Shown: positions 1 to 64,000 of the stretch, in pieces
How the letters are laid out: each line of letters opens with the position of its first letter
Numbering within the stretch: position 1 is the stretch's first letter
NCBI GenBank assembly: GCA_902802905.1
Contig: CADCNT010000017.1
Coordinates: 186 to 64,185 of the forward strand
DNA: 64,000 bases
Direction of reading: 5' to 3'
From: an uncultured Erysipelotrichaceae bacterium
Lineage (GTDB): Bacteria > Bacillota_I > Bacilli_A > RFN20 > CAG-826
Position numbers and translations under genes: made by a program
The notes under the pieces: model-generated
What the model saw: only the letters and a program-made list of their open reading frames with translations
The model's database searches: none
What the model was told of the DNA's origin: nothing

Positions 1-18
1 CAACTGAGCTACCAGGCC
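1..18 (-). tRNA. partial tRNA (5' part only, cut by window edge); identity undetermined (Phe-like acceptor/D-arm)
   Basis: Reverse complement reads GGCCTGG-TA-GCTCAGTTG, i.e. a 7-nt acceptor strand, U8-A9 and the D-arm start. It lies 17 nt downstream of tRNA-Asp on the same strand. Confidence 0.6.
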
Positions 19-35
19 GCCATTTATAAAAAAGT

Positions 36-111
36 TGGCGGACCAGACGGGAATCGAACCCGCGATCTTCTCCGTGACAGGGAGACATGTTAACCGCTAC
101 ACCACTGGTCC
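36..111 (-). tRNA. tRNA-Asp (anticodon GTC)
   Basis: The reverse complement folds as a cloverleaf. Acceptor GGACCAG/CTGGTCC, anticodon arm TCTCC-CTGTCAC-GGAGA (GTC), T-loop GGTTCGATTCC, encoded CCA. Length 76 nt. Confidence 0.9.
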
Positions 112-198
112 AACGCTCATTTATTATCATAGAAGAAGAAAAATAAATCAAGCAAATTCTTATTTTTTTGTGATTACGAATAATATATTTATATATTA

Positions 199-221
199 GA
201 AAACCCTACTATTAAGTAGGG
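199..221 (-). terminator. rho-independent terminator after membrane-protein gene
   Basis: Hairpin CCCTACT-atta-AGTAGGG (204-221), followed on the minus strand by a TTTTC run. Confidence 0.6.
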
Positions 222-232
222 CTTCAATTTTA

Positions 233-1483
233 TTAGTCTTTTTTCTTAAGATTATTCACATTACCAGCATCAATATCTGTCATATCACTTTCTTTTGTGG
301 ATAAGATTTCATTTTCTTCTGGTTCTATTGCTATTTTAAGAAAGCTGGAATTAATATCTTCAATTTTTTTAGGTGCTGATGTAGTTGATTGTGGTTTAGG
401 TGTTGGTTTATCTTTATCACCACTATAAGAATGCTCGGCTTTTTTAGATATACATTTATGGATGATGGAAAGAACTAAGCAAACCCCTCCAGTAGCGACA
501 ATCGCCATTAAGTAGATTGAATAATTAAATACTGCAGGAGCCCATAATTTAGTAAAGAAAATCATGAATAACATTAATCCACCACCAGTAAATACTGTTG
601 CTAATATAGATCTCACAATTAAAGAGATTCCTACATCTCTTGGTTCATCTTCATCTTTTCTCACTACTACTTCAAAAGCAGCAAGGATGAGTTTAGAGAA
701 TGTAGAAGCGCCCGCAAATAACAAAGTTAATCCAAGCAAAGCCATACTACCATTAAGAATAATTTCTGCAGCCGCAGTAGAACTACTAGCAGCAATTAAT
801 GGTTGGAATGTATAGGAAATAGCATTAAACATATTATATGTTCTACCTGCTGCCACAAAGATAACAGCGTAGAACGCAACACTTACTAGAAGCGATAAAA
901 AGCTAATAATCACCTTAAAAACTCTAGAAGCGACACTCTTATTGTCATCAGTGGAGATTCTTATAATCGCGCATATCAAAAATAAAGCGAACGCACATCC
1001 TAACATCGCAATTGAGCCATAGCCAATTGTTAAAGCTTGGACTTCATTTGAAGTGTGCCAAATCGCTAATAAAAATGCGACGTAAGAAACTACAGATGTA
1101 ACAAATTGTAAAATACTTTTAACTAAACTTGTGCCATTGTCTTTACCTGCTAAACCTTGGATGGTTTTAACTAGGATGATAATAAAATTTACAAAGCAAA
1201 TTATGCCAGTAACAGCGAGAACAACAAAAAAGCCGGCGTTTGGAACAAATCCATTAATAATCTCATCAATTGTTGGATTAGGAATTCCGCCTGTAAACAT
1301 CGCTTTTAAATATTCATAAGCTGTCATCACTAATGTTTCAGTTGTTATTTCACCAGTAATTCCAGCTGCGGTAATAGTCATTAGCTGAGGCAAGACAAAA
1401 GTAGCAAATGTACCAAGTACAAAAATAAGGATTAAAATGCTGGAAATAATATTAAATGCTTTACTTCTATATCTAAGGTCCAT
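233..1483 (-). CDS. polytopic integral membrane protein, unknown function, with hydrophilic Lys/Pro/Ser-rich C-terminal tail
   Basis: 416-aa ORF with many hydrophobic helices. I recognise no catalytic motif. Confidence 0.6.
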   Translation of the reverse strand: MDLRYRSKAFNIISSILILIFVLGTFATFVLPQLMTITAAGITGEITTETLVMTAYEYLKAMFTGGIPNPTIDEIINGFVPNAGFFVVLAVTGIICFVNFIIILVKTIQGLAGKDNGTSLVKSILQFVTSVVSYVAFLLAIWHTSNEVQALTIGYGSIAMLGCAFALFLICAIIRISTDDNKSVASRVFKVIISFLSLLVSVAFYAVIFVAAGRTYNMFNAISYTFQPLIAASSSTAAAEIILNGSMALLGLTLLFAGASTFSKLILAAFEVVVRKDEDEPRDVGISLIVRSILATVFTGGGLMLFMIFFTKLWAPAVFNYSIYLMAIVATGGVCLVLSIIHKCISKKAEHSYSGDKDKPTPKPQSTTSAPKKIEDINSSFLKIAIEPEENEILSTKESDMTDIDAGNVNNLKKKD

Positions 1484-1494
1484 ATTGTTACTCC

Positions 1495-2196
1495 TTATTT
1501 AGCAAGAATATCTTTGACAATTTCACTAGCAATATAAATGCCCATTGTGGATGGCACAAAGGCGCTGCTAGCAGGAGAATGTCTTCCGTTCTTATTATCA
1601 ATGATAACATTTTTGCTATCTTCTAGAGAATACACTACTTTTAATGAATCTACATTTTTCTTTCTTAGTTCATGTCTTAGTGTTTTTGCAAGAGGATCAT
1701 TGCTTGTCTTATATAAATCAGTAATTACAAGTTTTGTAGGGTCTAACCTATTACCGGCGCCCAAGGCGGAAATAACAGGGATATCATTTTCTTTAGCTTT
1801 CACTATAATTGCGATTTTAGTTGTAACTGTATCAATGCAGTCAACTACATAATCGTACTCTTTAAAGTTAATTTCCTCTAAGTTTTCTGGAAGGATAAAT
1901 TTATTAATTGAGCGGACTTCCGCAGCGTTATTGATAGAAATAATACGTTTTTTCATTACTTCTGTCTTATATTCGCCAATAGTGTCATTAGTGGCAATAA
2001 TTTGACGGTTGATATTAGTTTCATCAACCTTATCAGCGTCCACTAAAGTAAAACGTGAGACTCCGCTTCTAGCAAGTGTTTCCACAACTTGACCACCAAC
2101 TCCGCCTAAGCCAAAAATTAAAATATTGGAGTGAGATAACTTAGCAAAATTATCTTCCCCAATTAAAGCAATATATCTAGAAAATTGATTATTCAT
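1495..2196 (-). CDS. tcdA: tRNA threonylcarbamoyladenosine dehydratase (ThiF/MoeB/HesA E1-like family)
   Basis: N-terminal Rossmann motif ILIFGLGGVGG, acidic DxD after strand 2 (LVDAD), and the size and layout typical of TcdA/CsdL. Confidence 0.75.
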   Translation of the reverse strand: MNNQFSRYIALIGEDNFAKLSHSNILIFGLGGVGGQVVETLARSGVSRFTLVDADKVDETNINRQIIATNDTIGEYKTEVMKKRIISINNAAEVRSINKFILPENLEEINFKEYDYVVDCIDTVTTKIAIIVKAKENDIPVISALGAGNRLDPTKLVITDLYKTSNDPLAKTLRHELRKKNVDSLKVVYSLEDSKNVIIDNKNGRHSPASSAFVPSTMGIYIASEIVKDILAK

Positions 2197-2199
2197 AAA

Positions 2200-3351
2200 T
2201 TAGACAGTTAAATCTCCGTCTTTAATCCAATTAAGTTTCCTAAATAATAAATCAATGCCAAACACTAATATAGCAGGAAGGATGATTTGTAAACCAAAAA
2301 TGCCAACCCAGGTTTGCCAAGCTGTAACTCCCATAGAATCAATGGTGCCAATTTGTCCCACTAATCCAGCGGTACCCATACCAGCACTACTACCTAAACA
2401 TGATAACTTGAGCCAGCAAGTAGAAACAGGTCCTAATATTGCTGAAGCAATAATTGTAGGTAACCAAATAACTGGTTTCTTTAAGATATTTTTAAATTGA
2501 AGCATGGAGGTACCAATGCCAATAGAGATTACTGTGCCAATGGAATTATCTTTTCTAGATTGAATAGCAAATCCCACCATTTGACATGAACAACCAACAA
2601 CTGCAGCACCACTAGCAAGAATTAAACCTTGATAATCAGCCACATTAGCTCCTGTCGGAATAATAAAGACCATTGCAGCAATAGCAGCACTACTAATAGG
2701 AGCGGTAAGTGCCATGCCCATTAATACCGCAACAATAATGCCCATCACAAATGGAACAACTGTGGTTCCGGCATTAACTAACCATTGAATGCCATATGTA
2801 ACACAGATAGCAGGATATCTAATGCCTAAAGATAGTAAAACACCAGTGGCAACACCAAATAATGGAACGATTAAAATATCGACTGGAGTTTTCTTTCTTA
2901 ACACTAATTGCATTAACAATGCAACCGAGATACAAACTAGATAGATAGTTAAAGGATCGCCAATTTGGAATTTAAACGCTAAATGGTCAATAACAGCGTT
3001 AGGATTAAAGATGGTTGTGCTTAAAGAAGTACATGCAGCAATTTGACCGACTGCGGCAAGGACAATTGTTTTTAAAGGACCAAATTTTAAAGAAATAGCA
3101 ATACCCACTCCAATACCAGCACCTGTAATACACTGCAATATTGTTGATATGCCTATCCAGTTATTAGTGTCGGTTTTATGTCCATTGAACAAATGGAGCA
3201 TGAATTCACAGAACTTGCTAGTTTCTGCACCATAGCCAAATAGTTTTCCAATTGTGGCAAATATGGTACCTACAATTAAAGTAGCGAATAATCCATACGC
3301 CATCCCGTTAAGGGTTTTCATAAAAAAGTTTAAAACTGGTTTTTCTTTCAT
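2200..3351 (-). CDS. PTS EIIC-like / PfoR-type (COG3641-like) membrane protein
   Basis: 383-aa Gly-rich polytopic protein. The N-terminus MKTLNGMAYGLFATLIVGTIF resembles the PfoR/EIIC-like family. The assignment is from memory of that family. Confidence 0.45.
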   Translation of the reverse strand: MKEKPVLNFFMKTLNGMAYGLFATLIVGTIFATIGKLFGYGAETSKFCEFMLHLFNGHKTDTNNWIGISTILQCITGAGIGVGIAISLKFGPLKTIVLAAVGQIAACTSLSTTIFNPNAVIDHLAFKFQIGDPLTIYLVCISVALLMQLVLRKKTPVDILIVPLFGVATGVLLSLGIRYPAICVTYGIQWLVNAGTTVVPFVMGIIVAVLMGMALTAPISSAAIAAMVFIIPTGANVADYQGLILASGAAVVGCSCQMVGFAIQSRKDNSIGTVISIGIGTSMLQFKNILKKPVIWLPTIIASAILGPVSTCWLKLSCLGSSAGMGTAGLVGQIGTIDSMGVTAWQTWVGIFGLQIILPAILVFGIDLLFRKLNWIKDGDLTV

Positions 3352-3438
3352 ATCGTTATAATTATAAGAATTATAGTTTAAAATTCAAATAAAAAACCTC
3401 TACCTTATGCAGAGGCTTGAATTCATTTACTTTGAAGC

Positions 3439-3663
3439 TTAGTTTCTAGCAATGATGAATCTGTTATGGAAATTGCAAACATATTCAACACAATGTTTGT
3501 TATCATTAACAGGGTATTCATCTTGGACTTGTAAACTATAGAGAGCATGGTCCTCATAGTACTGAAACATATAGTTGATAGCTTCATTACGTGAGGCAAA
3601 CATTGACCTTTTAAGTTTAACAGGTCTACCTTGAACAATGGCTTCAAGGGTATAGTATTTCAT
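3439..3663 (-). CDS. small hypothetical protein (74 aa)
   Basis: ORF preceded by SD AGAGAGG about 9 nt upstream and by its own promoter. The overlapping alternative ORF 3423-3647 lacks an SD. Confidence 0.5.
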   Translation of the reverse strand: MKYYTLEAIVQGRPVKLKRSMFASRNEAINYMFQYYEDHALYSLQVQDEYPVNDNKHCVEYVCNFHNRFIIARN

Positions 3664-3741
3664 TTGTGTTACCTCTCTTTCTATTGCCTTTTAACGTCTT
3701 GCTTAGGACGGTGAATGAGGTATCACCAATGAAGAATACAT

Positions 3742-3769
3742 ATTGTAGTCTCTTTTTTAACAAAGTCAA
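3742..3769 (-). promoter_or_regulatory. sigma70-type promoter for the 74-aa ORF
   Basis: On the minus strand: TTGACT (3769-3764), 16-nt spacer, TACAAT (3747-3742). This predicts a leader of about 80 nt. Confidence 0.45.
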
Positions 3770-3787
3770 TAGATCGATAAAAATATT

Positions 3788-3807
3788 TTATCTACATAAG
3801 TAGATAA
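3788..3807. repeat. perfect 8-4-8 palindrome TTATCTAC-ATAA-GTAGATAA
   Basis: Read directly from the sequence. It lies about 20 nt upstream of the -35 of the 74-aa ORF promoter and downstream of the acyltransferase gene. Confidence 0.6.
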
Positions 3808-3854
3808 CTTTAATTTTTTTCTAAAAATCGTATTTTTTTATATCTTTTTTTAAT

Positions 3855-3878
3855 CAAAAAAAGCTCTTACCAAGAGCC
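3855..3878 (-). terminator. rho-independent terminator overlapping the acyltransferase stop codon
   Basis: Minus strand: GCTCTTGGTAAGAGC hairpin followed by TTTTTTT. Confidence 0.7.
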
Positions 3879-4745
3879 TTTATATCCAACACCATATTCT
3901 TTGGTGTAATAATCTATGCGTTTTGAGTTGTTATAAATCGGTGGATATATATTATCTTTAGGATTGATGCCCGCAAGCTCACATACACGAGCGTGTACAC
4001 GTTTAGTAAGATCTTCTTCTCTAGCGGTCATGTTTAATATTTCTTTATTAGGATAGATTGGTTCACCAATATTGATGGTGATTTTTGCAGGTTGCTTAAA
4101 AATCTTTTTTCTTATCCATGATGGCTTACGATAAGAATAGCCAATTGGAATTACTGGCTTATCAAATTGCGCCGCAAAGAAACATGCTCCTCTTTTAAAA
4201 GGTCTAATCGGAGCGTAATATTCCCACATACTTCCTTCCGCATATATTTGTAACCAACCATGGTCTTCTTTTAAAAGCTTTTCTACAGCTTTAAAATAAG
4301 TCATTGTGGCGCGATAGTTATTTTCCGGAATTGGAATACCGCCACTCATTCTAATTAGTTTTCCATTTTCTCCATTGATATTAGGTGCCCATACAAGAAC
4401 ATAAGGATGATAAGGTAAGACCACACTCATAAGAGTCATATAATCCCACATATGGACATGGTTAGAAACACTAACGACACCTTGTTTAATGACATCTTTA
4501 TAAATCTTTAGGTTTTTTCTTCCTTTTATTTTTAATCCAATTCTGATCCAATCAATCGGATAGGCAATAATAAAAGAAAAGAAGCGGAACCAGAATCTTT
4601 TAAACTTAAAAGACTTAGAGTTATCAACATAAGGATATTTATCATCAAAGATGATGCCTCTATTCTTTTTGACATGAAGATAATGAGAACCAGTATCTTC
4701 TGGATAAGGGAACTTATTAGTTTTTGGATCAAAATACATACACAA
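3867..4745 (-). CDS. lysophospholipid (1-acyl-sn-glycerol-3-phosphate) acyltransferase family protein
   Basis: HX4D acyltransferase motif (NHVHMWD) and a downstream EGS motif (YAEGSMWE). The start may be the Met 2 codons downstream (4739). Confidence 0.7.
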   Translation of the reverse strand: MCMYFDPKTNKFPYPEDTGSHYLHVKKNRGIIFDDKYPYVDNSKSFKFKRFWFRFFSFIIAYPIDWIRIGLKIKGRKNLKIYKDVIKQGVVSVSNHVHMWDYMTLMSVVLPYHPYVLVWAPNINGENGKLIRMSGGIPIPENNYRATMTYFKAVEKLLKEDHGWLQIYAEGSMWEYYAPIRPFKRGACFFAAQFDKPVIPIGYSYRKPSWIRKKIFKQPAKITINIGEPIYPNKEILNMTAREEDLTKRVHARVCELAGINPKDNIYPPIYNNSKRIDYYTKEYGVGYKGSW

Positions 4746-4785
4746 AAATTATGCCACAAAGGAGTAGTTTTAGAAAGAACTAAAA

Positions 4786-5535
4786 GTGATGTATAATTTT
4801 ATTAAGATGGATATTGAAATTGAAAGATTACAACATTTAATTGAATCCGCTTCCAAAATTGTCTTTTTTGGTGGAGCAGGTGTTTCCACTGAAAGTGGGA
4901 TTAAAGATTTTAGAAGTAAAGATGGATTATATAGACTACATTCTAAATATGGTAGACCATATGAAGAAATGTTATCTCATGACTACTTTATGTCACACAC
5001 CGATACATTCTATGAATTCTATAGGGAGTTCATGATTAATAAAAGCGCTAAGCCTAACGCTGCTCATAAGTTTTTAGCAGAGTTAGAAAAGAAAAAGAAT
5101 TTAGTGGTCATTACCCAAAACATTGACGGCCTCCACCAAATGGCGGGATCTAAAAATGTTTTAGAATTACATGGTTCTATTCACCGTAACTACTGTATGA
5201 GATGTCATGAATTCTTTGATTTAGATTTCATTGAATATGCTGAAGGAGTTCCTACTTGCCCACATTGTGGAGGAGTAGTTAAACCAGATGTTGTTTTATA
5301 TCAAGAAGGATTAGATTCCGCAGTTTTAGATGCATCTATCAGAGCGTTGTCTCAAGCCGATTTACTAATAGTTGCCGGAACTTCTTTATCCGTATATCCT
5401 GCTAGTGGATTAATAAGGTATTATGGCGGAGAAAATATCGTTGTCATCAACAAAGATAAACTCGATATTCACTTTGGAAATCTATTAGAAATTAATAAAC
5501 CTGTTGGAGAAGTATTTTCTCAAATCAAAATTTAA
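4786..5535 (+). CDS. cobB: NAD-dependent protein deacylase, Sir2 family
   Basis: GAGVSTESGIKDFRS NAD-binding motif, QNIDGLH, catalytic HG, and a CxxC...CxxC zinc module (CMRC...CPHCGG). The true start is probably the ATG at 4789. Confidence 0.9.
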   Translation: MMYNFIKMDIEIERLQHLIESASKIVFFGGAGVSTESGIKDFRSKDGLYRLHSKYGRPYEEMLSHDYFMSHTDTFYEFYREFMINKSAKPNAAHKFLAELEKKKNLVVITQNIDGLHQMAGSKNVLELHGSIHRNYCMRCHEFFDLDFIEYAEGVPTCPHCGGVVKPDVVLYQEGLDSAVLDASIRALSQADLLIVAGTSLSVYPASGLIRYYGGENIVVINKDKLDIHFGNLLEINKPVGEVFSQIKI

Positions 5536-5550
5536 GGTAAAATATCTCTA

Positions 5551-6792
5551 ATGTTTGATAAGTATCCTCGATACAATATGATGAAAAACCCTAACCGTCC
5601 AAAGTTAAGGTTTTTAAGTTATTTACTCGCGTTACCAGATGTTAAGAAACATAAATTGAAGGTAACTAAAACAAATATGAAAGGTATTAAACCTCCATAT
5701 ATTCTTTTAGCTAACCACAATGCTTTCTTAGATATTAACGTGATGTCCTATGTGACATTCCCTCAACTACTTAACTATGTCATCGCTATCGATGGATTTA
5801 TCGGAAGAGAAAAACTATTAAGACATATCGGGGGAGTTTGTAAAAGAAAGTTCACCACCGATGCTTATTTAGTGAGACAAATTAAATATTGTTTAGACCA
5901 TAAACGCGTGATGGCGATCTTTCCAGAAGCTCGTTATTCTCTTTGTGGCACTACAGCAATCATTCCTAGTTCCTTATCTAGACTTTGCACATATATGAAA
6001 GTCCCTGTAGTGATGCTTAGAATGCACGGACACCACATCAATTCTCCTTTCTGGAATTTAACAGATAGGAAGGTTAAAGGTGTAGAAGCTGAATTATTCC
6101 CGATTATCGCTAAAGATGAAGTTGGAACTTTATCTGCTGAAGAAGTTAATAATAGAATTCAAGAAGCCTTCAAATATGATGAATATACTTGGCAAAAAGA
6201 AAGAAACATCCAAGTCACATATGAAGGAAGAGCAGAGGGCCTGCATAAAGTTTTATATAAATGTCCACACTGCGGTAAAGAATATCGCATGAACTCTAAA
6301 GGCATATTTCTTTACTGTGAAGAATGCGGTAAGAAATGGGAATACACCACTTTAGGTGAGCTAAAAGCGACTGAAGGCGAAACTGAATTCTCTCACATTC
6401 CTGATTGGTATGAATGGGAAAGAGATGAGGTTAAAAAAGAAGTGGAAGCTGGCACTTATAAATTTGAAGGTGAAGTCCATGTCAGCATGCTTCCTAACTG
6501 TAAGAAATTTATCCCAATTAGTAACGGTTATTTAGTGCACGATATGAATGGATTTAAACTCACCGGAAAATTTGAAGGCGAGAAATATGAAGTAGTTATT
6601 CCTGCAACATCCACATATGGAGTTCATATTGAATATGAATATTTAGGTAAATACGGAGACTGTGTTGATCTTAATACACTTGATAATACATACTACACAT
6701 ATCCGCACGGAAGAGACTTTGCGGTCACAAAATTCTCATTAGCGGCAGAAGAATTATTCAAATACTATCAAAAGAAAAGAGAAGCGAAATAG
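5551..6792 (+). CDS. acyltransferase (PlsC-like) with C-terminal zinc-ribbon-containing extension
   Basis: HX4D motif (NHNAFLD), FPEARYS motif, then CPHCG...CEECG zinc ribbon and a further domain of about 150 aa. Confidence 0.6.
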   Translation: MFDKYPRYNMMKNPNRPKLRFLSYLLALPDVKKHKLKVTKTNMKGIKPPYILLANHNAFLDINVMSYVTFPQLLNYVIAIDGFIGREKLLRHIGGVCKRKFTTDAYLVRQIKYCLDHKRVMAIFPEARYSLCGTTAIIPSSLSRLCTYMKVPVVMLRMHGHHINSPFWNLTDRKVKGVEAELFPIIAKDEVGTLSAEEVNNRIQEAFKYDEYTWQKERNIQVTYEGRAEGLHKVLYKCPHCGKEYRMNSKGIFLYCEECGKKWEYTTLGELKATEGETEFSHIPDWYEWERDEVKKEVEAGTYKFEGEVHVSMLPNCKKFIPISNGYLVHDMNGFKLTGKFEGEKYEVVIPATSTYGVHIEYEYLGKYGDCVDLNTLDNTYYTYPHGRDFAVTKFSLAAEELFKYYQKKREAK

Positions 6793-6819
6793 TTGCTTCT
6801 CTATTTAATAACATAGTTA

Positions 6820-7746
6820 TTATCCTTTGCGATATTCCTCGATTGGATTAGGAATATTGTATTTTTCTAATAGAGCTTTTTGTCTATCAAAATATTTATT
6901 AAACTTTTTGAAATATCCTTTTGTGTTGTGGTTGATATACTCTGGTTCCACTTCTTTATTTTTCACTAAGGAATCAAATAGGAACGGCTTATTAACTTTC
7001 CATGGATTCATAAAGCCATATCGGAAGGCATCAGTTGGACAATACATCGCACAGCGCATACACATCGCACACTTAGTGGCCTTCAATCTGATATTGCCTT
7101 TTTTGTTGATATATACCGCTCCACAAGGGCATTCTTTGATACATCGATGACAATCTATACATTTCTTTTTATTGACGCTGACAAATAAGCAGTTAAGTTT
7201 AGGAGCAATCCATTCAATTCTAAGTAAGAATGATAAGACCACATGCCAAGGAGCGTACCATAACTTCTCTGGTTCATTATTTTCCATTTCTAGTACATAC
7301 ACTTTAGTTAAAGCATCTAGATATAAATACATTTGCTTTGCGATGGAGTCTTTATATCTAAACATGATGTTATATGGCATTAAGAAATGCTTTTCAGCGT
7401 ATAACTCAAAGTTTCTTCTTTTGAGTTTTAAATAGATATGATAGCTGGATGCATTATTAAAGCAGAATGGTTCTCCAGATACTTTGAAGATAAAGTATTT
7501 TTTCTTCTCTTTAAGTTTAGGAAGCTTTTTGATGAATCTACAGAAAGCTTCAGGAACATTAAAAGCGTGAATTGGATAGCCAAATCCCACTAGATCATAT
7601 TCATTAATGTCATAGTTAAAGGGAACATCATGATGGTAGATATAATAATCTACTTGATGCCCTAACTCTTCATAATGCTTTTTAATAAACTTACCACATA
7701 ATGTGGTATGTCCACTTCCAGAAAAGGAAATTAATAAGATTTTCAT
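6820..7746 (-). CDS. flavodoxin-like / 2x[4Fe-4S] ferredoxin fusion (EFR1-family ferredoxin)
   Basis: N-terminal flavodoxin-like MKILLISFSGSGHT. Two ferredoxin cysteine clusters: CIDCHRCIKECP and CAMCMRCAMYCP. Confidence 0.7.
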   Translation of the reverse strand: MKILLISFSGSGHTTLCGKFIKKHYEELGHQVDYYIYHHDVPFNYDINEYDLVGFGYPIHAFNVPEAFCRFIKKLPKLKEKKKYFIFKVSGEPFCFNNASSYHIYLKLKRRNFELYAEKHFLMPYNIMFRYKDSIAKQMYLYLDALTKVYVLEMENNEPEKLWYAPWHVVLSFLLRIEWIAPKLNCLFVSVNKKKCIDCHRCIKECPCGAVYINKKGNIRLKATKCAMCMRCAMYCPTDAFRYGFMNPWKVNKPFLFDSLVKNKEVEPEYINHNTKGYFKKFNKYFDRQKALLEKYNIPNPIEEYRKG

Positions 7747-8852
7747 TAGTCAACTGGATCTGGAATTTTATGTCCAAAGTATTTAATTTCTTCTTCTTCG
7801 CTTAAGTCGCCTCTCATACCTAAGAGTTCGACTTCGCCTTTATAAGAGGCTACTGACACTTTGACTGAATCAAAGATAGCGGCTTTAATATCATCTTCTT
7901 GTACACCCAAAGCCTTTGTTTGGGTGTTATCGATAAATAAGTTAACATTCATAATGGCTGGTAAATATTTGACATCTAAGCCACTTTCAATGCCTTTTCT
8001 TTTATATTCTTTGATGGTTTTACCTAAGCCCATTTTCATCATCCAGGCAGGTACACCGACGATTTTTCTATTTGGACCCATTCCACGCGCATCATAAACG
8101 ATCTTGAGGAATTCTTTCCAAGTTAAGTTATACATACCGATTGGCCAAGCATGGAATCCTTTATATTCGTTTCCAAGTTTTTCCGCAGCGCCCGCAATAG
8201 TTTCTGCCACTTGTCTCACGGTTAACATTGCAGTACCACCTTTTGGATACATAGTAAAACTAAGTTTATCCATAGAGGAGATTTGTTCAATTAAGATAGT
8301 CCACACTGGTTTAATACCTTCCAAGGTACCAAAGATATATGGGAGTTCAAGAACACAAGCATCGAAATTTTCATCACACATGGATTTCACAACTTCTTCT
8401 TGATGGACTCTGGCTCTAATATAAGGGTTTCTTTCAAGTAGGCCTTTAGGCATTTTCTTACTTAATGGATATTCTTCTCTATTAAGCATGGAGAAATAGG
8501 AACCTAACACCACTGCTTTTTTCACACCAACTTTTTTGGCGATTGGTAAGATTCGTTTAAGTGGTTTGATATTGAATTTTTCATACCAGTCATAAACTGG
8601 ATGAGGTCTTTCATCTCTTTCATCAATTCCACTAGCAAAGATAAAACAGTCGCAGCCTTTGAGCATCTCTTCTAACTCTTTAGTAGATTTTTTATTTATG
8701 TCATAAAGTTCTAAATCCATTTCTTTTGGAAGTGGGCATCCTGTAGGAATTGGAGGTAAGGCAATAGCCTTCACTTCATGACCTCTTTTAATTAATTCTT
8801 TGGCAGCGTTACATCCAAGTAAACCAGTGCCACCAACTAAAAATACTTTCAT
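7746..8852 (-). CDS. NAD(P)-dependent epimerase/dehydratase (extended SDR) family protein
   Basis: N-terminal VGGTGLLG Rossmann motif. The stop overlaps the start of the downstream ferredoxin gene by 1 nt. Confidence 0.7.
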   Translation of the reverse strand: MKVFLVGGTGLLGCNAAKELIKRGHEVKAIALPPIPTGCPLPKEMDLELYDINKKSTKELEEMLKGCDCFIFASGIDERDERPHPVYDWYEKFNIKPLKRILPIAKKVGVKKAVVLGSYFSMLNREEYPLSKKMPKGLLERNPYIRARVHQEEVVKSMCDENFDACVLELPYIFGTLEGIKPVWTILIEQISSMDKLSFTMYPKGGTAMLTVRQVAETIAGAAEKLGNEYKGFHAWPIGMYNLTWKEFLKIVYDARGMGPNRKIVGVPAWMMKMGLGKTIKEYKRKGIESGLDVKYLPAIMNVNLFIDNTQTKALGVQEDDIKAAIFDSVKVSVASYKGEVELLGMRGDLSEEEEIKYFGHKIPDPVD

Positions 8853-8911
8853 AATTACTTATCCTTTGTTCTTTAAAAACAAAGTTAGCACATTATATTT
8901 ATATAAAGCAA

Positions 8912-8950
8912 GAAAAAGAGTGTTTGCATTATCGCAATCTCTCTTTTTTA
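8912..8950. terminator. terminator downstream of glmS
   Basis: Imperfect hairpin AGAGTGTTTGC-attatc-GCAATCTCTCT, flanked by an A-run and a T-run. Confidence 0.55.
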
Positions 8951-8962
8951 AATGTTTGTATC

Positions 8963-10741
8963 TTATTCCACTGTTACACTTTTAGCGAGATTTCTTGGTT
9001 TATCTACGTTAAGACCTTTGGCTAAAGATACGTAGTAAGCAAGATAGAACGCTACAGAAGAGATAGCAACACTTGATAAGTAATATGCATAATCATTAAC
9101 AACGATGTTGTCTTCTTCTTTGGCTAAGAATTTAGTGCTTATCTCATAAATGATTGCGCCTCTCGCTCTCACTTCTTCAATATTGCCTCTCATGCTACTA
9201 GCGGTTTCTGGATCGGTAATAAATACAATTACAGGTGTGCCTTCTTCAATTAAAGCAATTGGACCATGTTTAAGTTCGCCTCCAGGAACAGCTTCACTAT
9301 GGATATAGCTTACCTCTTTAAGCTTCAAAGAAGCTTCCAAAGATAAGAAGTAGTCAAATCCTCTTCCTAAATAGAAGATGTTGGTTTTATCTTTGAGTTC
9401 TTCAGCGATGGCCTGAATACGAGGCTTGTAGTTATTTTTGATGTCTCTAACAATTTTTAAGGCATCTTTTAAGTCTTTGATTACTCGCTTGTTGTTGTTA
9501 AGTGAGGCGGCGAGTAACGCTAATAAAGCAGTTTGCGCGACATACGCTTTAGTAGATGCCACAGACACTTCAATGCCAGCGTGTAATAATAAAGAATATT
9601 GGCAGTTTCTATCTAGAGTAGAGCCACCAGTGTTAGTTATAACTAAACAATTTAAGTTATGCTCTTTAATAATCTTTAAGCAGTGAATTAAATCTGCAGT
9701 TTCTCCAGATTGAGAAATGAGGATGATAAATGGTTTTTGTCCTGGGAAAGTTGGATGGAACGCCCACTCCGAAGCGATAAATCTAGAGGCGGATTGACCA
9801 GCATCTTCAAAATATCGTCCGCCTACTAAAGAAGCGTGATAAGAAGTACCACAAGCAATAAAGATGATATGGTCACTTTCCTTTAAAGATTTGACGAGGT
9901 TTGGATCAAATTGGAATTCATCATCGACGTAGTAGGTATCGATGATTCTTTCTACAGTTGGTTCAATCTCCTCAATTTCTTTAAGCATATAGTGAGGATA
10001 GCCTTTTAAATCATGAGAAATGGCTTCAATATCCTTATGGATATATTCTTTGCTCACTACTTCACCAGCTTGATTATAAATAGTAGCGTCTTTATTAGAT
10101 AAGACACCATATTCATTATCGTCTAATTCAATAAATGTATTGGTGAGTTCAATCATTGGTGAAGCATCAGAAGCCACTAAATTAAAGTTATTTCCTTTAC
10201 CCACAATTAAAGGGGATCCTTTTTTCATCACATATAAGTGATTAGTGTCATCAGGAGTAAAGACCACAAAGGCGTAATTGCCTTTTAATAAGTCCATTAC
10301 TTCTTTAATGGATTTAAGGACATCTTTATTCTCTAGATAGTGATATTCAATAAGATTAGCAACGATTTCACTATCGGTGTCTCCATAAAATTCATATCCC
10401 TTTTCTAAAAGAAACTTCTTTAGTTCCATGAAGTTTTCAATCACTCCATTATGAACTAAGCAGATGGCTTTATGATTTGATAAATGTGGGTGAGTGTTTT
10501 CCTTGTTAGGAACACCATGTGTGGCCCATCTTGTGTGGCCAATCATGATATTGGATTTGATTCTATTAGGAACAATATCCATAAGATGTTCAACACTGCC
10601 AACATCTTTGATGATTTTTAAGCCATTATCAAAGAAGGCTACTCCAGCGGAGTCATAACCACGATAATCTAAAGTTTTAAGTCCTCTAAGGGTATAGCCT
10701 CTAGGTTCTTTCAGGCCAATTGCCCCCACTATTCCACACAT
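8963..10741 (-). CDS. glmS: glutamine--fructose-6-phosphate aminotransferase (isomerizing)
   Basis: Starts MCGIVG (Ntn Cys after Met), has two SIS domains, and ends with the typical ...KPRNLAKSVTVE. The ORF-track start one codon upstream is unlikely. Confidence 0.95.
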   Translation of the reverse strand: MCGIVGAIGLKEPRGYTLRGLKTLDYRGYDSAGVAFFDNGLKIIKDVGSVEHLMDIVPNRIKSNIMIGHTRWATHGVPNKENTHPHLSNHKAICLVHNGVIENFMELKKFLLEKGYEFYGDTDSEIVANLIEYHYLENKDVLKSIKEVMDLLKGNYAFVVFTPDDTNHLYVMKKGSPLIVGKGNNFNLVASDASPMIELTNTFIELDDNEYGVLSNKDATIYNQAGEVVSKEYIHKDIEAISHDLKGYPHYMLKEIEEIEPTVERIIDTYYVDDEFQFDPNLVKSLKESDHIIFIACGTSYHASLVGGRYFEDAGQSASRFIASEWAFHPTFPGQKPFIILISQSGETADLIHCLKIIKEHNLNCLVITNTGGSTLDRNCQYSLLLHAGIEVSVASTKAYVAQTALLALLAASLNNNKRVIKDLKDALKIVRDIKNNYKPRIQAIAEELKDKTNIFYLGRGFDYFLSLEASLKLKEVSYIHSEAVPGGELKHGPIALIEEGTPVIVFITDPETASSMRGNIEEVRARGAIIYEISTKFLAKEEDNIVVNDYAYYLSSVAISSVAFYLAYYVSLAKGLNVDKPRNLAKSVTVE

Positions 10742-10747
10742 CAATTA

Positions 10748-12082
10748 TTACCTCTCTAGATATTTTTGCAGCTCAAATTCTGAAACTGTTGTGTGATAAT
10801 CTTTCCACTCTTTTTCTTTAGCTTCAATATATTTATAAAATAAATGATCTCCTAATACTTCTTTTAAGATTGAAGACTTCTTAAAGTCTTTGATTGCAGA
10901 ATGTAAAGTTGCTGGTAGGCATTCAATTTTTCTATCAGCGATTTCATCTTCGCTTAAAGAGAATAAGTTATCAGTGACTGGGGCCACCATATCCTTTTCT
11001 TTGATGTTTTTAATGCCGTCAAGTCCACAAGCAAGTATACCTGCTAAAGCAAGATAAGGGTTGGCACATGGGTCGACATTTCTAAGTTCAGTTCTAGTAG
11101 CCGCACCTCTAATAGCAGGAATTCTAATTAAAGAACTTCTGTTAGCATCACTCCAACAAGCGTAGATAGGTGCTTCATAGCCGCTAACTAATCTCTTATA
11201 AGAATTAACGATTGGGTTAGTTAATAAGCTTAATTCACGAGCGTGATTTAAAATACCGCTCACCCATTTTTTACACATAAGTGATAATTCCATATCTGCT
11301 TTTGGATCATAGAATAAGTCACCTTTGTCTTTATTGTATAAAGAACAATTAGTGTGCATGCCGTTACCTGCTTGTTTGTTTAAAGGCTTTGGCATAAAAG
11401 ATGCTAAGTAACCGTTTTTTCTAGCCACTACTTTTACTACTTGCTTAAATGTTTGCACACGGTCACATGCACTCACAACATCAGAATATTTGAAAGTGAT
11501 TTCATTTTGTCCAGGGCCAACTTCATGATGGGAGGCTTGTACTTCAAAACCCATGCTTTCAAGCATTAAAGAGATTTCTCTTCTAATGTTTTCTCCACCA
11601 TCAAATGGTGATAAATCAAAGTATGATGCTGCATCACTAATTTTAGTAGATGCACTTCCATCTGGATTTAATTTGAAAAGATAGAATTCTGGTTCAAAAC
11701 CAACATACATGGTTTCAATGCCTTCTTTGTTCATCTTTTCAACTTGTTTCTTCAAGATGTAACGTGGATCACCAACAAAAGGTTTCCCGTCAGGCATATA
11801 AACATCACAAATGAATCTTGCCACTCCTCCGATAGAAGAATCTTCAAATGGTAAAACTAAAAACGTATCAATATCTGGATGCAGATACATATCAGCTTCT
11901 TTGATTCTCACAAACCCTTCAATAGAAGAACCATCGAACATGATTTTATTATTTAAAGCATCATCTAATTTGGAAATTGGAATTTCCACAGCTTTAATAT
12001 CACCTAACATATCAGTGAATTGTAATCTGATATAAGAGATTTTCTTTTCTTCAATTATTTTTCTAATATCATTCTTGTTCAT
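10748..12082 (-). CDS. glnA: glutamine synthetase, type I
   Basis: 444 aa. Contains FDGSSIEGF, the HHEVGPGQNEI region, NGMHTN and the SYKRLVSGYEAP motifs characteristic of GSI. Confidence 0.95.
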   Translation of the reverse strand: MNKNDIRKIIEEKKISYIRLQFTDMLGDIKAVEIPISKLDDALNNKIMFDGSSIEGFVRIKEADMYLHPDIDTFLVLPFEDSSIGGVARFICDVYMPDGKPFVGDPRYILKKQVEKMNKEGIETMYVGFEPEFYLFKLNPDGSASTKISDAASYFDLSPFDGGENIRREISLMLESMGFEVQASHHEVGPGQNEITFKYSDVVSACDRVQTFKQVVKVVARKNGYLASFMPKPLNKQAGNGMHTNCSLYNKDKGDLFYDPKADMELSLMCKKWVSGILNHARELSLLTNPIVNSYKRLVSGYEAPIYACWSDANRSSLIRIPAIRGAATRTELRNVDPCANPYLALAGILACGLDGIKNIKEKDMVAPVTDNLFSLSEDEIADRKIECLPATLHSAIKDFKKSSILKEVLGDHLFYKYIEAKEKEWKDYHTTVSEFELQKYLER

Positions 12083-12136
12083 AAAATTTCCCCTTTAGAA
12101 AAACACGCAAATATTTTGCTCTTAGAAGAAAATAAT

Positions 12137-12170
12137 TGTCAACACTTTTATATGTAAAGTTTTGTTTACA
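12137..12170 (-). promoter_or_regulatory. candidate glnA promoter -35 (TTGACA) with adjacent GlnR/TnrA-like palindrome TGTAAA-N6-TTTACA
   Basis: The palindrome TGTAAAGTTTTGTTTACA at 12153-12170 sits just upstream of TTGACA (12142-12137, minus strand). It resembles TGTNA-N7-TNACA but is 1 nt longer. Confidence 0.4.
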
Positions 12171-12258
12171 TGCCTATTTTTCAAATCTTTTTAACAAAGT
12201 TAAATAATAATAGCAAACTATATGTTAATTTCACTAACTTTTTAATTTATGTCCCTTT

Positions 12259-12285
12259 AAAAAAATGGCCCCGATTCCGGAGCCA
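12259..12285 (-). terminator. rho-independent terminator of the RT-LRR gene
   Basis: Minus strand: TGGCTCCGGAATCGGGGCCA hairpin (one mismatch) followed by TTTTTTT, 18 nt after the stop codon. Confidence 0.7.
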
Positions 12286-12302
12286 CTTTTGTTTAATCAT
12301 TT

Positions 12303-15300
12303 TTAGAATGGTAAATCACTATCATCAACATCGAAGGAACCGAAACTGGTTTGAGTGTTCCTCACTCCTGGAGTTGGATTCATGAAGTAAGGGCAATACC
12401 TTAATGTTGCGTTGTGATCAAAGTTATCCACTACATCTGGTGGAAGCTTAGTGTTTTTGCAAGATAATGCAACTTTATTAGATCTAGTTCCAATAATCGC
12501 ATTGCAGTTATCTCTGCTATCAAAGACTGGATTACCTTTTTCTACTTCAATCTTTTCGATATTGAAGCACATCTCAAATACACGAGATTCAATATAAGTT
12601 ACGTTCTTTGGAATAAATACCTCTTTAACACCTTGATTGTTATAGAATCCAGGGAACGCTAGACGTTTAACAAAGTTAGGAATCTTACTTGCGTCTAAAC
12701 CAAACATTAAAGCGTCATTAACTGGATTAAAGATGATTCCGTCTTTTTCAACATACAAAGGATGATCTTTAGAAATCTTAACATCCACCAAGTTTTCTTT
12801 TTCCATCATTCCAAGTTGGCTTAAATCAGTTAAGGAAGCAGGAATAAATAAGTGCTCTATGTTATCTCTAGTTAACGCAGAAGCCTTAATAGAGGTAACT
12901 CCTTCAGGAATATTTGCGTCATCCGCTAAGTAAACTAGCTCTCTTCCATGGATATCAAATAACGCAGTATTCTCTTTGTTTGTTTTGAAGAACAAGTTGT
13001 CTTCATCAACAAAGATTTTATTTATCTTTGCATTATAAGCAAATTCAGGAGAGATATAGAATAAATTCTTGCCAATATAAAGTTCATCAATTGTAGAATA
13101 GGCAAAGCAATCGCCTAAAGATAACATGCTGTCTTTAAGAACAACTTTTTCAAAGTAGCGAGCATTATAACAACCTCTAGCAATAGAGGTATGTTCAGAT
13201 GGTAATAATGCTTTATTAGTTGTGTACAAGATGCCTTTGTTTTCTAAAGACATAAGGTAGCCATATTCAGACTTGAAGTACTTACTACCATTTTCAACTT
13301 CTATTTCTTTAGCGGTAAATTCATATAGTCCAGCTACTTCATTTACTGAAGCAGGAATACTCAATTTCGCGACGGAAATCCCGCGGAATGCATTTACAAG
13401 TATCTTTTCTAGGCCACTATTTAAGGTGATTTCTTTCACATTAACGCAGTCCGCAAAAGCACTTTCGCAGATATATTTTAAAGAATGCGGGAAAGATAAT
13501 TCGCTTAAACCAGTACATCCTTCAAATGCAGAATCAGATATAATCGCTAAAGATCCAGGGAAATTAATTTCTTTTAATTTCTCAACTTGGAAGAATGCAT
13601 ATTTAGCAATTTGCTCTACGCCTTGAGGGATGCGTGAATTTTTACAACCAAGTAGTAAAACTTTATGTCCATCTGGATCTAAATAAGTAACAATATCAGA
13701 GTCTTCATCACTAAAGACAGAATTGTTCTTGTCTACGTTAATATTTTCAATATCACAGCCTGCAAAAGCACCATTGGATAGTTGCTCTAAGGATGATGGT
13801 AAGTAAACATAATTAATAACTTTGTTATTAAAGAATGCTGCTCTGCCAATATATTTTAATCCTTCATTAAAGGCAGGAACTCTTAAGAATTCACAGCCGT
13901 AGAAAGCTTCATCTGCAATCTTTTCAAGTTCTGGAGGTAAGCTGATTCTTTCTAAAGAAGTACAGTTTTTAAAGCATGCGTTAGGAACAGTGTCGATTCT
14001 TGCATAAGAAACAACAGAATGTAAATTAGTGCAATTTTCAAATGCACTTGCACCAATTACTTCAATTGATTCAGGTAAGCCAATATCTCTTATCGCGCAA
14101 TTTTTAAATGCACTAGAGCCTATACTTTTTACTCCATTAGGAATGCCGACAATTTCCAAGTCCTTGCAGTTTAAGAAAGCTTCAACAGCAATCTTTTCCA
14201 CAGATTCCGGAACATCAACCTTTTGAAGTCCACTATTTGCGAAAGCATTATAAGGTATTTCTTTTATGTTTTTAGGCAAAGTAACTATTTTCAAATTAGT
14301 TGTGAAAGCAAAGACATTTTGGCCAAGCTTTTCAACATTCTCAGGCAATTCAATCTTTTCTAAAGCAGAACAACCTTCAAATGCACAGTTAGAAATACCT
14401 TTTAAGGTGTTTGGCAGAGAAATCTTTTTCAAACTTGTACAGTTTGCAAATGCAAACATTTCAATGTATTCAAGATAAGCAGGTAGTTCAATTTCTTCTA
14501 AAGAAGAACATCCCACAAATGCGCTGCTTGGAATACTATTCATCTCACTATTAATAATGACTTTCTTTAAAGATGTACATCTTGCAAATGCTCCAACCTC
14601 AAAATTCACACCATGAGGAATAATTATTTCTTCTAATAGTTCATTTCCACTAAAAGCAGAACGAGAGATAAATTCAACACTATTAGGAATTATTGTATTA
14701 GCACTTGCTAATAGCATTTGATTAGATTCACTATCAATAAGTGCGCTACAACCTTCTCTACTATCATAAACGCTATTATCTTTGGCAACTTCAATTTTCT
14801 TAAGATGAGAAAAGCAACTGCTTGTTAATATATTTGCCTTAATCTTAAATGTAGAAGGTATATATAGTTCCTCAACATTATCGCAGTCTTTAAATACAGC
14901 GCTATCCATTTTTAGGAGTGACTCTGGAAAGATAACCTTTTTAATTGCAGTGTTGGCAAATGCTTCTTCTCCTAAAGTAATTAAAGAGGTTGGCAGTTTG
15001 GCTTCACTTAAAGAAACACAGTTTTTAAATGCGTGCTTTTCAATAAAGTTAACAATGCCTAAATCTACTTCTTTAAAAGAAGTACAGCCAATAAATGCAC
15101 CCTCTTTTACTTCTCTTACTGTTTCAGGAAGAGCAACTTTCTTTAAAGAGTCGCAATACGCAAAAGCATATTTATAAATGGTTCTAACTCCTTGAGGAAT
15201 TGCGGAATTTTCACATCCTAAAATGAGTCTAGCTTTTTTCACTAAAATAAGAGCGTTACAGTCATCTTCACTGGAGTAAACCATGTTAAGTGGAGCGACT

Positions 15301-17582
15301 TTAATAGACTTAAGTACTTTAGGTAATCCTAGGAAGGCATCTTTACCAATTTGTTTGACCTTTTCAGGAATGTACAAGTCTTCGAAACTTGTACAGTGAG
15401 CAAAAGCGTATTGACCAATTTTGGTTACGCTTCCAGGAATCTCAAACACTAAGTTAGAGCAATTTTCAAAAGCGTGATTGCCAATCTTTGTAATCTTTCC
15501 TAAAACATTAACTTTCTTTAAGTTGGTACAGCCAACAAATAACGAATTAGGAATTTCAGTGATTCCCTCTGGTAGAGTGATTTCTCTTAAGGAGACACAG
15601 TTGGAGAAAGCACCATCTCCAAGTCTTGTAAGAGAAGATGGCAAATTAATCTTTTGTAACCATTTACACGACGCAAAGCAGTTATTTCCAATTGTTTCCA
15701 CTCCTTCTGGAATATCGATTGATTTAAGCATTTTGTTCTTAAATGGATAACTTAAAATTTGTTTTACACCTTTATCAACTATGTCTTTGAGTGTATAGAA
15801 CAAGACATCGTTATAATCAATAATTGATTTGTTGTCTTTAACATTCTTATAGACTTTGTTGTCTTTGCTAATTTCGATTTCCTCTAAACGTGGACAATCG
15901 GTAAATGCATCATCTGCTAATTCTAAAACAGAACTAGACACAACCGCTTTAGTTAAGGATGCACAGTTGGAGAAGGCATTTCTTTCGACTTTTAAAACAG
16001 TATCAGGTAAGACAGCTTCTTTCAGACGAATGCAACCAGCAAAAGCTTTGCTTCCAATTCTTTCAACTCTAGAAGTTGCTAGGTTGGTTTTTGCTAGTTT
16101 TTCATTGTTAGTAAATGCGGAAGCACCTATTTCTTTAACTGATTCAGGGAATGTCACTTCTTTTAGCTGACATCCTTCAAAAGCGGAATCGCCAATTATT
16201 TCTAATTCTTCTGGGAATCTAACTTCATCCAAGTAATAGCAGTACTTAAAGGTAAGGCTATTAATGGATTTGATATATGGAGGAAGTTCCACATAATCAA
16301 TATTTGTATAGGCGAAAGCAGCTTCACCAATATAACGTAAATACGTTGGTAACTTAATTTTGCTAATTCCGGTTCCGTAGAATGCTTTTTTGCCAATTAC
16401 TTTGAGCTTATCATTAAAAATCACTTCTTTAACGTTACTGTTAAAAGCAAAAGCGTCTTGACCGATGCTATCGACAAAGTATGGAATTTCTACACTTTCT
16501 TCTTTACCTAAATACTTCACGATTTCAATCGCATCATTAATGATAAATCCATCAGGGCAAATAACTTTCTTATGAATATTAATTTCAAATTGAGAAGAAT
16601 ACTGTTCAAAATCAGGTATTTCTTCACTGACGCGAGAAATAGATCTCTTGTCTAATTCTTTAGGGTTGAATCTATATGGTTCACCGTATATATTCATGTA
16701 CTTCTTTTGGAATCTCTTATAAGAAACTTCAGAGTTATACGCTAAATAGGCAACGCGAGATTTGATTTCATTATCCAGAGGATAGCAATGATCTTCATAA
16801 CTCTTTTGTTTAGCAATTAAGAAAAGCAAAAAAAGGATATAACGTTTAGAGATTGTAATCTTATTATTTACTTCATTTTCTTTAGAAAGGTTGAGTCCTA
16901 AATAAGAAATGGAGTTATGAGATTTGAAATCTAATTTAACTTTTCTAGTTTTCTTATCATTGATTTCAAGTTTATAAATAGCGAGTTGTTCTTTGATAAA
17001 TTCATAGAATTTATTTAATTCCTTATCATCTTCATATTCACTGGACAAAAGGATGTCATCACTATAACGGGAATAATGAAGAAGAGGATGTTTAGCTAAG
17101 TATTCAGAAATTGCTAAGTCAAACTTCTTCATGTAGAAATCACTAAGCATAGGAGAAGTGACAAAGCCGATAGATAAAGCACCTTTATAGAAAAGACCTT
17201 TAATTGCGTTTTTCCAATCATCATTAAAGTATTCACCGTATTGAGCGAAGAACGATTCTTCGGCGATACTTTCAAAGAAATGATGGATGTCTAATTTAAT
17301 AAAGCAGTTGGATTTAAGATGGCTTTGTAAAGCATCATAGCATCTAACGCCTTTATGATAAGCGAAAGAGAAGAGACTTCTTTGGGAAAAATTGTTTTTA
17401 AACTCTTCGGCAATTTGTTCATGCACTCTTCTTAAAGAAGCACCATAATCACCAAATTTGTTATAAGTAATGATTGTCCTTTCTTTTTTGTTTTTCTCTT
17501 TGATGACAAAAGGATAAACATACTTATCAGGATTTAAAATGTAATCCGCTAAGAGGCGGCTTAATCTATTGATATTTCCCAT
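12303..17582 (-). CDS. reverse transcriptase (retron/Abi-UG-like) fused to a giant BspA-type leucine-rich-repeat (LRR_5-like) array; 1759 aa
   Basis: RT motifs in aa 1-330: KERTIITY; AYHKGVRCYDALQSH; KLDIHHFFESI (motif A Asp); SIGFVTSPMLSDFYM (motif B); YSRYSDDILLSS (YxDD, nt 17066-17055); LEINDKKTR; ISYLGLNL. From about aa 340 there are roughly 50-60 units of the pattern IPxxVxxIGxxAFxxCxxLxxI. No signal peptide. SD GGGAGG lies 8 nt before the ATG. Confidence 0.85.
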   Translation of the reverse strand: MGNINRLSRLLADYILNPDKYVYPFVIKEKNKKERTIITYNKFGDYGASLRRVHEQIAEEFKNNFSQRSLFSFAYHKGVRCYDALQSHLKSNCFIKLDIHHFFESIAEESFFAQYGEYFNDDWKNAIKGLFYKGALSIGFVTSPMLSDFYMKKFDLAISEYLAKHPLLHYSRYSDDILLSSEYEDDKELNKFYEFIKEQLAIYKLEINDKKTRKVKLDFKSHNSISYLGLNLSKENEVNNKITISKRYILFLLFLIAKQKSYEDHCYPLDNEIKSRVAYLAYNSEVSYKRFQKKYMNIYGEPYRFNPKELDKRSISRVSEEIPDFEQYSSQFEINIHKKVICPDGFIINDAIEIVKYLGKEESVEIPYFVDSIGQDAFAFNSNVKEVIFNDKLKVIGKKAFYGTGISKIKLPTYLRYIGEAAFAYTNIDYVELPPYIKSINSLTFKYCYYLDEVRFPEELEIIGDSAFEGCQLKEVTFPESVKEIGASAFTNNEKLAKTNLATSRVERIGSKAFAGCIRLKEAVLPDTVLKVERNAFSNCASLTKAVVSSSVLELADDAFTDCPRLEEIEISKDNKVYKNVKDNKSIIDYNDVLFYTLKDIVDKGVKQILSYPFKNKMLKSIDIPEGVETIGNNCFASCKWLQKINLPSSLTRLGDGAFSNCVSLREITLPEGITEIPNSLFVGCTNLKKVNVLGKITKIGNHAFENCSNLVFEIPGSVTKIGQYAFAHCTSFEDLYIPEKVKQIGKDAFLGLPKVLKSIKVAPLNMVYSSEDDCNALILVKKARLILGCENSAIPQGVRTIYKYAFAYCDSLKKVALPETVREVKEGAFIGCTSFKEVDLGIVNFIEKHAFKNCVSLSEAKLPTSLITLGEEAFANTAIKKVIFPESLLKMDSAVFKDCDNVEELYIPSTFKIKANILTSSCFSHLKKIEVAKDNSVYDSREGCSALIDSESNQMLLASANTIIPNSVEFISRSAFSGNELLEEIIIPHGVNFEVGAFARCTSLKKVIINSEMNSIPSSAFVGCSSLEEIELPAYLEYIEMFAFANCTSLKKISLPNTLKGISNCAFEGCSALEKIELPENVEKLGQNVFAFTTNLKIVTLPKNIKEIPYNAFANSGLQKVDVPESVEKIAVEAFLNCKDLEIVGIPNGVKSIGSSAFKNCAIRDIGLPESIEVIGASAFENCTNLHSVVSYARIDTVPNACFKNCTSLERISLPPELEKIADEAFYGCEFLRVPAFNEGLKYIGRAAFFNNKVINYVYLPSSLEQLSNGAFAGCDIENINVDKNNSVFSDEDSDIVTYLDPDGHKVLLLGCKNSRIPQGVEQIAKYAFFQVEKLKEINFPGSLAIISDSAFEGCTGLSELSFPHSLKYICESAFADCVNVKEITLNSGLEKILVNAFRGISVAKLSIPASVNEVAGLYEFTAKEIEVENGSKYFKSEYGYLMSLENKGILYTTNKALLPSEHTSIARGCYNARYFEKVVLKDSMLSLGDCFAYSTIDELYIGKNLFYISPEFAYNAKINKIFVDEDNLFFKTNKENTALFDIHGRELVYLADDANIPEGVTSIKASALTRDNIEHLFIPASLTDLSQLGMMEKENLVDVKISKDHPLYVEKDGIIFNPVNDALMFGLDASKIPNFVKRLAFPGFYNNQGVKEVFIPKNVTYIESRVFEMCFNIEKIEVEKGNPVFDSRDNCNAIIGTRSNKVALSCKNTKLPPDVVDNFDHNATLRYCPYFMNPTPGVRNTQTSFGSFDVDDSDLPF

Positions 17583-17608
17583 AGGAAAGACCTCCCACTA
17601 AAGAAAAA

Positions 17609-17701
17609 GGTGGTTACTATGCTAACAAGAGCTTCCATCCAGCCCTTATTGAACCCAACAAGGAAGCTTACTGGACTATCAATTAAGATAAACTAACCAC
17701 C
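17609..17701 (-). ncRNA. candidate structured non-coding RNA / 5' leader of the RT-LRR gene (retron msr-msd-like geometry)
   Basis: Terminal 8-bp pairing GGTGGTTA (17701-17694, minus) with TAACCACC (17616-17609). It encloses a small hairpin UAUC-uuaauu-GAUA and a larger hairpin AGCUUCC...GGAAGCU (17668-17630) that has an inner CCUUGUUG-GGUU-CAAUAAGG alternative. A U-tract, SD and the RT ATG follow. Confidence 0.45.
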
Positions 17702-17707
17702 ACGATT

Positions 17708-17737
17708 ATTATATATTTATAATCGACAATAAGTTAA
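17708..17737 (-). promoter_or_regulatory. candidate sigma70 promoter driving the structured RNA and RT-LRR gene
   Basis: Minus strand: TTAACT (17737-17732), 18-nt spacer, TATAAT (17713-17708). The predicted +1 is about 17701, i.e. the first base of the outer stem. Confidence 0.35.
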
Positions 17738-18010
17738 GATTTTTTCCTAACTTTTTTATTTTAACAAAATTATTTATAATAATGGCATGTGTTTTAGAGA
17801 TAGATTCGGATATAGATTAATCACGATGAGGAGTAGTTTCCGAAAGTGGATCAATTGGAATTACTTTAATAAATAAAGTAACAAACGAAGAAACCAATAG
17901 AGCCAATATGAAGACAGGTATCTATGGATTTAAAATCAAAATGGGAGAATCCTATCAATTGATTATTACAAGTTCAAAAGCAGTTGGATCATATAAATTA
18001 AGGATTGGAA

Positions 18011-18448
18011 ATGTATAGTTTATTGTTTAAACAAATTGAATCAATAATTGACAGAGATATTCCATTAACTTCAAACTTAGCGAATATCTCTGCTTTATTA
18101 TTTAAGATGGAAAATGTGAATTGGGCAGGTTTTTATCTAACAGATAAAGATAGACTAGTTCTCGGTCCTTTCCAAGGCGAAGTAGCGTGCACTATTATTC
18201 CTCTAGGAAAAGGAGTATGCGGCATCTCAGCCTGTAAAAAAGAAACAATCATTGTAGATAATGTTCATAAATTTAAAGGACACATTGCCTGTTCTTCCAT
18301 TTCTAAAAGTGAGATCGTTGTGCCAATCGCAAAAAACGATAATTTGATTGGTGTCATTGATATTGATTCACCAATTTATTCTAGGTTCGCAAATATTGAA
18401 AAAGAGTTTTTAGAAAAGGTTGCTTCTTTGATAGAAGAATTATGTTAG
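18011..18448 (+). CDS. msrC: GAF-domain free methionine-(R)-sulfoxide reductase-like protein
   Basis: Motifs NWAGFY, LVLGPFQGEVAC, GKGVCG, GHIACSS, SEIVVPI and GVIDIDS are typical of the fRMsr/YebR family. The ATG at 18011 has an AAGGA SD; the ORF-track TTG at 18005 is less likely. Confidence 0.8.
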   Translation: MYSLLFKQIESIIDRDIPLTSNLANISALLFKMENVNWAGFYLTDKDRLVLGPFQGEVACTIIPLGKGVCGISACKKETIIVDNVHKFKGHIACSSISKSEIVVPIAKNDNLIGVIDIDSPIYSRFANIEKEFLEKVASLIEELC

Positions 18449-18867
18449 TAACTTTCAAAGTATTTGAAAAATTGCCTGAAGAAGCAAAATTTATTAGAAC
18501 CACTGTTTTTGTTGATGAACAAGGTTTTATTGACGAATTTGATGAGAGTGACAATAAGGCAATTCATGTCCTAATGATTTTAGACGATAAAGCTGTAGGT
18601 ACTTCTAGAGTAATTTATTCAAAAGAGCATAAAAGTTACGCAATCGGAAGATTTGCCGTCTTAAAAGAATATCGAAATCAAGGTTTAGGGAATATACTTT
18701 TGCAATTCACCGAAAAAGAAATAGTTAAAAGATTTGGCCATATCCAAATAGGTGTAAGCAGTCAAATGCAAGCAAGTGAATTCTACGCAAAAAACGGTTA
18801 TAACCGCACGGAGCCCACTTATTTTGATCAACACTGCCTCCATGTTTGGATGATTAAACAACTATAA
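18442..18867 (+). CDS. GNAT family N-acetyltransferase
   Basis: RNQGLGNILL acetyl-CoA binding motif (Q/RxxGxG/A). Length 141 aa. Overlaps the upstream gene by 7 nt. Confidence 0.75.
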   Translation: MLVTFKVFEKLPEEAKFIRTTVFVDEQGFIDEFDESDNKAIHVLMILDDKAVGTSRVIYSKEHKSYAIGRFAVLKEYRNQGLGNILLQFTEKEIVKRFGHIQIGVSSQMQASEFYAKNGYNRTEPTYFDQHCLHVWMIKQL

Positions 18868-18898
18868 AAATAGCGTCGTAGCTAACGACGTCTATTTT
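18866..18898. terminator. bidirectional terminator between convergent genes
   Basis: Hairpin TAGCGTCGT-agcta-ACGACGTCTA flanked by AAAAA and TTTT. Confidence 0.6.
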
Positions 18899-19562
18899 AT
18901 TTTTTAAGAATAAATTGTTGTCTAGAATTTTTAAGCACTTCTCCACTACCAGTCCAAAGGGCATCTTTGTACCATTGTGGGACTCTATTATCAATTTCTC
19001 TTTCTTTTTGTTTGAGAAGATCATCTTGCTCTAATATCTCGCCTTTTCTAGAAAGGAGTTCATCTTTCTTTTTCTTTCTAACAACAGCAAGAGCGATAGA
19101 ACCACCTAGAGCTAATATACCAACAACAGTAAGAACAACTGCGATTGGCACTTGTGCTGCAGGAAGTGGTAATACTTTAGCAAGAGTAAGAATACCTAAT
19201 GATAAGGTGATAATAGCGACACAAAGTAAGAGAATAGAAATTGGAGCAAATGGAGATTTATTCATAATTTTAAGAGTTCTATCCATTGCTTCTCTTTCTT
19301 TTTTGACTTGTTTCAAATCTTCTCTAACCGCGTTAAGTGAATCGAGTTCTTCACCAACATAAACATCGGCAAATCCAGTAATACGGAAATGCTTTTCCTT
19401 AGTTTTTTCGGTCGTGCCATCAGATTTCTTAGTAACAGTGGTTACATATTCATCCATAATGCCAATATCAAAATTAAAAGCACCATTTTCGACAAATTCA
19501 TTTAATCTTTTAGCAGCGTCGCTTGCATCTTTTGTAAGCATTGCGATAGGTTTTTTATCCAT
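18897..19562 (-). CDS. hypothetical membrane protein (two central TM helices, coiled-coil flanks)
   Basis: 221-aa ORF. Hydrophobic segments at PISILLLCVAIITLSLGILTLA and IAVVLTVVGILALGGSIALAVV. No recognised motif. Confidence 0.55.
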   Translation of the reverse strand: MDKKPIAMLTKDASDAAKRLNEFVENGAFNFDIGIMDEYVTTVTKKSDGTTEKTKEKHFRITGFADVYVGEELDSLNAVREDLKQVKKEREAMDRTLKIMNKSPFAPISILLLCVAIITLSLGILTLAKVLPLPAAQVPIAVVLTVVGILALGGSIALAVVRKKKKDELLSRKGEILEQDDLLKQKEREIDNRVPQWYKDALWTGSGEVLKNSRQQFILKK

Positions 19563-19598
19563 AATTGTTATTTTTTCCCCTACAATACTTTACCAAAA

Positions 19599-20393
19599 TT
19601 AGAAACTTATGCAATCTAAAGCAAGCATAACTACAAAACCAAAGATAAAAGACCAGACGCCTAAATGGCCATGTCCTTCACTGGTCATCTCTGGAATCAT
19701 TTCTTCCGCAACAACATAAATCATACAGCCTGCCGCAAAGGCTAAAGCCCAAGGCATAATCCCTTGAATTTGCATGGCTAAGAATAAACCAAGAATAGCG
19801 GCAATTGGTTCCACCGCTCCTGATAACATGCCAAATATAAAGGCTTTAGAAGAGGAACCAGTTTCGCTTTTAATTGGAAGCGACACCACGGCTCCTTCTG
19901 GAATGTTTTGTATGCCGATACCAACTGCGAGCAATAAAGCACCCATGAGTAAAGCAGCGTTATTTGGCTGCGAAAGAGCAACACCAAAAGCGATGCCAAC
20001 TGATAATCCTTCGGGAACATTGTGAATGGTAACAGCGATAAACATCTTAGATGTTTTACTCATTCTTTTGGTTGGTAGACCCTCATCTTCTCCTTCTTTA
20101 ACATGGAAGTGAGGAACAATCTTATCAATAAGCCATAAGAAGCCTGCGCCAAGCACTACTGAGATAACCACTATAGACCATGAAGGCATATAGGTTACAT
20201 TTGTCTCTAATGCCGGTTTTATTAGTGAAAAGAATGAAGCAGAAAACATCACCCCAGCGGCAAAACCAATAAATATTTTGTTTAACTTCGGTGAAATATC
20301 TTTCTTTCGAATAAAGAAAACAAATAACGCACCTAAAGTAGTACAAACAAATATAAGAGGAATTCCAATCAAAGGATAGACGTAATTAGGCAT
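19599..20393 (-). CDS. zupT: ZIP family divalent-metal transporter
   Basis: HNVPEGLSVG and QNIPEGAVV signature helices. 264 aa. Confidence 0.85.
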   Translation of the reverse strand: MPNYVYPLIGIPLIFVCTTLGALFVFFIRKKDISPKLNKIFIGFAAGVMFSASFFSLIKPALETNVTYMPSWSIVVISVVLGAGFLWLIDKIVPHFHVKEGEDEGLPTKRMSKTSKMFIAVTIHNVPEGLSVGIAFGVALSQPNNAALLMGALLLAVGIGIQNIPEGAVVSLPIKSETGSSSKAFIFGMLSGAVEPIAAILGLFLAMQIQGIMPWALAFAAGCMIYVVAEEMIPEMTSEGHGHLGVWSFIFGFVVMLALDCISF

Positions 20394-20396
20394 AAA

Positions 20397-20651
20397 TTAT
20401 CTCCAACCAAAGAGTTTCTTGACTGCCACCATTCTATCAAAAGAAGTAATGCGATATCCAGTTGGATCCAAAATTGCCTTAAAATCATCAATAGTTAAAT
20501 TAAGTTCTGTAATCACTACTAATTGGTTTTTTAAGTGGGATGCGTTAGCTTTTTTCACTTTTAGATTCTTTGTGATTGTTTCTTCTACATGCATTTCACA
20601 CATACCACATCTCATTCCATCAATTCCTAATACATATTTATTCATGGTCAA
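20397..20651 (-). CDS. heavy-metal-associated (HMA) domain protein
   Basis: GMRCGMC metal-binding motif (GMxCxxC). About 80 aa, ferredoxin-like size. Confidence 0.75.
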   Translation of the reverse strand: MTMNKYVLGIDGMRCGMCEMHVEETITKNLKVKKANASHLKNQLVVITELNLTIDDFKAILDPTGYRITSFDRMVAVKKLFGWR

Positions 20652-20711
20652 ATTTATTACTCCTTTCCTTTAAATAAAGATGGAGTACAAGTGGCAGCAC
20701 TCCATCTATCA

Positions 20712-20906
20712 CTAATGATTGTTTTTGCAGTAATTCCGATACTCTTTAAGTAGCTGTCCTTTTTTCTTATGACAGTAACTACAATCACCAGTCGGCAAGT
20801 TATGTTTCTTCTTATAGATATAGCTGCCAATAAGATAACCAAATAAGCATAAGCAAAACAGTATAGTGGCAATGGCTAATAGAATCGATACTGCTTGTTC
20901 GCTCAT
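20712..20906 (-). CDS. FeoB-associated Cys-rich membrane protein
   Basis: 64 aa. One N-terminal TM helix, then KKKHNLPTGDCSYCHKKKG. Lies immediately downstream of feoB, as is typical for this family. Confidence 0.7.
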   Translation of the reverse strand: MSEQAVSILLAIATILFCLCLFGYLIGSYIYKKKHNLPTGDCSYCHKKKGQLLKEYRNYCKNNH

Positions 20907-20910
20907 ATTA

Positions 20911-23358
20911 TTAGGCTCCTAACTTTTGTGCATCCACTTTTTTATTGTGGAAATGGACAATGAATCCTGCGGCGACCGCTAAGGCGATAATACCGACTGT
21001 CACTGGGATAGCCCAGGCTAAGGATTCAACAGAGAACATGGACAAGAATGCGTATACAAATGCTGCACCAACATAGGAAGCAACAACCCAGAAGAGCAAC
21101 GTCCATTTAAATTTACCTTTTTGTAATTCTGCTTTAGCAGTAGCGCAAGCAGCAAAGCAAGGAATGGTTAACATGTTGAAGGTGATAAAGGATATACAAC
21201 CTTGCCAGGTAATACCAGTACCAGCAATCATCATATAAGCATAGGAAACGCCGCCTTCATCAACTTCTAGTAAGCCTTCATCTAATTGTTGGATGAACGC
21301 CATAATTTCATTATATTTTTCTGGAGTGAATAAACTTGGATCAACTTCAAGTTCGAGTTGATAATAGATTTGTGCTAAATGCTCACTTGTAAAGATGTTT
21401 GGATCAATTTGACCAGCTTTAAAGGCAACGATGAAGATTGCCGCTAAAGTTAAGAATGTAGCAACGACATTTTCTTTAGCGATAAGGCCAGTAACAGCAG
21501 CCACAGCGAAGACCCAACCAAACATACCAATTTGACTACCAAAGCCAAGTGGAGTGAATATAGGTTGAATAAATTGACCGATACTTGCAAGAATAGAACT
21601 TGATATATCTCCATCTAAGTATGTCCAATTCCAACCGAAGTTAGATAAAAACCAAATTACAATTGTGGAAGCTAAGATAATTGTGAAAGCTTTCTTCACA
21701 AAGTGTTTGGCTTTATCCCATAAATGAATCATTAAAGCTTTAAATTGTGGCCAGTGATAAGCAGGAAGTTCCATGATAAATGGAGCGGCTTCCCCTCTCA
21801 TTGTGGTCTTTCTCATAACGATTAAGCACACTAAGGCAGCAACAATACCAACTACATACATGGAATAAGTAATCACGTCAGCATTACCAAAGCCAAAGTA
21901 TTGAATAATACCACCAGCGATCGCGACTAAAATAGGGAGTTTTGCACCGCAAGAGAAGAAAGGAATAACCCTAATAGTCGCGGTCTTTTCTTTTTCATCA
22001 GCTAAAGTTCTGGTGTTAATCATCGCAGGAACAGAGCAACCAAAACCCATAATCATCGGAATGAACGCTCTTCCTGATAAACCGAATTTACGGAAAATTC
22101 TATCTAAGATAAAGGCAACACGAGCCATATATCCGGTATCTTCCATAATGGAGAAGAATAAGAATAGCAATAAGATTTGTGGCAAGAATCCCAAGATAGC
22201 AAATAAGCCAGAGAGAACGCCATCACAAACAAAGCCAACGAACCATGAAGCAGATTCTGGTAATCCAGCGCTCATCGCTCCACCAACAGCGTCGATAATT
22301 GCCGAGAATGACATATCAAAGAAGTTAAATAGGATGACACCTGGTGAGTTTATTCCAGAATCAGTCCATATTAATCCTTCATAAATGCTCCCAGCAAATG
22401 ATGGAGTTACTCCATTATTTTCAAGAATCTTACCTAGGAAGAATAAGTTTTCAGAGAATGTTAAGTGGAAGACAAGGAATAAGATTGCGGCAAAGATTAA
22501 TAAGCCGAATACTTTATGTGTTAAAACTTTATCAATTCTATCAGACTTGTTTTCTTTAACTTTCTTTTCGCCTTCTTCTTTGTGTTTGGTGATTACTTTG
22601 GAGAAATTAGATGAAATGTAGTTATATCTTTCATCAGCGATAATCGCTTCAATGTCATCACCAAAGGTCTCATCTTTAAAGGTCTTTTTGAATTCTTCCA
22701 CCATTGGGAGAAGATCTTCATGCATTTTGGTTTCAATCTCATCATTTTCCACAAGTTTGATTGCGTGGAATAATGGGTTATCAACTTTTTTACCTTTAAA
22801 GGCGATAGAAACATCACCAATTAAATGTTTTAAATCTTTGTTATAAATAATAGTTTTTCCAGCTCTACTTGATTCACTTGCTTTAAAAGCAACTTCCATG
22901 AGTTCTTTTAAGTTAGATTCTTCAAGAGCGGAAATTTTTACTACAGGTACGCCTAGTTTCTCTTCTAATACTTTTTCATCTAAAGTATCACCAGCTTTTT
23001 CTAAGACGTCCATCATGTTAATCGCGACCACTACTGGAACATCAATTTCTAATAATTGGGTGGTTAGATAAAGATTTCTTTCTAAGTTTGTCGCATCAAC
23101 GATATTAATGACACAATCAGGTTTCTCATCGAGAATATAGTTTCTCGAGATTACTTCTTCACTAGTGTATGGTGAAAGAGAATAAATACCTGGTAAGTCG
23201 ATAATGGCGATATGTTCTTTAAGTTTTTTATAAACACCATCTTTTTTCTCAACAGTGACTCCTGGCCAGTTACCTACGTGCGCCGTAGAGCCTGTTAAAT
23301 TGTTAAATAATGTGGTTTTACCACAGTTAGGATTACCCGCTAAAGCAAAACGTTTCAC
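20911..23358 (-). CDS. feoB: ferrous iron transport protein B
   Basis: N-terminal G-domain GNPNCGKTTLFN and DLPGIYS, followed by a large polytopic permease domain. 815 aa. Confidence 0.95.
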   Translation of the reverse strand: MKRFALAGNPNCGKTTLFNNLTGSTAHVGNWPGVTVEKKDGVYKKLKEHIAIIDLPGIYSLSPYTSEEVISRNYILDEKPDCVINIVDATNLERNLYLTTQLLEIDVPVVVAINMMDVLEKAGDTLDEKVLEEKLGVPVVKISALEESNLKELMEVAFKASESSRAGKTIIYNKDLKHLIGDVSIAFKGKKVDNPLFHAIKLVENDEIETKMHEDLLPMVEEFKKTFKDETFGDDIEAIIADERYNYISSNFSKVITKHKEEGEKKVKENKSDRIDKVLTHKVFGLLIFAAILFLVFHLTFSENLFFLGKILENNGVTPSFAGSIYEGLIWTDSGINSPGVILFNFFDMSFSAIIDAVGGAMSAGLPESASWFVGFVCDGVLSGLFAILGFLPQILLLFLFFSIMEDTGYMARVAFILDRIFRKFGLSGRAFIPMIMGFGCSVPAMINTRTLADEKEKTATIRVIPFFSCGAKLPILVAIAGGIIQYFGFGNADVITYSMYVVGIVAALVCLIVMRKTTMRGEAAPFIMELPAYHWPQFKALMIHLWDKAKHFVKKAFTIILASTIVIWFLSNFGWNWTYLDGDISSSILASIGQFIQPIFTPLGFGSQIGMFGWVFAVAAVTGLIAKENVVATFLTLAAIFIVAFKAGQIDPNIFTSEHLAQIYYQLELEVDPSLFTPEKYNEIMAFIQQLDEGLLEVDEGGVSYAYMMIAGTGITWQGCISFITFNMLTIPCFAACATAKAELQKGKFKWTLLFWVVASYVGAAFVYAFLSMFSVESLAWAIPVTVGIIALAVAAGFIVHFHNKKVDAQKLGA

Positions 23359-23359
23359 T

Positions 23360-23599
23360 TTATTGGTCCTCCTTAACTTCCAAGACCACTAATTCAGCTT
23401 CGCTTTTACGAAGTGTCAATTCATAGCCTCTAATCGTGACTTCAAGAGGATCTCCTAATGGAGCTTTTTTACGTAAATAGACTGTTGCCCCTGGAGTCAC
23501 TCCCATATCAAACAGTCTTCTACGAAGGCGACCTTCACCTTCTACTTTCTTGATTAGGCCAGTCTCGCCTATATTAAATTCATCTAGTCTTTTAAGCAT
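23360..23599 (-). CDS. feoA: FeoA family protein
   Basis: 79-aa SH3-like FeoA with RLFDMGVTPGATV and ELTLRKSEA motifs. Directly upstream of feoB. Confidence 0.85.
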   Translation of the reverse strand: MLKRLDEFNIGETGLIKKVEGEGRLRRRLFDMGVTPGATVYLRKKAPLGDPLEVTIRGYELTLRKSEAELVVLEVKEDQ

Positions 23600-23613
23600 A
23601 AATTCCTTCCTTT

Positions 23614-23826
23614 CTACGCAACTAGAATTTTGCTAGCGATAGAACGATCTAACGCTAGTCTTCCTTCTTTAACAGCGATAACTACGCCGCCGTTAACGGA
23701 AGAGATGACGGTAATATAGGAGTTAACTAAAATACCAAGGCTTTCAAGATGCTTCTTTGTTTTTTCATCAAGAAGAATCTTCACCACTTTCATTTCTGTA
23801 TTTACAGGTGCTAATCCGATTGGCAT
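23614..23826 (-). CDS. feoA: FeoA family protein (second copy)
   Basis: 70-aa protein with HLESLGILVNSYITV and RLALDRSIASKI, a FeoA-like pattern. First gene of the feo operon. Confidence 0.75.
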   Translation of the reverse strand: MPIGLAPVNTEMKVVKILLDEKTKKHLESLGILVNSYITVISSVNGGVVIAVKEGRLALDRSIASKILVA

Positions 23827-23848
23827 ATTTATGTCCTCCTATTCTAGA

Positions 23849-23922
23849 GTTAGTTATCGCTAACCATACATATTATATACTCTTAAATATGCGTGTAAAG
23901 AAAAAAGTTAGTCATTCCTAAC
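23849..23922 (-). promoter_or_regulatory. feo operon promoter flanked by two GTTAG-N6-CTAAC palindromic operator candidates
   Basis: Minus strand: TTTACA (23899-23894), 16-nt spacer, TATAAT (23877-23872). Palindromes: GTTAGTTATCGCTAAC at 23849-23864 (about +1 to +16) and GTTAGTCATTCCTAAC at 23907-23922 (just upstream of the -35). Confidence 0.55.
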
Positions 23923-23962
23923 TAACCTTATTCTTTTTATACTGTTTAATTCTTAAAGGAGA

Positions 23963-23996
23963 ACAAAAAAACAGTACCGGCCTATATCGATACTGT
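23963..23996 (-). terminator. rho-independent terminator (copy 1 of a repeated ACAGTA..TCGATACTGT element)
   Basis: Minus strand: ACAGTATCGA-tataggc-CGGTACTGT followed by TTTTTTT. Lies 12 nt after the ABC-2 permease stop. Confidence 0.7.
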
Positions 23997-24007
23997 CTTT
24001 AGATAAT

Positions 24008-24691
24008 TTAAAAATCTACTTTTTCCAGTCGTTTAGAAGATATCTTATAAACTAATAAGTGGAAGAAGAACGATATTAATATAGCGCCTCCAAGGATAGC
24101 AAATTGGATGCCAATATGCATATTATTCATAATCTCTAATCCAGGAATAAACGGCAAGGCAATTGTGAATATACCAATATAGGCAACAAATCCAAAGATG
24201 GTGAATAATGTGGACATAACAATGGATCTACCTTTTTTATAGTAAATTGGGAAAAAGATCAAATCCGCGATAGCGTAACCAACAACACCAATAGCTAATA
24301 GAAGCACAAAGCTATTGAGTCCTAAGCCTGGAATCTTAAATTCATCAGGTTTACTTGCACTTTGAATAACTGCATCGTTAACAAGTCTTGCTAATGGATA
24401 TAAAGCAGTAAGCAAAACAATAAAAGTCACTTGCATGAGAATCACAGTCATAATTCTTGCTTTGACAATATCTTTCTTTCTAACTGGTAGTAAGACTGAA
24501 TAAAGTAAATCATTGCTTTGTTGTCCCTTATTAGCGCCCAAGAAAAGAATTGGATAACACGCTAAGATATAGATGAAGCCAACTCCTAGAGGATAAGAAG
24601 GAATTAGAAGCATGAATGGGAATAGGAAAATAAATAGATACCACATCGGATGCATCGCTAAGCGAAGTTCTTTATAAAGTAAAGCTTTCAT
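24008..24691 (-). CDS. ABC-2 type transporter permease
   Basis: 227 aa with about 6 TM helices. Overlaps the upstream ATPase gene by 20 nt. Confidence 0.7.
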   Translation of the reverse strand: MKALLYKELRLAMHPMWYLFIFLFPFMLLIPSYPLGVGFIYILACYPILFLGANKGQQSNDLLYSVLLPVRKKDIVKARIMTVILMQVTFIVLLTALYPLARLVNDAVIQSASKPDEFKIPGLGLNSFVLLLAIGVVGYAIADLIFFPIYYKKGRSIVMSTLFTIFGFVAYIGIFTIALPFIPGLEIMNNMHIGIQFAILGGAILISFFFHLLVYKISSKRLEKVDF

Positions 24692-25541
24692 TGTTATTAC
24701 CCCTTTCTAAGTAAATCATGATTTCTTCTAAATCCGGTTCTCTTGGTTTGATGTTGTTTTTAACAAACACATCTTTATTATCAACACTAATAAGACCTTC
24801 AATGTGGTCATCTAATTCTTTATAGGAAATGTATTCTTTTTCTAGTTCTTTATTCTTTGATTTGTCAATGACAAATAAATATGAATTTACGAAGTCTTTT
24901 TTCTTGCCTGAAAAAACGATTTGACCGTTATGAATATAGGTAATGTTGCTCGCACATTTATCTAAGTCACTAGTAATATGTGTAGAGAAAAGGATTGCCC
25001 GATCACCACTTTTAACGATTTCTCTAAAGATATCTAGCACTTCTTCTCTAGAGACTGGATCTAAGCCTGAAGTTGGTTCATCTAGGATTAAGAGCTCTGC
25101 CTTATGCGATAAAGCGATAGCAACAGAATATTTGACCTTCATACCACTAGATAATTCTTCTAGTTTCTTATTTACATCAAGGTTAAATAGCTTGCATACA
25201 TCCTCAAACTTCTTTTCATCAAAGTTCTTATAGAAACGTTTAGTAACATCCATTAATTGCTTAATTGTGCGGTTTGGATAGTAATTGAGCTCGCTTAAAG
25301 CAAAGCCGATTCTTTGCTTATTTTCTAATTCATTCTCAGTCATGTCCTTTTCAAAAGCTTGGATAGAACCGCTTTCATAATGTATTAGATTCATGATGCA
25401 TTTAAGTGTTGTGGTTTTACCTGCACCATTACGACCAATAAAGCCCATGATTTCTCCAGGTTTAATAGCAAAAGAGACATCTTTTAAAGAGAACGATGGG
25501 TATTTTTTATTAACATTCTCCAGTCTTAATATTTCTTCCAT
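24672..25541 (-). CDS. ABC transporter ATP-binding protein
   Basis: Walker A GRNGAGKTT, signature LSSGMK, Walker B LLILDEPTSGLD, and H-loop STH. Confidence 0.9.
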   Translation of the reverse strand: MEEILRLENVNKKYPSFSLKDVSFAIKPGEIMGFIGRNGAGKTTTLKCIMNLIHYESGSIQAFEKDMTENELENKQRIGFALSELNYYPNRTIKQLMDVTKRFYKNFDEKKFEDVCKLFNLDVNKKLEELSSGMKVKYSVAIALSHKAELLILDEPTSGLDPVSREEVLDIFREIVKSGDRAILFSTHITSDLDKCASNITYIHNGQIVFSGKKKDFVNSYLFVIDKSKNKELEKEYISYKELDDHIEGLISVDNKDVFVKNNIKPREPDLEEIMIYLERGNNNESFTL

Positions 25542-25543
25542 AA

Positions 25544-25747
25544 TTATTTATTGTCCCCCATTAAGGCATAAAAAGCATCGGCTTTCATAATCGCTAAACC
25601 GCCTCTACTTTTATCACCCATGACCAGTAAAGATTCACCTTCTTTAATATCAAACATTTGTCTCGCTTCCTTTGGAATAGTAATTTGACCTTTAGGACCG
25701 ACTTTGACACTGACGATAAATCTATCTTCTTCAATTTGTGGTTTCAT
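25544..25747 (-). CDS. AbrB/MazE/SpoVT family DNA-binding protein
   Basis: The VGPKGQITIPKEARQMFDIKEGESL looped-hinge-helix motif. I use the ATG at 25747; the ORF-track TTG start at 25789 has no support. Confidence 0.7.
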   Translation of the reverse strand: MKPQIEEDRFIVSVKVGPKGQITIPKEARQMFDIKEGESLLVMGDKSRGGLAIMKADAFYALMGDNK

Positions 25748-25806
25748 AATTCTTACTTTTCTTACCTTTCTTACACTATTATAATCCAAATACTATAAAA
25801 TAAAAG

Positions 25807-25850
25807 GAAAAACAGTACCGACTTCTATCGATACTGTAGTTATCATCAGG
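25807..25850 (-). terminator. terminator-like hairpin (copy 2 of repeated element, with conserved AGTTATCATC flank)
   Basis: ACAGTACCGACTTCTATCGATACTGT (25812-25837) forms a 10-bp stem with one mismatch. On the minus strand it is followed by TTTTTCCTTTT. Shares TACTGTAGTTATCATCnGG with copy 3. Confidence 0.6.
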
Positions 25851-26002
25851 CCTTTTTGGACTATTTTGATACATCCAGGCACTTTTACAAAAATCCGGAC
25901 AACCTATTTTAGCAGAAGAAAATCACTAATTAATGAAGTGAACCACAAAAGTGCCACACTAACAATTCCAAAACAATTAACTAAACTTGTTTAGAGTAAA
26001 AT

Positions 26003-26353
26003 TTACTTCTTGTTAAAATACGGACAAATATCTCTACCTTGTTTAGTCATTAAACCGGCGTTTTCAAGTTCAATGCAGCGCTTTATATTTGTCTCGGTCC
26101 AGTTAGATTTTTTCTTTCTTGGTGAAAACCTTTGTATTAGATTTCCATCAATATTTCTTAAAGTTGAATCAATCCATCCAAAGCATAATGCCGCTTTAAC
26201 TGCGTCATAATAACTCAAAATATCAACGCACTTCTCCGGTTTTTGTCTAGGCACTCTAACAAATAATTCCGTTTCTTTACTAGCGTGATCCTTTAGCCAG
26301 GAATACATTTCATCAAAGCTTTTAAAATCAAAATACAAAATATCAGTTTTCAC
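26003..26353 (-). CDS. YdeI/OmpD-associated family protein
   Basis: 116 aa. FxSxxEWxxWL-like N-terminus (FKSFDEMYSWLKDH) and the FGWIDS and KKKSNWTETN motifs recalled from the YdeI family. Confidence 0.6.
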   Translation of the reverse strand: MKTDILYFDFKSFDEMYSWLKDHASKETELFVRVPRQKPEKCVDILSYYDAVKAALCFGWIDSTLRNIDGNLIQRFSPRKKKSNWTETNIKRCIELENAGLMTKQGRDICPYFNKK

Positions 26354-26366
26354 TCACTCATAATAA

Positions 26367-26411
26367 CAAAAAACAGTACCGATTTGTATCGATACTGTAG
26401 TTATCATCTGG
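26367..26411 (-). terminator. terminator-like hairpin (copy 3 of repeated element)
   Basis: ACAGTACCGATTTGTATCGATACTGT (26373-26398). Preceded by AAAAAA on the plus strand, i.e. a U-run on the minus strand. Followed by AGTTATCATCTGG as in copy 2. Confidence 0.6.
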
Positions 26412-26477
26412 GTGTATACTGCTTAAGTGATGCAAATCCGCAAAAAATCGGGGGTGCAAACAACTAAAGTGATACAC

Positions 26478-27110
26478 CTATTCCCTAATATTCATTTGAA
26501 AACCAGGTGCGTTTACAATCGAGAACATTGTTACAAGCGAAATAAAGAAAAGCACTAACGAAGCAACAAACACAACAATTAAACATAATCTAATTATCTT
26601 TAATGGTCTCTTGTTTAAATTCAAAAATGATAGTAGAGAAAGAATTATAGAAAACAACAAGAGCGCAATGTTGATGACCGAAATTGGATTCCCTGCCCTC
26701 AAGGTTGCACCAATAATTGATGCATAGCCTGTCACATGAACAGGTGTTGGGTTGTCAGGATAAGATACTGCAGAATAGTCATAGCTACTATATTGATAAA
26801 AAGGAATAACTGATAGCAAGAGCAAAATAACACTTATTGAAGTAAAACAAATACTCAAAATCGTCCAATACCTTTGGTTTGTTTTAAAAGATTTTTCTAC
26901 TATTTCGTTCTTTTCTTCATCAGATAATAAGTCTTCAACCTTCACATTAAAAGCGATAGCTATCTTCTCTAAGTTTTCTTGAGTAGGAAAAGCACTGCCG
27001 CTTTCATACTTGGTTATAAGTGTTCTAGAGACATATATCTTGCTGGCAAGATCTTCTTGCGATAATCCCGCTTCTTTGCGGTATTTCTTTATTTTCTCGT
27101 TTAGCTCCAT
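26478..27110 (-). CDS. XRE-family helix-turn-helix protein with C-terminal transmembrane domain
   Basis: N-terminal LSQEDLASKIYVSRTLITKYESG HTH, followed by about 4 hydrophobic helices. Confidence 0.75.
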   Translation of the reverse strand: MELNEKIKKYRKEAGLSQEDLASKIYVSRTLITKYESGSAFPTQENLEKIAIAFNVKVEDLLSDEEKNEIVEKSFKTNQRYWTILSICFTSISVILLLLSVIPFYQYSSYDYSAVSYPDNPTPVHVTGYASIIGATLRAGNPISVINIALLLFSIILSLLSFLNLNKRPLKIIRLCLIVVFVASLVLFFISLVTMFSIVNAPGFQMNIRE

Positions 27111-27547
27111 TTTGTTATTCCTATTATAAACGAATTTGACATAACATATTTACTTCTAAAACATTTTCCTTCTTTGTTGGAACGAACATACATATAGTGG
27201 CTCTTATGACTAATGAAAAATACCTCTGAATAATTTAAGGGATATAGAAATTCTAGATGAATAGTAATCGCATCATCTTTAGATTCGTTTGGTGGCCATC
27301 CCATAAATTGTTCATCGATATCAAAATTAACCAAGATATAGGCGCAATCTAAATAAGAATGATACTTTTTATCTACGACCCATGCGAGGTTTTGATAAAC
27401 ACTAGAACTTACTTGCATTTGGGTAATATCTGATACTTCAAAACCCGTGACTTCTTTGAAAGAATAGGTTCGTTGATTACAGCTTGTTAGAAGAAACAAT
27501 AAAGCTAAAAGAAATGACATCTTTTTCATGTTTTTATAATAAGTCAA
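27101..27547 (-). CDS. putative lipoprotein, unknown function
   Basis: Signal peptide with lipobox LLFLLTSC. The likely true start is the MKKMSF Met at 27529. Overlaps the downstream HTH gene by 10 nt. Confidence 0.55.
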   Translation of the reverse strand: MTYYKNMKKMSFLLALLFLLTSCNQRTYSFKEVTGFEVSDITQMQVSSSVYQNLAWVVDKKYHSYLDCAYILVNFDIDEQFMGWPPNESKDDAITIHLEFLYPLNYSEVFFISHKSHYMYVRSNKEGKCFRSKYVMSNSFIIGITKWS

Positions 27548-27608
27548 ATAATGAAAAACACTATGTGAATTGATGTGAATTTGATAATATCGCCATAAGT
27601 TAGGAATA

Positions 27609-27637
27609 ATAAAAACCGGAATTTACTACAATTCCGG
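27609..27637 (-). terminator. rho-independent terminator after tRNA-Met
   Basis: Minus strand: CCGGAAT-tgtagtaa-ATTCCGG followed by TTTTT. Confidence 0.7.
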
Positions 27638-27650
27638 GATAATATGCAAA

Positions 27651-27727
27651 TGGTTGCGGAGGTGGGACTTGAACCACACGACCTCCAGGTTATGGGCCTG
27701 ACGAGCTGCCAACTGCTCTACTCCGCG
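27651..27727 (-). tRNA. tRNA-Met (anticodon CAT), initiator-like
   Basis: Cloverleaf with anticodon loop CCCATAA. The C1 x A72 mismatch at the top of the acceptor stem (CGCGGAG.../...CTCCGCA-A-CCA) is the bacterial initiator signature. 77 nt with encoded CCA. Confidence 0.85.
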
Positions 27728-27783
27728 ATCGCACCTGGCAGTTCGTCAGTTCACGAACTCTCAGGCATTCCGTAAGTATTTAA

Positions 27784-27960
27784 TTACTTGCGGTTTTTTC
27801 TTCTGGCGTTTTCGGATTTGAGTTTTCTTTTCAAACCTGGTTTGAGATAGAATTCTCTTTTCTTCGCTTCTTGGATCGTACCAGCTTTATTCACTTGGCG
27901 TTTAAAACGTCTGAGTGCATCATCTAATGATTCATTTTCACGAACAACGACTTTTGGCAT
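27784..27960 (-). CDS. rpsU: 30S ribosomal protein S21
   Basis: [21 protein letters not shown]... is canonical S21. GGAGGTG SD lies 6 nt upstream of the ATG at 27960. Confidence 0.95.
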
Positions 27961-28081
27961 GATATTCACCTCCTTGCGTCAACGCGCTTTTATATGTTAT
28001 ATGAATAGCGAATTTTATTCAACCACTTTTTTACAAAAAGAAAAGGACTGTTACCAGCCCTTATAATCATTTTTAATGATT

Positions 28082-28717
28082 TTAGATAATCTTGGTTCCG
28101 TTAGAGGTGCCAATACGATTCGCTCCGGCTTCCACCATTGCGAGTAGGTCTTCATGAGTTCTCACTCCACCAGAAGCTTTAACACCCATTTCTGGTCCAA
28201 CAGTTTCTCTCATGAGTTTGACATCATGAGCGGTTGCGCCACCAGTAGAGAATCCGGTAGAAGTCTTAACAAAATCTGCTCCTGCTTCTTTTGATAACTT
28301 GCAGGCTCTGACTTTTTCTTCATCAGTTAATAGGCATGTTTCAATAATAACTTTTAAGACTAATTTTCCAGCAACTTCTTTAAGAAGTTTAATTTCTTCT
28401 CTAACGTAATCGTCGTGTCCGGCTTTAAGCATACCAACATTGATTACCATATCGATTTCAGTAGCGCCTTGAGCGATACATAATTTAGCTTCATCAACTT
28501 TTGTTCTTGTTAAGTTCATACCTAATGGGAAGCCAATAACTGTACAAACTTTAACGTCGCTACCTTTTAAACATTCAGCGGCAAGTGGTACATAAGCTGG
28601 GTTAACACAGACTGACATAAAGTCAAATTGTTTTGCTTCTTCACAGAGTTTAACGATTTGTTCTGGAGTGGCATCTTGTTTTAAGAGTGTGTGATCAATT
28701 AATTTGTTGTAACTCAT
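28082..28717 (-). CDS. deoC: deoxyribose-phosphate aldolase
   Basis: LIDHTLLK start, VCVNP, the Schiff-base Lys region FVKTSTGF, and GVKASGGVR. Confidence 0.9.
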
Positions 28718-28769
28718 TTGTTTTTTCTCCTATTCTTCATTATAACAAAAAAGGCCTTAAATTAAGACC

Positions 28770-29024
28770 TTATTTTGCTTCAGATTTCTTTGAAGATTTT
28801 TTGGCAGGTGCTTTCTTTGCAGGTGCTTTCTTTTCTTCTTTGACTAATTTGCCATCTAAATATGTAGCTTTGCCAGCGTAATATCCACATTTTGGACAAA
28901 CATGGTGAGCTTTAATCATTTCACCACAGTTTGGACAAGTAACTAATCCTTCAACACTGAGTTTGAAGTGAGTTCTTCTCATTCTTTTACGGGTTTTGCT
29001 AATTCTTCTTTGTGGGACTGCCAT
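28770..29024 (-). CDS. rpmF: 50S ribosomal protein L32 with Lys/Ala-rich C-terminal extension
   Basis: [19 protein letters not shown] plus CPNCG...CPKCG zinc ribbon. There are about 25 extra residues, [23 protein letters not shown]. Confidence 0.9.
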
Positions 29025-29130
29025 AGTGATATCCTCCTAAGTTTTGCTAGTAAATTATATTCATATAATGAAGGGAATGCAATTTTTTTTAGACATTTTC
29101 TAAATAATCTTATTTTTTCTTGATTGTGTC

Positions 29131-30387
29131 TTACTTTTTGAAAATGGCTTTTACAATTTCTCCCACTTTCGAATCATTTCCAGGAATTTTTACTTCTAAA
29201 TAATTAGAAGTATGACCAATATTGTACTTGTCTTTATTGTCAAATTGTTCCACAAGGACTTCAACTTCATTATTTACAAACTTGTTTGTATAATCGTCCC
29301 AAAGCATGTTTGATAGTTCAATAAGTCGTAACACTCTTTGCTTTTTAATACGTGGATCAATTTGGTTCTTCATCTTAAATGCGACTGTTCCTTCTCTAGC
29401 GGAGAATGGAAAAACATGCAATTGATGGAATCCACATTTCTTAATGAAATCGTATGTTTCTTGGAATTCTTCTTCGCTTTCACCCGGGAAACCCACTATC
29501 ACATCTGTGGTTAACGTCACTTGTGGACATGCTTTCTTAATCTTTTCGATTTTAGATAGGAATTGTTCACAGTTATATTTACGATTCATTCTTTTTAAAA
29601 CTGTGTCACTACCACTTTGAAGTGGAATATGGAAATGAGTGGCTAAGTTATCTCTGGTGTTAATGAGTTCAATGAGCTTATCATCAATTTCACTTTCTTC
29701 TATAGAGGAGATTCTTAGTCTATATAATCCTTTGATGTCGAGGAGATCTTCCACTAAAGATGAGAAGGAATAATCAGTTCCTTTTCCATAGCCACCGACA
29801 TGGATACCGGTTAACACTATTTCTTTATAGCCTTGATCCACTATTGAGGTTGCTTCTTTTAGGATAGACTCTTTGTCTCTATTTCTTGCTTTACCTCTAC
29901 GATATGGAATTAAGCAATAACTACAAAAGTTATCACAGCCATCTTGGATCTTGAGGTATGCTCTTACATTTTCAAAGTGAGATGTTAAACCAAGTTCTTC
30001 ATATTCATAAACTCTTGGATTATTGCTGGTTAAATCAATAGGCTCATCACCTTTTTTGAAGTTATCGATTAATTCGACTATCTTGTCTCGATTTGATGTG
30101 CCAGTAATAATATCCGCTTTAATCTCATTTTTAATAAAGTCATGTTGACCTTGAGAATAGCAACCCATTACCACTACAACTGCGTTTGGATAATTGTTAA
30201 GTAATTTACGAATATGTTGTCTAGATTTTTGGTCGGCAGTTGCGGTCACACTACAAGTGTTGATGATAGCGACGTTCGGATTAATATCATCATCTTTATA
30301 ACCTTTTTCTTTTAAGCGTGAAGAAAGAGCGCTTATTTCATAAGCATTAACTTTGCAGCCTAAAGATATTGTGGTAAATGTTCTCAT
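29131..30387 (-). CDS. mtaB: tRNA (t6A37) methylthiotransferase MtaB (radical SAM, MiaB-like)
   Basis: UPF0004 N-domain (LGCKVNAYE), radical-SAM CDNFCSYC, TRAM-like C-terminus. Follows rsmE as in the Bacillus yqeU-yqeV arrangement. Start set at the ATG at 30387, which forms an ATGA overlap with the rsmE stop. Confidence 0.8.
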   Translation of the reverse strand: MRTFTTISLGCKVNAYEISALSSRLKEKGYKDDDINPNVAIINTCSVTATADQKSRQHIRKLLNNYPNAVVVVMGCYSQGQHDFIKNEIKADIITGTSNRDKIVELIDNFKKGDEPIDLTSNNPRVYEYEELGLTSHFENVRAYLKIQDGCDNFCSYCLIPYRRGKARNRDKESILKEATSIVDQGYKEIVLTGIHVGGYGKGTDYSFSSLVEDLLDIKGLYRLRISSIEESEIDDKLIELINTRDNLATHFHIPLQSGSDTVLKRMNRKYNCEQFLSKIEKIKKACPQVTLTTDVIVGFPGESEEEFQETYDFIKKCGFHQLHVFPFSAREGTVAFKMKNQIDPRIKKQRVLRLIELSNMLWDDYTNKFVNNEVEVLVEQFDNKDKYNIGHTSNYLEVKIPGNDSKVGEIVKAIFKK

Positions 30388-31100
30388 TTTTCTAATATGT
30401 GGGCAATCACGCTCAGTGCATATATGGCCGCAGTTTCGCAACGGTAAATTCTATTTCCTAAACTAATCGGAATGAAGTTAATTCGTTTTAAATAGTCAGC
30501 TTCAAAAGAGGAGAATCCACCTTCAGGACCGATAATCACGGAAACTGATTTAGGTGCGCTCTGTATGGTTTTTTCTAAATTTGTAGCTTTACCAGCTTCT
30601 AATTCATAAGCAAAGAAATTAACATCACACAAATATGGATTAATCTTTTTAATGCTATCAACATAAATGATTTCAGGTATTACGTTACGGTGACATTGCT
30701 CGCTCGCTTCTTTAGAGATTGCCTCATATCTAGCGCTTTTACGTTTGAAGTCATCGTTAGATAGTTTTACTACCGAACGCTCACCTTGGAAGAGCACGAC
30801 TTTTGATGCACCTAACTCAGTCGCTTTTTGAATCACTAATTCGTTTTTGTCTGATTTTGCTAGTGCGAAGAATAAGGTAACTTCTTTTGGGAGTTCACTA
30901 TTCTCATTGATTCTTTCTTGAATATGAATAGTTAAAGGGTTAAATGTATCAATAACGGCTAAATAGACTTGATGAGTAACTTTGTCCACTACTTGGATTT
31001 GATCGCCACTTTTAAATCTCATGACTTTGCTAATATGAAAAACATCATCTTGGTTAAAGGTGATGAGATTATTTTTAATATCAACAAAATATCTTTGCAT
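30384..31100 (-). CDS. rsmE: 16S rRNA (uracil1498-N3)-methyltransferase
   Basis: MQRYFV start, PUA-like N-domain, and SPOUT C-domain with IGPEGGFS and LGNRIYRCETAA. Confidence 0.9.
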   Translation of the reverse strand: MQRYFVDIKNNLITFNQDDVFHISKVMRFKSGDQIQVVDKVTHQVYLAVIDTFNPLTIHIQERINENSELPKEVTLFFALAKSDKNELVIQKATELGASKVVLFQGERSVVKLSNDDFKRKSARYEAISKEASEQCHRNVIPEIIYVDSIKKINPYLCDVNFFAYELEAGKATNLEKTIQSAPKSVSVIIGPEGGFSSFEADYLKRINFIPISLGNRIYRCETAAIYALSVIAHILEK

Positions 31101-31102
31101 AA

Positions 31103-31540
31103 TTAAATTATGAATTCACCATTACCATCTTTTAGATTTGGTTGATAATAAATAATGGCACCAACAACAGCGTTTAATAAATAAATTACGCCTAAAGCGA
31201 TGAGTAAACTATAAACGACGAATAAATTAACAACAAAGGTAAAAACAAGCGTTATCGCGGCTATTAACGCTAAATTACAAAGTAAATAGATTAATCCAGC
31301 TTTCTTCTTATGGATATAGAAAAATGGCATCCCTAAAAAACCCATAGCTAAAAACCAAATAAGGAGTTGTTTCTTTTTGCATGGGCGATAATCGGATGCA
31401 TATTTATCAGTATCGATGTTGGTAGTAATTTCAATAGTATCGCTACTCATTCCTTCAAAAGGATGTTCAATACCACATCTTGGACAACGGTCCTTATCAA
31501 ATCTTTGAATTCTTTGTTTACAGTTCCTACAAATTGGCAT
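31103..31540 (-). CDS. zinc-ribbon plus TM2-domain membrane protein
   Basis: N-terminal CRNC...CPRCG zinc ribbon. C-terminal WFLAMGFLGMPFFYIHKKKAG, a TM2-like motif with two TM helices. Confidence 0.6.
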   Translation of the reverse strand: MPICRNCKQRIQRFDKDRCPRCGIEHPFEGMSSDTIEITTNIDTDKYASDYRPCKKKQLLIWFLAMGFLGMPFFYIHKKKAGLIYLLCNLALIAAITLVFTFVVNLFVVYSLLIALGVIYLLNAVVGAIIYYQPNLKDGNGEFII

Positions 31541-31625
31541 GTTGATATTATTACACGAATGCGCACGACAAAAAAGAATTAAAAGAAATAATTTTCTTTG
31601 TTAGAATTACCTAAGAGGAATAATT

Positions 31626-32480
31626 ATGGAAACAATCAAGTTTTATAACGGGGTAGTCGCTCCAACTTTATCTTATGGTACTTGGCTAATTAAAAACGAA
31701 GACGCAGCTAGATGTGTAAAATTAGCCTTAAAACATGGCTATCGTCATATTGATACCGCTCAAGCATATGGAAACGAAGTCGGGGTTGGCCAAGGTATAA
31801 AAGAATCCGGCTTAAAAAGAGAAGAGATTTTTGTAACCACTAAAGTTATGGCGGAATACAAAACTTATAAAGAAGCAAAAGAATCTATAGATTATTCCTT
31901 GCAAAGATTAGGATTAAGTTATGTTGACCTTTTACTTATCCATTGTCCTCAACCATGGGATGAGTTTAGAGGCGCAAAAAAGTATTTCGAAGAGAATGTT
32001 GAAGTTTGGAAAGCTCTAGAAGAAGCCTATAAAGAAGGTAAGGCAAGAGCGATTGGTGTTTCTAACTTCTTAATCGAAGATATTGTAAATATTACAAGCC
32101 ACTGTGAAATCAAACCAATGGCGAATCAAATCCTTTTACATATCGGTAGCACTCCTATGGATGTGGTTAAGTACTGTCAAGAAAATGATATCGTTATTGA
32201 ATCTTATAGCCCAATTGCCCACGGCAGATTAGTGGATGATCCAAGATTAGTTGAAATGGCGAAAAAATATAATGTTTCTATTCCTCAGCTCTGTATCAAA
32301 TACACATTACAGTTAAACACTATCACTATTCCAAAAGCGTCTAGTGAAGGTCACATCAAAGACAATGCTCAATTAGGCTTTGAAATATCGAAAGAAGACA
32401 TGATTGAACTCATCAAATTAAACGAGATTGATTATGGTGAGGATTCTTTTTGGCCTGTGTTTAGCAAAAAGAATCATTAA
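31626..32480 (+). CDS. aldo/keto reductase (2,5-diketo-D-gluconate reductase-like)
   Basis: GYRHIDTAQAYGNE, catalytic Tyr/Lys/His context (LLLIHCP), and IGVSNF. Confidence 0.9.
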   Translation: METIKFYNGVVAPTLSYGTWLIKNEDAARCVKLALKHGYRHIDTAQAYGNEVGVGQGIKESGLKREEIFVTTKVMAEYKTYKEAKESIDYSLQRLGLSYVDLLLIHCPQPWDEFRGAKKYFEENVEVWKALEEAYKEGKARAIGVSNFLIEDIVNITSHCEIKPMANQILLHIGSTPMDVVKYCQENDIVIESYSPIAHGRLVDDPRLVEMAKKYNVSIPQLCIKYTLQLNTITIPKASSEGHIKDNAQLGFEISKEDMIELIKLNEIDYGEDSFWPVFSKKNH

Positions 32481-32599
32481 TTTTTTTCATCAAAGTACTA
32501 ACTTAGTTAGTAATTGCATAACAAAATAAATTTTTAAAAATTTTTTAGCAAATTTTCGAAAAACTTCCCTCTTTATTATATGAAGGGAGGTTTTAATGT

Positions 32600-33388
32600 A
32601 TGCCAAATAATCATGGCAAACTAAAAGAAGACGAAATGTACCTGAGTCTTAATAACAAAAAGGTCGCAAATCTATCACCTAATCTACGCTACATGCTTGA
32701 AGAAATGTTTGGTGCTCTAGAAGTTGATGAAGTCATTACTTGTACTCAACCAGAAGAGTTTATCAAACCAGACTTATTGATAACGTACAAGGGGAAACAA
32801 ATGGGGCTATCAATGAAGTATGGAACAAGCAATTTAATGCATAGCGAGAACATTGAAACGTTTATTCCATTTCTTCGTGGACTAGGTGTTTCGGAAGAAA
32901 CACTTAAAACAATAGTGCTTTATCAATTTGGCGATGGTACTTACGATGGCACGGGTAAAGTTAGAGTACCTATCGAAGAGCTGAAATATCGTATGATGAA
33001 ACAAATTAAAGCAGCAAACGATGAACTGAATAGCAATGAAGAACTAATAGTTAAGGTAGCAGAAAGATTAATTTTCCAAGGCGTTAACAAAGATGCTCCA
33101 AAGGCTGAAGCCATATATCACGGCGATGTAATGGACGGTGTTATTGTTACTAGACCTCAAATCATTAAACACATCAAACGTAAAAACTGGAATTATTATG
33201 ACAATTTGCACATTGGGCCACTATTTCTTAAGGCACATGCTAGATACATAGGCAAAGAAGTAGTAAATGAAAAGTACAGAAGAAAAATAGATGCTAGCTG
33301 GCCTAGGTTGCTCGAAGACATAACTTACATTTCAAAAACTTATTTTAGTTACACACCAATCTCAAAACGCTCTAGAGAAGATTGGTAG
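32600..33388 (+). CDS. hypothetical protein, PD-(D/E)xK restriction-endonuclease-like (MspI/HinP1I-like pattern)
   Basis: 262 aa. KPDLLITYKGKQMGLSMKYG fits a D...(S/E)xK nuclease core. The overall layout is reminiscent of small type II REases. Judged by eye only. Confidence 0.35.
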   Translation: MPNNHGKLKEDEMYLSLNNKKVANLSPNLRYMLEEMFGALEVDEVITCTQPEEFIKPDLLITYKGKQMGLSMKYGTSNLMHSENIETFIPFLRGLGVSEETLKTIVLYQFGDGTYDGTGKVRVPIEELKYRMMKQIKAANDELNSNEELIVKVAERLIFQGVNKDAPKAEAIYHGDVMDGVIVTRPQIIKHIKRKNWNYYDNLHIGPLFLKAHARYIGKEVVNEKYRRKIDASWPRLLEDITYISKTYFSYTPISKRSREDW

Positions 33389-33403
33389 TAGCGTCTAGGG
33401 TTT

Positions 33404-33432
33404 AAAAAACCCTTCACTTTGTGAGCGAAGGG
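33404..33432 (-). terminator. rho-independent terminator ending the tRNA Cys-Arg-Pro operon
   Basis: Minus strand: CCCTTC-gctcacaaagt-GAAGGG followed by TTTTTT. The overlapping hairpin AGGGTTT-aaa-AAACCCT could terminate the convergent plus-strand gene. Confidence 0.6.
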
Positions 33433-33446
33433 CGTGGTTTCAAATC

Positions 33447-33523
33447 TGGTCGGGACGACAGGATTTGAACCTGCGGCCTTCTGCTCCCAAAGCAGACGCG
33501 ATACCAAGCTACGCTACGTCCCG
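33447..33523 (-). tRNA. tRNA-Pro (anticodon TGG)
   Basis: CGGGACG.../...CGTCCCG-A-CCA acceptor, anticodon arm TCTGC-TTTGGGA-GCAGA. 77 nt. Confidence 0.9.
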
Positions 33524-33583
33524 TTAAGCGGCTTGTATCGCTCTGCTTTGAACGATACTTACCTATGTAATTGTTAGCTAAAT

Positions 33584-33660
33584 TGGCGCGCCAGACAGGA
33601 TTCGAACCCATGACTTCAACATTCGTAGTGTTGCACTCTATCCAACTGAGCTACTGGCGC
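33584..33660 (-). tRNA. tRNA-Arg (anticodon ACG)
   Basis: GCGCCAG.../...CTGGCGC-G-CCA acceptor, anticodon arm CAACA-CTACGAA-TGTTG. 77 nt. Confidence 0.9.
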
Positions 33661-33719
33661 ATTTATTTGCGCTATGATTTTATCACATTCTTTGAATCCT
33701 GCAACTCAATGAATGCGGC

Positions 33720-33794
33720 TGGAGGTTCCAGACGGACTTGAACCGCCGCTCGTTGAGTTGCAGTCAACTGCCTTACCAACTTGGCTATGGAACC
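33720..33794 (-). tRNA. tRNA-Cys (anticodon GCA)
   Basis: GGTTCCA.../...TGGAACC-T-CCA acceptor (U73 discriminator), ATAGCCAAG..GGTAAGGCA D-arm, anticodon arm GTTGA-CTGCAAC-TCAAC. 75 nt. Confidence 0.9.
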
Positions 33795-33809
33795 ACCACA
33801 GCGAGAAGT

Positions 33810-33838
33810 ATTTTACCATTCTCATATTTTTCATTCAA
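33810..33838 (-). promoter_or_regulatory. sigma70 promoter (extended -10) of the tRNA operon
   Basis: Minus strand: TTGAAT (33838-33833), 17-nt spacer ending in TGG, then TAAAAT (33815-33810). The tRNA-Cys 5' end lies about 16 nt downstream. Confidence 0.6.
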
Positions 33839-33899
33839 TAATTAATTAAATTATTTATAAAAAGAGCCAAACCATTAAGATTCAGCTCTATATAGATTA

Positions 33900-35815
33900 T
33901 TAAGCAGCTTCTTTTGCTTTGCGTTTTTTACGGATGTTGTTAACCACTAATTTACTAGCGATTAATAAAGCGATAAAGCCCACTACTGCAACAATGATAA
34001 TAATAAAGATAATTAATGCTGGAACTGGAAGAGGATCACTCTTAAATTCTTCCCACATTTTCATCACGAGTTTGTTGTTTTCACCAAAGTCTCTCATGAC
34101 TGCACATCTATTGATAGTCTCTTCACTTGGATATTGGGTGAAGAATTGTCTACCAACTGAGATGTTATCATGTTCACTTTGCTCAAATGGATCAGTGGTT
34201 TTGTATTCAATGAAATTGCCATCTTCATCATAATAACCACTATAGAGATAGCTATCACTATAGAAAATGGTATCAACATCATTTTCATAATCATCTAATG
34301 TATCGTTGAAGAAATAAGATAAATCAACTGCGAGTTCGTCATAGTTTTCATCACTATCAACGATAAGGAGATCACCATAAGTCTTTTGAACTTCAACTGA
34401 CTCATCATTTAAGATAAACAAGGCATGATTTAAATCAGCAATATCACTAACACTTTCAGGCTCTTCCTTCTCTTCGGTAGGAACAAAGTAGTAAAGCTTA
34501 TAGTCATCTTGAGCAGCAACATGCTCATCCTTCATGAAATCAGGATAATCAAGGGCAACAAATTCATTATTTTCTTCACTTACTGCGTAAACTTGATAGC
34601 TTTCATCGCCGACTTCTTCATAGATTTCATCAGTACGGATATCGAACCAATCTCTGGTGAGTTCAATAATTGAGTCACCACCAATAAATGGAGTGTATCC
34701 AGTGTAATCCATGTTCTGCATAGCGTTAACAGGATCAGACATGAAGTTTAAGAACATTAAGGCGAGTTCTCTTCTTTCTTCACTTCTATTAGCGTTCTTT
34801 GGCATAACCCAGTTATCAAACCAAAGGTTTGAACCAAGTTCAGGAACTGAGAAGTAAAGTTCACGACCGCCTTCATCTTCAGCTTGATCCATCGCATAGA
34901 CTGCATCACCACTCCAAGCGAGGTTGATACCAATTTTACCGGTAACCATGTCTTGTTTACCGCTATCAACTTCAAGACCGAAAATGTTTTCTTTTAATAC
35001 TTTGAGTTCTCCATGTACATCATTTACCACTTGAGCAAATGTTTTATCATCTCTAACTCCGTTAAATAAGTCAGAGAAACGAGTGTAGAATTCATCAAAA
35101 TCCATGCCAGCGTCATAGGCGCCTTTTAAATCATAGAAATCTTTTTCATAAGTGTGGAGCATACCGGCGGCAAATGTATCTCTTAAGGAGTTCTTAATAG
35201 AGATTGTGCCATTATATTTGGTGTTCCATAAACCTGAGTATGAGAACGCCATATCATTAATGACTTCATTCATATCTAATTTAGAATATGCTTCATATTC
35301 AGGATTGAATAAGATACCTAATGTACCCCACATATAACTCTTTTTGGAGCAGTAATATTGTCTAATCTACTTCTAATGACTTCAGAAGCATAGTGAACGT
35401 AATTAGGGATTTTTTCTTCTCTAGTTTCACCTTCTCTTAAAAGAGGAATGATGAGGTCATCAGAAATCATCTTTTGCACCATATAGTCAGAAACATTGAT
35501 TAAATCATAATCAGATTTACCAGTTTGTAATTCACTATAGAGTGTTTCGTTAGTGTCACTTGTGTCATAGACAACATCGACATTCGCATATTTAGCGTCA
35601 ATCAAACCTGCTTTAGCTTGTTCTTTAATAAAGCGTTTGAATTGTTCAACCATGTCATTGCTTGGGTCTTCTTCATCAAGATAGATGTAATCCTCAGAGT
35701 TAATGATTTTGAGGGTAAATTTATTTGATGCTTCGTTACTTCCACAGCTTGTAAGTCCGCTTGCACAGCAAAGGATGATTGGTGTTAAAATCAATGATTT
35801 TGAAATCTTTTTCAT
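33900..35815 (-). pseudogene. potD: spermidine/putrescine ABC transporter substrate-binding lipoprotein, split by a -1-nt frameshift in a homopolymer
   Basis: ORF 35318-35815 gives the lipoprotein signal (LTSCGS) and the N-lobe. ORF 33900-35333 continues with (Y)MWGTLGILFNP. One extra A in the A5 run (T5 at 35341-35345 on the plus strand) would read ...APKKSYMWGTLG... in one frame. Confidence 0.7.
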
Positions 35816-36672
35816 TACACAGCCCTCCTATTTGCTCTACTAGCTTTCTTATCTTGATTGTGTCTATAGAGTGTAATAAGCACCACTGCTAATACAACCG
35901 CGATAAAGATAATTGTAGTTAATGCACGCATTTCTGGTGGAATTGGTCCTTTCTTAATTTTGGCTTGGACTAAGGTTGATAAAGTCTCAATGTTTTTATT
36001 GCCAGAAAGTAAGCCAGCGCCACGAGTAAACGCAGTAACAATAAAGTCATCCAAGGATAAAGTAACAGCGATTAAGAAGCCAGATACAACACCAGGCATA
36101 ATGCTTGGGGTAATGACTTTCGCTAAGGCTTTGCTTGGGGAAGCGCCTAAGTCTAAGGCAGCTTCATATAAGCTTGGGTCCATTTGCTGTAATTTTGGTT
36201 TGACGTTGATATAGACAAACGGAACTGATAAGCAGCAATGGCCAATTAATAAAGTCCAGAAGGAGAAGATATAAGAATCTCCACCCATGGCAGCGATAAT
36301 TTTGCCAATGAAGACAAACATAACTGTCAAAGAGAAAGCGACAACAATTTCGGCATTAACAACAGGAATTTGAGTAGTTAAGTCAATTGTGTTTCTCCAC
36401 CATCTCTTGGAATAGAAAGCTCCGATTGCGCCTAATGTACCAATAATAGTACTAATAGCGGCAGAAATAAGAGCAATCAAGACAGTGTTGCCTAAGGCAA
36501 TCATGATATCTTTGTTTTGGAATAATCTTGGATATAAGTTCCAAGAGAATCCAGACCAAACACCAATATTGACGGACTCAGTGAATGAGAACGCAATAAG
36601 AATCAAAACAGGAAGGTACATAAGGATCAAGACGAGCCAAATGTAGCTTCGGCCTAAAATCTTTCTTACCAT
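35815..36672 (-). CDS. potC: spermidine/putrescine ABC transporter permease
   Basis: Six TM helices with the EAA loop (YEAALDLGASPSKAL). Position in the potABCD order. Confidence 0.85.
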   Translation of the reverse strand: MVRKILGRSYIWLVLILMYLPVLILIAFSFTESVNIGVWSGFSWNLYPRLFQNKDIMIALGNTVLIALISAAISTIIGTLGAIGAFYSKRWWRNTIDLTTQIPVVNAEIVVAFSLTVMFVFIGKIIAAMGGDSYIFSFWTLLIGHCCLSVPFVYINVKPKLQQMDPSLYEAALDLGASPSKALAKVITPSIMPGVVSGFLIAVTLSLDDFIVTAFTRGAGLLSGNKNIETLSTLVQAKIKKGPIPPEMRALTTIIFIAVVLAVVLITLYRHNQDKKASRANRRAV

Positions 36673-37553
36673 GATCCGCCCTCCTTCTTCCCTTCTTTAG
36701 AAGTTTTTTGAGAAAGGAGCATTGTTAAAGCGATGAGCACTAACATGACTAAAGCCATGAAAGAGCCATCATGCCATGCCTTATTGGTGAACTCTAATTC
36801 GATGTAGTTACCAAATAAGGTAATCTTTCCTTCTGATAAAGTATCAGAGATAACATAGCTAGACATTGTTGGCATAAAGGTCATTAAGAATGCAGAAACA
36901 ATGCCTGGAATGGATTGAGGAATAATGTTTTTGAAGAATACTTGAGCCGGGTTTGCGCCTAAATCTCTAGCAGCTTCAATTTGTGACTTGTCTAACTCAA
37001 TCATTGTGGAATATAAAGGCAAGATAACAAATGGTAAATAGTTTTGTACCATACCAATTAAGGTAGCAATATAAGGATATTTACCACCATTAAGCCCCAT
37101 CCAAGTTAATAAGTCACGAGTAGCACCAGTTCTTAACACGAAGTTAATCCACATAGGTGCGATAAATAAGGTAACAAACACTGCGCTTTTATTAATTTTC
37201 TTATCCGCTAAGAAGTAAGCAAGAGGATAACCAATAAGTAAGCAGAGCAATGTTGTCATTGTCGCGATAAATAATGAGACAAATAAGACATTCCATTTAC
37301 TAGCGCTGGTGAAGAAATTAATTAGTGCTTCTGCTGAGCAGGAGATATATTTCACACCAGTAACTGGGTCAGTGTATTCATAGGTGAAAGCATAGAACAT
37401 GACAATCCCTATCGGCACTAAAATGAATAGCACTAAAAAGACGACATATGGAATGCACAAGTACTTTCTTTGTAAAGAGAAGAAGCGACGAGTCCTGGCT
37501 TTTCTATTAGCCTTTTTCTCGGACTGTGCATTACTTGACTTCATATTTTGCAA
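36666..37553 (-). CDS. potB: spermidine/putrescine ABC transporter permease
   Basis: EAA loop (IEAARDLGANPAQVFFKNIIP). Overlaps both neighbours. Confidence 0.85.
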   Translation of the reverse strand: MQNMKSSNAQSEKKANRKARTRRFFSLQRKYLCIPYVVFLVLFILVPIGIVMFYAFTYEYTDPVTGVKYISCSAEALINFFTSASKWNVLFVSLFIATMTTLLCLLIGYPLAYFLADKKINKSAVFVTLFIAPMWINFVLRTGATRDLLTWMGLNGGKYPYIATLIGMVQNYLPFVILPLYSTMIELDKSQIEAARDLGANPAQVFFKNIIPQSIPGIVSAFLMTFMPTMSSYVISDTLSEGKITLFGNYIELEFTNKAWHDGSFMALVMLVLIALTMLLSQKTSKEGKKEGGSW

Positions 37554-39060
37554 TATTTCCTTTCAAGGTGAGAGTAATCTTTTCTGGTTTGACAATAACG
37601 GAAACAAGGTCACCTTCATTCCAGTTATCTTGGGTATCAACCACAAAGTCTTCCTCTTCAGCGGTTCTCACTAACACTTGCCAGTGGTCACCGATATAGA
37701 TGGTAGAGATAATCTCACCATTCGCGTTACCATTATCATATCCATCTACGATTTCAATATCGCCTAAGCCGATTTCGGCGATGACATCCGCGTCATCTAA
37801 GTCATATTTTTTGCCATCTGCAGATATTAAATAGAGTTCATCATCAACATGAGATCCTTTTAATAATTGCGTGACATCAACTTCGAATTCTGCATCAGAA
37901 ATAATAAGTTTGTTGTTTTTATCAAGCCATGCTTCTGGATAGAGGTTTTTAGTTAACTCTTTCTTCATGATTTGAATGTTGGCTGGTTCTACATCAATAT
38001 AAACTGTAGAGTCTAATTCATAATCTTTTGTAGATTGAGCCACCACTTCTGATTTACCAACTTCCAAAACATATTCATAATGCATACCTTTGAAAATTTT
38101 ATTAACAATTTTGCCAGATAATTTAGATAAATCTAAACTACCTTTGACAACAGTCATTTCTACATCTTCTGGTCTAACAACGACATCAACTTTTTCGTTG
38201 AGTGGGAAATCATCGACACAGTCAAAGACATGGTTTAAGAATTTGACTTTGAGTTTGCCGGTCATAGTAGCGTTATATATGTTACTTTCACCAATAAAGT
38301 TAGCAACATATGCGTTAACTGGCTCATTGTAGATATCAATTGGATTACCAATTTGTTGGATTTCTCCACCTTTCATAACCACGATGGTGTCTGACATAGT
38401 CAAAGCTTCTTCTTGGTCATGAGTAACATAAATAAAGGTGATGCCTAATTTTTTATGCATATCCTTTAATTCAAGTTGCATTTCTTTTCTCATTTTAAGG
38501 TCAAGAGCACCTAAAGGTTCATCTAGAAGCAAGATTTCTGGTTCATTAACAATCGCTCTAGCAATGGCGACACGTTGTTGTTGTCCGCCTGAAAGAGTTG
38601 AAATGTCACGTGTTTCAAGATCTTCTAAATCGATAATCTTTAAAGCACGCATGACTTTTTGGTCAATCTCTTCTTTTGTGTACTTACGATATTTAGTAAC
38701 CGTTTCCCCATTGCGGTTAGTAACTTCGTAAGGAATCTTTTTAAGTTTTAAGCCAAATGCAACATTGTCATAGACATTCATGAATGGAAATAATGCATAT
38801 CTTTGGAAGACAGTGTTGATTGGTCTTTTGTGTGGAGGTATACGGGTGATATCCTCACCATTTAATAAAATTTGACCACTAGATGGGGTTTCAAAACCCG
38901 CGATCATTCTTAAGGTTGTCGTTTTACCACATCCGGAAGGTCCTAAGAAGGTGACAAATTCACCTTTAGTAATATCAAGGTTGAAGTCACTAACGACAGT
39001 GTTACCGTCATAGACTTTGTTCACACCTTGAAGTGAGATAATACAGTTTTCTTTCGCCAT
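37531..39060 (-). CDS. potA: spermidine/putrescine ABC transporter ATP-binding protein with extended C-terminus
   Basis: Walker A GPSGCGKTT, LSGGQQQRVAIARA, LLLDEPLGALD. At 509 aa it is about 130 aa longer than typical PotA. Confidence 0.9.
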   Translation of the reverse strand: MAKENCIISLQGVNKVYDGNTVVSDFNLDITKGEFVTFLGPSGCGKTTTLRMIAGFETPSSGQILLNGEDITRIPPHKRPINTVFQRYALFPFMNVYDNVAFGLKLKKIPYEVTNRNGETVTKYRKYTKEEIDQKVMRALKIIDLEDLETRDISTLSGGQQQRVAIARAIVNEPEILLLDEPLGALDLKMRKEMQLELKDMHKKLGITFIYVTHDQEEALTMSDTIVVMKGGEIQQIGNPIDIYNEPVNAYVANFIGESNIYNATMTGKLKVKFLNHVFDCVDDFPLNEKVDVVVRPEDVEMTVVKGSLDLSKLSGKIVNKIFKGMHYEYVLEVGKSEVVAQSTKDYELDSTVYIDVEPANIQIMKKELTKNLYPEAWLDKNNKLIISDAEFEVDVTQLLKGSHVDDELYLISADGKKYDLDDADVIAEIGLGDIEIVDGYDNGNANGEIISTIYIGDHWQVLVRTAEEEDFVVDTQDNWNEGDLVSVIVKPEKITLTLKGNIAKYEVK

Positions 39061-39290
39061 AAGTTATCCCTTTCCTTTCAAAAAATCAGTGAGAATATTT
39101 ATTCAATATTTCGCAAAAAAATATATAGGAAAAATAATATAAAAACAAATAAAATTTTTACATCAATTTTTTGAGTCAACTTTTTGAAAGATTTACAATG
39201 TAAAAATATCTCGATTAAATCAGTGCTTTGTTTAAAAAACAGCCTTTGAAAATTTGTTGAATTTTTTGCGCATTTTTTCGCTCACTTTTT

Positions 39291-39319
39291 TTGACTAAAA
39301 TTTGATTAAGAATTATACT
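39291..39319 (+). promoter_or_regulatory. candidate sigma70 promoter of the lipoprotein gene (predicts a near-leaderless mRNA)
   Basis: TTGACT (39291-39296), 17-nt spacer, TATACT (39314-39319). The ATG at 39330 is only about 4 nt beyond the predicted +1, and no SD is visible. Confidence 0.4.
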
Positions 39320-39329
39320 TTATCTACTT

Positions 39330-40400
39330 ATGAAAAAATTATTAGGATTATTTGCTCTTGTTCCTACCCTAATTCTCGCTAGTTGTGGATCTAACAATTT
39401 AGACACTTCTAAGATTGCGTTAGACACAGGAAACATCTATTCGAAATCAATCACTTATTCTGATTTTCATGAGATGGATTATGATGAGCTTGAAGCTTGC
39501 ACAATTGATAAACTTTCGTTTGTTTTAGTGACATTTAATGACCGTACTTGTGGATGTTGGAGAGACTTTAATCCTTTGTTTGTTAGATTCGCTAACGAGC
39601 ACCATTATCAAGTAAAGCTTTTTGATGTTGGTCTATTTGCAGGACACAGCAATAAATTTGGCGTTTATTCAGTGACAAATCATATGCCTGGAATTTGTTT
39701 CTTTAGAAGAGGCAAATTAATTAGACAATCAGTTTATGGAAAAAACGCTGAAAATAATAGAAAGATGTTTAAAGACTACAAAACATTTGAGAAATTCATG
39801 CTCGATAACGTCTATATGCCAAAACTCTACTATGTAGATAAAGAAACATTAGATGAAACCATCGAATCAAAAGAAGAATTTTCATTATATGTCGCACGTA
39901 CTTCTTGTGGAGATTGTGGAAGAATAGAAAAAGATTACATCCATAGCTGGGTTGATAAAAACAAAGCCACTACTATAAATGATTATCTATATATCTTTGA
40001 TATCCAATCTTATCGTAGTGACATGACTTTATATCAACAAATCAAAGATCAATATGGTTTAAGCACTGTATATAATACTGACTTCGGTTATGACACTGGT
40101 TATGTGCCAACATTCCAAAGATGGAAGAACGGCGAGATTATTGACATGATTACTGTCCTTAACGATTCAGTTGATAGTAACTTAAAAGTTACTTCATATT
40201 TCAATCAAAGTAGAATTAGCAAGAGCCCACTTTTAAAAGATACTGGAGATGAATATCTATTTGATCAAAAAGTAGTTACAGAAGACGATGTTACTTCAAT
40301 GGAATATGAAGGAGTGACATACACATTCCTAAAACAAGATGTCCAATTCAAATGGCATCAGCCAATTGTGGAATTGTTCTTTAACGAGTATGTAAAATAA
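39330..40400 (+). CDS. lipoprotein with two thioredoxin-like CxxC-type motifs, unknown function
   Basis: Signal plus lipobox LILASCGS. Motifs DRTCGCW and TSCGDCGRIEKDY each sit in a segment of about 130 aa. Confidence 0.55.
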   Translation: MKKLLGLFALVPTLILASCGSNNLDTSKIALDTGNIYSKSITYSDFHEMDYDELEACTIDKLSFVLVTFNDRTCGCWRDFNPLFVRFANEHHYQVKLFDVGLFAGHSNKFGVYSVTNHMPGICFFRRGKLIRQSVYGKNAENNRKMFKDYKTFEKFMLDNVYMPKLYYVDKETLDETIESKEEFSLYVARTSCGDCGRIEKDYIHSWVDKNKATTINDYLYIFDIQSYRSDMTLYQQIKDQYGLSTVYNTDFGYDTGYVPTFQRWKNGEIIDMITVLNDSVDSNLKVTSYFNQSRISKSPLLKDTGDEYLFDQKVVTEDDVTSMEYEGVTYTFLKQDVQFKWHQPIVELFFNEYVK

Positions 40401-40425
40401 AAGAGCTTAAGTAAGCTCTTTTTTA
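40397..40425. terminator. bidirectional terminator between convergent genes
   Basis: AAGAGCTT-aagt-AAGCTCTT perfect hairpin, flanked by A- and T-runs. Confidence 0.7.
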
Positions 40426-40429
40426 ATAT

Positions 40430-41434
40430 CTATTCTCTAATTATATCTTCGTAATAAGCATCTATCTTTTTTGCTAGCTCTGCAAGTAACATTGTTTTAG
40501 TTTCTGAAGATGCAAACGAGGCGTTAATTGAATTTGTTAAGAAATGTCTTACTTCATGTTTTTGTAATTTGAATTCTTTGAATAAATGTCTGAATTCCTT
40601 AAGTACATCAGTGTCACTTACAGTCATATTATCAGAGTTAATTGTGACCATAATTCCATACTTATCAAACTCTCTAAGTGGTACAGATTTATAATCTGGT
40701 AATGATGTAGTTTGTAGGTTGCTAGTAGGACAGAACTCAAACGCAATTCTTTTCTCTTGCATCTTACGTATATTTTTTGGAGTTAATTCAAGATGAACAC
40801 CATGTCCAATACGTTGAGCGTGAAGTAGATCAACACAGCGAATTACTTCTTCACTACCACAAGCTTCTCCAGCATGAATAATAATATTTAATCCTCTTAA
40901 TTTTGCTTCATCAAATAATGGGGTATAGAAGTCTCCGGTATGAAATGCTTCTGGGCCTGCTAAATCAACAGCAACTACCTTATCCAGGCGGAATGCGTCG
41001 GCTAATTTGATTGCTTCCATATTCACTTCTGTGCTGGATTGTCTCATGCAACAAAGTATTAAATTAGCATCAAACCCCTTCTTATCTTTTAGGGCAAATT
41101 TTAATCCAGAAACAGCCGCACGAACTGCGTCTTCTTGACTCATTCCTTTCATAGTATGGAGTTGAGGAGCAAACCTAATTTCGGCATATATATAGCCTGC
41201 GTTATATAATCTATTTACTAAACTAGCGGTAACATAGGCAATAGAAAACTCATCTTGAAGTAAAGAACAAGGTAGGTCAAATCTAGTAAGGTATTCTTCT
41301 AAGCTTTTGCAGTCATTAGGAACATAAACATTTTTAGGGAATTCTTTACCCAATTCCACGTGGTTACGTTCTGCTAAATATTTAAAATCTTCTAAGGATA
41401 AAGAGCCATCAAGGTGTAAGTGTAAATCAATCAT
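40430..41434 (-). CDS. add: adenosine deaminase
   Basis: MIDLHLHLDGS metal-binding start, HAGE, and the SINSDN-type motif (TINSDN). The ATG at 41434 has an AGGTA SD; the upstream GTG at 41452 is less likely. Confidence 0.9.
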   Translation of the reverse strand: MIDLHLHLDGSLSLEDFKYLAERNHVELGKEFPKNVYVPNDCKSLEEYLTRFDLPCSLLQDEFSIAYVTASLVNRLYNAGYIYAEIRFAPQLHTMKGMSQEDAVRAAVSGLKFALKDKKGFDANLILCCMRQSSTEVNMEAIKLADAFRLDKVVAVDLAGPEAFHTGDFYTPLFDEAKLRGLNIIIHAGEACGSEEVIRCVDLLHAQRIGHGVHLELTPKNIRKMQEKRIAFEFCPTSNLQTTSLPDYKSVPLREFDKYGIMVTINSDNMTVSDTDVLKEFRHLFKEFKLQKHEVRHFLTNSINASFASSETKTMLLAELAKKIDAYYEDIIRE

Positions 41435-41521
41435 ATTTTTTACCTGCCACAATTATGATATTAAAAAAATGCTTTAATATAAAGTCGTTTGAATTATAAT
41501 TTAAACGAAAGGAACTAAAAT

Positions 41522-42022
41522 ATGTGCAAGAAAAAAGATCCAAATAAAAAAGGCTTTTTCGGAGAATTTAAAGAATTCATTACTCGTGGCAACGTCATGG
41601 ATATGGCTGTTGGTGTCATTATTGGTGGTGCCTTCACCGCGATTGTCACTGCATTAACTGGTGGTGTTCTTCAACCAATCATTAACTACATCATTGGTAA
41701 AATCTTAGGTGATGGAAGTTTGGATTCTGCAAGAACAGTCTTAGACTGCTATGTCTTAAGTGATGGCTCTAAATTCTGGCCAACAGCTTCTGTAGGAATC
41801 AAAGACTACTTAGCTGCAAATCCAGGTATTTCCGTTGACTGGTCAGCCACAAACTACATTGACTGGGGCGCTTTTATCTCCGCAATTATTAACTTCTTAT
41901 TAGTTGCTCTCATCCTCTTCATCATTATTAAAACAATTAATAATGTTCACCAAAAAGGACAAGAAGCTAAGGCTAAATTAGAGAAAAAAGAAGAGCCAAA
42001 AGAAGCTGAGAAAAAGGAATAA
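41522..42022 (+). CDS. mscL: large-conductance mechanosensitive channel with enlarged extracellular loop
   Basis: FKEFITRGNVMDMAVGVIIGGAF is the canonical MscL TM1. The loop between TM1 and TM2 is about 45-50 aa longer than usual. Charged C-terminal helix. Confidence 0.9.
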   Translation: MCKKKDPNKKGFFGEFKEFITRGNVMDMAVGVIIGGAFTAIVTALTGGVLQPIINYIIGKILGDGSLDSARTVLDCYVLSDGSKFWPTASVGIKDYLAANPGISVDWSATNYIDWGAFISAIINFLLVALILFIIIKTINNVHQKGQEAKAKLEKKEEPKEAEKKE

Positions 42023-42041
42023 TCTACTCAGAAAATAAAAT

Positions 42042-42068
42042 AGCTCGGGCAACCGAGTTATTTTTTTA
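42042..42068 (+). terminator. rho-independent terminator of mscL
   Basis: AGCTCGG-gcaa-CCGAGTT followed by ATTTTTTT. Overlaps the 3' end of the convergent phosphatase gene. Confidence 0.65.
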
Positions 42069-42498
42069 TGTTTTGAAATATTACTTCCACTGCTTTTTTG
42101 ATTCTTTGATAAACAAATTCAAATCTATCAGTGTACCAAGGGTCTTCTATTTCAACGTTGTCTAAAAATTCGGTGATTAAGTGAAATTTATCACTTGGTC
42201 CAAATAATCTTTCTAAATAATATAAATTATTCTTATCCATATAATATATATAATCTGCAGATTCAAATTCTTGTTTGCTTATTCTTTGAGCGTAGTGATG
42301 TTCGTCTATATATCCATGATTAGAAAGCACTCTTTTCATAGGAGGATAAATATCATTACCTATTTCTTCTAAAGATGTGGCTCTAGAAGAAACAAAGATT
42401 TCATTTTCTAAATGCGCATTTTTAATTAAATCTGAAAAGATAATCTCCGCGACGGGGGAACGACATATATTTCCATGACAAATAAAAATAATATTCAT
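42058..42498 (-). CDS. low-molecular-weight protein-tyrosine phosphatase
   Basis: Active-site P-loop CHGNICRSP (CX5R-S) at the N-terminus and a DPWY-type Asp loop. 146 aa. Confidence 0.9.
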   Translation of the reverse strand: MNIIFICHGNICRSPVAEIIFSDLIKNAHLENEIFVSSRATSLEEIGNDIYPPMKRVLSNHGYIDEHHYAQRISKQEFESADYIYYMDKNNLYYLERLFGPSDKFHLITEFLDNVEIEDPWYTDRFEFVYQRIKKAVEVIFQNIKK

Positions 42499-42511
42499 GA
42501 AAATAGTATAA

Positions 42512-42534
42512 CAAAAAGAGACCCAAAGGTCTCT
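42512..42534 (-). terminator. rho-independent terminator of fba
   Basis: Minus strand: AGAGACC-tttg-GGTCTCT followed by TTTTT. Confidence 0.7.
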
Positions 42535-42554
42535 TCTTAATTTAATAAATTAAA

Positions 42555-43529
42555 TTAGATCTTGTCGTTGGAGCCAAGGACTTCAGTGATTTTGTGTTTC
42601 ACGAGTTCTTTGACATATTTACGACCATCACCAATGTATTGACGTGGGTCGAAGTGATCTGGATGTTCTTCAAAGTGTTCTCTAATACCAGCAGTCATTG
42701 CTAAGCGAAGATCGCTATCGATATTGATCTTACAAACTGATAATCTAGCAGCTTGTCTTAATTGTTCTTCTGGAACACCGACAGCATCAACGAGTTTTCC
42801 ACCATGAGCGTTGATAATATCAACGTATTCTTGGTTAACAGAACTACTACCGTGTAAAACGATTGGGAATCCTGGGAGTCTTCTACTAACTTCTTCTAAG
42901 ATATCAAATCTTAATGGAGGTGGGAGAAGTTTTCCGGTTTTTGGATCTCTTGTACATTGTTCTGGTTTGAATTTATAAGCACCGTGGCTTGTTCCAATAG
43001 CGATAGCTAAGCTATCGACACCAGTTCTCTTAACAAATTCTTCGACTTGCTCTGGTCTGGTATAGCTTTCAGCACCATGTTCAACTTTAACATCATCTTC
43101 GATACCAGCTAAGGTTCCGAGCTCAGCTTCAACGGTAACATATGGTTTGTGTGCATGAGCGTATTCAACAACCTTACGAGTAATAGCAATGTTTTCTTCG
43201 AATGGTTTGCTTGAGCAGTCAATCATGACGCTGGTAAAACCACCATCGATACAATCTTTACAAATTTCAAAATCTGCACCGTGGTCTAAGTGTAAGACGA
43301 TTGGTAAACCTGTGTCTTCGACAGCAGCTTCAACCATCTTCTTTAAATAGACAGGTTTAGCATATTTTCTTGCTCCAGCAGAAACTTGAAGAATAACTGG
43401 AGAATTGCATTCTTTCGCAGCTTCGGTAATCGCTTGAACGATTTCCATATTGTTGCAGTTAAAAGCTCCAATGGCATAGCCACCCTTGTAAGCTTTTTCA
43501 AACATTTCAATAGTATTAACTAATGGCAT
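42555..43529 (-). CDS. fba: class II fructose-1,6-bisphosphate aldolase
   Basis: YAIGAFNCNNME, LHLDHG, GTSHGAYKF and the HGSSSV motif. Confidence 0.95.
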   Translation of the reverse strand: MPLVNTIEMFEKAYKGGYAIGAFNCNNMEIVQAITEAAKECNSPVILQVSAGARKYAKPVYLKKMVEAAVEDTGLPIVLHLDHGADFEICKDCIDGGFTSVMIDCSSKPFEENIAITRKVVEYAHAHKPYVTVEAELGTLAGIEDDVKVEHGAESYTRPEQVEEFVKRTGVDSLAIAIGTSHGAYKFKPEQCTRDPKTGKLLPPPLRFDILEEVSRRLPGFPIVLHGSSSVNQEYVDIINAHGGKLVDAVGVPEEQLRQAARLSVCKINIDSDLRLAMTAGIREHFEEHPDHFDPRQYIGDGRKYVKELVKHKITEVLGSNDKI

Positions 43530-43601
43530 ATTTTTTACTTCCTTTTCGTTGCTATTATATAATAATTTTTAAATTATTGTATACAAATGTTATAAGTTAT
43601 T

Positions 43602-44390
43602 TTAAAAGACGAGTTCTTTTAAGATATGTTTAACTCCGTGTTTAGATATGTGTTTTGCTACATGAGTGGCAGAATTGATTGTTTCTTCTTTTCCATTTGC
43701 CATAGCAATTCCATACTTAACTTGACCAAACATTGGAATATCAGCAATATCATCACCAATCGCCATAGCGTTGTCTTTACTAATGTTTAAATGATCTAAA
43801 ACCATTTTAATGGCCTCACCTTTATCATGAGGTGGAGGAGCAATATCTACTCCATGTTCGTGATAACGGAAATAGATGTAATCTTGAGGAACAACTTTTT
43901 TAATTGTTTCATCATAGTCTTTAGTGCAGAACAAATTAATACCGATTGTATCTTGTCCATGATAATCCTCAACATGTGGCATATCTTCAGGATATGTTGC
44001 AAATAGTGCTTTAGCGTGTTCATCAATATCACTAATTAAGAAACAATCATATTTACGGATGCCTTCCATATTTAGTTTTAGATCTAAAACCGTTTTGGAT
44101 ATTTTTTCAAAAGTTTTAATAGGAATGTCAGAGGAGAAAATAACTTCGTCTTTATAGGTGACAAGATTTCCATTTCCTAGAATAAGACCATCGGGTTGAA
44201 AAAAATCAAAAAAATTAATCTGCTCAACCGAATGATATGGTCGGGCAGTGTTAATAAAAACTTTAATCCCTTTCTTTTGTGCTTTTTTAAGAGCCTTCAA
44301 AGAAGGGATATCATATTTAGAAGGACGTTTTGAATGATCAAATATTGTCCAGTCTATATCAACAAAAATAATATGAATGTCGTTTTTCAT
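43602..44390 (-). CDS. HAD-superfamily hydrolase (Cof-like, subfamily IIB)
   Basis: DIDWT (DxDxT) motif I and a GDDIADIPMF motif IV region. Start set at the ATG at 44390, which forms an ATGA overlap with the upstream stop. Confidence 0.75.
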   Translation of the reverse strand: MKNDIHIIFVDIDWTIFDHSKRPSKYDIPSLKALKKAQKKGIKVFINTARPYHSVEQINFFDFFQPDGLILGNGNLVTYKDEVIFSSDIPIKTFEKISKTVLDLKLNMEGIRKYDCFLISDIDEHAKALFATYPEDMPHVEDYHGQDTIGINLFCTKDYDETIKKVVPQDYIYFRYHEHGVDIAPPPHDKGEAIKMVLDHLNISKDNAMAIGDDIADIPMFGQVKYGIAMANGKEETINSATHVAKHISKHGVKHILKELVF

Positions 44391-46765
44391 GGATTTAAAG
44401 AAGTAATAATGATCATACAATAATCAAAGAATTCAGAAATGGTTAAATCTCCAATTGTATGTTTGCCTGCATAGTTAATTGGATAATCCAAAAGTCCGAC
44501 ATTTTCACTCTTAAGATTAAGGAGCCCCGCTGAATTCAAATCACGGATTGATTCATTTGCCATATGATAAGTCATGTTTGTGACCATCTGATCAAAACCA
44601 CCATCGACTTTGTAAGTAGCACCAACACCTAATACATAGTATTTGGTTTCATTAGTGAAGGTTTCACCTTCTTGCGTGAAAAGGTACCACCACACCGCTT
44701 TAATACGACGATAAGTTACTCCATCAATTATTCTAGTTGCTTCTGGATGAGTTGATTCTTCATACATGTATTCATCTAATAGTTGCACCAGTGGAAGGTC
44801 ATTAATTGCGCTTGGTAAATCATCTATAGTTAAATGACCACCACCATAGTTGTCCCAAATTGTTAAAAGGATACCTGAACATTGGTCTCTTGTATAAATA
44901 TCACAAAGTTCAAGACTATTAACTTTATCCACTAAAGCATCGCCATCTAAAATAGCGACATTAGCTAATGCTAAAAGAAGCGGATGGGTGTTTAGAGTTT
45001 CTTGAGGGACAATCTGATTCAACTTTAAGGTTGGAATAACGTCTGCAAGTTCCAATAATGGAGTATCTTTCAATGTAATTAAGATTTGTGGAGATTTGTT
45101 TTCACCTTCGGTAACAATATCCACTACATCTTTTAAAGTTAAGTGGTCTTTTAAAGTATCGATGATATTATCAAAGTTATGGATTGAAGTATTTTTGACT
45201 TCGTCATTATCAAGGTTAGGATAACTGGATAAATCCATAACATCGCCTAATGTTAAGTTATCTAACTTATCATTTAGATCACCAACAGCGGTGCCTGCTA
45301 TAGTTTTCATAAGCTGAGATGTTGATGGATCAGAAACATCAATATCTAAAAGGGTTCCAAGTGATATTTCATTGATATGGTCACCAAGTTCGCCAATTGG
45401 ATAATCCTTTAAAGCAGTCATAATGGAATTAGCAGCCACCTGTTCAGGAGATAAAACATCCGCGATAGTTAAACTTTGAATAACAGAAGTATCAGATAAG
45501 TCGCTAATTTTGATATTTGGATTATTGCCGACCAAAGCAGAAAGAATGGAATTAGAAGCAATTTCATCAGCAGTGTATAAATCAGTAATCTTTAAGTTAG
45601 AAAACCAATCATCACTGGTTAACTTTTCAATGGTTGTATCTGCAAATTTGCTAACTATGGAGCCTTCTCCTTCAACATCAAAGAGCTCTCCTAATTTGAG
45701 CCCCATTATCGTGTTGTAGTCTTGTAGTTGCGCTAGAGTAAAACCAGAAATGGCTTGTAAAAACTTATTGCCAGTTGTGTCAAATACTTCACCTATGGTG
45801 AGAACGTTATATAAATTTTGAGATTGCAGATCCGCGATCGTGTAATCTTTGTTTATAAGAGCAATAAGTAATTGAGGTGTGTTTTCATCAATAGTAACCA
45901 AGTCCGCAATTTTAAGTGAATTAAATTGATCAGGATTTTTTAAATCCCCAATGGTCCAAGTACACAAAGTAACAATTAATGGATTAGTGGAAGTTGAATC
46001 CAAGAATAAACTTAAACTTAATGTGTTGATATTCTCTTGATTAAAATCAGTGATTTTCCAGTCCCCAATTGTGGAAAGAAGAGCATCACTTGAGTCAATA
46101 GTAATAACATCTTTAATACGAATGCCGTTGATAATATTGTCAAAAAACGTACTATCAGCGGTAATGAAATCCATCAATGTATATGGGTGGTCATGATCAT
46201 AATTTCCATATTCGTCTTTTGGATAGAGGAATAAATTAACTAATTCAGGAATGCTGTCACCATTAAAAAAGCTACTTAAAGTGACTCCTTCTTTAATAGC
46301 TCTACCTAAATAGGTAGATAAATCTTCGTTTTGATCCACTCCTTCTCTATCACTTGCAGGAAGTTTAAATGGTTTAGTACTTATTTCTTCCCACGGGTAA
46401 GCATAATGTAATTCAGCCTCTAAAACTGGATTAATAGTTTCTTCAAGTGTTTTTTTCACTAATGGAGTAACACTATTGATATCGCCCAAAGTTTCAAATT
46501 TCTTTTGGGACAATGTTGTGATTAATTCGAGAATAGAGAGATTTTGATATTCTGCTTGTAACAAATCATCAGGATTACCACTGAACATCAAAATAACTTC
46601 TTTGGTTGTATATGTAGTAGCGGTTAAAGCGCCAGTAGCCGCTAAAATAACAACCATAGTAACCATACCAGTAAGAAATACTAAAAGATAACGCCACCAA
46701 AGAATTTTCTCTTTGGTACGCTTTGGAGCAATCTCCCTTCCACCCTTATAAGTTATCTTTGCCAT
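44387..46765 (-). CDS. large N-terminally membrane-anchored repeat protein, unknown function
   Basis: 792 aa. One TM helix (WWRYLLVFLTGMVTMVVILAATGAL), then many degenerate units of the type L(T/K)IxD(L/V)...(D/S)xx. Confidence 0.55.
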   Translation of the reverse strand: MAKITYKGGREIAPKRTKEKILWWRYLLVFLTGMVTMVVILAATGALTATTYTTKEVILMFSGNPDDLLQAEYQNLSILELITTLSQKKFETLGDINSVTPLVKKTLEETINPVLEAELHYAYPWEEISTKPFKLPASDREGVDQNEDLSTYLGRAIKEGVTLSSFFNGDSIPELVNLFLYPKDEYGNYDHDHPYTLMDFITADSTFFDNIINGIRIKDVITIDSSDALLSTIGDWKITDFNQENINTLSLSLFLDSTSTNPLIVTLCTWTIGDLKNPDQFNSLKIADLVTIDENTPQLLIALINKDYTIADLQSQNLYNVLTIGEVFDTTGNKFLQAISGFTLAQLQDYNTIMGLKLGELFDVEGEGSIVSKFADTTIEKLTSDDWFSNLKITDLYTADEIASNSILSALVGNNPNIKISDLSDTSVIQSLTIADVLSPEQVAANSIMTALKDYPIGELGDHINEISLGTLLDIDVSDPSTSQLMKTIAGTAVGDLNDKLDNLTLGDVMDLSSYPNLDNDEVKNTSIHNFDNIIDTLKDHLTLKDVVDIVTEGENKSPQILITLKDTPLLELADVIPTLKLNQIVPQETLNTHPLLLALANVAILDGDALVDKVNSLELCDIYTRDQCSGILLTIWDNYGGGHLTIDDLPSAINDLPLVQLLDEYMYEESTHPEATRIIDGVTYRRIKAVWWYLFTQEGETFTNETKYYVLGVGATYKVDGGFDQMVTNMTYHMANESIRDLNSAGLLNLKSENVGLLDYPINYAGKHTIGDLTISEFFDYCMIIITSLNP

Positions 46766-47441
46766 AATCCAAAGTCCTCGCTAACTTACTGATGGAAATA
46801 CAGTTATGGTGAACTGCGTAAACATCTGATTCTTCATCAGAACAAAGTTCATCATTTAATTTTCTTTTTGCAATATAGTTGTTACCATCAACTTTTTCAA
46901 AATAAGCGGTTTCCGTGCGATAAAAGATGTGAGTATGCACGATTTTTTCCACTTTATCACCAATTGGGAAATTGATATTCAACATATAGTCAGAGGATAA
47001 CAGTTTGTGCGAAAGAATATATTCAAATAACTTATCGAAATGTTTTTTAACAAGATCAAAATTGCATTCACAAGAAAGCGCAAATGTAGGAACACGGTAT
47101 GTTAGTGCTTGAAGGCAGGCACCAACAGTTCCGCTATACATAGTGTCGTAAGAGATATTTAATCCATGGTTAATGCCAGAGACAACAATATCAAACTTAA
47201 TATCTAAATTACCTAAGCCAAATGAAACGCAATCGGCAGGCGTACCATCTGCAACATATAAATCTTCATCCATCTTTTCAATGGAAATTGGATGTCCTAA
47301 ATTTAGTGATACACTTTTTGCGCTCATCACTGTTTTAGGAGCAACGATTACTACTCTACCATATTTAGAAAGAAGTCCTTTTAAAACACTAATTCCAGTA
47401 GCAGAAAATCCATCATCATTTGTGAGAAGAATATTTAGCAT
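46746..47441 (-). CDS. surE: 5'/3'-nucleotidase SurE
   Basis: ILLTNDDG N-terminal metal-binding motif, GINHGLN, SGTVGA. Confidence 0.9.
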   Translation of the reverse strand: MLNILLTNDDGFSATGISVLKGLLSKYGRVVIVAPKTVMSAKSVSLNLGHPISIEKMDEDLYVADGTPADCVSFGLGNLDIKFDIVVSGINHGLNISYDTMYSGTVGACLQALTYRVPTFALSCECNFDLVKKHFDKLFEYILSHKLLSSDYMLNINFPIGDKVEKIVHTHIFYRTETAYFEKVDGNNYIAKRKLNDELCSDEESDVYAVHHNCISISKLARTLDYGKDNL

Positions 47442-47465
47442 GTATTTATTTTATTCAAAATATAA

Positions 47466-47505
47466 TAAAAACGCCATATTTTACACACGTATGGCGTTAT
47501 TTTTA
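47466..47505. terminator. terminator ending the membrane-protein/HicB-like unit
   Basis: 9-bp perfect stem AACGCCATA...TATGGCGTT (47470-47498), flanked by A- and T-runs. Confidence 0.7.
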
Positions 47506-47518
47506 ATTATTATTGAGG

Positions 47519-47788
47519 CTAACAAGCTACTACTTCATCTACCTCAACTTCAATCATAATGATATTGGCATCTGGAAATTCTTTCCTTAAATCATCAAGA
47601 GGTGTTGGACCATGACATTGTTTGGGAGCGGTTGTTAACATGAGGTGCAATAAATCTTTCGCCATAAATATGGCGTTATCCATATCTGTACCACATGTAA
47701 CTCCGGCGTCAATGTCAGGAAAAGAAACATTAATCCAACCTGGATCTTCTGGATCTTCTGAAAAAATCGCAGGATACTCAAAAATCAT
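47519..47788 (-). CDS. HicB-family antitoxin-like protein (N-terminal UPF0150-type domain only)
   Basis: YPAIFSEDPEDPGWINVSFPDIDAGVTCGTDMDNAIFMAKDLL matches the HicB N-domain pattern (YP..f..d.....v.fPDlpG..t.G.t.eEA). No DNA-binding C-domain and no hicA nearby. Confidence 0.6.
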   Translation of the reverse strand: MIFEYPAIFSEDPEDPGWINVSFPDIDAGVTCGTDMDNAIFMAKDLLHLMLTTAPKQCHGPTPLDDLRKEFPDANIIMIEVEVDEVVAC

Positions 47789-47791
47789 TAA

Positions 47792-48379
47792 TTACTCTTC
47801 TTTGGTGTTTAACTTAGCAAGAGTAGTAAACAAAATGGAACCGTATAAAACGTAAATAACTAATCCAGCTAAAGATACTTGGCCAATAGCAACTGTACTT
47901 CCGTCGTAACCAAACATCAAATTAACAATTAATCCAAGGAATAAAATGGAACCAGATAAAAATGCTAATCTTTGTAATGCTTTCACTTTAGTGAAATATG
48001 CAACAATGTACATTGGCACAAACATCAAAACTCCTAAGATTAATGTCAAATTAATAATCCAACCGGTAGCACTGATAGTTTGTCCACTTCTGAGGAGCAA
48101 AATAGTATAAAGCAATGCCTCAACACAAATTAAAGAAGGGAAAAGAACCACACTTAAAATGCCCATAAATGCAGGGGCTCTTTCGCCAAAAATGAATTGC
48201 AAAATTGCTAAAGCTAAATAGCAAGAAGCAACAAGAAGGCCAATGATTCCGAGGACGAAAAGTTCATAAACTTCATTTTGAACATAAATCGCATTGACAT
48301 AGTTCAAATAAACTAAAATTAATAAACCACCTAAAACAAATCCTAAGAATGGTCTAATCATATCGGATAATCTTTTCAT
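47792..48379 (-). CDS. hypothetical polytopic membrane protein
   Basis: About 6 TM helices. Start set at the MKR Met (48379), which has a GGAGGT SD 7 nt upstream. The stop lies 3 nt before the HicB-like start. Confidence 0.55.
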   Translation of the reverse strand: MKRLSDMIRPFLGFVLGGLLILVYLNYVNAIYVQNEVYELFVLGIIGLLVASCYLALAILQFIFGERAPAFMGILSVVLFPSLICVEALLYTILLLRSGQTISATGWIINLTLILGVLMFVPMYIVAYFTKVKALQRLAFLSGSILFLGLIVNLMFGYDGSTVAIGQVSLAGLVIYVLYGSILFTTLAKLNTKEE

Positions 48380-48380
48380 A

Positions 48381-48420
48381 AATAAAACCTCCAAATTGAT
48401 TATATATCAATACTGGAGGC
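48381..48420 (-). terminator. hairpin/terminator after the three-gene STAND unit; its 3' arm is the SD of the next gene
   Basis: Minus strand: CCTCCA (48419-48414) pairs with TGGAGG (48393-48388), followed by TTTTATTT. The TGGAGG arm doubles as the ribosome-binding site for the ATG at 48379. Confidence 0.5.
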
Positions 48421-48440
48421 ATTTTCATTTATTTTTAGAT

Positions 48441-49091
48441 TTAATCAAACATGACATGTGGGTTCATCATTGCAGGAGAACGCCACTCAATTCCTTTTTC
48501 TGCTAGATAAATATATTTAAGATGCCATATTTCATGACATGCTCCCATGCCAGAAATTGTTCGATTCTTATAGACTTTTTCTTCTACTTCATCTATTACA
48601 GCAAGATATTCATCACTCATTTCAATTGGATCATGCTTTAAAGAACGCCTGTTTTTCATTCTTTCTGCAAATATATTTTCAAGAACAGTAGGGTCAGTCA
48701 TCCCTTGAGCTAATTCTTTAACATCTTCACAGTCGTCATCAACATAATAATTTCTATCTCTTAATAGTTGATAAATAATCTCAGTTGTGTCTTTAGGAAC
48801 TTTTATTAACCTCTTTGCGTACTTTAAAGAAATTAGTCTATATTTGCTAGCTAACGTAAAACGACCAATGTAAGCATACATTTTCGCAACATAATTGTAT
48901 GTTTTGTATAAAAAGTTAATTGCTTCTTGATTATCCTCTTTAAATGAATTTAGCAAAGTTATAATTTCACTTAAAAAGGGAGAAATAACAAAAGAACGAG
49001 GATTGTCCTTTTCTCTTTCTTCTTCAATCTTTTTTACTATTGTTAATACATCGTCTTGCAGTTTTTCTAACATATTAAGAGATTTCCTCAA
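48441..49091 (-). CDS. hypothetical helical protein (C-terminal CHEIWH...GIEWRSP..NP..FD motif)
   Basis: 216-aa ORF that overlaps the upstream gene by 17 nt; an alternative Met at 49073 removes the overlap. I can name no family with confidence. Confidence 0.5.
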   Translation of the reverse strand: MRKSLNMLEKLQDDVLTIVKKIEEEREKDNPRSFVISPFLSEIITLLNSFKEDNQEAINFLYKTYNYVAKMYAYIGRFTLASKYRLISLKYAKRLIKVPKDTTEIIYQLLRDRNYYVDDDCEDVKELAQGMTDPTVLENIFAERMKNRRSLKHDPIEMSDEYLAVIDEVEEKVYKNRTISGMGACHEIWHLKYIYLAEKGIEWRSPAMMNPHVMFD

Positions 49092-49626
49092 GAAGTTTTA
49101 CATCCTTAAATTTAGGATCTTTTCCAAAGAAGAAATAAATTAATCCATCAAGTTGAGAGAAAATACCCATGTCTGACGCAAGTGGGTCAAATTGTAATAG
49201 CAATTTATCTGGCTCCTCCGCGTAATTCCAATCGTTTGGCTTACCAAAGAGTTTAATTCCTTCTTCATAATCATCGCATTCTGAGAATTCAACTAGGTAA
49301 TCGTCAACATATTGTTCATAGTCATCCACTACTTCGTTGAATCCATTAACAACACATTCTGGTTCACCTTTATAGTATTTAACAATTGGTTTTAATGAAT
49401 ATTCGGAGTCAATTGTGTCTAAGAAGAAATACAAGTACCCCTCGTGTGGCAATAGGTTTTCTTTGTCTAAGTCTTTGATCTCTTCTAATCTAATTTGTAA
49501 AAAGAAGATAACTGAACCATCAAAAGCGTTTATCCATTTTTCTGGTAAAACTGGATTTCCTAAAAATTTGCTTCTTCCTTGATCGTATTTTCCTTTGGCT
49601 TTTTTAACAGTTAATTTGATTGCCAT
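49075..49626 (-). CDS. DUF1963 / YwqG-family protein
   Basis: SKFLGNPVLPEKW...FFLQIRLEEI...LPHEGYLYFFLD and the C-terminal KLFGKP...LLLQFD...DGLIYFFF match the two-lobed YwqG/DUF1963 pattern. Confidence 0.6.
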   Translation of the reverse strand: MAIKLTVKKAKGKYDQGRSKFLGNPVLPEKWINAFDGSVIFFLQIRLEEIKDLDKENLLPHEGYLYFFLDTIDSEYSLKPIVKYYKGEPECVVNGFNEVVDDYEQYVDDYLVEFSECDDYEEGIKLFGKPNDWNYAEEPDKLLLQFDPLASDMGIFSQLDGLIYFFFGKDPKFKDVKLLEEIS

Positions 49627-49638
49627 AGAATTCTCCTT

Positions 49639-52600
49639 TTATTCTTTGACAGTGTTAGCTAAAGCTAAATAGTCTTTCATCCACTTTTTATATTCTTTTT
49701 GATTCTCATAATCATAATCAGAATATAGATATGCATAAAGCGTGCCAATTAAATAATCGCTTTGTAAATCTCTATCACAATAATATAAATAGGAAACTAA
49801 TCGCATAAATACTTGCTCGCAATCGCCAAGATTGAATCGCATTTCAGATAAATAGATAAATTCTTCATCAGTTTCACTCTTATATAAAGTTTGGTTATGA
49901 ATCACTAAAGATATTGTGTAATCCCAAAGAGTATTTTGGTAATCATTAGTTAAGTATCTATAAAGTAGCGGGTAGATGAAGAAGAAATCTTCATTAGGAA
50001 TTTCACAAATATCACGGTTATAAATAGCGGAGGCATATGCAGTTAAATAGCCGATATTAGTAGGGTTTTCAGCGCAATAGAGTCGGCCTCTAAACAAAAT
50101 CCAATCTCTTAAATTGTATTGAATGGTTTCATCAATGTTTTCAAGTTCCACTAAAGTGGAGAAGATAGAAAATAATGGTTCAACAAAGTATAGTTCATAG
50201 AAAGAGCATCTATCTAGATTAAGAAAATCATTTTGTAAAACTAGTTCCCCAACTTTAAGGAAATGATTTAATCTCTGGAAATATAATTCTTCTGATTCTT
50301 CGTATTTTGTTACAATCAAGCTATAGAAAAGACTAATCACTGAATCTATGAGATTGTTACTATACCAGGAAGAGAAATCATCATTGATTAAAGCGCTGTT
50401 CAATTTGTCTAATTGAAGGTTATCTAATACAAATTGTTTATAATAATTTTCAAATAGTTCATATTCGTCCTGGTTGTCAAAATACTCTAAAGCGTGAGCT
50501 AGCAAGGCACGCTTATTAAACAGATTATAATAAACACTATAAACGTTATCTTCACTTAGAGCCTTTAAAGCAATATCGTTATCATAGAAATTCTCAACTT
50601 CAGCAGCAACTTCTTTAAAGCCATCCATCAAATCATCATCAAGAGGATTAATATATTCTCCGTCTATAATTGAATTGTTAATATAACTTGCTAATTTGCA
50701 AATTAAATGGAGATATTCGTTATTTTGATACTTTTTCGTTTTGATTTTTTGTTTTAGATACTTACTTATTCTATAAAAAATATTAACGCAGTCTTCTTTA
50801 TCGTTATCGGTAGTAACGTTCATGAAATATGGATAAAAGATTGTGGAAAGAAGTTTGCCTTTATGTTTATCATCATGTTCCAAGATTTGCTCAAGACAAT
50901 AAATAATGAAGTTTTCTTTAAAGTCATCATCACCAAAAAGAATGTTGCTTATCAAGTCCATTATTTGAGTAAAGGCTTTATCAATCAATCGGTTTTGGTC
51001 AATATTTGCAGACGCAATAAATTTAGTATATGTAATGTAGAATTGTTCCAGATTATTATGCTCTCTTAAAATTGACATTTTTTTGATTAAAGAAGGAACA
51101 CTATCATCAAGATAGTTCACATATTCCATATAAAAATCTTCTTTTATGTAATTATCAACAAGTTCCAAAGCTGCTTTTTTGCCTTCTTCAAAAGCAAAAT
51201 CAATCGCATTATAAATGCTTACTGGTCTAAACAAACTTGGAATCATGTTATATAGAAGCGAAGCATCTAACTCTTTAAATGCAATATTACATTTAAAGAA
51301 GAAGTCACAATATTCATTTATATGCAAACCACAATCATTAGCGGCTAGATATAAGATATGCATTACCGTGTCATAATTTATTCTTTCCGCTAATTCTTTG
51401 AATAATTCTTTTGTAATGGAATGAATATCGTTACCTAGATTTTTAACAATGGAGATCATATATTCATTAATAGCGGACATACCATCGCCAAGATTCCTAA
51501 TGTTTTGGAAATCTTCGTTATCTAACATTAATAATCTTTCCACTACTAAAGAAAGGTAGAGAGGACTACCACTATTCTCTTTTCTGAGAATTTCATTAAC
51601 AACAATACTTGATAACTCTTTATGTTTAGATTCGCAAATCTTGTTAATAATTGCGATTTTCTCTTTTTCAGTTAATTCTTCTAAAACAATTGCATCTGAA
51701 TGGAAAGCAAAGCATAAATAAGGTGAATACCATTTATCACTACGATCGCTCATTACATAAAACGTTGTGTGGAACATCTCTTTAACATAGAATTCTAATT
51801 CCTTAAGGAACGTAATAATGGATCTATCATGATTCATGATAAAGATTTGGAAATGATGCTTTTTATGTTCATCGTTATATTTAATCAAATCCACTAAAGT
51901 TAATATATTTTTGCTCTTTAAATTACGATAATTGAGTTTTTCTTCGTAAAAGGAAATTAACGTATCAATTAAAGCTTGTCTATCATGTGTAAATTCATCT
52001 AAACCAAAAACAAAAGGAAGAACATAATTAGGGTTTTTGTCTTTTGCTAATTTATATAAACACGCGATTGTGGTTTTTCTTCCAGACCCAGGTTCACCAA
52101 GAACATAACGTAGGCAAGGTATATCTTCATATCTTGCCGCATCGTAATTTTCTTTAAATTCACTTTTATGATTCACAGGATCTTTAAGATTTTTTCTAAA
52201 GAAAGCGTACTTAAAGAACGATTCAAAATAGACTTCACTATTGATAATCGCTCTTTGATATTTAGGCAAGCTATTTAGATATTTATAATCGATATCGAAT
52301 ATTCTAGTGAGATCACTATAAATAGTGTCCATTAATTTATCTAAGCCAATTAAACACTTCTTCTCTTGATCATATTCAACGTCGTAGTAACGAACATATT
52401 CTGGATATAGTTTTAAAATCTTTTCTTTTAATGCTTCTAGCTTTTCTTTGTGGAGTGGAGATTCTGATTCATAAATCTTTCTTTCTTCCTCACTCATCTT
52501 AGAAGTATCAAAAGGCCTTCTAAAATAGAAAAGGATTCTTCCTTCATAATCAGGATTTAATAAAGCACCATATTCTATTTCTAGATTTGTTACTGATATA

Positions 52601-52926
52601 TCATTTGGAACATTAGTGATATCTTTCATCTTCATTGCTTCGTCAAGTAAGGAAGAAGAGGGTATCCAGCCATAGCGTTCGCCAACAAAAACAATCATGT
52701 ATGGCTTTGCGTTATCAATCTCATCCAAACATACTTTTAATACTTTTTTAGACGATTCTTCACTCTCTAATTCCGAGGTATTAACACCCCATCTTAAATC
52801 ACCAAATCGCACGGACTCCCCGTATTTTGCTAAAAAATCATTAATTCGAGGAGCAAGACGAATAGACAATTCGTCCCTTTCGAATTGCATATCTTTAAAA
52901 GTGGATGAGACAAACACTAAGCGCAT
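49639..52926 (-). CDS. STAND/NLR-like NTPase with N-terminal DUF4062 domain and long helical C-terminal region (1095 aa)
   Basis: N-terminus VFVSSTFKDMQFERDEL...FGDLRWGV...MIVFVGERYGWIPS fits the DUF4062 pattern. P-loop-like LGEPGSGRKTT at aa 276-286. About 750 aa of helical, repeat-like sequence follow. Confidence 0.7.
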   Translation of the reverse strand: MRLVFVSSTFKDMQFERDELSIRLAPRINDFLAKYGESVRFGDLRWGVNTSELESEESSKKVLKVCLDEIDNAKPYMIVFVGERYGWIPSSSLLDEAMKMKDITNVPNDISVTNLEIEYGALLNPDYEGRILFYFRRPFDTSKMSEEERKIYESESPLHKEKLEALKEKILKLYPEYVRYYDVEYDQEKKCLIGLDKLMDTIYSDLTRIFDIDYKYLNSLPKYQRAIINSEVYFESFFKYAFFRKNLKDPVNHKSEFKENYDAARYEDIPCLRYVLGEPGSGRKTTIACLYKLAKDKNPNYVLPFVFGLDEFTHDRQALIDTLISFYEEKLNYRNLKSKNILTLVDLIKYNDEHKKHHFQIFIMNHDRSIITFLKELEFYVKEMFHTTFYVMSDRSDKWYSPYLCFAFHSDAIVLEELTEKEKIAIINKICESKHKELSSIVVNEILRKENSGSPLYLSLVVERLLMLDNEDFQNIRNLGDGMSAINEYMISIVKNLGNDIHSITKELFKELAERINYDTVMHILYLAANDCGLHINEYCDFFFKCNIAFKELDASLLYNMIPSLFRPVSIYNAIDFAFEEGKKAALELVDNYIKEDFYMEYVNYLDDSVPSLIKKMSILREHNNLEQFYITYTKFIASANIDQNRLIDKAFTQIMDLISNILFGDDDFKENFIIYCLEQILEHDDKHKGKLLSTIFYPYFMNVTTDNDKEDCVNIFYRISKYLKQKIKTKKYQNNEYLHLICKLASYINNSIIDGEYINPLDDDLMDGFKEVAAEVENFYDNDIALKALSEDNVYSVYYNLFNKRALLAHALEYFDNQDEYELFENYYKQFVLDNLQLDKLNSALINDDFSSWYSNNLIDSVISLFYSLIVTKYEESEELYFQRLNHFLKVGELVLQNDFLNLDRCSFYELYFVEPLFSIFSTLVELENIDETIQYNLRDWILFRGRLYCAENPTNIGYLTAYASAIYNRDICEIPNEDFFFIYPLLYRYLTNDYQNTLWDYTISLVIHNQTLYKSETDEEFIYLSEMRFNLGDCEQVFMRLVSYLYYCDRDLQSDYLIGTLYAYLYSDYDYENQKEYKKWMKDYLALANTVKE

Positions 52927-52944
52927 TTAAAAAGCCTATACTTT

Positions 52945-52953
52945 ATTATAACA
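52945..52953 (-). promoter_or_regulatory. extended -10 promoter element (TGtTATAAT) for the STAND operon
   Basis: The minus strand reads CATGTTATAAT about 20 nt upstream of the ATG at 52926. The intergenic gap to the upstream K+ channel gene is only 50 nt. Confidence 0.4.
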
Positions 52954-52976
52954 TGCACAGACTTCATATAATTAAG

Positions 52977-53939
52977 TTATTCTTTTTGACTCTTTTCTTT
53001 TTTGGCTTTTCTTTCGGCTTCTTTTTCTTCAAGGCGTTTTTCAAGTTCCCTAATCTTTTCTTCGTCGTTTTTATGCTCGCTGGCTTTGGTTTCATTATAG
53101 AAATTAACGAAGACACTAGTGAAAGCCGCAACAACGATTAAGCCATATATTCCTAGAATTACAGACAAAACTCTTCCAATAGGAGATACAGCGTATACAT
53201 CACCTAAACCAATTGTAGTAACAATTGAGAATGAATACCATAAGCCGTCTCCAAACGTTTTAATATTGTCCTCCATAATCATGAAATAGAAGGAGAACGA
53301 TACCATCAACATGATAAGGCCATAAATAATCTCGATAATATATGTTTTACGAATGATTTTTAATAAGCCTTTTAGTTTGATTTTGCTGAATGCAAAGCCC
53401 AAAACTTCTGCAAAAGAAATAATGATAATAAAGAACAGAAGTACGGTCATGACTGATGACTCTTCAGTAGCATTAGGGCTAGCGTAAACAGCAACAAATA
53501 ACAAAACAAGAATTGAAAGAAGAACGATGTTATAAATTGTTGTGAACAATTTTCTTTTTTCGAAAATAAGACAAATTCTGTTTGCGGCAATTGTGGCTAA
53601 ATACAAGCCCAAAACAAGATGGAAGAAATAAACATATCTGCTATAAATAACGGCTATTAGTATGACAACAATTAAATAAACAGTGGCGATACCAAGGTTC
53701 TTATAGAACGCTATTTTATTTTGTCTTTCAAAGAATCCATAATAGAAAGCAAGAATGCCACGAGAAGCAGAAAGAGCAACAAACACAAGTAAAAAATACA
53801 GCTTATCAAAAGATCCTCCTGTTAGAGCATCATTTAAAGATAGAAGGGCAAAGCATAAAACCACAACCGAAGCAATTCCGAATAAAATGGAAAATAAATC
53901 AGATGGTTTAACAAAGTTCCATTTTTCTCTTATTTTCAT
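52977..53939 (-). CDS. potassium channel family protein with Lys/Glu-rich coiled C-terminal tail
   Basis: Pore helix plus selectivity-filter-like TTIGLGDVY, multiple TM helices, and a KNDEEKIRELEKRLEEKEAERKAKKEKSQKE tail. Confidence 0.7.
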   Translation of the reverse strand: MKIREKWNFVKPSDLFSILFGIASVVVLCFALLSLNDALTGGSFDKLYFLLVFVALSASRGILAFYYGFFERQNKIAFYKNLGIATVYLIVVILIAVIYSRYVYFFHLVLGLYLATIAANRICLIFEKRKLFTTIYNIVLLSILVLLFVAVYASPNATEESSVMTVLLFFIIIISFAEVLGFAFSKIKLKGLLKIIRKTYIIEIIYGLIMLMVSFSFYFMIMEDNIKTFGDGLWYSFSIVTTIGLGDVYAVSPIGRVLSVILGIYGLIVVAAFTSVFVNFYNETKASEHKNDEEKIRELEKRLEEKEAERKAKKEKSQKE

Positions 53940-55186
53940 TTTCTAAATCGATCCTTTATAGATTTTATTAACAAAATAGCAGGATTGGCATCAGGGTTTG
54001 CTTTTAGATTATTTGCCCTAGTGAATAAGTAGCCTCTTAAAATGTCGTATAAACCTTCAACATAAACCAAAGCCACTAAAGCAAGACCTGCTGCAGGAAT
54101 AATAATGTCAACAATCTTATTCTTATAAGTTCTAGTGTAATCAAAGAAGATAATAACAGGTATCAATAAAATCATTGGCACACATTTACCAAATCCTAAT
54201 TTAAAGGTACCATCAAGTGCGGATATAATTAGTTTTTCTTTTATCAATGAATCAACAGGAATATCTTGTTTTTTTAATGCAAATACAAATATGAATAATG
54301 CAATATCAAGAATCACAGCAATGATGATAACCGCCACTAAGAATAAGGAGAAATGTAATCTATTTACATTAGTGGACAAGAACTCTTTATAGTCGCTATG
54401 GGTTCTACCACGTTTGATATAGTATTTTTCTCTAAATTTTACAAATAACGCCATCGCAATGAAGATAAAAATCATTACAGGAGATTTCGTGCTCATCAAA
54501 GGAATAAAGAATGGACTAACTGAAATATAGCCTTCAGAGCAGAAGATTTTGACTAAACTAGAACCTATTTCATATAGGATTGGTAGAGCAACAAGCGCTC
54601 TAAACAAATAAATCTTCTTGTCTTGGAAATATTTAGTTGGTCGATAATTAATGAAGAAAGTAATTAAAGTGCAGAAGACTAAATCAATAAAAATATTGAT
54701 TGAAACACTACTATCATAATTCATTGCGTTTGCAACTTCTGATGCCGCGATAAATGACTTATTCCAATCATGTGACATGGAATATAATAAACCAACTCCA
54801 AAATGTAAGAAGGCAATAACAAAGACAATGTAAATACCAACTGCACCTAAAATATAAGTCCTAAGCAGCCGTTTATAACCATCTTTAGCAACAAGTACTT
54901 GTGCAAAAGCGGCAAACAAGAACAATGGAGTCATTAAGATAGAAGCGGATTGAATAGCTGTTAATAAAACAGGATTCATTACAATTAATTTAGCTTTATC
55001 TGCTAAACCTAAAATAACACCAATTTGGGCAATCACAACAAAGATCCAGCCCATTATCCTTAAATGACGGTAAGATAAAGGACCACGAAATTTAATATCA
55101 TTTTCTTTAGTAACTAAATGGATATTCTTTGCATGCCAGATTTTTACAGGTTTTTCAGAAGCAACCTTACTATTTTCTTCACTCAT
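53936..55186 (-). CDS. hypothetical polytopic membrane protein
   Basis: 416 aa with about 10 TM helices. No recognisable motif. Overlaps the downstream channel gene by 4 nt. Confidence 0.55.
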   Translation of the reverse strand: MSEENSKVASEKPVKIWHAKNIHLVTKENDIKFRGPLSYRHLRIMGWIFVVIAQIGVILGLADKAKLIVMNPVLLTAIQSASILMTPLFLFAAFAQVLVAKDGYKRLLRTYILGAVGIYIVFVIAFLHFGVGLLYSMSHDWNKSFIAASEVANAMNYDSSVSINIFIDLVFCTLITFFINYRPTKYFQDKKIYLFRALVALPILYEIGSSLVKIFCSEGYISVSPFFIPLMSTKSPVMIFIFIAMALFVKFREKYYIKRGRTHSDYKEFLSTNVNRLHFSLFLVAVIIIAVILDIALFIFVFALKKQDIPVDSLIKEKLIISALDGTFKLGFGKCVPMILLIPVIIFFDYTRTYKNKIVDIIIPAAGLALVALVYVEGLYDILRGYLFTRANNLKANPDANPAILLIKSIKDRFRK

Positions 55187-55244
55187 GCTATTTTTTCTCT
55201 CTTATTACTTATGATACTCATTTATGCTTTGCATAGCAATATTG

Positions 55245-55275
55245 AAAAAAGACACTCCTTAGTGGAATGTCTTTT
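55245..55275 (-). terminator. terminator after tRNA-His
   Basis: Hairpin AAAAGACA(C)-...-(A)TGTCTTTT. On the minus strand it is followed by TTTTTT. Confidence 0.6.
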
Positions 55276-55286
55276 GAACATCTTTC

Positions 55287-55363
55287 TGGGGCGAACGATG
55301 AGAATCGAACTCACGAATGTCTGGTTCACAGCCAGATGTGTTAACCACTTCACCACGTTCGCC
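55287..55363 (-). tRNA. tRNA-His (anticodon GTG)
   Basis: Extra G-1 opposite C73 (GGCGAACG.../...CGTTCGC-C-CCA). Anticodon arm TCTGG-CTGTGAA-CCAGA. 77 nt. Confidence 0.9.
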
Positions 55364-55419
55364 AAGTGCAAGAGATATCTTAAAGTAATATCTCTCGTTT
55401 GTAAATATAATTTATAAAA

Positions 55420-56259
55420 TTATTGTGCAGCAGAGGCTTCTGCTAACTTCTGCGCTTTTTTCTTTTCTCTATGTCTAAGATATGGAGGAACAATCCACCA
55501 CTTAAATACGAAGTAGAGAATAGCCATTAAGCCAGCACCAACGACTGCGTCGATGAAGTAATGTTGTTTAACAAAGAAAGTTGACATAACAATACCAAAA
55601 CCAAAGATGATACAGAAGATACGTAATCCAATTGGATAATGTTTTTCATCTTTGCCAGTCCATAAGCCAGACATAGCAAGAGTCATACCTACTGTAGCGT
55701 GTAAGGATGGAATACAGTTAAGTGCAGTCTCATCAGCGTGATATTGCCAAACAATACCAAATCTAAATAATGTATCTAAGTTATAAACACCTAAGGATGC
55801 ATTATAAACTTCTGCGTCAGTAGGTCTAATCATCTTCACTTGTTGAATTAAGAAGCAGATGCACGCAAGTAATGTTGTCGCCATTGTTGAGAATACAAGG
55901 GTGCACATTTTCTTCTTATCAAAGAATGATAAGCACCAAAGCATAAACTCAGGAACAACATAATAAAGGATGTAAAAGAAATAGAAATAAGGAATAAGAG
56001 GAATAGCGTTATCAATCCACATCGCGTATGGTCCAGCACTATAAGGAATGTTTGGATTACCAAAATAAGCAGGATTAGATGGAATATAAGCAATGCCAAA
56101 ATAAAGTACTGCTTTAAAACCATACATCACAAATGCTAAAACAAGATATTGTAAATGTAACTTACTCCAAAAATGTCCGAATTTGGAATCATGGAACACA
56201 TAGACTAATTTATCGTGAATATTTTGAAAAATATTTCTCTTTTGAGTTTGCTTAGGCAT
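55420..56259 (-). CDS. PAP2-superfamily (PAP2_C / sphingolipid-synthase-like) membrane protein
   Basis: IPSLHATVGM and KQHYFIDAVVGAG motifs (SxH ... HxxxD) within a polytopic protein. Confidence 0.6.
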   Translation of the reverse strand: MPKQTQKRNIFQNIHDKLVYVFHDSKFGHFWSKLHLQYLVLAFVMYGFKAVLYFGIAYIPSNPAYFGNPNIPYSAGPYAMWIDNAIPLIPYFYFFYILYYVVPEFMLWCLSFFDKKKMCTLVFSTMATTLLACICFLIQQVKMIRPTDAEVYNASLGVYNLDTLFRFGIVWQYHADETALNCIPSLHATVGMTLAMSGLWTGKDEKHYPIGLRIFCIIFGFGIVMSTFFVKQHYFIDAVVGAGLMAILYFVFKWWIVPPYLRHREKKKAQKLAEASAAQ

Positions 56260-56262
56260 TTC

Positions 56263-57633
56263 CTATTCCGCCTTTAAAAATGCGATATATCCACGATATG
56301 CTTCGTATAAGTCAGCTTTGGAAATGATTTCTTGTGGAGCATGCATGTTAAGCACTGGGATACCAGCATCAATAACATTCATGTTGTAATTACCTAAAAT
56401 ATAGGCAATTGTTCCGCCGCCGCCTTGGTCAACTTTACCAAGTTCAGCGTTATGCCAATTAACTTTAGCGTCATCCATTACTCTTCTAATCCAAGCATAG
56501 TATTCTGGGTTAGAATCGTTAGAACCAGATTTGCCTCTAGCGCCTGTGTATTTGTTAAAAACTAATCCATAAGATAAGTAAGCTGCGTTATTTGGATCGG
56601 ATACTCCTGGGAACAAAGGATCAAAACCAGCAGAAACATCACTAGATAACATTTTAGAATTTTCCATGGTTAATCTTGCTTTCCATAAAGCATCTTTTTC
56701 GCCTGCTAATTCTAATAATTTAGCAATAGCATTTTCAAAGAAACGGGATTGAGCACCAGTAGCACCAACAGAACCAATTTCTTCTTTATCCACTAAAACA
56801 CAACATGCTGTGTAATCAACAGTATCAACATCTAATAACGCTCTTAAAGAGGAATATGCACAGCATCTATCATCATGGCCATAACCAGCAATCATGGATC
56901 TATCTAGACCATAGTCTCTAGCTTTTCCAGCTGGGACAACTTCAATTTCGGCAGAAATTAAGTCTTCTTCTTCAATACCATATTTTTCTTTTAAGATAGC
57001 AAGAACATTAGCTTTAACAGCGTTCTTTTCATCACCTTTAAGTGGTTTACTACCAATAGTAATATCAAGTGATTCGCCTTCTATAAGTTTTGCACCTGGT
57101 TTAGCCATTTGATCAGCGGCTAAGTGTGGTAATAAATCAGAGATACCAACGACTGGGTCTTTTTCATCATCGCCGATGTGAATCTCAACGGAAGTCCCGT
57201 CTTTTTTACAAACAACACCATGTAAAGCTAGAGGAATTGTCACCCATTGATATTTTTTAATACCACCATAGTAGTGTGTATCAGCAAGAGCGTATTCGGC
57301 TCTTTCATAAATTGGGTGTTCCTTTAAGTCTAATCTTGGGGAATCGATGTGAGCGCCTAAAATTCTTAAGCCATCACTAATTGGTTTGCTACCAATAATA
57401 AAGGCACAAACATTCTTATTCTTATTAATAAAATAGACTTTGTCACCTGGTTTCACTTTTTTAAGTGATTCCACATTTTTAAATCCAGCAGCGTCAAGTC
57501 TTTTAGCGGCTTCTCTTGTTGCTAATCTTTCAGTTTTGGCAGCACTTAAGAATTCTTTATATTCGTCCGCTAACTTATAGACTTTCTTTTCTTCTGCTTT
57601 GTTATATTTTTTCCAAGCATTTTCTCGATACAT
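56263..57633 (-). CDS. M18-family aminopeptidase
   Basis: GAHIDSPRLDLK, GHDDRCC, VDKEEIGS and NMHAPQE motifs are typical of M18/aminopeptidase I-type zinc enzymes. Confidence 0.7.
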   Translation of the reverse strand: MYRENAWKKYNKAEEKKVYKLADEYKEFLSAAKTERLATREAAKRLDAAGFKNVESLKKVKPGDKVYFINKNKNVCAFIIGSKPISDGLRILGAHIDSPRLDLKEHPIYERAEYALADTHYYGGIKKYQWVTIPLALHGVVCKKDGTSVEIHIGDDEKDPVVGISDLLPHLAADQMAKPGAKLIEGESLDITIGSKPLKGDEKNAVKANVLAILKEKYGIEEEDLISAEIEVVPAGKARDYGLDRSMIAGYGHDDRCCAYSSLRALLDVDTVDYTACCVLVDKEEIGSVGATGAQSRFFENAIAKLLELAGEKDALWKARLTMENSKMLSSDVSAGFDPLFPGVSDPNNAAYLSYGLVFNKYTGARGKSGSNDSNPEYYAWIRRVMDDAKVNWHNAELGKVDQGGGGTIAYILGNYNMNVIDAGIPVLNMHAPQEIISKADLYEAYRGYIAFLKAE

Positions 57634-57700
57634 ATATTTACGTCCTCCGTATTTTTGCTTTTATATAATACCAAAAATTAAAATTTTTGCTAATAATATA

Positions 57701-58906
57701 CTAATCTTTAATAATCTCCGCTAAGCCACCTAATGAGGTTTCTTTATATTTTTCATTCATGTCTAAACCAGTTTTATACATTGTTCTAATTGAATCATCA
57801 TAAGATACATGAATATCATCGTTAGGAATAACAATAGCTAATTTCACGGCATTAATTGCTTTAATCGCATAAATTGCGCATCTTTCAATACATGGAATCT
57901 GCACATATCCATCAACCGGATCACAAGTTAAGCCTAAAGAATGTTCGAGAGCAATTTCCGCTGATTGGACTATGTCCACAATATCTTTACCAAAGCAGAA
58001 CGCAATCATGGCGGCGCCCATAGAGCAAGCTACACCAATTTCAGCTTGGCAACCACATTCTGCTCCAGATACTGAAGCATTAATCTTACAAACGATGCCA
58101 AATAAACCTGCTACCGCTAAACCTTTAATGATGTTTTCATCGCTTACTTTTTTCATTCTTAAATATTTCACACATCCAGGAATAACGCCTGCACTACCAC
58201 AGGTAGGAGCGGTAACAATAATTCCACCGGCAGCATTTTCTTCGGCAACAGCAAAAGATGCAATAGCAACATTCATTGCCACATCATTTTCGCCTAAAGC
58301 TGTATCTTCCATGGCGTCATACATCGCTTTAGCTTTTCTTTTAACTTTGAGTTTCCCAGGTAAAAGGCCTTCCGCTTTTAAGCCTCTTTCGTAGGCTTCA
58401 TCCATCACTTTTAAAACATTTTTACAATATTCATAAATGTCATTATCTTCAAATTTGCAAACATAGTCATAGAAAGATAAATCGTTCTCCTGGCAGTACT
58501 TCACAATTTCTTTCATATGAGTATGAGGATAGATATATGTCTTCTCAGAAGCATTAAGACTATCAGCGGTAATGATAGAACCACCACCAATAGAAATTAC
58601 TTTTTCTGTATGAGTTTTATTATTAGAATCCACTACTTTAAATTTCATGGTGTTTGGATGTTGGGTTTTCGTGGTTGTATCAAAAACAATCGTGTGTTCT
58701 ACACCTTTTAAAGCAACATCAATGATGTAATCAGTTAAGTGGCCTTTTCCAGTGAACGCTAAAGATTCATATAAAGTGACTTCAACACTTTTTATATCAC
58801 TATATTTTTCTAAAATATATTGGCAAGCAAAATAAGGTCCCATTGTGTGAGACGAACTCGGTCCATGCCCGGTAATAAATATTTCTTTAATTGAACGTAG
58901 ACCCAT
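57701..58906 (-). CDS. sdaA: L-serine ammonia-lyase (iron-sulfur dependent)
   Basis: N-terminal GHGPSSSHTMGP motif plus the Cys-rich alpha-domain (GAECGCQAEIGVA, CIERC). Confidence 0.8.
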   Translation of the reverse strand: MGLRSIKEIFITGHGPSSSHTMGPYFACQYILEKYSDIKSVEVTLYESLAFTGKGHLTDYIIDVALKGVEHTIVFDTTTKTQHPNTMKFKVVDSNNKTHTEKVISIGGGSIITADSLNASEKTYIYPHTHMKEIVKYCQENDLSFYDYVCKFEDNDIYEYCKNVLKVMDEAYERGLKAEGLLPGKLKVKRKAKAMYDAMEDTALGENDVAMNVAIASFAVAEENAAGGIIVTAPTCGSAGVIPGCVKYLRMKKVSDENIIKGLAVAGLFGIVCKINASVSGAECGCQAEIGVACSMGAAMIAFCFGKDIVDIVQSAEIALEHSLGLTCDPVDGYVQIPCIERCAIYAIKAINAVKLAIVIPNDDIHVSYDDSIRTMYKTGLDMNEKYKETSLGGLAEIIKD

Positions 58907-58923
58907 AAATATACCTTAGAAGA

Positions 58924-59682
58924 TTATTTCACTTTAATATTGTTTTCAGAATAGATAACTTTAGTGTCTTTAACCACAGAGTTCACAATAAAGACGTTAG
59001 AACCAATAACCACTCTTTCTTCAATGACAGTTTCTCCGCCCAAGATGGATGCACCCGCATAAATAGTAACGTGGTCTTTAATGGTTGGATGACGCTTTAC
59101 TCCGTGTAATGCTTGACCACCATCAAGAGAAAGAGCGCCTAAGGTGACTCCGTGATACATTTTCACGTAGTTACCAATTTCACTTGTTTCACCGATAACA
59201 ACACCAGTGCCATGGTCGATAAAGAAAGGACAACCGATCTTACAAGCTGGATGAATATCAATTCCAGTTTTAGAATGCGCAATTTCAGTAATAATACGCG
59301 GTACATAGCATACGCCTAATTTATGAAGTTCATGGGCAATGCGGTAGTAGGCAATTGCCATAAAGCCAGGATACGCCATGATAATTTCGTCTTTGCTATC
59401 AGCGGCAGGATCACTTTCATAGAAAAAATCTAAATCTTTATCTAATTTTTTCTTTAATTCAGGAAGTTTAGATAAAAAACCATCAGCGGTTGTTTTACAA
59501 ATATGTTGTTGATAAATTTCTCTAATCAATTTCAATTTATTTTGTTTGTACAAAGTAATAGATTTACCAGCATCTTCAAAATAATTTGGATATAAAAAAT
59601 TTTTCACTTCTTTAAGGAAGTATTTAACTTTGTCTCTTTTTGGAAAGGTTTCAAAACATTTATTCATAACGCGTATATGCAT
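58924..59682 (-). CDS. cysE: serine O-acetyltransferase
   Basis: DPAA...YPGF.AI..YR.AH N-domain and left-handed beta-helix hexapeptides (IDIHPACKIG, FIDHGTGVVIGET, GKRHPTI-like). Confidence 0.85.
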   Translation of the reverse strand: MHIRVMNKCFETFPKRDKVKYFLKEVKNFLYPNYFEDAGKSITLYKQNKLKLIREIYQQHICKTTADGFLSKLPELKKKLDKDLDFFYESDPAADSKDEIIMAYPGFMAIAYYRIAHELHKLGVCYVPRIITEIAHSKTGIDIHPACKIGCPFFIDHGTGVVIGETSEIGNYVKMYHGVTLGALSLDGGQALHGVKRHPTIKDHVTIYAGASILGGETVIEERVVIGSNVFIVNSVVKDTKVIYSENNIKVK

Positions 59683-59755
59683 ATATATTAGATTAGGGCA
59701 TAAAAATTATCAAATAATATGAAAAAGTTATATAATTTAGTAGAGGAATTTTTAT

Positions 59756-60658
59756 ATGGCAAAAAAAGATATTTTAATTACCGCTGTTGATGGATATCAA
59801 CTATCCTGCAGTGTTTTTGAAGCAAGCACTCCAAAAGCAGTTGTGCAAATTATCCATGGCATGGAAGAACATAAAGAAAGATATGACTTATTCGCTGAAT
59901 TTTTAGCGACTAAAGGTTTAACTGTAATTACTAGTGATTTAAGAGGACACGGCAAAAACGCTCCTATTCTTTCTCACATTTCCAATAAAAGAGGTGACAA
60001 ACTCTTAATTGAAGACCAAAAAGCAATTAGAAAATATATTGAAGAAAAATATCCAGAATTACCTGTCTACTTATTTGGTCATTCGATGGGCACAATTATT
60101 TCTAGAGTGTTAATCCAAAGTGAAGGCGATAAATATGAAAAGGTGGCGTTAAGTGGATATGTTAATCCTAATCCTGTTGCAGGTATCGCGGTTGCTTTAA
60201 CTCATATCATTAATTGTTTCAAGGGGCCAAAAGGACATTCAAAATTATTAACCACTTTAAGTACTGGCTCATTTAACAAAACCATTGAAAATCCAAGAAC
60301 AGAATTGGATTGGCTATCATATAACGAAGAGAATGTTGATCGTTACATCGCTAGCCCACTCTGTGGAGTTGAATTCACAATTGGTAGTTATTATGCCTTA
60401 ATGAAATTACTATCAAGAATGGGCAAAGCTAAAGCCTATAAACAAGCAAAAGAGGCCACCCCTATTTTGTTAATCGCCGGAAAAGACGATCCTTGTACCG
60501 GTTTTGAAAAAGGAAGAGAAGATTCAAAAGCATTGCTTGAAAAGGCTGGCTATAAGGCAATAGAAGTTGTGACTCTTGAAAATATGAGACACGAAATCCT
60601 AAACGAAAAAGAGAATCAAAAAGTATACGAAGAAATTGCAAACTTCTTCTTAAAATAA
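59756..60658 (+). CDS. alpha/beta hydrolase (lysophospholipase / monoglyceride-lipase-like)
   Basis: HGMEEH oxyanion region, GHSMGT nucleophile elbow, and a C-terminal H in RHEILNE. Confidence 0.8.
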   Translation: MAKKDILITAVDGYQLSCSVFEASTPKAVVQIIHGMEEHKERYDLFAEFLATKGLTVITSDLRGHGKNAPILSHISNKRGDKLLIEDQKAIRKYIEEKYPELPVYLFGHSMGTIISRVLIQSEGDKYEKVALSGYVNPNPVAGIAVALTHIINCFKGPKGHSKLLTTLSTGSFNKTIENPRTELDWLSYNEENVDRYIASPLCGVEFTIGSYYALMKLLSRMGKAKAYKQAKEATPILLIAGKDDPCTGFEKGREDSKALLEKAGYKAIEVVTLENMRHEILNEKENQKVYEEIANFFLK

Positions 60659-60696
60659 GGTGACTTCGGTCATCTTTTTTATTAAAAAGGTGAGAC

Positions 60697-61821
60697 TTAA
60701 ATCTCACCAATTTTTCTTTTAAATGTTTGCCTTCTTTGACGGACTGTCTTTTCCATCCCTTTCCAGGTTTGGAGCATCTTGCTATTCGTAGTTAGCACTG
60801 GATCCATCAAGATTTCCGTAATGTTATGTTTTTTAAACGAATTAATGAACTTATCCACCACCAGAGCGTGAATGCCGTAATTACGATAAATTGGATCAAC
60901 CCCAATTAGAGCAAGTTCCACCGCTTTTGGATTTTTAATAGTTAAAAGTAGAGGAATAGCCGCTCTTAACATTCTTCCTTTTGCCTGTCTAAGTACTTTG
61001 CCGATATAAGGTAGACCAACACCAAAAGCAACAACATTATCAGTTTTATCAACAATCACTGAAAAATAATTTCGATTTAAAATAGTGCCAAATTGTTTTA
61101 AAGTTGCTTTTATTGATTCACCTTCAACAGGAATGAAATTGTCTAACGCAGCATAGCTGCGGTTATAACATTCGAAGAATTTATTTCCGTATTCTTTAAT
61201 AATTTTCTTTACTGGCATCATATCAGTAAGGTCACGATAACCTTGAATGCGTAAAGTTTCCGCGACTTCATGGAATCTTGGATCAGTGTGATTGATGTCG
61301 AATTGGAATTCAACCCATTCGCTCTCTTTCTCAAATCCAAGTTTTTCCATAAATTCTATATAGTAGGGATAAGAATAGTTTGTCGCATAGTTTGATATTT
61401 TATCAAACCCGTCTGTAAGCATTCCTTCACGGTCTGTATCATTAAATCCCCAGGGTCCGTGAATATATTCAAGTCCATTTTCTTTTCCATAATTCATGAC
61501 CGCCTTAATTAACGCTTTAGCAACTTCAATGTCATCTATAAAATCAATACGATTAAATCTAATGTTCTTCTCATTAAACTTTTTGTTAGATTCGTGATTG
61601 ATAATGCCACAGATTCTTCCGACTACTTTTTTATCTTTATACGCTAAAAAGCATTTACATTCACTGGTGCCTTTAGATAAATTTTTACTACCATCTTTAA
61701 TGACCATTTCATCTTCAACGATGCTTGGTACATAATATTTGCATTTGCGATAGAGTTTAATAGGAAAAGTAGCAAACGTTTTCATTTGCTTTTTATTAAT
61801 TGCTTCCACTATTTCAATCAT
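60697..61821 (-). CDS. hypothetical protein, possibly GNAT-like acyltransferase fold
   Basis: 374-aa ORF. A RNYGIHAL segment resembles the acetyl-CoA binding loop. Weak assignment. Confidence 0.4.
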   Translation of the reverse strand: MIEIVEAINKKQMKTFATFPIKLYRKCKYYVPSIVEDEMVIKDGSKNLSKGTSECKCFLAYKDKKVVGRICGIINHESNKKFNEKNIRFNRIDFIDDIEVAKALIKAVMNYGKENGLEYIHGPWGFNDTDREGMLTDGFDKISNYATNYSYPYYIEFMEKLGFEKESEWVEFQFDINHTDPRFHEVAETLRIQGYRDLTDMMPVKKIIKEYGNKFFECYNRSYAALDNFIPVEGESIKATLKQFGTILNRNYFSVIVDKTDNVVAFGVGLPYIGKVLRQAKGRMLRAAIPLLLTIKNPKAVELALIGVDPIYRNYGIHALVVDKFINSFKKHNITEILMDPVLTTNSKMLQTWKGMEKTVRQRRQTFKRKIGEI

Positions 61822-61964
61822 CTTATTACCTGCAAAACTCTAATATTATATGTAATTATTCTTTTTTATAAAAGAAAAAGATTTATACCTCTTTATAAAG
61901 CATTAAAAAAACACCTTAGGCGTTAACCAAAGGTGTTAATTTATTCAACAAATCAAAACTCTTA

Positions 61965-62537
61965 TTATTCAGCTTTTTCTTCAAGGTAATAACTAGCGGC
62001 CATGAATAAAAGTTGATCATCTTCGCCTTCTGCATTAGCAGGAATGAAGTTAGCTTGAATGAGGATAAGAACATATTGTGCGGAAACAAAAGCGCCTTCT
62101 TTGTCTGTTTTGACTTTTCCAACATATAAAGCACCAGTGAAATATCCATCTGCTTCTTTGAGTTCATAATCTGGTTCAAAAAGAAGTTGATCATCATATT
62201 TGGTTGTGAATGCTGAAATTTCAGCTGGTTCTTCAGCTGTACCAACGAGAATCTCATTGTAACAATCCGCTATAGTTGTACCAGATTGTAAGGTGAAAAT
62301 TAAACCACCAAAATATTGGCTTGTGCTGCCTTCCATATACCAACCATGTTCAGCAAGTTCACCATCAGCAGTAATTTCTTCAATTTCAGCATATTTCAAA
62401 GATTCTTTTCCAAAAGATAATGAGAATAAATCTGTGAGCATTGCTTTTGCGTTTGGTTTTGAAGGTGCACTATTATTACATCCTACTAAGGCTACTAACG
62501 AGACCATAGAGAGTGCTAATAAACTACTCTTTTTCAT
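61965..62537 (-). CDS. putative lipoprotein, unknown function
   Basis: MKKSSLLALSMVSLVALVGC signal peptide with lipobox. The ORF-track N-terminal extension to 62606 is unlikely. Confidence 0.6.
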   Translation of the reverse strand: MKKSSLLALSMVSLVALVGCNNSAPSKPNAKAMLTDLFSLSFGKESLKYAEIEEITADGELAEHGWYMEGSTSQYFGGLIFTLQSGTTIADCYNEILVGTAEEPAEISAFTTKYDDQLLFEPDYELKEADGYFTGALYVGKVKTDKEGAFVSAQYVLILIQANFIPANAEGEDDQLLFMAASYYLEEKAE

Positions 62538-62635
62538 ATATAAATCTCCTTTCTGAAAATTTGTAAGTTTGGAAATAATATATGCCAAAAATAAGTTTAA
62601 TTGCAAATATTTTTAATATTTTTTGCTGAATTAGA

Positions 62636-63235
62636 TTAAATATTTTTGTTGGCTCTATTATAAATAGAGACGTGTTGCATAACTTTATATAAACTTGGTG
62701 CGATAATTGCAGTAGTTAAAACTTCAAATACAAAGTTAAAACCAATTAAAGATATAAATAACGCGCTTGCGATATTAGTTGGATTAATTCCTTTTAAGAT
62801 ATCCATAAAGAACAATAAACAGAATATAGCAAACACTCCAGTGTTGATTACCGGGATAAGGATAGACACCAAAATAATTCCAACAGTTTCATGTTTTTTC
62901 TTAAATAGTTTCATTAATAATCCAGCGATAATTCCTGCTAAAGTTGTCTTTAAAATACAAGCCAAAACTGTGCCGATTGGACTAACCGAAAAGAAGAAGG
63001 AAATGGTACTAGGAGAGAATAGAGTCATTACCCCAGAAACAAGTCCTAAAAATCCACCAACGACTGGTCCGTAAAGAATTGCGCCTAAAGCAATAATAAT
63101 TAAAGAGAAATTAAGATTAGCGAATCCACCAGGGATGATAATGTAGTTACCAATTAGTTGTAACACTATTTCTATCGCTAATAGGACACCTGTGGTCGCT
63201 ATCATTTTTGTGTTAAAAAATCTCTTCTTTTCCAT
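62636..63235 (-). CDS. ECF transporter S (substrate-binding) component
   Basis: 199 aa with 6 TM helices. The N-terminal KMIATTGVLLAIEIVL pattern is typical of ECF S components. Substrate not assignable. Confidence 0.6.
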   Translation of the reverse strand: MEKKRFFNTKMIATTGVLLAIEIVLQLIGNYIIIPGGFANLNFSLIIIALGAILYGPVVGGFLGLVSGVMTLFSPSTISFFFSVSPIGTVLACILKTTLAGIIAGLLMKLFKKKHETVGIILVSILIPVINTGVFAIFCLLFFMDILKGINPTNIASALFISLIGFNFVFEVLTTAIIAPSLYKVMQHVSIYNRANKNI

Positions 63236-63340
63236 ACAGGATATTTATTATACGTATGATTTTATCTTTTGATAAGTTTTATTTTTCTTTATTTTTAAAA
63301 TTAGATTGTATACAATTTATTTGTGACAGGAGGAATTATA

Positions 63341-63814
63341 ATGTCAGTTTATGAATTTAAAGTTAAAAAACAAAATGGAGAAGAAATCTCTCTTAAAGAA
63401 TTTGAAGGCAAAGTTTTATTAATTGTTAACACCGCTACAAGATGTGGATTCACCCCACAATATGATGGTTTAGAAAAGTTATATGAAGAATATCATGAAC
63501 AAGGATTTGAAGTTCTTGATTTTCCATGTAATCAATTCTTCCATCAAGCACCTGAAAGCGATGAAGAAATCAATCACGTTTGTTCGCTTAAATTCAACAC
63601 CAAATTTTTAAGATTTAAGAAAGTTGATGTGAATGGAGATAAAGCAGAACCACTTTTCAAATACCTCTGTACAAAAGACGGTAAATACAAAAGAGTTAAA
63701 TGGAATTTCACTAAATTTTTAGTGAATAAAACAGGTGAAGTCATTGCAAGGTTTGAACCAACAGTTAAACCTGCAGATATCGAAGAAAGAATTAAAAAAG
63801 CATTAGCGGAATAA
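63341..63814 (+). CDS. glutathione peroxidase (Cys-type)
   Basis: VNTATRCGFTPQY active site, FPCNQF and WNFTKFLV motifs. AGGAGG SD lies 7 nt upstream of the ATG at 63341. Confidence 0.9.
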   Translation: MSVYEFKVKKQNGEEISLKEFEGKVLLIVNTATRCGFTPQYDGLEKLYEEYHEQGFEVLDFPCNQFFHQAPESDEEINHVCSLKFNTKFLRFKKVDVNGDKAEPLFKYLCTKDGKYKRVKWNFTKFLVNKTGEVIARFEPTVKPADIEERIKKALAE

Positions 63815-63815
63815 C

Positions 63816-64000
63816 ATGAAATACAGTGATGAGGTTTTAAGACTCTCTAATCAAATATGTTTTCCTTTATACGCATCTGGAAAAGAAATTGTTAGAAGAT
63901 ACAAACCATTTTTAGATAAGTTAGATATCACTTACACCCAGTATCTTGTTTTAATGGTGTTATGGGAAAAAGATCACATCTCAGTTAAAGAGATTGGAGA
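63816..64000 (+). CDS. MarR/OhrR-family transcriptional regulator (N-terminal part, truncated by window end)
   Basis: The translation MKYSDEVLRLSNQICFPLYASGKEIVRRYKPFLDKLDITYTQYLVLMVLWE... has the OhrR-type N-terminus with a conserved Cys. Confidence 0.7.
   Translation, partial: MKYSDEVLRLSNQICFPLYASGKEIVRRYKPFLDKLDITYTQYLVLMVLWEKDHISVKEIG

Follow-up and report, generated by a model that had tools for sequence, protein, structure and literature searches.

A giant reverse transcriptase–leucine-rich repeat fusion and its upstream small RNA gene look like an undescribed kind of bacterial retron

Results

The stretch of DNA analysed here (64,000 nt from an uncultured Erysipelotrichaceae bacterium, referred to below as the window) carries on its minus strand a single uninterrupted open reading frame (12303..17582, window coordinates) that encodes a protein of 1,759 aa. 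As described in the original prediction, which was made from the DNA sequence alone, the frame is preceded by a strong Shine-Dalgarno sequence, GGGAGG (17591..17596, minus strand), spaced 8 nt from the ATG at 17582. The gene was also proposed to have its own terminator, and an intrinsic-terminator-like hairpin followed by a U-run is indeed seen 3′ of the stop codon (12259..12286, minus strand). Its stem (12286-12279 / 12272-12265) has 8 bp including two G·U pairs, the loop is 6 nt long and the U-run occupies 12264-12259; the element is not among the sites listed by a strict terminator scan. On one side the gene is flanked by glnA and glmS, and on the other by genes for a GAF and a GNAT protein.

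The first 300 residues (16683..17582, minus strand) form a retron-type reverse transcriptase (RT) domain, as judged from sequence and profile matches, invariant residues, a structure model and a fold search. The expectation that an HMM search of this part would return an RT family was borne out by Pfam, which finds RVT_1 at aa 53-232 (E 4.6e-18). The YSDD catalytic motif lies at aa 173-176 (17066-17055), and D98, Y173, D175 and D176 do not vary among 19 family representatives. The assignment to the retron type rather than to group II intron or DGR enzymes, proposed earlier, is upheld by comparison with PDB profiles, where the Ec83 RT gave 2e-29 and those of Kva2, Ec86 and Ec78 ~1e-24, versus 1e-9 to 1e-10 for group II intron, 2e-8 for DRT2 and 5e-7 for DGR enzymes. 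Retron RTs were likewise the top RT matches when the structure model was used in a Foldseek search, and Abi-P2, DRT2, DRT9 and UG15 were far weaker matches than retron RTs. Among more specific models, RT_I-B, II-A and III-A of PADLOC matched with E of 1e-27 to 1e-30 and retron_St85_RT of NCBIfam with 110 bits, below its cut-off of 235; no single retron type-specific RT model scores strongly. In an alignment to Ec83, NAKIH of region X is replaced by ALQSH, and VTG of region Y by YLG or FLG. Only the H (H88) and the G (G229) of the retron motifs NAxxH and VTG are thus kept, both of them invariant, and these are the most conserved residues of the two motifs (Mestre 2020). By these comparisons the window RT belongs to the retron or retron-like RT lineage.

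Alignments and the structure model delimit a conserved linker after the RT (aa 301-345; 16548..16682, minus strand; consensus EIPxFExY..F..NIHxK), which in the model ends in a β-hairpin that caps the first leucine-rich repeat (LRR). The sequence of the RT/LRR junction is conserved across the family, and the linker is present also in an LRR-less variant (P0003), where it stands directly ahead of the tail.

The linker leads into a BspA-type LRR_5 solenoid (aa 346-1721; 12420..16547, minus strand), which was recognized by Pfam, by its repeat period, by AlphaFold and by Foldseek. The array is ~1,370-1,400 aa long and has a repeat period of ~22-23 aa, with about eight modules divided by ‘I.V.KDN.VY.S' cap segments. 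The earlier statement that the protein from aa 340 to its end is made of such repeats agrees with Pfam, which reports LRR_5 in 14 stretches (E = 0); when aa 341-1759 was searched in slices of 142 aa, each slice matched LRR_5 and no other domain was found. Structure prediction by AlphaFold, which had been suggested as a check, gave an RT fold and a solenoid and nothing else, with pLDDT > 90 in the LRR part, for which Foldseek returned only LRR_5 crystal structures (best 4fs7, 4gt6 and 4h09) and other LRR proteins. We also considered a hidden enzyme in the C-terminal third, of which the Pfam slices, the structure model and Foldseek gave no sign. No PADLOC model covers the LRR part, and no effector model matches outside the RT. 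Across the family, identity to the window protein is 25-40% in the LRR part versus ~60% in the RT, and the array is collinear and gap-free up to about aa 1100.

BspA-type LRR_5 repeats are regarded as surface adhesin modules. The window protein shows no TM-like segment (Kyte-Doolittle means in 19-aa stretches peak at 1.14) and, by sequence and hydropathy, no export signal or anchor, its N-terminus being the hydrophilic RT domain and its C-terminus an acidic disordered tail. The LRR array is accordingly predicted to be cytoplasmic, as had been suggested.

The tail (aa 1722-1749; 12336..12419, minus strand) is poorly conserved, with frequent gaps, and is predicted to be disordered (pLDDT 27-37). 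It is followed by an acidic tip, FDVDDSDLPF (aa 1750-1759; 12306..12335, minus strand), which resembles the C-terminal tip of Gram-positive SSB; together the two make up ~38 aa, with 28 residues of pLDDT < 40 preceding the tip. In SSB, the C-terminal tip motif DDDIPF or DDDLPF stands behind a disordered linker (PMC5531588, PMC5872125), and SaSsbA ends in DISDDDLPF (PMC5531588). The end of the window protein matches this arrangement, in that a disordered linker leads to an extreme C-terminal sequence of the kind D-(I/V)-x-D-D-D-L-P-F; unlike SSB, however, the protein has no OB fold, and binding of partners by the tip is putative. The SSB-tip argument is based on 4-6 residues.

In the giant family the C-terminal consensus is DDLPF, and the final F is found in at least 90% of 19 representatives. 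Variants in relatives include FDVSDDDLPF and FDSDDDLPF, the general form being D-D-[LF]-P-F. When the tip was counted among the 150 nearest RT relatives, it was present in 15 of 18 giant-family representatives (the other three end in DFFF, GLSF and FRF) and in five of six RT fusions of 800-1,499 aa, and in none of the 64 proteins of 550-799 aa and one of the 61 shorter than 550 aa. That single short protein is an LRR-deleted variant, whose cluster mate at 90% identity has 1,611 aa. The tip is also missing from those proteins of unfused systems whose C-termini were read.

Upstream of the coding sequence and on the same strand lies an element of ~93 nt (17609..17701), which from conservation, covariation and folding is predicted to have the features of a retron ncRNA (msr-msd), namely paired a1 and a2, a G after a1, an msr hairpin and a stem-loop. 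This RNA and the SSB-like tip are two features absent from the original prediction. On the minus strand, the RNA starts with a1 (GGUGGUUA; 17701-17694), directly followed by a putative branching G (17693); the msr hairpin, supported by covariation (17690-17687 / 17680-17677), and a variable stem-loop of the predicted fold (~17675-17634) come next, and a2 (UAACCACC; 17616-17609) closes the element. A sequence scan found a promoter-like site (-35 TTAACT, 18-nt spacer, -10 TATAAT; 17708..17737, minus strand) whose -10 box ends about 6 nt ahead of a1. With 10 of 12 matches it has the joint top score in 12100-18100, in a tie with two other sites; at homologous loci a TATAAT-like box is found at the same distance from a1. 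Directly 3′ of a2, the sequence and the alignment show a U-run (17604..17608, minus strand) that 12 of the 14 loci share. Lying between the ncRNA and the RT mRNA, it may work as an attenuator or a partial terminator.

All RTs of the clade have the element upstream, on the same strand (14 loci). Over these loci the a1/a2 helix and the msr hairpin are 97% paired, versus 31-59% in slid controls, and none of 500 shuffles reached 97%. Compensatory changes are seen in 9 of the 12 pairs (five of eight in the a1/a2 helix and all four in the msr hairpin), the a1/a2 covariants being GTGGTTA/TAACCAC, ATGGTTA/TAACCAT, TTGGTTA/TAACCAA and GGCGGTA/TACCGCC. The G directly after a1 is invariant in 14 of 14 sequences, and its role in priming is putative. 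The MFE fold of the window ncRNA is closed by a1/a2 (z = -3.3), and the homologous RNAs have the same fold (z -1.6 to -5.1), with a central stem-loop that is present in every homologue, differs in sequence each time and is long at loci L002/L003. With 72-140 nt across homologues, these RNAs are shorter than most described retron RNAs. No Rfam family matches the ncRNA in a scan of 11500-19000 at E ≤ 1, which returned only a match to a terminator-like sRNA and, by chance, one to a miRNA. Scanning GTDB with the ncRNA pattern gave three loci of the family and two chance matches with no RT downstream.

Giant homologues were collected by an exhaustive phmmer search, which showed the RT-LRR_5 architecture in 18 further clusters (50% identity) besides that of the window protein. 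The giant family thus comprises at least 19 clusters, with proteins of 1,603-1,919 aa. An identical copy of the window protein is encoded on three contigs, and the fusion forms one uninterrupted ORF in five GTDB MAGs of Erysipelotrichaceae/Bacilli from rumen or gut; the GTDB loci were recovered with an alignment-based search, a pattern search of GTDB genomes with the single protein having given none. From the three contigs, the 18 further clusters and the five MAGs we conclude that the fusion is not an assembly chimera, and the single polypeptide of RT and BspA-type LRR that had been predicted is real and conserved. Hosts of the giant family are uncultured rumen and gut Erysipelotrichaceae/Bacilli only.

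The gene had been likened to an accessory cassette inserted among housekeeping genes. In keeping with this, ~24 related genomes lack the cassette at their syntenic glnA locus; DNA homology to the glnA locus of the closest relative picks up again at 12243. At the six fused loci examined (the window and L016-L020) the neighbouring genes vary from locus to locus, with no conserved partner gene. As an effector or toxin component we found neither a conserved neighbour at these six loci nor an enzyme or TM domain in the fused part. Defence-type genes (McrBC, TIR, NADAR and TIR-LRR_5) lie near some loci. Viral contigs of IMG/VR contain no close relative and only distant RTs (27-30% identity), and thus give no link to mobile elements either.

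In the unfused relatives an LRR_5 gene adjoins the ncRNA-RT unit. At L002/L003 the order is LRR_5 gene, RT, NERD-type helicase and a further unknown protein, the LRR_5 protein of L002 carrying a SWIM domain (weak PADLOC SWIM_XIII match, 6.6e-5); at L005-L010 it is LRR_5, MazG-like, RT and a protein whose two hydrophobic segments look like TM helices. Neighbouring LRR proteins had no PADLOC matches. Two further proteins, P0084 and P0053, are independent fusions of RT and LRR_5, and the link to LRRs is specific to the RT clade of the window protein. A special kinship between the fused LRR and the unfused LRR_5 partners was considered and rejected: similarity is generic (23-36%, with one stretch of 41 residues at 46%), and a neighbouring surface LRR protein matches the fused LRR as well as the partners of unfused systems do.

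Discussion

The gene and the small RNA gene upstream of it look like an undescribed kind of bacterial retron, and this retron-like cassette is probably an anti-virus system. The reading that we prefer, with a probability of roughly 55%, is a self-contained retron of an unclassified type, consisting of one ncRNA and one giant gene, that docks through its SSB-like tip and has an anti-phage role. By analogy with known retrons, the RT would prime from the 2′-OH of the G after a1 and make, from the stem-loop region, a short msDNA to which it would stay bound, as in solved retron complexes. The LRR solenoid may be a cytoplasmic protein-binding sensor or scaffold, and the tip may dock the msDNA-RT particle onto host proteins that bind the SSB tail (nucleases, helicases and replication-restart proteins); such docking would replace the dedicated toxin gene of other retrons. 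The most likely role would be defence against phages, where the tip would become more or less exposed once the LRR binds a phage protein or a phage attacks the msDNA, and the infected cell could then no longer replicate or repair its DNA normally. There are precedents: Eco2 is a single-protein retron (PMC12916289), Eco8 is triggered by phage SSB (PMC13402713), and retrons need host RNase H1 to function (PMC8989520). Several findings weigh against this reading: the ncRNA is short and has no Rfam match, the RT stays well under the NCBIfam cut-off and keeps just the H and the G of NAxxH and VTG, the tip comparison involves few residues and three family members deviate, the gene of the window has housekeeping neighbours, viral contigs offer no close relative, and some relatives have an interrupted ORF.

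More tentatively, the protein may be an immune receptor with no effector, similar in build to plant NLRs that carry an integrated decoy, which combines an msDNA particle, an LRR sensor and a mimic of the SSB tail. The mimic would bait phage proteins that target host SSB or, unmasked upon infection, hijack the host SSB interactome to stop replication. LRR_5 modules in Erysipelotrichaceae/Bacilli are also fused to TIR, to SWIM and to the SSB-like tip; if this decoy-receptor reading were true, cytoplasmic LRR_5 would be a general pattern-recognition domain of Bacillota immunity.

We consider it rather doubtful that, in the same retron, the tip serves msDNA biogenesis only, by recruiting host RNase H or exonucleases to trim the RNA-DNA hybrid, while the LRR array is the true effector or adaptor and, when the msDNA suffers damage, sequesters for instance an unlinked toxin or a host protein that the cell cannot do without. 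RNase HI and ExoI of E. coli are binders of the SSB tail, and some msDNAs are trimmed by ExoVII. The requirement of host RNase H1 for retron function (PMC8989520) points in the same direction, as do the LRR_5 partners in systems that lack the tip, which suggest that the role of the LRR is independent of it. However, the small stand-alone RTs of the clade also lack the tip (its only bearer among them being the LRR-deleted variant), yet would need the same maturation, and no conserved unlinked partner is visible in the data analysed. In addition, we know of no toxin-like activity of LRR_5.

A role outside immunity is unlikely. The cassette would then be a DNA-metabolism or regulatory retroelement, in which the SSB-like tip couples the msDNA-RT particle to the replication and repair machinery and the LRR is a structural scaffold. 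The housekeeping context in the window, which is not a defence island, the restriction of the family to one host lineage, and the lack of a recognisable toxin in Pfam slices and Foldseek searches are in keeping with such a role. Presence of the cassette, however, is patchy and its genomic position varies between genomes, as is typical of accessory defence genes, and unfused relatives lie in defence islands beside NERD-type helicase, two-TM, TIR and McrBC genes. Moreover, to our knowledge, all retrons that have been tested act against phages.

It is highly improbable that the locus is an artefact or a dead gene, whether through chimeric assembly, through decay of a pseudogene fusion, or because a BspA-type surface adhesin of the ordinary kind happens to follow an RT. 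Some relatives could be taken that way: an in-frame TGA interrupts L001 at the RT/LRR junction, the ORF of L014/L015 is broken by a frameshift in an A8 run, and at L017 a true lipoprotein-type LRR_5 surface protein is encoded next door. Yet ORFs of the same length and order are intact in five MAGs and across 19 clusters, no variation is seen in the catalytic residues, the junction and the C-terminal tip are conserved, and hydropathy gives no signal peptide or TM segment. These conservation data refute an artefact for the window gene and for the family as a whole, and the interrupted ORFs of these relatives could reflect decay rather than regulation. A DGR that mutagenizes the LRR array, which an RT beside a repeat-rich binding protein and repeats that evolve faster than the RT might bring to mind, can practically be dismissed, since the RT is far closer to retron RTs (2e-29 versus 5e-7), the upstream RNA has retron architecture, and a comparison of the upstream region with the ORF, adenine mismatches allowed, revealed no template-repeat/variable-repeat pair (no candidates with ≤ 4 non-A mismatches in 40 nt, and no blastn match > 18 nt).

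The retron types in the classification of Mestre 2020 all combine RT-msDNA with a recognisable protein or fused domain, mostly enzymes, DNA-binding or membrane proteins, for which the at least 19 clusters described here would substitute an LRR solenoid and a tail that mimics the SSB docking tag. If directed against phages, the system would have to follow a different logic, that of recruiting, titrating or baiting DNA-metabolism proteins of host or phage. It would be the first link of retrons to leucine-rich repeats, which serve as sensors in the innate immunity of animals and plants, and would mean that BspA-type LRR_5 repeats are used intracellularly as well. The ~93-nt ncRNA and the single-gene layout would make the system a small candidate for retron-based DNA production. 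Unclassified retrons would thus be found in uncultured Erysipelotrichaceae of rumen and gut, a reservoir so far unexplored.

That no known retron or UG/Abi class has an LRR partner, as originally asserted, is in line with the literature searched: such a partner has no mention in Mestre 2020, the FEMS 2021 review, the UG/Abi 2022 paper or the 2026 SPIRE survey, and the LRR part is matched by no PADLOC model. Effectors that define retron types include ATPase-HNH/Toprim, NDT, PRTase, 2TM, cold-shock, HTH, DUF3800, protease, HEPN, IHF/VHL, TIR and SWIM, among others (Mestre 2020). The effector classes of types I-XIII were not matched by the window protein, the words ‘LRR' and ‘leucine' being absent from Mestre 2020 and no PADLOC effector model matching the protein beyond its RT.

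With NLRs and Avs/bNACHT proteins the window protein shares an LRR solenoid as a likely ligand-binding module. The ‘NLR-style' architecture proposed at first did not hold, because the defining NTPase is missing: Pfam finds RVT_1 and LRR families only, and neither Pfam nor the structure models show a NACHT, NB-ARC or STAND NTPase, so the protein is not an NLR. Surface BspA-type LRR proteins have the same LRR_5 fold, and the absence of a signal peptide or anchor sets the window protein apart from these adhesins. Defence RTs of UG/Abi class 1 have a similar layout, with a C-terminal solenoid of HEAT-like alphaRep repeats (PMC9226505), but belong to another RT lineage, and have α-helical repeats and no msr-msd-type RNA with a1/a2. 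Repeat partners are also found in retron type XIII (Mx162, Mx65, Sa163), which has a SWIM protein and HEAT/ARM-repeat accessories (Mestre 2020); there, however, the repeats are α-helical and on separate proteins, whereas the LRR_5 of the window protein is fused, the ncRNA is long as opposed to ~93 nt, and the RT_XIII model of PADLOC gives the window RT only 40 bits.

Retron-Eco8, whose RT is structurally related, likewise ties a retron msDNA particle to SSB biology, but in Eco8 it is the SSB of the phage that binds to the msDNA, with an OLD-family nuclease as effector (PMC13402713), whereas in the window the retron protein itself bears the putative SSB-tail mimic and there is no nuclease. Eco2 (Ec67, type I-C) and types XI and XII have, like the window, an ncRNA upstream of one ORF that joins a retron RT to a C-terminal functional domain (PMC12916289, Mestre 2020). 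Their RTs are related to the window RT in fold and sequence, and a second gene is needed in neither. Nevertheless, the window RT scores only 50-60 bits with the PADLOC models of these types, the window protein is three times larger, and where their fused part is a Toprim, protease or TIR domain, that of the window protein is a non-enzymatic LRR_5 solenoid with an SSB-like tip.

Results

Architecture of the fused gene

We analysed the gene at 12303-17582 (minus strand) and found a single reading frame of 1,759 codons, with a Shine-Dalgarno sequence (GGGAGG) followed 8 nt further on by the ATG, and with a terminator-like hairpin of its own (8 bp and a U-run; 12286-12259, minus strand) after the stop codon, just as the original prediction had it. 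Pfam assigned a reverse transcriptase (RT) domain, RVT_1, to aa 53-232 and LRR_5 repeats to 14 stretches. When aa 341-1759 were searched in ten slices, all ten matched LRR_5, with no other noteworthy match, and the signal faded beyond aa ~1477. The proposed N-terminal RT with a BspA-type repeat array is also what AlphaFold predicts, namely an RT fold followed by an unbroken solenoid, with a mean pLDDT of 85.8 for aa 1-900 and 89.4 for aa 1100-1759; Foldseek matched the repeat part to BspA-type and other LRR structures only. A hydropathy scan of the giant protein found no hydrophobic segment fit for a signal peptide or TM helix, again as predicted, and a surface adhesin is thus effectively excluded. 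All the sequence features listed in the original prediction were found.

The fusion is conserved

An exhaustive phmmer search of 1.84 billion representatives gave 19 best matches (including the window protein), all 1,603-1,919 aa long with an N-terminal RT, 50-100% identical to that of the window protein. This overturned the result of a word-indexed search, in which the relatives were short stand-alone RTs only. A single uninterrupted ORF of the same architecture is present in five species-representative MAGs, labelled Erysipelotrichaceae or 'Bacilli bacterium' and in several cases from rumen samples, and three contigs encode the identical window protein. D98, Y173, D175 and D176, which include the catalytic aspartates, are invariant in all 19 representatives. 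With these intact homologues the suspicion of a chimeric assembly falls away and the fusion is real; an artefact or pseudogene is effectively excluded. The only name given to giant-family proteins in any source was 'hypothetical protein'. Relative to the window protein, the family shows a mean identity of ~60% in the RT and 25-40% in the LRR array, yet the array is collinear, almost without gaps up to aa ~1100, which suggests a conserved architecture with a faster rate of evolution than the enzyme.

The frame is interrupted in two close relatives. In L001 an in-frame TGA stands precisely at the RT/LRR junction (2805-2810), a site at which the window reads AGT, and in L014 (~1573-1581; also in L015) the RT-LRR frame requires a +1 shift at an A8 run inside the first LRR. 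These could reflect decay, phase variation, recoding or sequencing error. L001, the relative from a gut metagenome, also carries a 388-aa ORF in the opposite orientation (211-1377, minus), ~200 nt ahead of the retron promoter. We judged this ORF transposase-like from its sequence, and the nearby DNA appears to have a higher GC content than the retron; a mobile-element junction may lie here, or the contig may be chimeric at that point.

The locus

The host is an uncultured Erysipelotrichaceae-like bacterium, whose glnA is 86-90% identical to glnA of RUG and RGIG rumen MAGs. The giant gene is followed by glnA and glmS, and upstream of it lie divergently transcribed genes for a GAF and a GNAT protein. 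The genes beside the fused gene differ between the window and five other loci (L016-L020), so that the unit comprises an upstream non-coding RNA (ncRNA) and one ORF. The distribution is that of an accessory unit: the glnA locus contained no RT or LRR homologue in any of ~24 related genomes in which 5 kb or more of upstream sequence was available. In the closest relative, RUG042, a cardiolipin-synthase-like gene occupies the ZIP-to-glnA interval, which is 1.7 kb long (L038 5114-6794) versus 7.4 kb in the window (12244-19608), where it comprises the genes for a 221-aa protein (weak LPXTG match), GNAT and GAF, and the retron; DNA homology between the two restarts directly beyond the terminator, at 12243. 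ruminal_MAG_116 has the fused gene and glnA on separate contigs (L016 and L096). We found no close relatives on IMG/VR viral contigs.

The unit is probably a retron

The best matches of the RT are retron RT models and solved retron RTs; its similarity to group II intron and DGR enzymes, and to those of the DRT and Abi groups, is far weaker. A DGR is effectively excluded, as no template-repeat/variable-repeat pair was found. A caveat is that ALQSH and YLG stand here in place of the retron motifs NAxxH and VTG; the H and G, named by Mestre et al. (PMC7736814) as the most conserved residues, are invariant.

As seen from an alignment of 14 sequences, every clade member examined has a conserved element directly upstream of the RT on the same strand, which answers whether the upstream RNA is kept. 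In the window the ncRNA covers 17701-17609 (minus strand). Within the conserved element, a -10 box precedes the terminal repeat a1, (G)GTGGTTA, and this is followed by an invariant G. Next come a 4-bp hairpin around TTCTTAATTGA and the motif CAGCAAGC, and then a stem-loop with a sequence of its own in every locus. The inverted repeat a2, TAACCAC(C), stands behind it, ahead of a U-run and, finally, of the Shine-Dalgarno sequence and the ATG. The a1/a2 repeats covary (GTGGTTA/TAACCAC, ATGGTTA/TAACCAT, TTGGTTA/TAACCAA, GGCGGTA/TACCGCC). Across the alignment, a1/a2 and the small hairpin are 97% paired, with compensatory changes in nine of 12 pairs, a level reached by none of 500 shuffles and dropping to 31-59% in slid controls. 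a1/a2 form the closing helix in each predicted RNA fold (z-scores -1.6 to -5.1). The same layout is given for msr-msd transcripts (Mestre et al., PMC7736814). As further caveats, the ncRNA is short for a retron (~93 nt in the window), and no Rfam match to it was found. The unit is probably a real retron of an unclassified type (probability roughly 0.85).

A U-run lies right behind the closing helix at 17604-17608 of the window, and at the equivalent site in 12 of 14 loci; the retron RNA may thus double as a leaky intrinsic terminator before the RT-LRR ORF. The otherwise 99.97%-identical contig L035 has 77 extra nt at window position ~17833 (compare L035 2677-2749), on the upstream side of the retron promoter; L035 has a predicted 102-aa ORF on the opposite strand, and the corresponding window stretch is not open.

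The C-terminus resembles the SSB tail

The last ~38 residues are predicted to be disordered (pLDDT 27-37) and are poorly conserved, with the final residues conserved again. The window protein ends in FDVDDSDLPF, and its relatives in FDVSDDDLPF, LDSDDDLPF, FDSDDDLPF, GDDDLPF, GDDLPF, DDFPF, DDMPF or EELPF. The conserved tail of SSB is IDISDDDLPF in Gram-positives and DDDIPF in E. coli, and is the docking site for many SSB-interacting proteins (PMC5531588; PMC5872125). Among the 150 nearest RT relatives, split by length, the tip is present in 15 of 18 giant-family representatives, five of six RT fusions of 800-1,499 aa, none of 64 proteins of 550-799 aa and one of 61 below 550 aa. That one, P0003, lacks the whole LRR array, its RT linker running straight into ...SFDEVDDPPF; P0173, which shares a 90%-identity cluster with it, is a full-length form (1,611 aa). 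In unfused systems the tip was absent from the proteins whose C-termini were read. We found no literature linking a retron RT with an SSB tail. The chances that the tip engages SSB partners are about even.

At L019, an LRR_5 protein encoded ~5 kb away from the RT-LRR gene (12545-13729, minus strand, to the contig end; 394 aa or more; C-terminus ...DDDGDIGGYEDDDFPF) has the same SSB-like tip and ends in ...YEDDDFPF. A tip-bearing LRR_5 protein may therefore also exist without the RT.

LRR_5 proteins recur beside related RTs

The LRR link to this RT clade is specific and recurrent. P0084 (1,103 aa) consists of RT, an unassigned stretch, LRR_5 and tip, and P0053 (1,661 aa) of RT and LRR_5. Where the RT is unfused, L002 and L003 have the order LRR_5 protein, ncRNA, RT (295-301 aa), a 570-aa helicase matching the PADLOC RT-associated NERD-helicase model, and an uncharacterised protein, amid McrBC, TIR and DEAD-helicase genes. 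In L005-L010 and L021 the order is LRR_5 protein (401 aa), MazG-like, ncRNA, RT (337 aa) and a 213-aa protein, in which two hydrophobic segments look like TM helices. The fused gene is itself adjoined by a TIR_2+LRR_5 protein in L018 (15279-16529, minus strand; 416 aa) and by an LRR_5 protein with an uncharacterised C-terminal part in L016 (7811-9682; 623 aa), and the LRR_5 protein of L002 named above (8169-9776; 535 aa) has a SWIM zinc finger; PADLOC covers none of these three LRR_5 proteins. The LRR sequences of fused and partner proteins show generic similarity only, so the association is at the level of the domain rather than of one orthologous protein.

In L011, a 533-aa protein (3516-5117) without a Pfam match lies upstream of the unfused ncRNA-RT unit, where other relatives have LRR_5; by eye it has a ParB/DUF262-like DGNRR motif, and a NERD-helicase-like gene starts downstream. 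In P0057, P0065 and ~60 others (640-690 aa) a related RT makes up the C-terminal part, preceded by an N-terminal domain of ~340 aa without a Pfam match; these proteins lack the SSB-like tip.

Discussion

By analogy with solved retrons, the RT would prime on the G at 17693 and copy the region of the stem-loop into a short msDNA, to which it would remain bound. From domain logic, the LRR solenoid would serve in the cytoplasm as a protein-binding sensor or scaffold. Among the relatives inspected, the tip is present where there is no dedicated effector gene (for a NERD-type helicase, a MazG-like or a two-TM protein), and we therefore propose it as a coupler, which would connect the RT-msDNA particle to host SSB-partner enzymes. 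A less likely reading is that the tip serves msDNA maturation only. As a coupler, the tip would change in exposure or occupancy upon infection, and replication, restart or repair would be disturbed. The trigger could be a phage protein bound by the LRR or, as with Eco2 and Eco8, an action of phage nucleases or SSB on the msDNA. The full decoy or hijack scenario is rather unlikely. A defensive retron unit is somewhat favoured over a non-immune role. The giant cytoplasmic LRR_5 array and the SSB-tail mimic are two unusual features, which make a concrete mechanism testable.

The joining of LRR and RT in the original prediction is borne out, but not the NLR-style label: lacking an NTPase, the protein is no NLR, and lacking an export signal, it is no surface BspA-type protein either. 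The RT-LRR fusion is confirmed and conserved and, as far as can be told, undescribed. In keeping with the view that no LRR partner had been described, LRR is unmentioned in the main texts of the retron and RT classification papers searched, a set that leaves room for an earlier mention elsewhere. The 13 retron types are defined by their effectors, and the window retron belongs to none of them. Type XIII retrons and class 1 UG/Abi RTs likewise pair an RT with a solenoid repeat domain, and in mode of working the single-polypeptide retrons (Eco2/type I-C, types XI and XII) appear to be the closest.

Follow-up and report, generated by a model that had tools for sequence, protein, structure and literature searches.

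Retrons are bacterial reverse-transcriptase (RT) defense elements. The locus described here raises the question of whether a short element, read on the minus strand between a promoter and the start codon of a giant RT gene, is the non-coding RNA (ncRNA) gene of a retron. The window, i.e., the whole stretch of 64,000 nucleotides analyzed, contains an open reading frame downstream of this element (17582-12303, minus strand) that encodes 1759 aa, in which RVT_1 (aa 53-232) is followed by ~1,400 aa of LRR_5 repeats. We regard it as likely that the element at 17701-17609 (minus) is a retron msr-msd ncRNA gene, with the N-terminal domain of the 1759-aa RT-LRR protein serving as its RT; such a retron would be of a kind undescribed so far, its RT being joined to a giant leucine-rich repeat (LRR) array and an SSB-tip-like tail.

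Parts and folding of the RNA element

The first-pass annotation of this DNA had predicted a minus-strand transcript starting at about 17701, and the promoter on which the prediction relied is found in the sequence. It consists of a -35-like hexamer TTAACT (17732-17737, minus), a spacer of 18 nt, and a -10 hexamer TATAAT (17708-17713, minus), both hexamers being assigned from the promoter scan and the sequence; the scan agrees on the -10 hexamer, which lies 6 nt before the first a1 base. A clearer -35, TTGACA, occupies the equivalent position in relatives L008, L020, L002, L004, L011, and L022. Furthermore, a -10-like box is located 5' of a1 in 14/14 homologous loci examined, at 6-7 nt in most and at ~3-4 nt in L011 and L022, and this short, fixed distance across loci implies that transcription starts at a1. 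Judging by the conserved promoter position, a sigma-70-type promoter (TTAACT, 18 nt, TATAAT) would start transcription at or next to G17701 in the window.

The RNA spans 93 nt from a1 to a2 (17609-17701, minus) and is matched by the covariance model R1 with 70.1 bits as a retron-type ncRNA (msr-msd). Its 5' end is the a1 arm GGUGGUUA (17694-17701, minus), which pairs with 17616-17609, and 8/8 of these pairs have compensatory changes across the family. Immediately 3' of a1 lies G17693 (minus) in the context UUAG-U, which is the candidate priming (branching) residue and belongs to an invariant TAG. Two U residues separate it from the msr hairpin P1, UAUC-UUAAUU-GAUA (17677-17690, minus), in which 4/4 pairs covary and which RNAalifold finds independently. 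After GUCC follows the conserved block AGUAAGC (17666-17672, minus; AGYAAGC in relatives, with A30, G31, A33, and A34 invariant), which may represent a stop region or the msr/msd junction; in the RT-LRR group, the variable hairpin is closed at its base by the AAGC of this block. This hairpin, the candidate msd stem-loop, is assigned from folding as AGCUUCC...GGAAGCU (17630-17668, minus). The 3' single-stranded segment CUUGUUAGCAUAG (17617-17629, minus), with a conserved (C)AUAG just before a2, is the predicted start of the reverse-transcribed template by analogy with the retron mechanism (PMC7736814). The a2 arm UAACCACC (17609-17616, minus), the complement of a1, is directly followed by the U-tract UUUUUCUUUAG (17598-17608, minus), at which partial termination may occur; a single U then precedes the Shine-Dalgarno sequence GGGAGG (17591-17596, minus), located 8 nt before the ATG of the RT at 17582, and a2 ends 26 nt before this ATG. 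The arms, the G in its UUAG context, the two hairpins, and the ribosome-binding site had all been proposed in the first-pass annotation, and each is present where it was placed.

The minimum-free-energy fold of 17705-17583 (-35.3 kcal/mol, z = -2.05, 2/200 shuffles as good) includes both the small hairpin and the 8-bp closing stem, by which the 5' and 3' ends had been claimed to pair. Taken alone, this single-sequence fold is mildly unusual and not significant. The larger hairpin has two competing folds: the earlier claim of an AGCUUCC/GGAAGCU stem holds for the isolated inner segment, whereas the full-length fold favors CCAG/CUGG plus CCUUGUUG/CAAUAAGG. The candidate msd stem of the window thus comprises 7 bp or 4+8 bp and folds as DNA with -5 kcal/mol (z = -1.1), which is shorter than the 10-50 bp of retron msd hairpins (PMC7736814). 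The msd-type stems of the relatives measure 13-18 bp, with z from -3.2 to -6.5, and include a perfect stem of 13-14 bp in L034 and stems of ~17-18 bp in L002 and L004; both the sequence and the length of the variable hairpin differ in every relative, as expected for msd.

Comparative evidence in homologous loci

It is the comparative evidence, and not the single-sequence fold, that makes the RNA element convincing. The same RNA plan is located directly upstream of the homologous RT gene in 19 distinct loci of gut/rumen Bacilli and consists, in order, of a -10 box located 3-7 nt 5' of the first RNA base, the closing stem, the G after a1 in TAG, a 4-bp hairpin with a UUAAUU loop, AGYAAGC, the variable hairpin, a U-tract or terminator, a ribosome-binding site, and the start codon. 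The layout of promoter, RNA, and RT on one strand is the same in 14/14 loci examined. The RT domains of 13 of the loci are ~45-72% identical, while the more distant relatives were identified by profile score only. Model R1 matches the window once and each homologous locus once, in every case just ahead of the RT gene, and has no match in the loci of distant RTs; viral contigs contain distant RTs only (26-30% identity), without the RNA.

The first-pass annotation had proposed a comparison of the stems in homologous loci, and this comparison shows the closing arms and the small hairpin to be kept by compensatory changes. The covariation figures cover a1/a2 and P1 only, and the region between AGYAAGC and a2 is not alignable across the family. 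When 14 sequences were aligned with plain MAFFT, pairing was seen in 95.8% of cells, double changes occurred in 6/12 pairs, and 0/500 shuffles matched, with slid controls of this alignment reaching 30-58% pairing. In an alignment of 18 sequences that was fitted to the model itself, 97.7% pair, double changes occur in 12/12 pairs, and 0/500 shuffles match on all five measures. RNAalifold, given no prior structure, recovers the same two helices.

The a1/a2 arms occur as nine different pairs in the family, all of them complementary and followed by a G after a1 every time. These are GGUGGUUA/UAACCACC, AGUGGUUA/UAACCACU, GAUGGUUA/UAACCAUC, AGUAGGUG/CACCUACU, UCGGAAGUGUUA/UAGCACUUCCGA, UUGGUUA/UAACCAA, GGCGGUA/UACCGCC, GAGGUCA/UGACCUC, and GUAACCA/UGGUUAC, the last with the arms swapped. 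Similarly, the P1 stem is found as UUUC/GAAA, UAUC/GAUA, GUUC/GAGC, AUUC/GAGU, GAAG/CUUC, and UUCC/GGAA around a nearly invariant UUAAUU loop. T7, A8, and G9 are invariant in alignment A2, and the motif reads TAGC in 10/14 loci and TAGT in the window; the G after a1 is also present in L032, L034, L036, and L037. In described retrons, the paired a1/a2 ends measure ~8-30 nt, and the a1 stem is directly followed by the priming G, for which TAGC is the most frequent context (Simon et al. 2019, PMC6868368).

Rfam gave no match in 17583-17737 even at E <= 10, and the whole window at gathering thresholds yielded six tRNAs only. An RT-14 match from a permissive scan of 16500-19000 (E = 1.4) lies inside the coding region and was discarded as chance.

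The reverse transcriptase and its leucine-rich repeats

The retron-type RT domain (aa 1-310; 16653-17582, minus) was recognized with Pfam RVT_1 and carries KLDIHHFF (aa 96) and YSDD (aa 173), with the catalytic D98, D175, and D176 invariant in the family. PADLOC retron RT models match it at 1e-30 to 1e-22, among which the models for I-B, II-A, and III-A score near-equally at ~80-100 bits, none being specific. In a PDB sequence search, Ec83 (7e-19), Ec78, Ec86, Eco8, and Ec67 were ranked ahead of group II intron RTs (7e-9). The AF2 model of the RT (pLDDT 82) has the Ec86 RT as its best match (TM 0.67/0.71), and the 17 best structural matches are retron RTs. The best NCBIfam match is likewise a retron RT, but at 115 bits against a retron_St85 cut-off of 235. 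NAXXH (region X) and VTG (region Y), the signature motifs of retron RTs (PMC7736814), take the form xALxxH, mostly given as (D/N)ALxxH, with H88 as the only invariant residue and (Y/F)LG with G229 as the only invariant residue in the family. Profile searches, the PDB search, and the predicted fold thus agree with the earlier call of a retron-like RT; by sequence and modeled fold it is closest to retron RTs, yet it falls outside the 13 described types.

Other assignments were considered and rejected. For a diversity-generating retroelement (DGR), a search for a template/variable repeat shared by the RNA and the LRR gene yielded a 20-nt, 80% match only, attributed to chance, and the DGR RT ranks 24th by fold. 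For a UG/Abi (DRT) RT, Drt3a reaches 66 bits, below ~12 retron models, and the DRT9, DRT2, DRT4, and Abi-P2 structures rank 23rd or lower. LRR occurs in none of the 13 retron types (PMC7736814); the paper of Mestre et al. 2020 does not mention LRR in its text, and the RT fits no type model specifically.

The remainder of the protein is formed by ~1,400 aa of BspA-type LRR_5 modules with a low-complexity linker (12330-16562, minus; Pfam LRR_5, 1030 bits, 14 stretches), a region in which PADLOC had no match. Its C-terminal tip, VDDSDLPF-COOH (12306-12329, minus), resembles in sequence the SSB C-terminal tip, which reads IDISDDDLPF in Gram-positive SSB (PMC5531588), and DD(L/F/M)PF-COOH is the C-terminus of most fused proteins checked, as in the Gram-positive SSB tip. 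The RT is always linked to BspA-type LRR_5, either by fusion (~20 protein clusters, 1,600-1,900 aa) or as a neighboring gene. Among the split relatives, L002 and L003 have an LRR_5+SWIM protein with a weak PADLOC SWIM_XIII match (6.6e-5), and L002 and L004 have a NERD-helicase partner (PADLOC RTasNERD-Hel, 1.6e-41). No enzymatic effector is recognizable in the window, there is no hidden small open reading frame upstream of the RT, and the genes downstream of the RT-LRR gene, glnA and glmS, are housekeeping genes.

Proposed mechanism, alternatives, and related systems

The msr-msd-ret order read in the first-pass annotation is borne out by covariation, the invariant G in TAG, the promoter position, and an RT nearest to those of retrons, and by analogy DNA synthesis from the RNA would be expected. 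As the covariation indicates, the RNA would close via a1 (GGUGGUUA) and a2 (UAACCACC), presenting P1 and AGUAAGC as putative recognition elements for its own RT. From what is established of retron biochemistry, the RT would prime cDNA from G17693, the base that follows a1, through its 2'-OH, and copying would start at G17617, just 5' of a2, and proceed through the variable hairpin toward AGUAAGC. The predicted product is a small single-stranded DNA of ~45-55 nt, with CTATGCTAAC as its 5' end. The U-tract after a2 probably terminates some transcripts, in which case the RNA would outnumber the long RT-LRR mRNA made by read-through. The complex of RT, DNA, and RNA, borne by a very large cytoplasmic LRR array with an SSB-like tip, would most likely act as a phage-sensing defense particle.

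A more far-reaching proposal, which we consider possible but rather improbable, is that the RT, the small DNA, the LRR sensor array, and the SSB-like tip of a new retron type constitute a single-protein particle mimicking single-stranded DNA coated with SSB. This particle would catch or sense phage recombinases, nucleases, and helicases docking on the tail of the host SSB, as well as phage proteins binding the LRR array. For its output, it would rely on the RT-LRR protein itself or on recruited host SSB partners, with no classical fused toxin. In the split relatives, the RT and RNA would cooperate with an LRR(+SWIM) protein encoded separately and with a NERD-helicase or STAND-like NTPase, and together these systems would form an NLR-like retron family.

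Several features count against a retron. On the side of the RNA, these are its short length of 93 nt, TAGT in place of TAGC, the msd stem of 7 bp (or 4+8 bp), and the lack of an Rfam match; on the side of the protein, they are the half-kept NAXXH/VTG, an RT score under the NCBIfam cut-off, and the lack of a recognizable effector.

An alternative that we judge unlikely is that the RNA serves the RT as a dedicated partner without giving rise to classical 2'-5'-branched multicopy DNA, i.e., a scaffold or conditional template from which cDNA is made on infection only or by other priming. Precedents are found in type VI retrons, with little msDNA at rest, one of which is reported not to make abundant msDNA (10.1101/2025.10.22.683967), and in DRT2/DRT9-type systems. 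The short and weak msd-like hairpin of the window, the partly kept NAXXH and VTG, and an RT that belongs to no defined retron type would also suit such a partner, and a2, the U-tract, the Shine-Dalgarno sequence, and the ATG are packed so tightly that coupling to translation is possible. However, the full retron geometry is conserved (a1/a2, the G after a1 in TAG, the msr hairpin, and the variable hairpin), relatives L034 and L002 have long perfect msd-type hairpins, and DRT RTs are further off than retron RTs in sequence as well as in fold.

The first-pass annotation had also offered a terminator or attenuator as an alternative, and it is very improbable that the element is a transcriptional leader only, which would have no template role and would control the RT-LRR gene by an intrinsic terminator or attenuator made of the closing stem and U-tract. 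A T-run does follow a2 directly in 12/14 loci, and in the window the stem and U-run lie 26 nt before the start codon; however, a terminator scan of 17300-18100 finds no terminator-like site, and the stem, in contrast to that of a terminator hairpin, encloses a multiloop of 77 nt. Moreover, TAG, the UUAAUU loop, AGYAAGC, and AUAG are kept across RT domains diverged to ~45% identity or further, although a terminator needs none of them. In L011, L022, and L032, a separate GC hairpin with a U-run, i.e., a canonical terminator, is located after a2, and a1/a2 is therefore not the terminator there. Termination thus survives as an added feature that leaves the conserved internal motifs unexplained, and the U-tract is probably an added 3'-end signal rather than the identity of the element. 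Chance pairing in an AT-rich intergenic region, for which the single-sequence z of -2.05 and the fact that 8-bp inverted repeats are not uncommon within ~100 nt might be cited, retains next to no probability, being refuted by conservation and covariation in 19 loci with a single specific model match per locus.

If the element is read as a retron msr-msd RNA, its closest likeness is to canonical retrons such as Retron-Eco1 (Ec86), with which it shares the order of promoter, msr, msd, and RT on one strand, the a1/a2 ends, the G after a1 in TAG(C), a short msr hairpin followed by a variable hairpin, and the nearest RT fold. In contrast to Retron-Eco1, the RNA here has 93 nt with a single msr hairpin and a 7-bp msd stem, no separate effector gene is present, the RT is joined to ~1,400 aa of LRR_5 and an SSB-like tip, and NAXXH/VTG are partly kept; the hosts are gut/rumen Bacilli and not Proteobacteria, as for canonical retrons. 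The single-protein retrons I-C (Eco2/Ec67, RT-Toprim), XI (RT-protease), XII (RT-TIR), and VII-A1 (RT-DUF3800) also combine one ncRNA with one protein that has an N-terminal RT and a C-terminal module (PMC7736814). However, their fused module is an enzyme or effector, whereas the module here, a solenoid array of repeats, is non-enzymatic, and the PADLOC models for these four types score below I-B, II-A, and III-A with this RT.

Retron type XIII (Mx162, Mx65, Sa163; also in Firmicutes) is associated with proteins made of solenoid repeats (HEAT/ARM) and with a SWIM zinc-finger protein (PMC7736814), to which the LRR_5+SWIM protein of L002 and L003 is comparable. The repeats here are LRR_5 and not HEAT/ARM, the ncRNA is far smaller than the 241-nt transcript of Mx162 (PMC6868368), and no RT_XIII model is among the best 25 PADLOC matches. 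UG/Abi class 1 RTs (AbiK, AbiA, and DRT relatives) likewise combine an RT with a long C-terminal repeat domain, alpha-helical in their case, in defense contexts, and UG34 has a NERD-helicase partner, as do split relatives L002 and L004; however, they belong to another RT clade (Drt3a 66 bits versus ~100 for retron models), and those systems are without an RNA of the a1/a2 plus G type. A link between retrons and SSB is known from Retron-Eco8, which is reported to be activated by phage SSB (PMC13402713), whereas here the RT protein itself carries an SSB-like C-terminal tip.

In the literature, we found no description of a retron with LRR, leucine-rich repeats, or BspA, nor of an RT bearing an SSB-Ct. 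Leucine-rich repeats are the sensor module of NLR-type immunity. If confirmed, the system would be the first retron family with an RT coupled to leucine-rich repeats, and a family outside the current classification that is so far limited to uncultured gut/rumen Bacilli. The 93-nt ncRNA, which has a single msr hairpin and an msd hairpin that varies freely, would be among the smallest candidate retron templates, and its compactness would recommend it for making DNA and editing genomes with retrons in Gram-positive hosts. The conserved SSB-tip mimic would offer a concrete, mutable handle on the links of retrons to single-stranded-DNA metabolism and phage sensing.

Leader RNA of the RT-LRR gene and its covarying helices

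The minus-strand leader of the window carries TTAACT (17737-17732) and, after an 18-nt spacer, TATAAT (17713-17708), the same -35/-10 pair that was returned by a promoter scan; over 17737-17580 the sequence is identical to that transcribed in the first-pass annotation. Six bases after TATAAT, where transcription would start, lies the 5' arm a1, GGUGGUUA (17701-17694), followed directly by G17693, the candidate priming G, and UU, a small hairpin UAUC-UUAAUU-GAUA (17690-17677), GUCC and the block AGUAAGC (17672-17666). A potential hairpin AGCUUCC...GGAAGCU (17668-17630) and CUUGUUAGCAUAG precede the 3' arm a2, UAACCACC (17616-17609), after which come, in this order, UUUUUCUUUAG, U, GGGAGG, 8 nt and the ATG at 17582. 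In its minimum-free-energy fold, the 123-nt leader forms the 8-bp closing stem as well as the small hairpin, with an energy of -35.3 kcal/mol vs -28.5 +/- 3.3 for shuffles (z = -2.05), although such a single-sequence fold, taken alone, is only suggestive.

Close relatives of the RT domain are few: 15 hits in a 5.8-billion-protein index, all metagenomic or from MAGs. The locus set, built from the contigs of these RT relatives and a scan in which each species was represented by one genome, derives from rumen and gut Bacilli and Erysipelotrichaceae MAGs, and the same RNA plan precedes the RT gene in every locus of it. In these relatives, the -10 box lies 6-7 nt upstream of the RNA (~3-4 nt in loci L011 and L022), the 5' arm reads (G/A)(G/U)UGGUUA with G directly after, and the small hairpin has 4 bp and a loop of UUAAUU or UUAAGU; AG(C/U)AAGC comes next, then a hairpin region varying in length and sequence. 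The 3' side consists of (C)AUAG and the arm UAACCA(C/U)(C/U), followed by a U-tract, a Shine-Dalgarno sequence and a start codon 13-44 nt from a2. Searching 1.84 billion representative proteins with a profile added ~20 clusters of 1,600-1,900-aa RT-LRR fusions and more distant fusions. The loci of these RT-LRR fusions that were fetched for RNA inspection, five in number, keep the plan with different arms and have a G after a1 in each: AGUAGGUG/CACCUACU in L036, GAGGUCA/UGACCUC in L037 (small msr hairpin P1, UUCC/GGAA), GUAACCA/UGGUUAC in L032, i.e., the family arms swapped, and UCGGAAGUGUUA/UAGCACUUCCGA in L034, which has a different small hairpin and a perfect long hairpin of 13-14 bp (z = -6.5).

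The pairing of the RNA ends proposed in the first-pass annotation is present in the fold and covaries across homologous loci, as does the small hairpin. When 14 distinct sequences are aligned with plain MAFFT, bases pair in 95.8% of the cells of the two helices (8 + 4 pairs), and 6 pairs show both-sided changes; 0/500 shuffles attain the pairing, double-change or covariation values of the real alignment, and pairing falls to 30-58% if the 3' partners are shifted by 1-3 columns. From just nine sequences, RNAalifold recovered the same two helices. With the covariance model built from the alignment, each locus gave a single hit (34-82 bits), in all cases immediately upstream of the RT; the rest of the window and the loci of distant RTs gave no match. 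An 18-sequence model-fitted alignment, which is biased towards the model structure, as the plain alignment and the directly readable arms are not, yielded 97.7% paired cells and double changes in 12/12 pairs, with 0/500 shuffles matching on all five measures. Since the variable region is unalignable, claims about it are limited to per-sequence folds.

Retron features of the RNA and the reverse transcriptase

Four features define an msr-msd RNA (Simon et al. 2019, PMC6868368; Mestre et al. 2020, PMC7736814): ends complementary over ~8-30 nt; a priming G located at the inner end of the 5' arm or directly 3' of it, mostly in TAGC; an msr of one to three short hairpins; and an msd with a long variable hairpin, all parts lying upstream of the RT in a single transcript. 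The window RNA has the complementary ends, the G position, the msr hairpin and the layout; TAG is invariant, with C next in 10/14 loci and T in the window. Its weak point is the msd hairpin (7 bp, DNA fold -5 kcal/mol), which is convincing in the relatives L034 and L002/L004. Because the first three features and the layout are present and the msd is convincing in relatives, the element is probably a retron-type msr-msd RNA.

The RT is akin to retron RTs. The 1759-aa product of ORF 17582-12303 (minus strand) contains RVT_1 at aa 53-232, followed by ~1,400 aa of BspA-type LRR_5 repeats. PADLOC retron RT models (I-B, II-A, III-A, Ec107-like) match at 1e-30 to 1e-22 with no type prominent, and the top NCBIfam match, retron_St85_RT, scores 115 bits, under its cut-off of 235. 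The best solved structures for the family profile are the retron RTs Ec83, Ec78, Ec86, Eco8, Ec67 and Kva2 (7e-19 to 2e-13), with group II intron RTs next at 7e-9. For an AlphaFold2 model (pLDDT 82), structural matches 1-17 are all retron RTs, headed by Ec86 (TM 0.67/0.71 over 316 columns), ahead of group II, DRT9, DGR, DRT2 and Abi-P2. The catalytic aspartates are invariant. The retron signature motifs NAXXH and VTG are half retained: their H and G, respectively, never vary, but the neighbouring residues differ. Distant members of the clade (P0127, P0056 and ~80 alike) have 640-690 aa with the RT C-terminal behind an unannotated ~340-aa domain, and in one 905-aa relative the RT is preceded by a NACHT-like P-loop domain. 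Conservation, covariation and RT affinity uphold the msr-msd interpretation, and, by analogy with retrons, we infer DNA synthesis and branch formation from the window RNA, with priming at G17693 and a likewise presumptive cDNA extent and role, if any, in defence.

Alternatively, the leader might act as a terminator or attenuator, as the U-tract directly after a2 in 12/14 loci would suit; however, a scan detected no terminator-like site, and the invariant internal motifs, superfluous for a terminator, are left unexplained. A further possibility, that the RNA and the LRR gene are related as in a DGR, was excluded. What stands of the terminator proposal concerns the 3' end of the retron-type RNA: a separate canonical GC hairpin and U-run immediately follow a2 in L011 (5957-5990), L022 (1684-1717) and L032 (2925-2950), and these, or the bare U-tract of the other loci, suggest that the end is set by termination, the simplest reading being that the family conserves formation of the RNA 3' end immediately past a2. 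Termination there would release a discrete ~100-nt RNA in excess over the 5.3-kb read-through mRNA.

Coupling to LRR_5 repeats and gene neighbourhoods

All arrangements seen tie LRR_5 to this RT clade. LRR_5 is fused to the RT in the window, L017-L021, L032 and L034-L036, forms an ORF 4 nt past the RT stop in L001 (2811-3392), and lies in an upstream gene in L002/L003 (with a SWIM finger), L004 (LRR_5 only) and L011 (4261-7669, plus a MazG-like gene). The split systems with a separate LRR_5 gene (L002 4169-10345; L004 4404-10672) also encode a NERD-helicase (PADLOC RTasNERD-Hel, 1.6e-41; weak STAND-like Pfam hits) and an additional large protein of 578-683 aa. Since short-RT relatives have LRR_5 as a separate neighbour, the RT-LRR link is conserved while gene order changes. 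LRR is absent from all 13 retron types described by Mestre et al. (PMC7736814), and full-text literature searches found no description of a retron with LRR or BspA repeats.

The window RT-LRR gene stands alone between divergently transcribed small genes and glnA-glmS, with no hidden ORFs found around it. The latter two genes (8963-12082, minus strand) lie 3 nt apart directly downstream; a glmS ribozyme was not detected in the window, where the Rfam families are six tRNAs only. ADP-ribosylglycohydrolase genes adjoin the RT-LRR gene in L032 (7808-8608), L033 (5108-5908) and L034 (1349-2152), and in L017 the gene after it encodes a NADAR domain (12716-13471); both families reverse ADP-ribosylation. 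Beside the RT-LRR gene of L019, a 416-aa TIR_2 + LRR_5 protein is encoded (12279-13529, minus strand), and in these genomes a known immune effector domain is therefore another partner of LRR_5.

The SSB-like C-terminal tip

The window protein ends in a low-complexity linker and VDDSDLPF-COOH (12306-12329, minus strand). The pattern, an acidic run, L/F/M, P, F and stop, ends 19/24 representative RT fusion proteins fetched (P0017-P0050; sites in L017 at 12235, L018 at 11475 and L019 at 12211), including distant RT-LRR fusions and a group of ~850-aa fusions in which Pfam detects no LRR. The tip is missing from stand-alone RTs and from separate LRR partners, and no further ORF of the window, or of the loci included in this comparison, has it. 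The acidic run with DLPF-COOH is the same as the conserved Gram-positive SSB tip, IDISDDDLPF, a hub recruiting genome-maintenance proteins (PMC5531588); in some strains of Streptococcus mutans, LPF at the C-terminus also acts as a ClpXP degron (PMC5143411). In two retron studies, host RNase H is described as required for retron DNA maturation (PMC8989520) and phage SSB as sensed by Retron-Eco8 (PMC13402713). Possible roles of the tip are recruitment of host SSB partners to the RT, baiting of phage proteins that dock on SSB, and control of protein turnover. Taken together, the sequence comparisons support the leader element as the compact retron-type RNA of what would be an unclassified retron family of uncultured Bacilli, coupled to LRR and bearing an SSB-like tip.

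Follow-up and report, generated by a model that had tools for sequence, protein, structure and literature searches.

What does a protein do that carries a DUF4062 domain in front of a STAND/NLR-like module with an atypical P-loop, and could that P-loop still belong to a working ATPase? The gene that raises this question occupies 49639..52926 (-) of the 64-kb stretch of DNA analysed here (the window), and its product is described below as a NIR(DUF4062)-STAND-alpha-solenoid protein. Our main reading, to which we assign a probability of roughly 60%, is that it acts as a single-chain NLR-like abortive-infection sensor, composed of a NIR NADase head, a STAND switch and a solenoid receptor, whose switch would operate without a catalytic ATPase site. 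The NIR-NLR type of anti-phage sensor is known, having first been described in 2026; what is unusual here is the loss of the residues normally needed for ATP splitting.

The preliminary description of this DNA had reported a 1095-aa reading frame, and the ORF list gives it as complete and uninterrupted, with 1095 aa plus a stop codon. The strings quoted from its product (VFVSSTFKDMQFERDEL, FGDLRWGV and VFVGERYGWIPS in the N-terminal part, and LGEPGSGRKTT) were all found. A 100%-identical protein is present in the public collection (P0001), and the AF2 model of the 1095-aa protein has a mean pLDDT of 88.9 and a pTM of 0.83. The extended -10 promoter also reported for the gene corresponds to TGTTATAAT at 52945..52953 (-), an extended -10-like motif read from the sequence as a consensus match, with the ATG 18 nt downstream; for want of a -35 match, this element is absent from the output of the generic promoter scan. 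No terminator-like site was found between the gene and the upstream K+ channel gene. The flanks are unrelated housekeeping or membrane genes, as had been stated (K+ channel, SurE, aminopeptidase), and within the window we found neither a further NIR-STAND copy nor a recognised defence gene adjoining this one.

Two small genes lie downstream. The first, at 49075..49626 (-), begins 12 nt beyond the NIR-STAND gene and encodes a DUF1963(TYPP)-like protein of 183 aa, whose Pfam DUF1963 match (E=4.2e-7) covers only the N-terminal part of the profile and whose membership of the system is doubtful. The second, at 48441..49091 (-), encodes a 216-aa protein, shares an overlap of 17 nt with the first and always accompanies it. 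TYPP domains have been predicted to act in protein-protein interaction or as chaperones (PMC4275035), and with this close spacing the three genes could form one system, in which the small proteins might, for instance, be a chaperone, an inhibitor or an adaptor taking the place of nucleotide control. The DUF1963-like gene is a common neighbour: it stands close to the NIR-STAND gene in the window, L001, L002, L083 and L085, though not in L081, and both small genes are at most a few genes away from the NIR-STAND gene in the window, L002, L083, L085/L001, L005, L011, L012 and L038. However, the pair accompanies only 6 of 80 family loci, is missing beside the closest homologue (P0002), and has its orientation reversed in L001 and L085. 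When loci were sampled independently through DUF1963-like homologues, in 5/5 cases a search out to 7 kb, or to the contig end where that came first (2.3 kb downstream in L090), showed no DUF4062 gene beside the pair, and in L087, L089 and L090 an unrelated family of ~500 aa stands just upstream of it instead. For L087-L091 the second gene, of 210-218 aa and directly after the DUF1963-like gene, was matched by place and length, while homology to the 216-aa protein of the window was checked in L083-L086. Obligate partnership was rejected on the 5/5 sampled loci, and the proposed downstream partners are better seen as a two-gene module that also occurs without any DUF4062 gene; we regard a three-gene system as unlikely. 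The membrane 200-aa and HicB-like genes were likewise rejected as partners, never being found near homologues.

Residues 1-215 (52282..52926 (-)) form an N-terminal NIR/DUF4062 domain, a predicted TIR-like NADase. Pfam DUF4062 (PF13271) matches residues 4-118 at E=1.2e-11 with 45 bits, above the gathering score of 24.7 bits, which bears out the domain assignment made from the sequence; the same profile is carried by all 120 homologues listed. Residues 4-209 align with the NADase domain of human TEP1 as crystallised (PDB 11gz_A); the single-sequence search gave E=3.3e-14 and the profile search 6.1e-22. In HMMER alignments to 11gz_A, the predicted catalytic Glu, E116 (codon at 52579..52581 (-)), corresponds to TEP1 chain residue E115, which is E1008 in TEP1 numbering (offset verified with R908, R954 and R976). 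The basic active-site residues R908, R954 and R976 correspond to K11, K61 and R84, so that each of the four TEP1 active-site residues examined by experiment has a conserved equivalent here. E116 is invariant in 183/183 relatives; R84 is also invariant, and K61 is at least 90% conserved. The domain model (pLDDT 88.7) shows a parallel sheet and a beta-alpha-beta topology. A Foldseek search of the isolated model against the PDB placed SARM1 at rank 7 (E=1.2e-2) and the TLR1 TIR domain at rank 10 (E about 1e-2), with nothing at E<1e-3 and TEP1 11gz absent from its matches.

During 2026, DUF4062/NIR turned from an unknown domain into an NADase effector common to bacterial defence and to human TEP1/NWD proteins. 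Three preprints show it to be an anti-phage NADase effector, NLR-like proteins included, and experiments on NIR-Avs2, Vulcan, Vesta, Swarozyc and Evangelion have established that their anti-phage defence depends on NADase activity. The Glu that corresponds to E116 proved essential in PsAvs2 (E108), Vulcan (E98), KpSwz (E97) and TEP1, and from the conserved active site we infer that the head is an NAD+-splitting enzyme. The DUF4062 carriers NWD1, NWD2 and NPHP3 show no NADase activity in vitro as full-length proteins, and presence of the domain is therefore no guarantee of activity. The preliminary description had correctly stated that DUF4062 heads animal NWD1/NPHP3-type NTPases; the proteins named in the literature are NWD1, NWD2, TEP1, NPHP3 and TTC41 (10.64898/2026.09.04.749371; 10.64898/2026.05.01.722283). 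It had not recognised the bacterial architecture, a view now superseded by the 2026 preprints, which describe NIR-NLR-like proteins.

Behind the head lies a STAND-type module, with NBD, HD and WHD at residues 270-595 (51142..52119 (-)), supported by Foldseek and by the Pfam matches of canonical relatives. The best Foldseek match of the full model is Apaf-1 3sfz (E=6.5e-5, probability 1.00), together with EfAvs5 9jap, PAB2304 2qen, MalT 8bob and CED-4. A GxP-like motif, NSGSPLYLSL, is found at residues 451-460, and a winged-helix hairpin is also present, in keeping with the three-domain architecture. Profile searches gave a divided answer. The DUF4062 model matched, while NACHT, NB-ARC, AAA_16 and nSTAND models gave nothing at E<=0.1 on either the full protein or residues 225-600, and 0 families of PADLOC-DB v2.0.0 (Avs1-Avs5 and other systems) matched at E<=0.1, in a library that dates from 2023, before the DUF4062 systems. 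No PADLOC or NCBIfam model matched the protein, and for its four downstream neighbours these libraries likewise gave nothing of use. PDB sequence and profile searches with the whole family or the NTPase segment were significant for the TEP1 NIR domain only, the segment giving generic P-loop matches (RFC, FtsY, ArsA) and MalT at E=0.035. Canonical members of the family, which align with our protein end to end at 20-31% identity, do match STAND models: among 17 of them, aligned segments matched NACHT in 11 (best 5.6e-10), NPHP3_N in 10 (1.9e-12), nSTAND1 in 6 (8.6e-13) and NB-ARC in 5. The STAND membership of our protein is thus transitive, established by alignment through these relatives, and with the DUF4062 and TEP1 matches and the Foldseek result it supports the original assignment as a DUF4062-headed STAND/NLR-like protein.

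The nucleotide site itself departs from the canonical pattern, having neither a Walker A of the form GxxxxGK[ST] nor an acidic Walker B (hhhhD[DE]), and reading G-S-G-R-K-T and F-Q-I-F-I-M-N instead. In the alignment with canonical relatives, R283 of the Walker A loop GEPGSGRKTT (residues 277-286, 52069..52098 (-)) takes the place of the canonical Lys and K284 that of the Ser/Thr that serves as a Mg2+ ligand, and in the Walker B strand FQIFIMNH (residues 359-366, 51829..51852 (-)) Met364 replaces the canonical Asp. Among 183 relatives, GK[ST] is paired with the Walker B Asp in 103/103 canonical sequences, and the remodelled G-x-[KR]-T is paired with a non-acidic Walker B residue in 78/78, of which 77 form one clade. 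Column 364, which is D throughout the canonical set and M, I, V, A, L, T, S or Y in the remodelled one, is the single most discriminating column, and the two most discriminating columns are exactly both Mg2+ ligands.

The loop had been described as carrying an extra Arg relative to GxxxxGK[ST], which would make the protein an active NTPase with a one-residue insertion (GxxGxG-R-KT), its loop lengthened so that K284 and T285 do the work of the Walker A Lys and Thr. The residue frequencies do have the look of a shifted K-T: in the remodelled clade (n=78), position 283 varies (R39/A19/K9/V7, also S, T and G), while 284 is K or R in 75 (K66/R9) and 285 is T or S in all 78 (T73/S5). The spacing rejects an insertion, however. 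From the last Gly to the helix-1 landmark [VIL]-A-x-x-Y it is equal in canonical relatives (G-K-T-A-Y-V-A-N-E-Y) and in our protein (G-R-K-T-T-I-A-C-L-Y), the MAFFT alignment is gap-free with no net change in length from the P-loop glycines to helix 1, and helix 1 of the AF2 model begins at R283. An active enzyme is also at odds with the hydrophobic replacement, in 78/78 remodelled sequences, of the Walker B Asp that handles Mg2+ and water activation, and with the lack of any P-loop NTPase profile match at E<=0.1, unlike the canonical relatives. We therefore consider the insertion reading distinctly unlikely.

Because Walker A and Walker B covary so completely, the ATPase site of this protein and its clade is probably unable to hydrolyse ATP, and "NTPase", the term used at first, is probably a misnomer for the remodelled clade. 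The loop has not simply decayed: its scaffold is conserved among homologues, with G280 and G282 invariant and G277, K284 and T285 strongly conserved in the remodelled clade, which shows that the loop keeps some role. Given this conservation, a total absence of nucleotide binding cannot be taken as established. A tentative and rather improbable idea is that the clade uses a Mg2+-free, hydrolysis-free STAND switch, in which the Lys/Arg and the hydrophobic Walker B residue would replace the metal and the glycine loop would hold a phosphate ligand; as part of the same long shot, that ligand might be ATP or another phosphate compound, acting as a static cofactor or a feedback signal, and perhaps NAD+ or ADP-ribose. 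If true, this would be a new mode of running an NLR-type switch, conserved across dozens of gut Bacillota species. The family in any case offers a natural experiment, in which a monophyletic branch has swapped both Mg2+ ligands with the predicted NADase head and loop glycines still under selection. A comparison of canonical and remodelled members could reveal whether NLR-type assembly needs nucleotide hydrolysis, or binding at all, a question that bears also on animal and plant NLRs with degenerate P-loops.

The C-terminal part, a presumed ligand sensor at residues 596-1095 (49642..51141 (-)), is an all-helical alpha-solenoid in a confident AF2 model, with profile matches to importin-beta and designed helical repeat proteins. 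It is shorter than first thought, with ~500 aa rather than ~750 aa of repeat-like sequence, and residues 416-595 belong to the HD and WHD of the STAND module. Across the family, mean pairwise identity is 61% in the NIR domain, 24% in the NBD, 41% in the HD/WHD and 13% in the C-terminus, which makes the NIR domain the most conserved region and the C-terminus the least, with 37% identity inside the closest clade.

These features suggest a mechanism for the proposed single-chain sensor. The protein would be autoinhibited in the uninfected cell. A ligand, presumably a phage-derived protein, would bind the hypervariable solenoid and release the STAND module, a NACHT-related oligomerisation switch, whose assembly would bring the NIR domains together. 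In the remodelled clade the Walker A Lys position would be dispensable, the Mg2+-ligand Ser/Thr having given way to Lys/Arg and the Walker B Asp to a hydrophobic residue. With the ATPase site lost and the glycine scaffold and new K-T pair kept, assembly would probably proceed without ATP hydrolysis, and might be either nucleotide-independent or dependent on Mg-free binding of a phosphate-bearing ligand.

For this protein an anti-phage role is now to be expected. Among its closest counterparts is PsAvs2 with a NIR effector (NIR-STAND-TPR; 10.64898/2026.09.04.749371), which likewise has an N-terminal NIR domain with a conserved Glu, a STAND module in the centre and helical repeats at the C-terminus; its Glu is essential, and it acts through abortive infection by NAD+ depletion. 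The differences are that our STAND module resembles NACHT/NPHP3_N, by transitivity, and not Avs2, with no PADLOC Avs match, that the C-terminus is unrelated, that Walker A and B are both remodelled, and that PsAvs2 comes from Proteobacteria while the hosts of this family are gut and rumen Bacillota. Human TEP1, NWD1, NWD2 and NPHP3 have the same order of DUF4062 and a NACHT-type NTPase, and the TEP1 NIR domain (11gz) matches ours at E=6e-22 with its active-site residues conserved. They differ in carrying WD40 or TPR repeats, with TROVE in TEP1, whereas our protein has a solenoid of no detectable relation and has lost the NTPase motifs. Vulcan (NIR-HEAT), Swarozyc and Evangelion (NIR plus an auxiliary region) are single-gene NIR NADase defence proteins, in which the variable helical part acts as sensor of a phage protein (lambdap79 in Vulcan, the portal in Swarozyc); they have no STAND module, while ours places an NBD-HD-WHD of ~325 aa between effector and repeats. 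For the degenerate motifs, KpAvs8 is a bacterial STAND precedent, and Extended Data Fig. 11 of PMC13581612 presents its Walker A/B degeneracy, taken by the authors as a lack of ATPase activity. KpAvs8 belongs to another Avs family with another effector, and the swap described here is clade-wide and covarying (GK[ST] plus D to G-x-[KR]-T plus a hydrophobic residue) in at least 78 sequences.

The locus adds a large, mostly Bacillota NIR-NACHT-like-solenoid family, with at least 549 loci in species-representative genomes, largely gut and rumen MAGs. A role outside immunity, in the housekeeping control of NAD(P)+ pools or of signalling in gut Bacillota, would fit the missing defence neighbour in the window, the housekeeping or metabolic genes in many homologue neighbourhoods, and the lack of any match in 50,697 phage records or IMG/VR, with 2 distant DUF4062 matches in the plasmid search. 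We consider it very unlikely, given that every bacterial DUF4062 protein assayed so far is a defence effector, that the C-terminus is hypervariable, and that several MAGs hold two or three paralogous loci. The context is variable: the 80 family loci share nearly no neighbours, with a patchy distribution and no conserved operon, and defence genes (R-M, MADS, PDC-S01, AriA-like, DpdF, TIR) lie near some homologues. None of the three findings named in the preliminary description as counting against it was obtained: DUF4062 matches, homologues keep the P-loop scaffold, and their surroundings are variable and not housekeeping operons. In the nearest relative, "Bacillales bacterium UBA3835", identified through the aminopeptidase at 83% identity (a synteny test by way of the neighbouring K+ channel gene had yielded no relatives), the syntenic slot lacks the gene and holds ThiS, ThiF and a surface protein instead. 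This 1304-aa protein was rejected as a defence gene, being surface-anchored with no Pfam or PADLOC match.

Plant sensor NLRs such as RRS1 and RGA5 tolerate degenerate P-loops, keep the NOD module as a scaffold, and work alongside an intact helper with which they form a genetically linked pair. That the remodelled protein is likewise a sensor requiring a canonical, ATP-competent NIR-STAND helper paralogue elsewhere in the genome is scarcely probable, in spite of the MAGs with several paralogues and one tandem, since only that one tandem (L011) occurs among 80 loci, the 64-kb window holds a single copy, and the remodelled clade retains every NADase active-site residue, so that each protein would itself be an effector. 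In L011, the two paralogues standing in tandem have a canonical (GSGKSS) and a remodelled (GRGVKS) loop.

The open reading frame at 49639-52926 (minus strand) encodes a NIR-STAND protein of 1095 aa, and a 100% identical protein (P0001) is present in a public collection on a 7.4-kb metagenomic contig. All of the peptide strings quoted in the preliminary description were found in the ORF, with LGEPGSGRKTT at residues 276-286. The N-terminal head matches Pfam DUF4062 (residues 4-118, E=1.2e-11), and the only significant relative among solved structures was 11gz_A ("Telomerase protein component 1"), which aligned to residues 4-209 (E=3.3e-14 for the single sequence, 6.1e-22 for a family profile built from 64 sequences). 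Three 2026 preprints establish the nature of this domain. Osinski et al. (10.64898/2026.05.01.722283) show DUF4062 to be a TIR-like NADase and describe the Swarozyc defence system and a crystal structure of the TEP1 domain, in which E1008 is catalytic and R908, R954, and R976 surround a sulphate ion. Le Mouellic et al. (10.64898/2026.09.04.749371) renamed the domain NIR and showed NAD+ depletion by NIR-headed Avs2 and the new systems Vulcan (NIR-HEAT) and Vesta, while Ibarra-Chavez et al. (10.64898/2026.06.25.731849) described Evangelion. The architecture had earlier been called unrecognised; with NIR now published as an effector of STAND/NLR-like defence proteins, that no longer holds, and the NIR-STAND/NLR-like architecture is of an already published kind. 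What is new here is a large Bacillota family, known from sequence only, and, inside that family, a clean and covarying Walker swap.

The active-site residues of TEP1 could be placed on the query. The 11gz_A chain has 220 residues, each numbered as the TEP1 residue minus 893, and its R15, R61, R83, and E115 coincide exactly with the published R908, R954, R976, and E1008, which fixes the register. HMMER pairs these four with K11, K61, R84, and E116 of the query, respectively. E116 is invariant across 183 relatives, and in the family alignment R84 is also invariant and K61 at least 90% conserved. In a confident model of residues 1-220 (pLDDT 88.7), strands alternate with helices. Foldseek found no significant match for it in the available PDB copy, the TIR domains of SARM1 and TLR1 appearing at a non-significant E of about 1e-2, so the predicted NIR identity of the head is drawn from sequence.

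For the central region, no Pfam P-loop NTPase family was matched at E<=0.1, either with the whole query or with residues 225-600. The full-length AF2 model, a confident one (pLDDT 88.9, pTM 0.83), had STAND proteins as its best Foldseek matches in the PDB, namely Apaf-1 (E=6.5e-5, probability 1.00), EfAvs5 (SIR2-STAND), the archaeal ATPase PAB2304, MalT, and CED-4, and other AAA+ proteins, among them RFC, ORC/Cdc6, and NSF, ranked behind them. More distant family members align with the query over its entire length, and among 17 that were scanned, STAND models were matched as follows: NACHT in 11 (best 5.6e-10), NPHP3_N in 10 (1.9e-12), nSTAND1 in six (8.6e-13), and NB-ARC in five. Since these relatives match STAND models, the central module of the query is by homology a NACHT-related STAND module. 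Their motifs are the textbook GxxGSGK[ST], hhhhD, GxP-like NPLYLSL, and winged-helix DGRxDFxH; the diagnostic motifs are altered in the window protein. The earlier proposal of a DUF4062-headed NLR-like protein is borne out by the Pfam match of the head, the structural matches to STAND proteins, and the NACHT, NPHP3_N, and nSTAND1 matches of the relatives, and its likely immune role had been correctly recognised. Residues 596-1095 form an unbroken helix stack in the AF2 model, with profile-level matches only to importin-beta, the HEAT regions of mTOR, and designed helical repeats. Mean pairwise identity in the closest clade and in the whole family, respectively, is 84% and 61% for the NIR domain, 69% and 24% for the NTPase core, 69% and 41% for the helical/winged-helix part, and 37% and 13% for the C-terminus. 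This gradient, from a conserved putative effector to a fast-diverging putative receptor, is of the kind seen in immune sensors.

To the P-loop we applied a motif survey of 183 non-identical relatives, comprising 120 listed database matches and the genes from 80 genomic loci. Canonical motifs, with G-K-[ST] and the Walker B Asp, were found in 103, while 78 were remodelled, with G-x-[KR]-[TS] and a non-acidic Walker B residue (M 37, I 12, V 9, A 8, L 6, T 4, S 1, Y 1). Among these 103 and 78 sequences, the Walker A and Walker B states were associated without a single exception. In the two unclassed relatives, P0111 (GSGRSS) and P0117 (GEDAGAQ), Walker A is non-canonical and the Walker B Asp is retained. 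When all alignment columns were ranked by how well they separate the two groups, the top two were 364 (Walker B) and 284 (Walker A Ser/Thr). The Walker A Ser/Thr and Walker B Asp positions supply the Mg2+ ligands of P-loop NTPases.

A one-residue insertion in the P-loop was ruled out. An identical conserved aromatic stands at +9 from the last loop Gly in both groups, MAFFT aligned the canonical and remodelled P-loops without a gap, and helix 1 of the AF2 model starts at R283, which therefore occupies the Walker A Lys position. In the remodelled clade (n=78), position 283 is R 39, A 19, K 9, V 7, S 2, T 1, and G 1; K284, at the Walker A Ser/Thr position, is K in 66 and R in nine; and T285, the next residue, is T in 73 and S in five. 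GKST and GKKT forms look like intermediates. With no change in length and both Mg2+ ligands lost, the preliminary reading of the loop as an insertion variant of an active NTPase is contradicted. Judged from the alignment, both Mg2+ ligands appear to have been lost in concert, the remodelled P-loop being one side of that change. We infer that Mg2+ coordination, and hence hydrolysis, has probably been lost at the remodelled site, so that the switch is probably hydrolysis-dead. A published precedent is KpAvs8 (PMC13581612), a bacterial STAND protein whose degenerate Walker A/B motifs were taken by its authors to mean that it lacks ATPase activity.

A neighbour-joining tree places 77 of the 78 remodelled sequences in a single pure clade, with MAG labels of Bacilli, Erysipelotrichaceae, Oscillospiraceae, Lachnospiraceae, and Acutalibacteraceae. 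Within the clade, G280 and G282 are invariant and G277 is kept in 73/78, and R265, Y/F266, and P270, directly before strand 1, are newly conserved and clade-specific. A winged-helix His is present in 33 canonical members and in 0 remodelled ones. Selection still appears to act on the remodelled site, whose role may be metal-free binding of a phosphate-bearing ligand or may be purely structural.

A word-indexed search returned 686 proteins at E<=1e-3 among 8,000 candidates scored, and a scan of one genome per species confirmed at least 549 loci, 80 of which made up the neighbourhood set. These 80 are nearly all from Bacillota-labelled MAGs, many of them rumen or gut, with six carrying Bacteroides or Bacteroidaceae labels, and several MAGs have two or three loci each. 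Searches of 50,697 phage records and of IMG/VR gave no copy, and a plasmid search gave two distant DUF4062 proteins only. The 80 loci have almost no gene neighbours in common. The 134 neighbours within two genes include R-M methylases, MADS components, PDC-S01, AriA-like, DpdF, PsyrT, and TIR, as well as tRNA synthetases and ThiI. An AlwI-type R-M pair lies 6 kb from the gene of the closest homologue (P0002), and a TIR protein three genes from that of another relative (P0013). BspA-type leucine-rich-repeat (LRR_5) proteins recur near family loci (cluster c6), and a 1759-aa ORF resembling such surface proteins lies in the window at 12303-17582 (minus strand). At 16 of the 80 loci, the gene immediately upstream of NIR-STAND has the same orientation and encodes a protein of ~650-690 aa (L012:2078-4126 (+), L038, L006-L008, L027, L033, and L036, for example), often preceded by an HTH_26 regulator (9/80 loci). 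This ~650-690-aa protein combines transmembrane helices at its N-terminus with a Rossmann-like GFGKLG motif and a RyR domain-like C-terminal region, and gave no Pfam match above threshold. The window lacks it; its role could be that of a membrane partner linked to NAD or ADP-ribose. In one Erysipelotrichaceae MAG (SVBA01000001, L011:4300-11270), a DUF1963-like gene stands between a canonical (GSGKSS) and a remodelled (GRGVKS) NIR-STAND gene in a tandem of three, the only pairing of the two forms seen in the 80 loci.

In the window, a 183-aa DUF1963-like gene starts 12 nt past the NIR-STAND stop codon and overlaps a 216-aa gene by 17 nt. The 183-aa product is a member of the TYPP superfamily, for which a role in protein interaction or as a chaperone is predicted (PMC4275035). 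In most of the closest clade the pair adjoins the NIR-STAND gene or is found close to it: L083 shows the same order, L002 has one gene inserted, L001 and L085 carry the pair on the other strand, and L081 lacks it. Five further loci (L087-L091) were sampled through DUF1963-like homologues alone. All five have the DUF1963-like gene paired with a ~215-aa gene, and none has a DUF4062 gene within 7 kb, L090 being covered for only 2.3 kb downstream, to the contig end. The two genes thus form a module of their own, often co-resident with the NIR-STAND gene, and a functional link between them is possible but not required. Just upstream of the pair, L087, L089, and L090 encode an unrelated, mutually homologous family of ~490-550 aa (N-terminus MKENALIV..DFS..TIHT) that has no Pfam match; the gene inserted in L002 (7905-8981) looks related to it by eye. 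A 200-aa multi-pass membrane protein and a HicB-like fragment were never alongside homologues at the family loci. This fragment, an 89-aa ORF at 47519-47788 (minus strand), follows the membrane protein gene after a 3-nt gap and is similar to the N-terminal portion of HicB antitoxins, with a score of 24.9 bits against a Pfam cut-off of 27 bits. A HicA-like gene was not noticed.

The preliminary description had also given the gene its own extended -10 promoter. The motif TGTTATAAT does match the consensus at 52945-52953 (minus strand), 18 nt 5' of the ATG, but it lacks a -35 match and for that reason was not among the sites listed by a consensus promoter scan. A weak AGG lies 8 nt 5' of the start codon. 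The K+ channel gene ends 50 nt upstream of the NIR-STAND gene, and a scan of the intervening DNA found no terminator-like site. In the nearest available relative, "Bacillales bacterium UBA3835" (aminopeptidase identity 83%), the order serine dehydratase, aminopeptidase, PAP2-like, then TM200-like, SurE, and a 792-aa protein is kept. Between PAP2 and TM200 in UBA3835 (L092:10191-15526) lie ThiS, ThiF, and a 1304-aa surface protein, the last with a signal peptide, an anchor at its C-terminus, and no Pfam or PADLOC match. In the window, the corresponding interval is occupied by a membrane protein, the K+ channel, the NIR-STAND gene, and the two small genes; this slot is variable. The NIR-STAND gene has a G+C of 30.2% against 34.2% for the window. 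Over this gene and the two small genes (49000-53000), G+C falls to 0.285-0.32, compared with 0.34 for the window, which is mild compositional evidence of separate ancestry.
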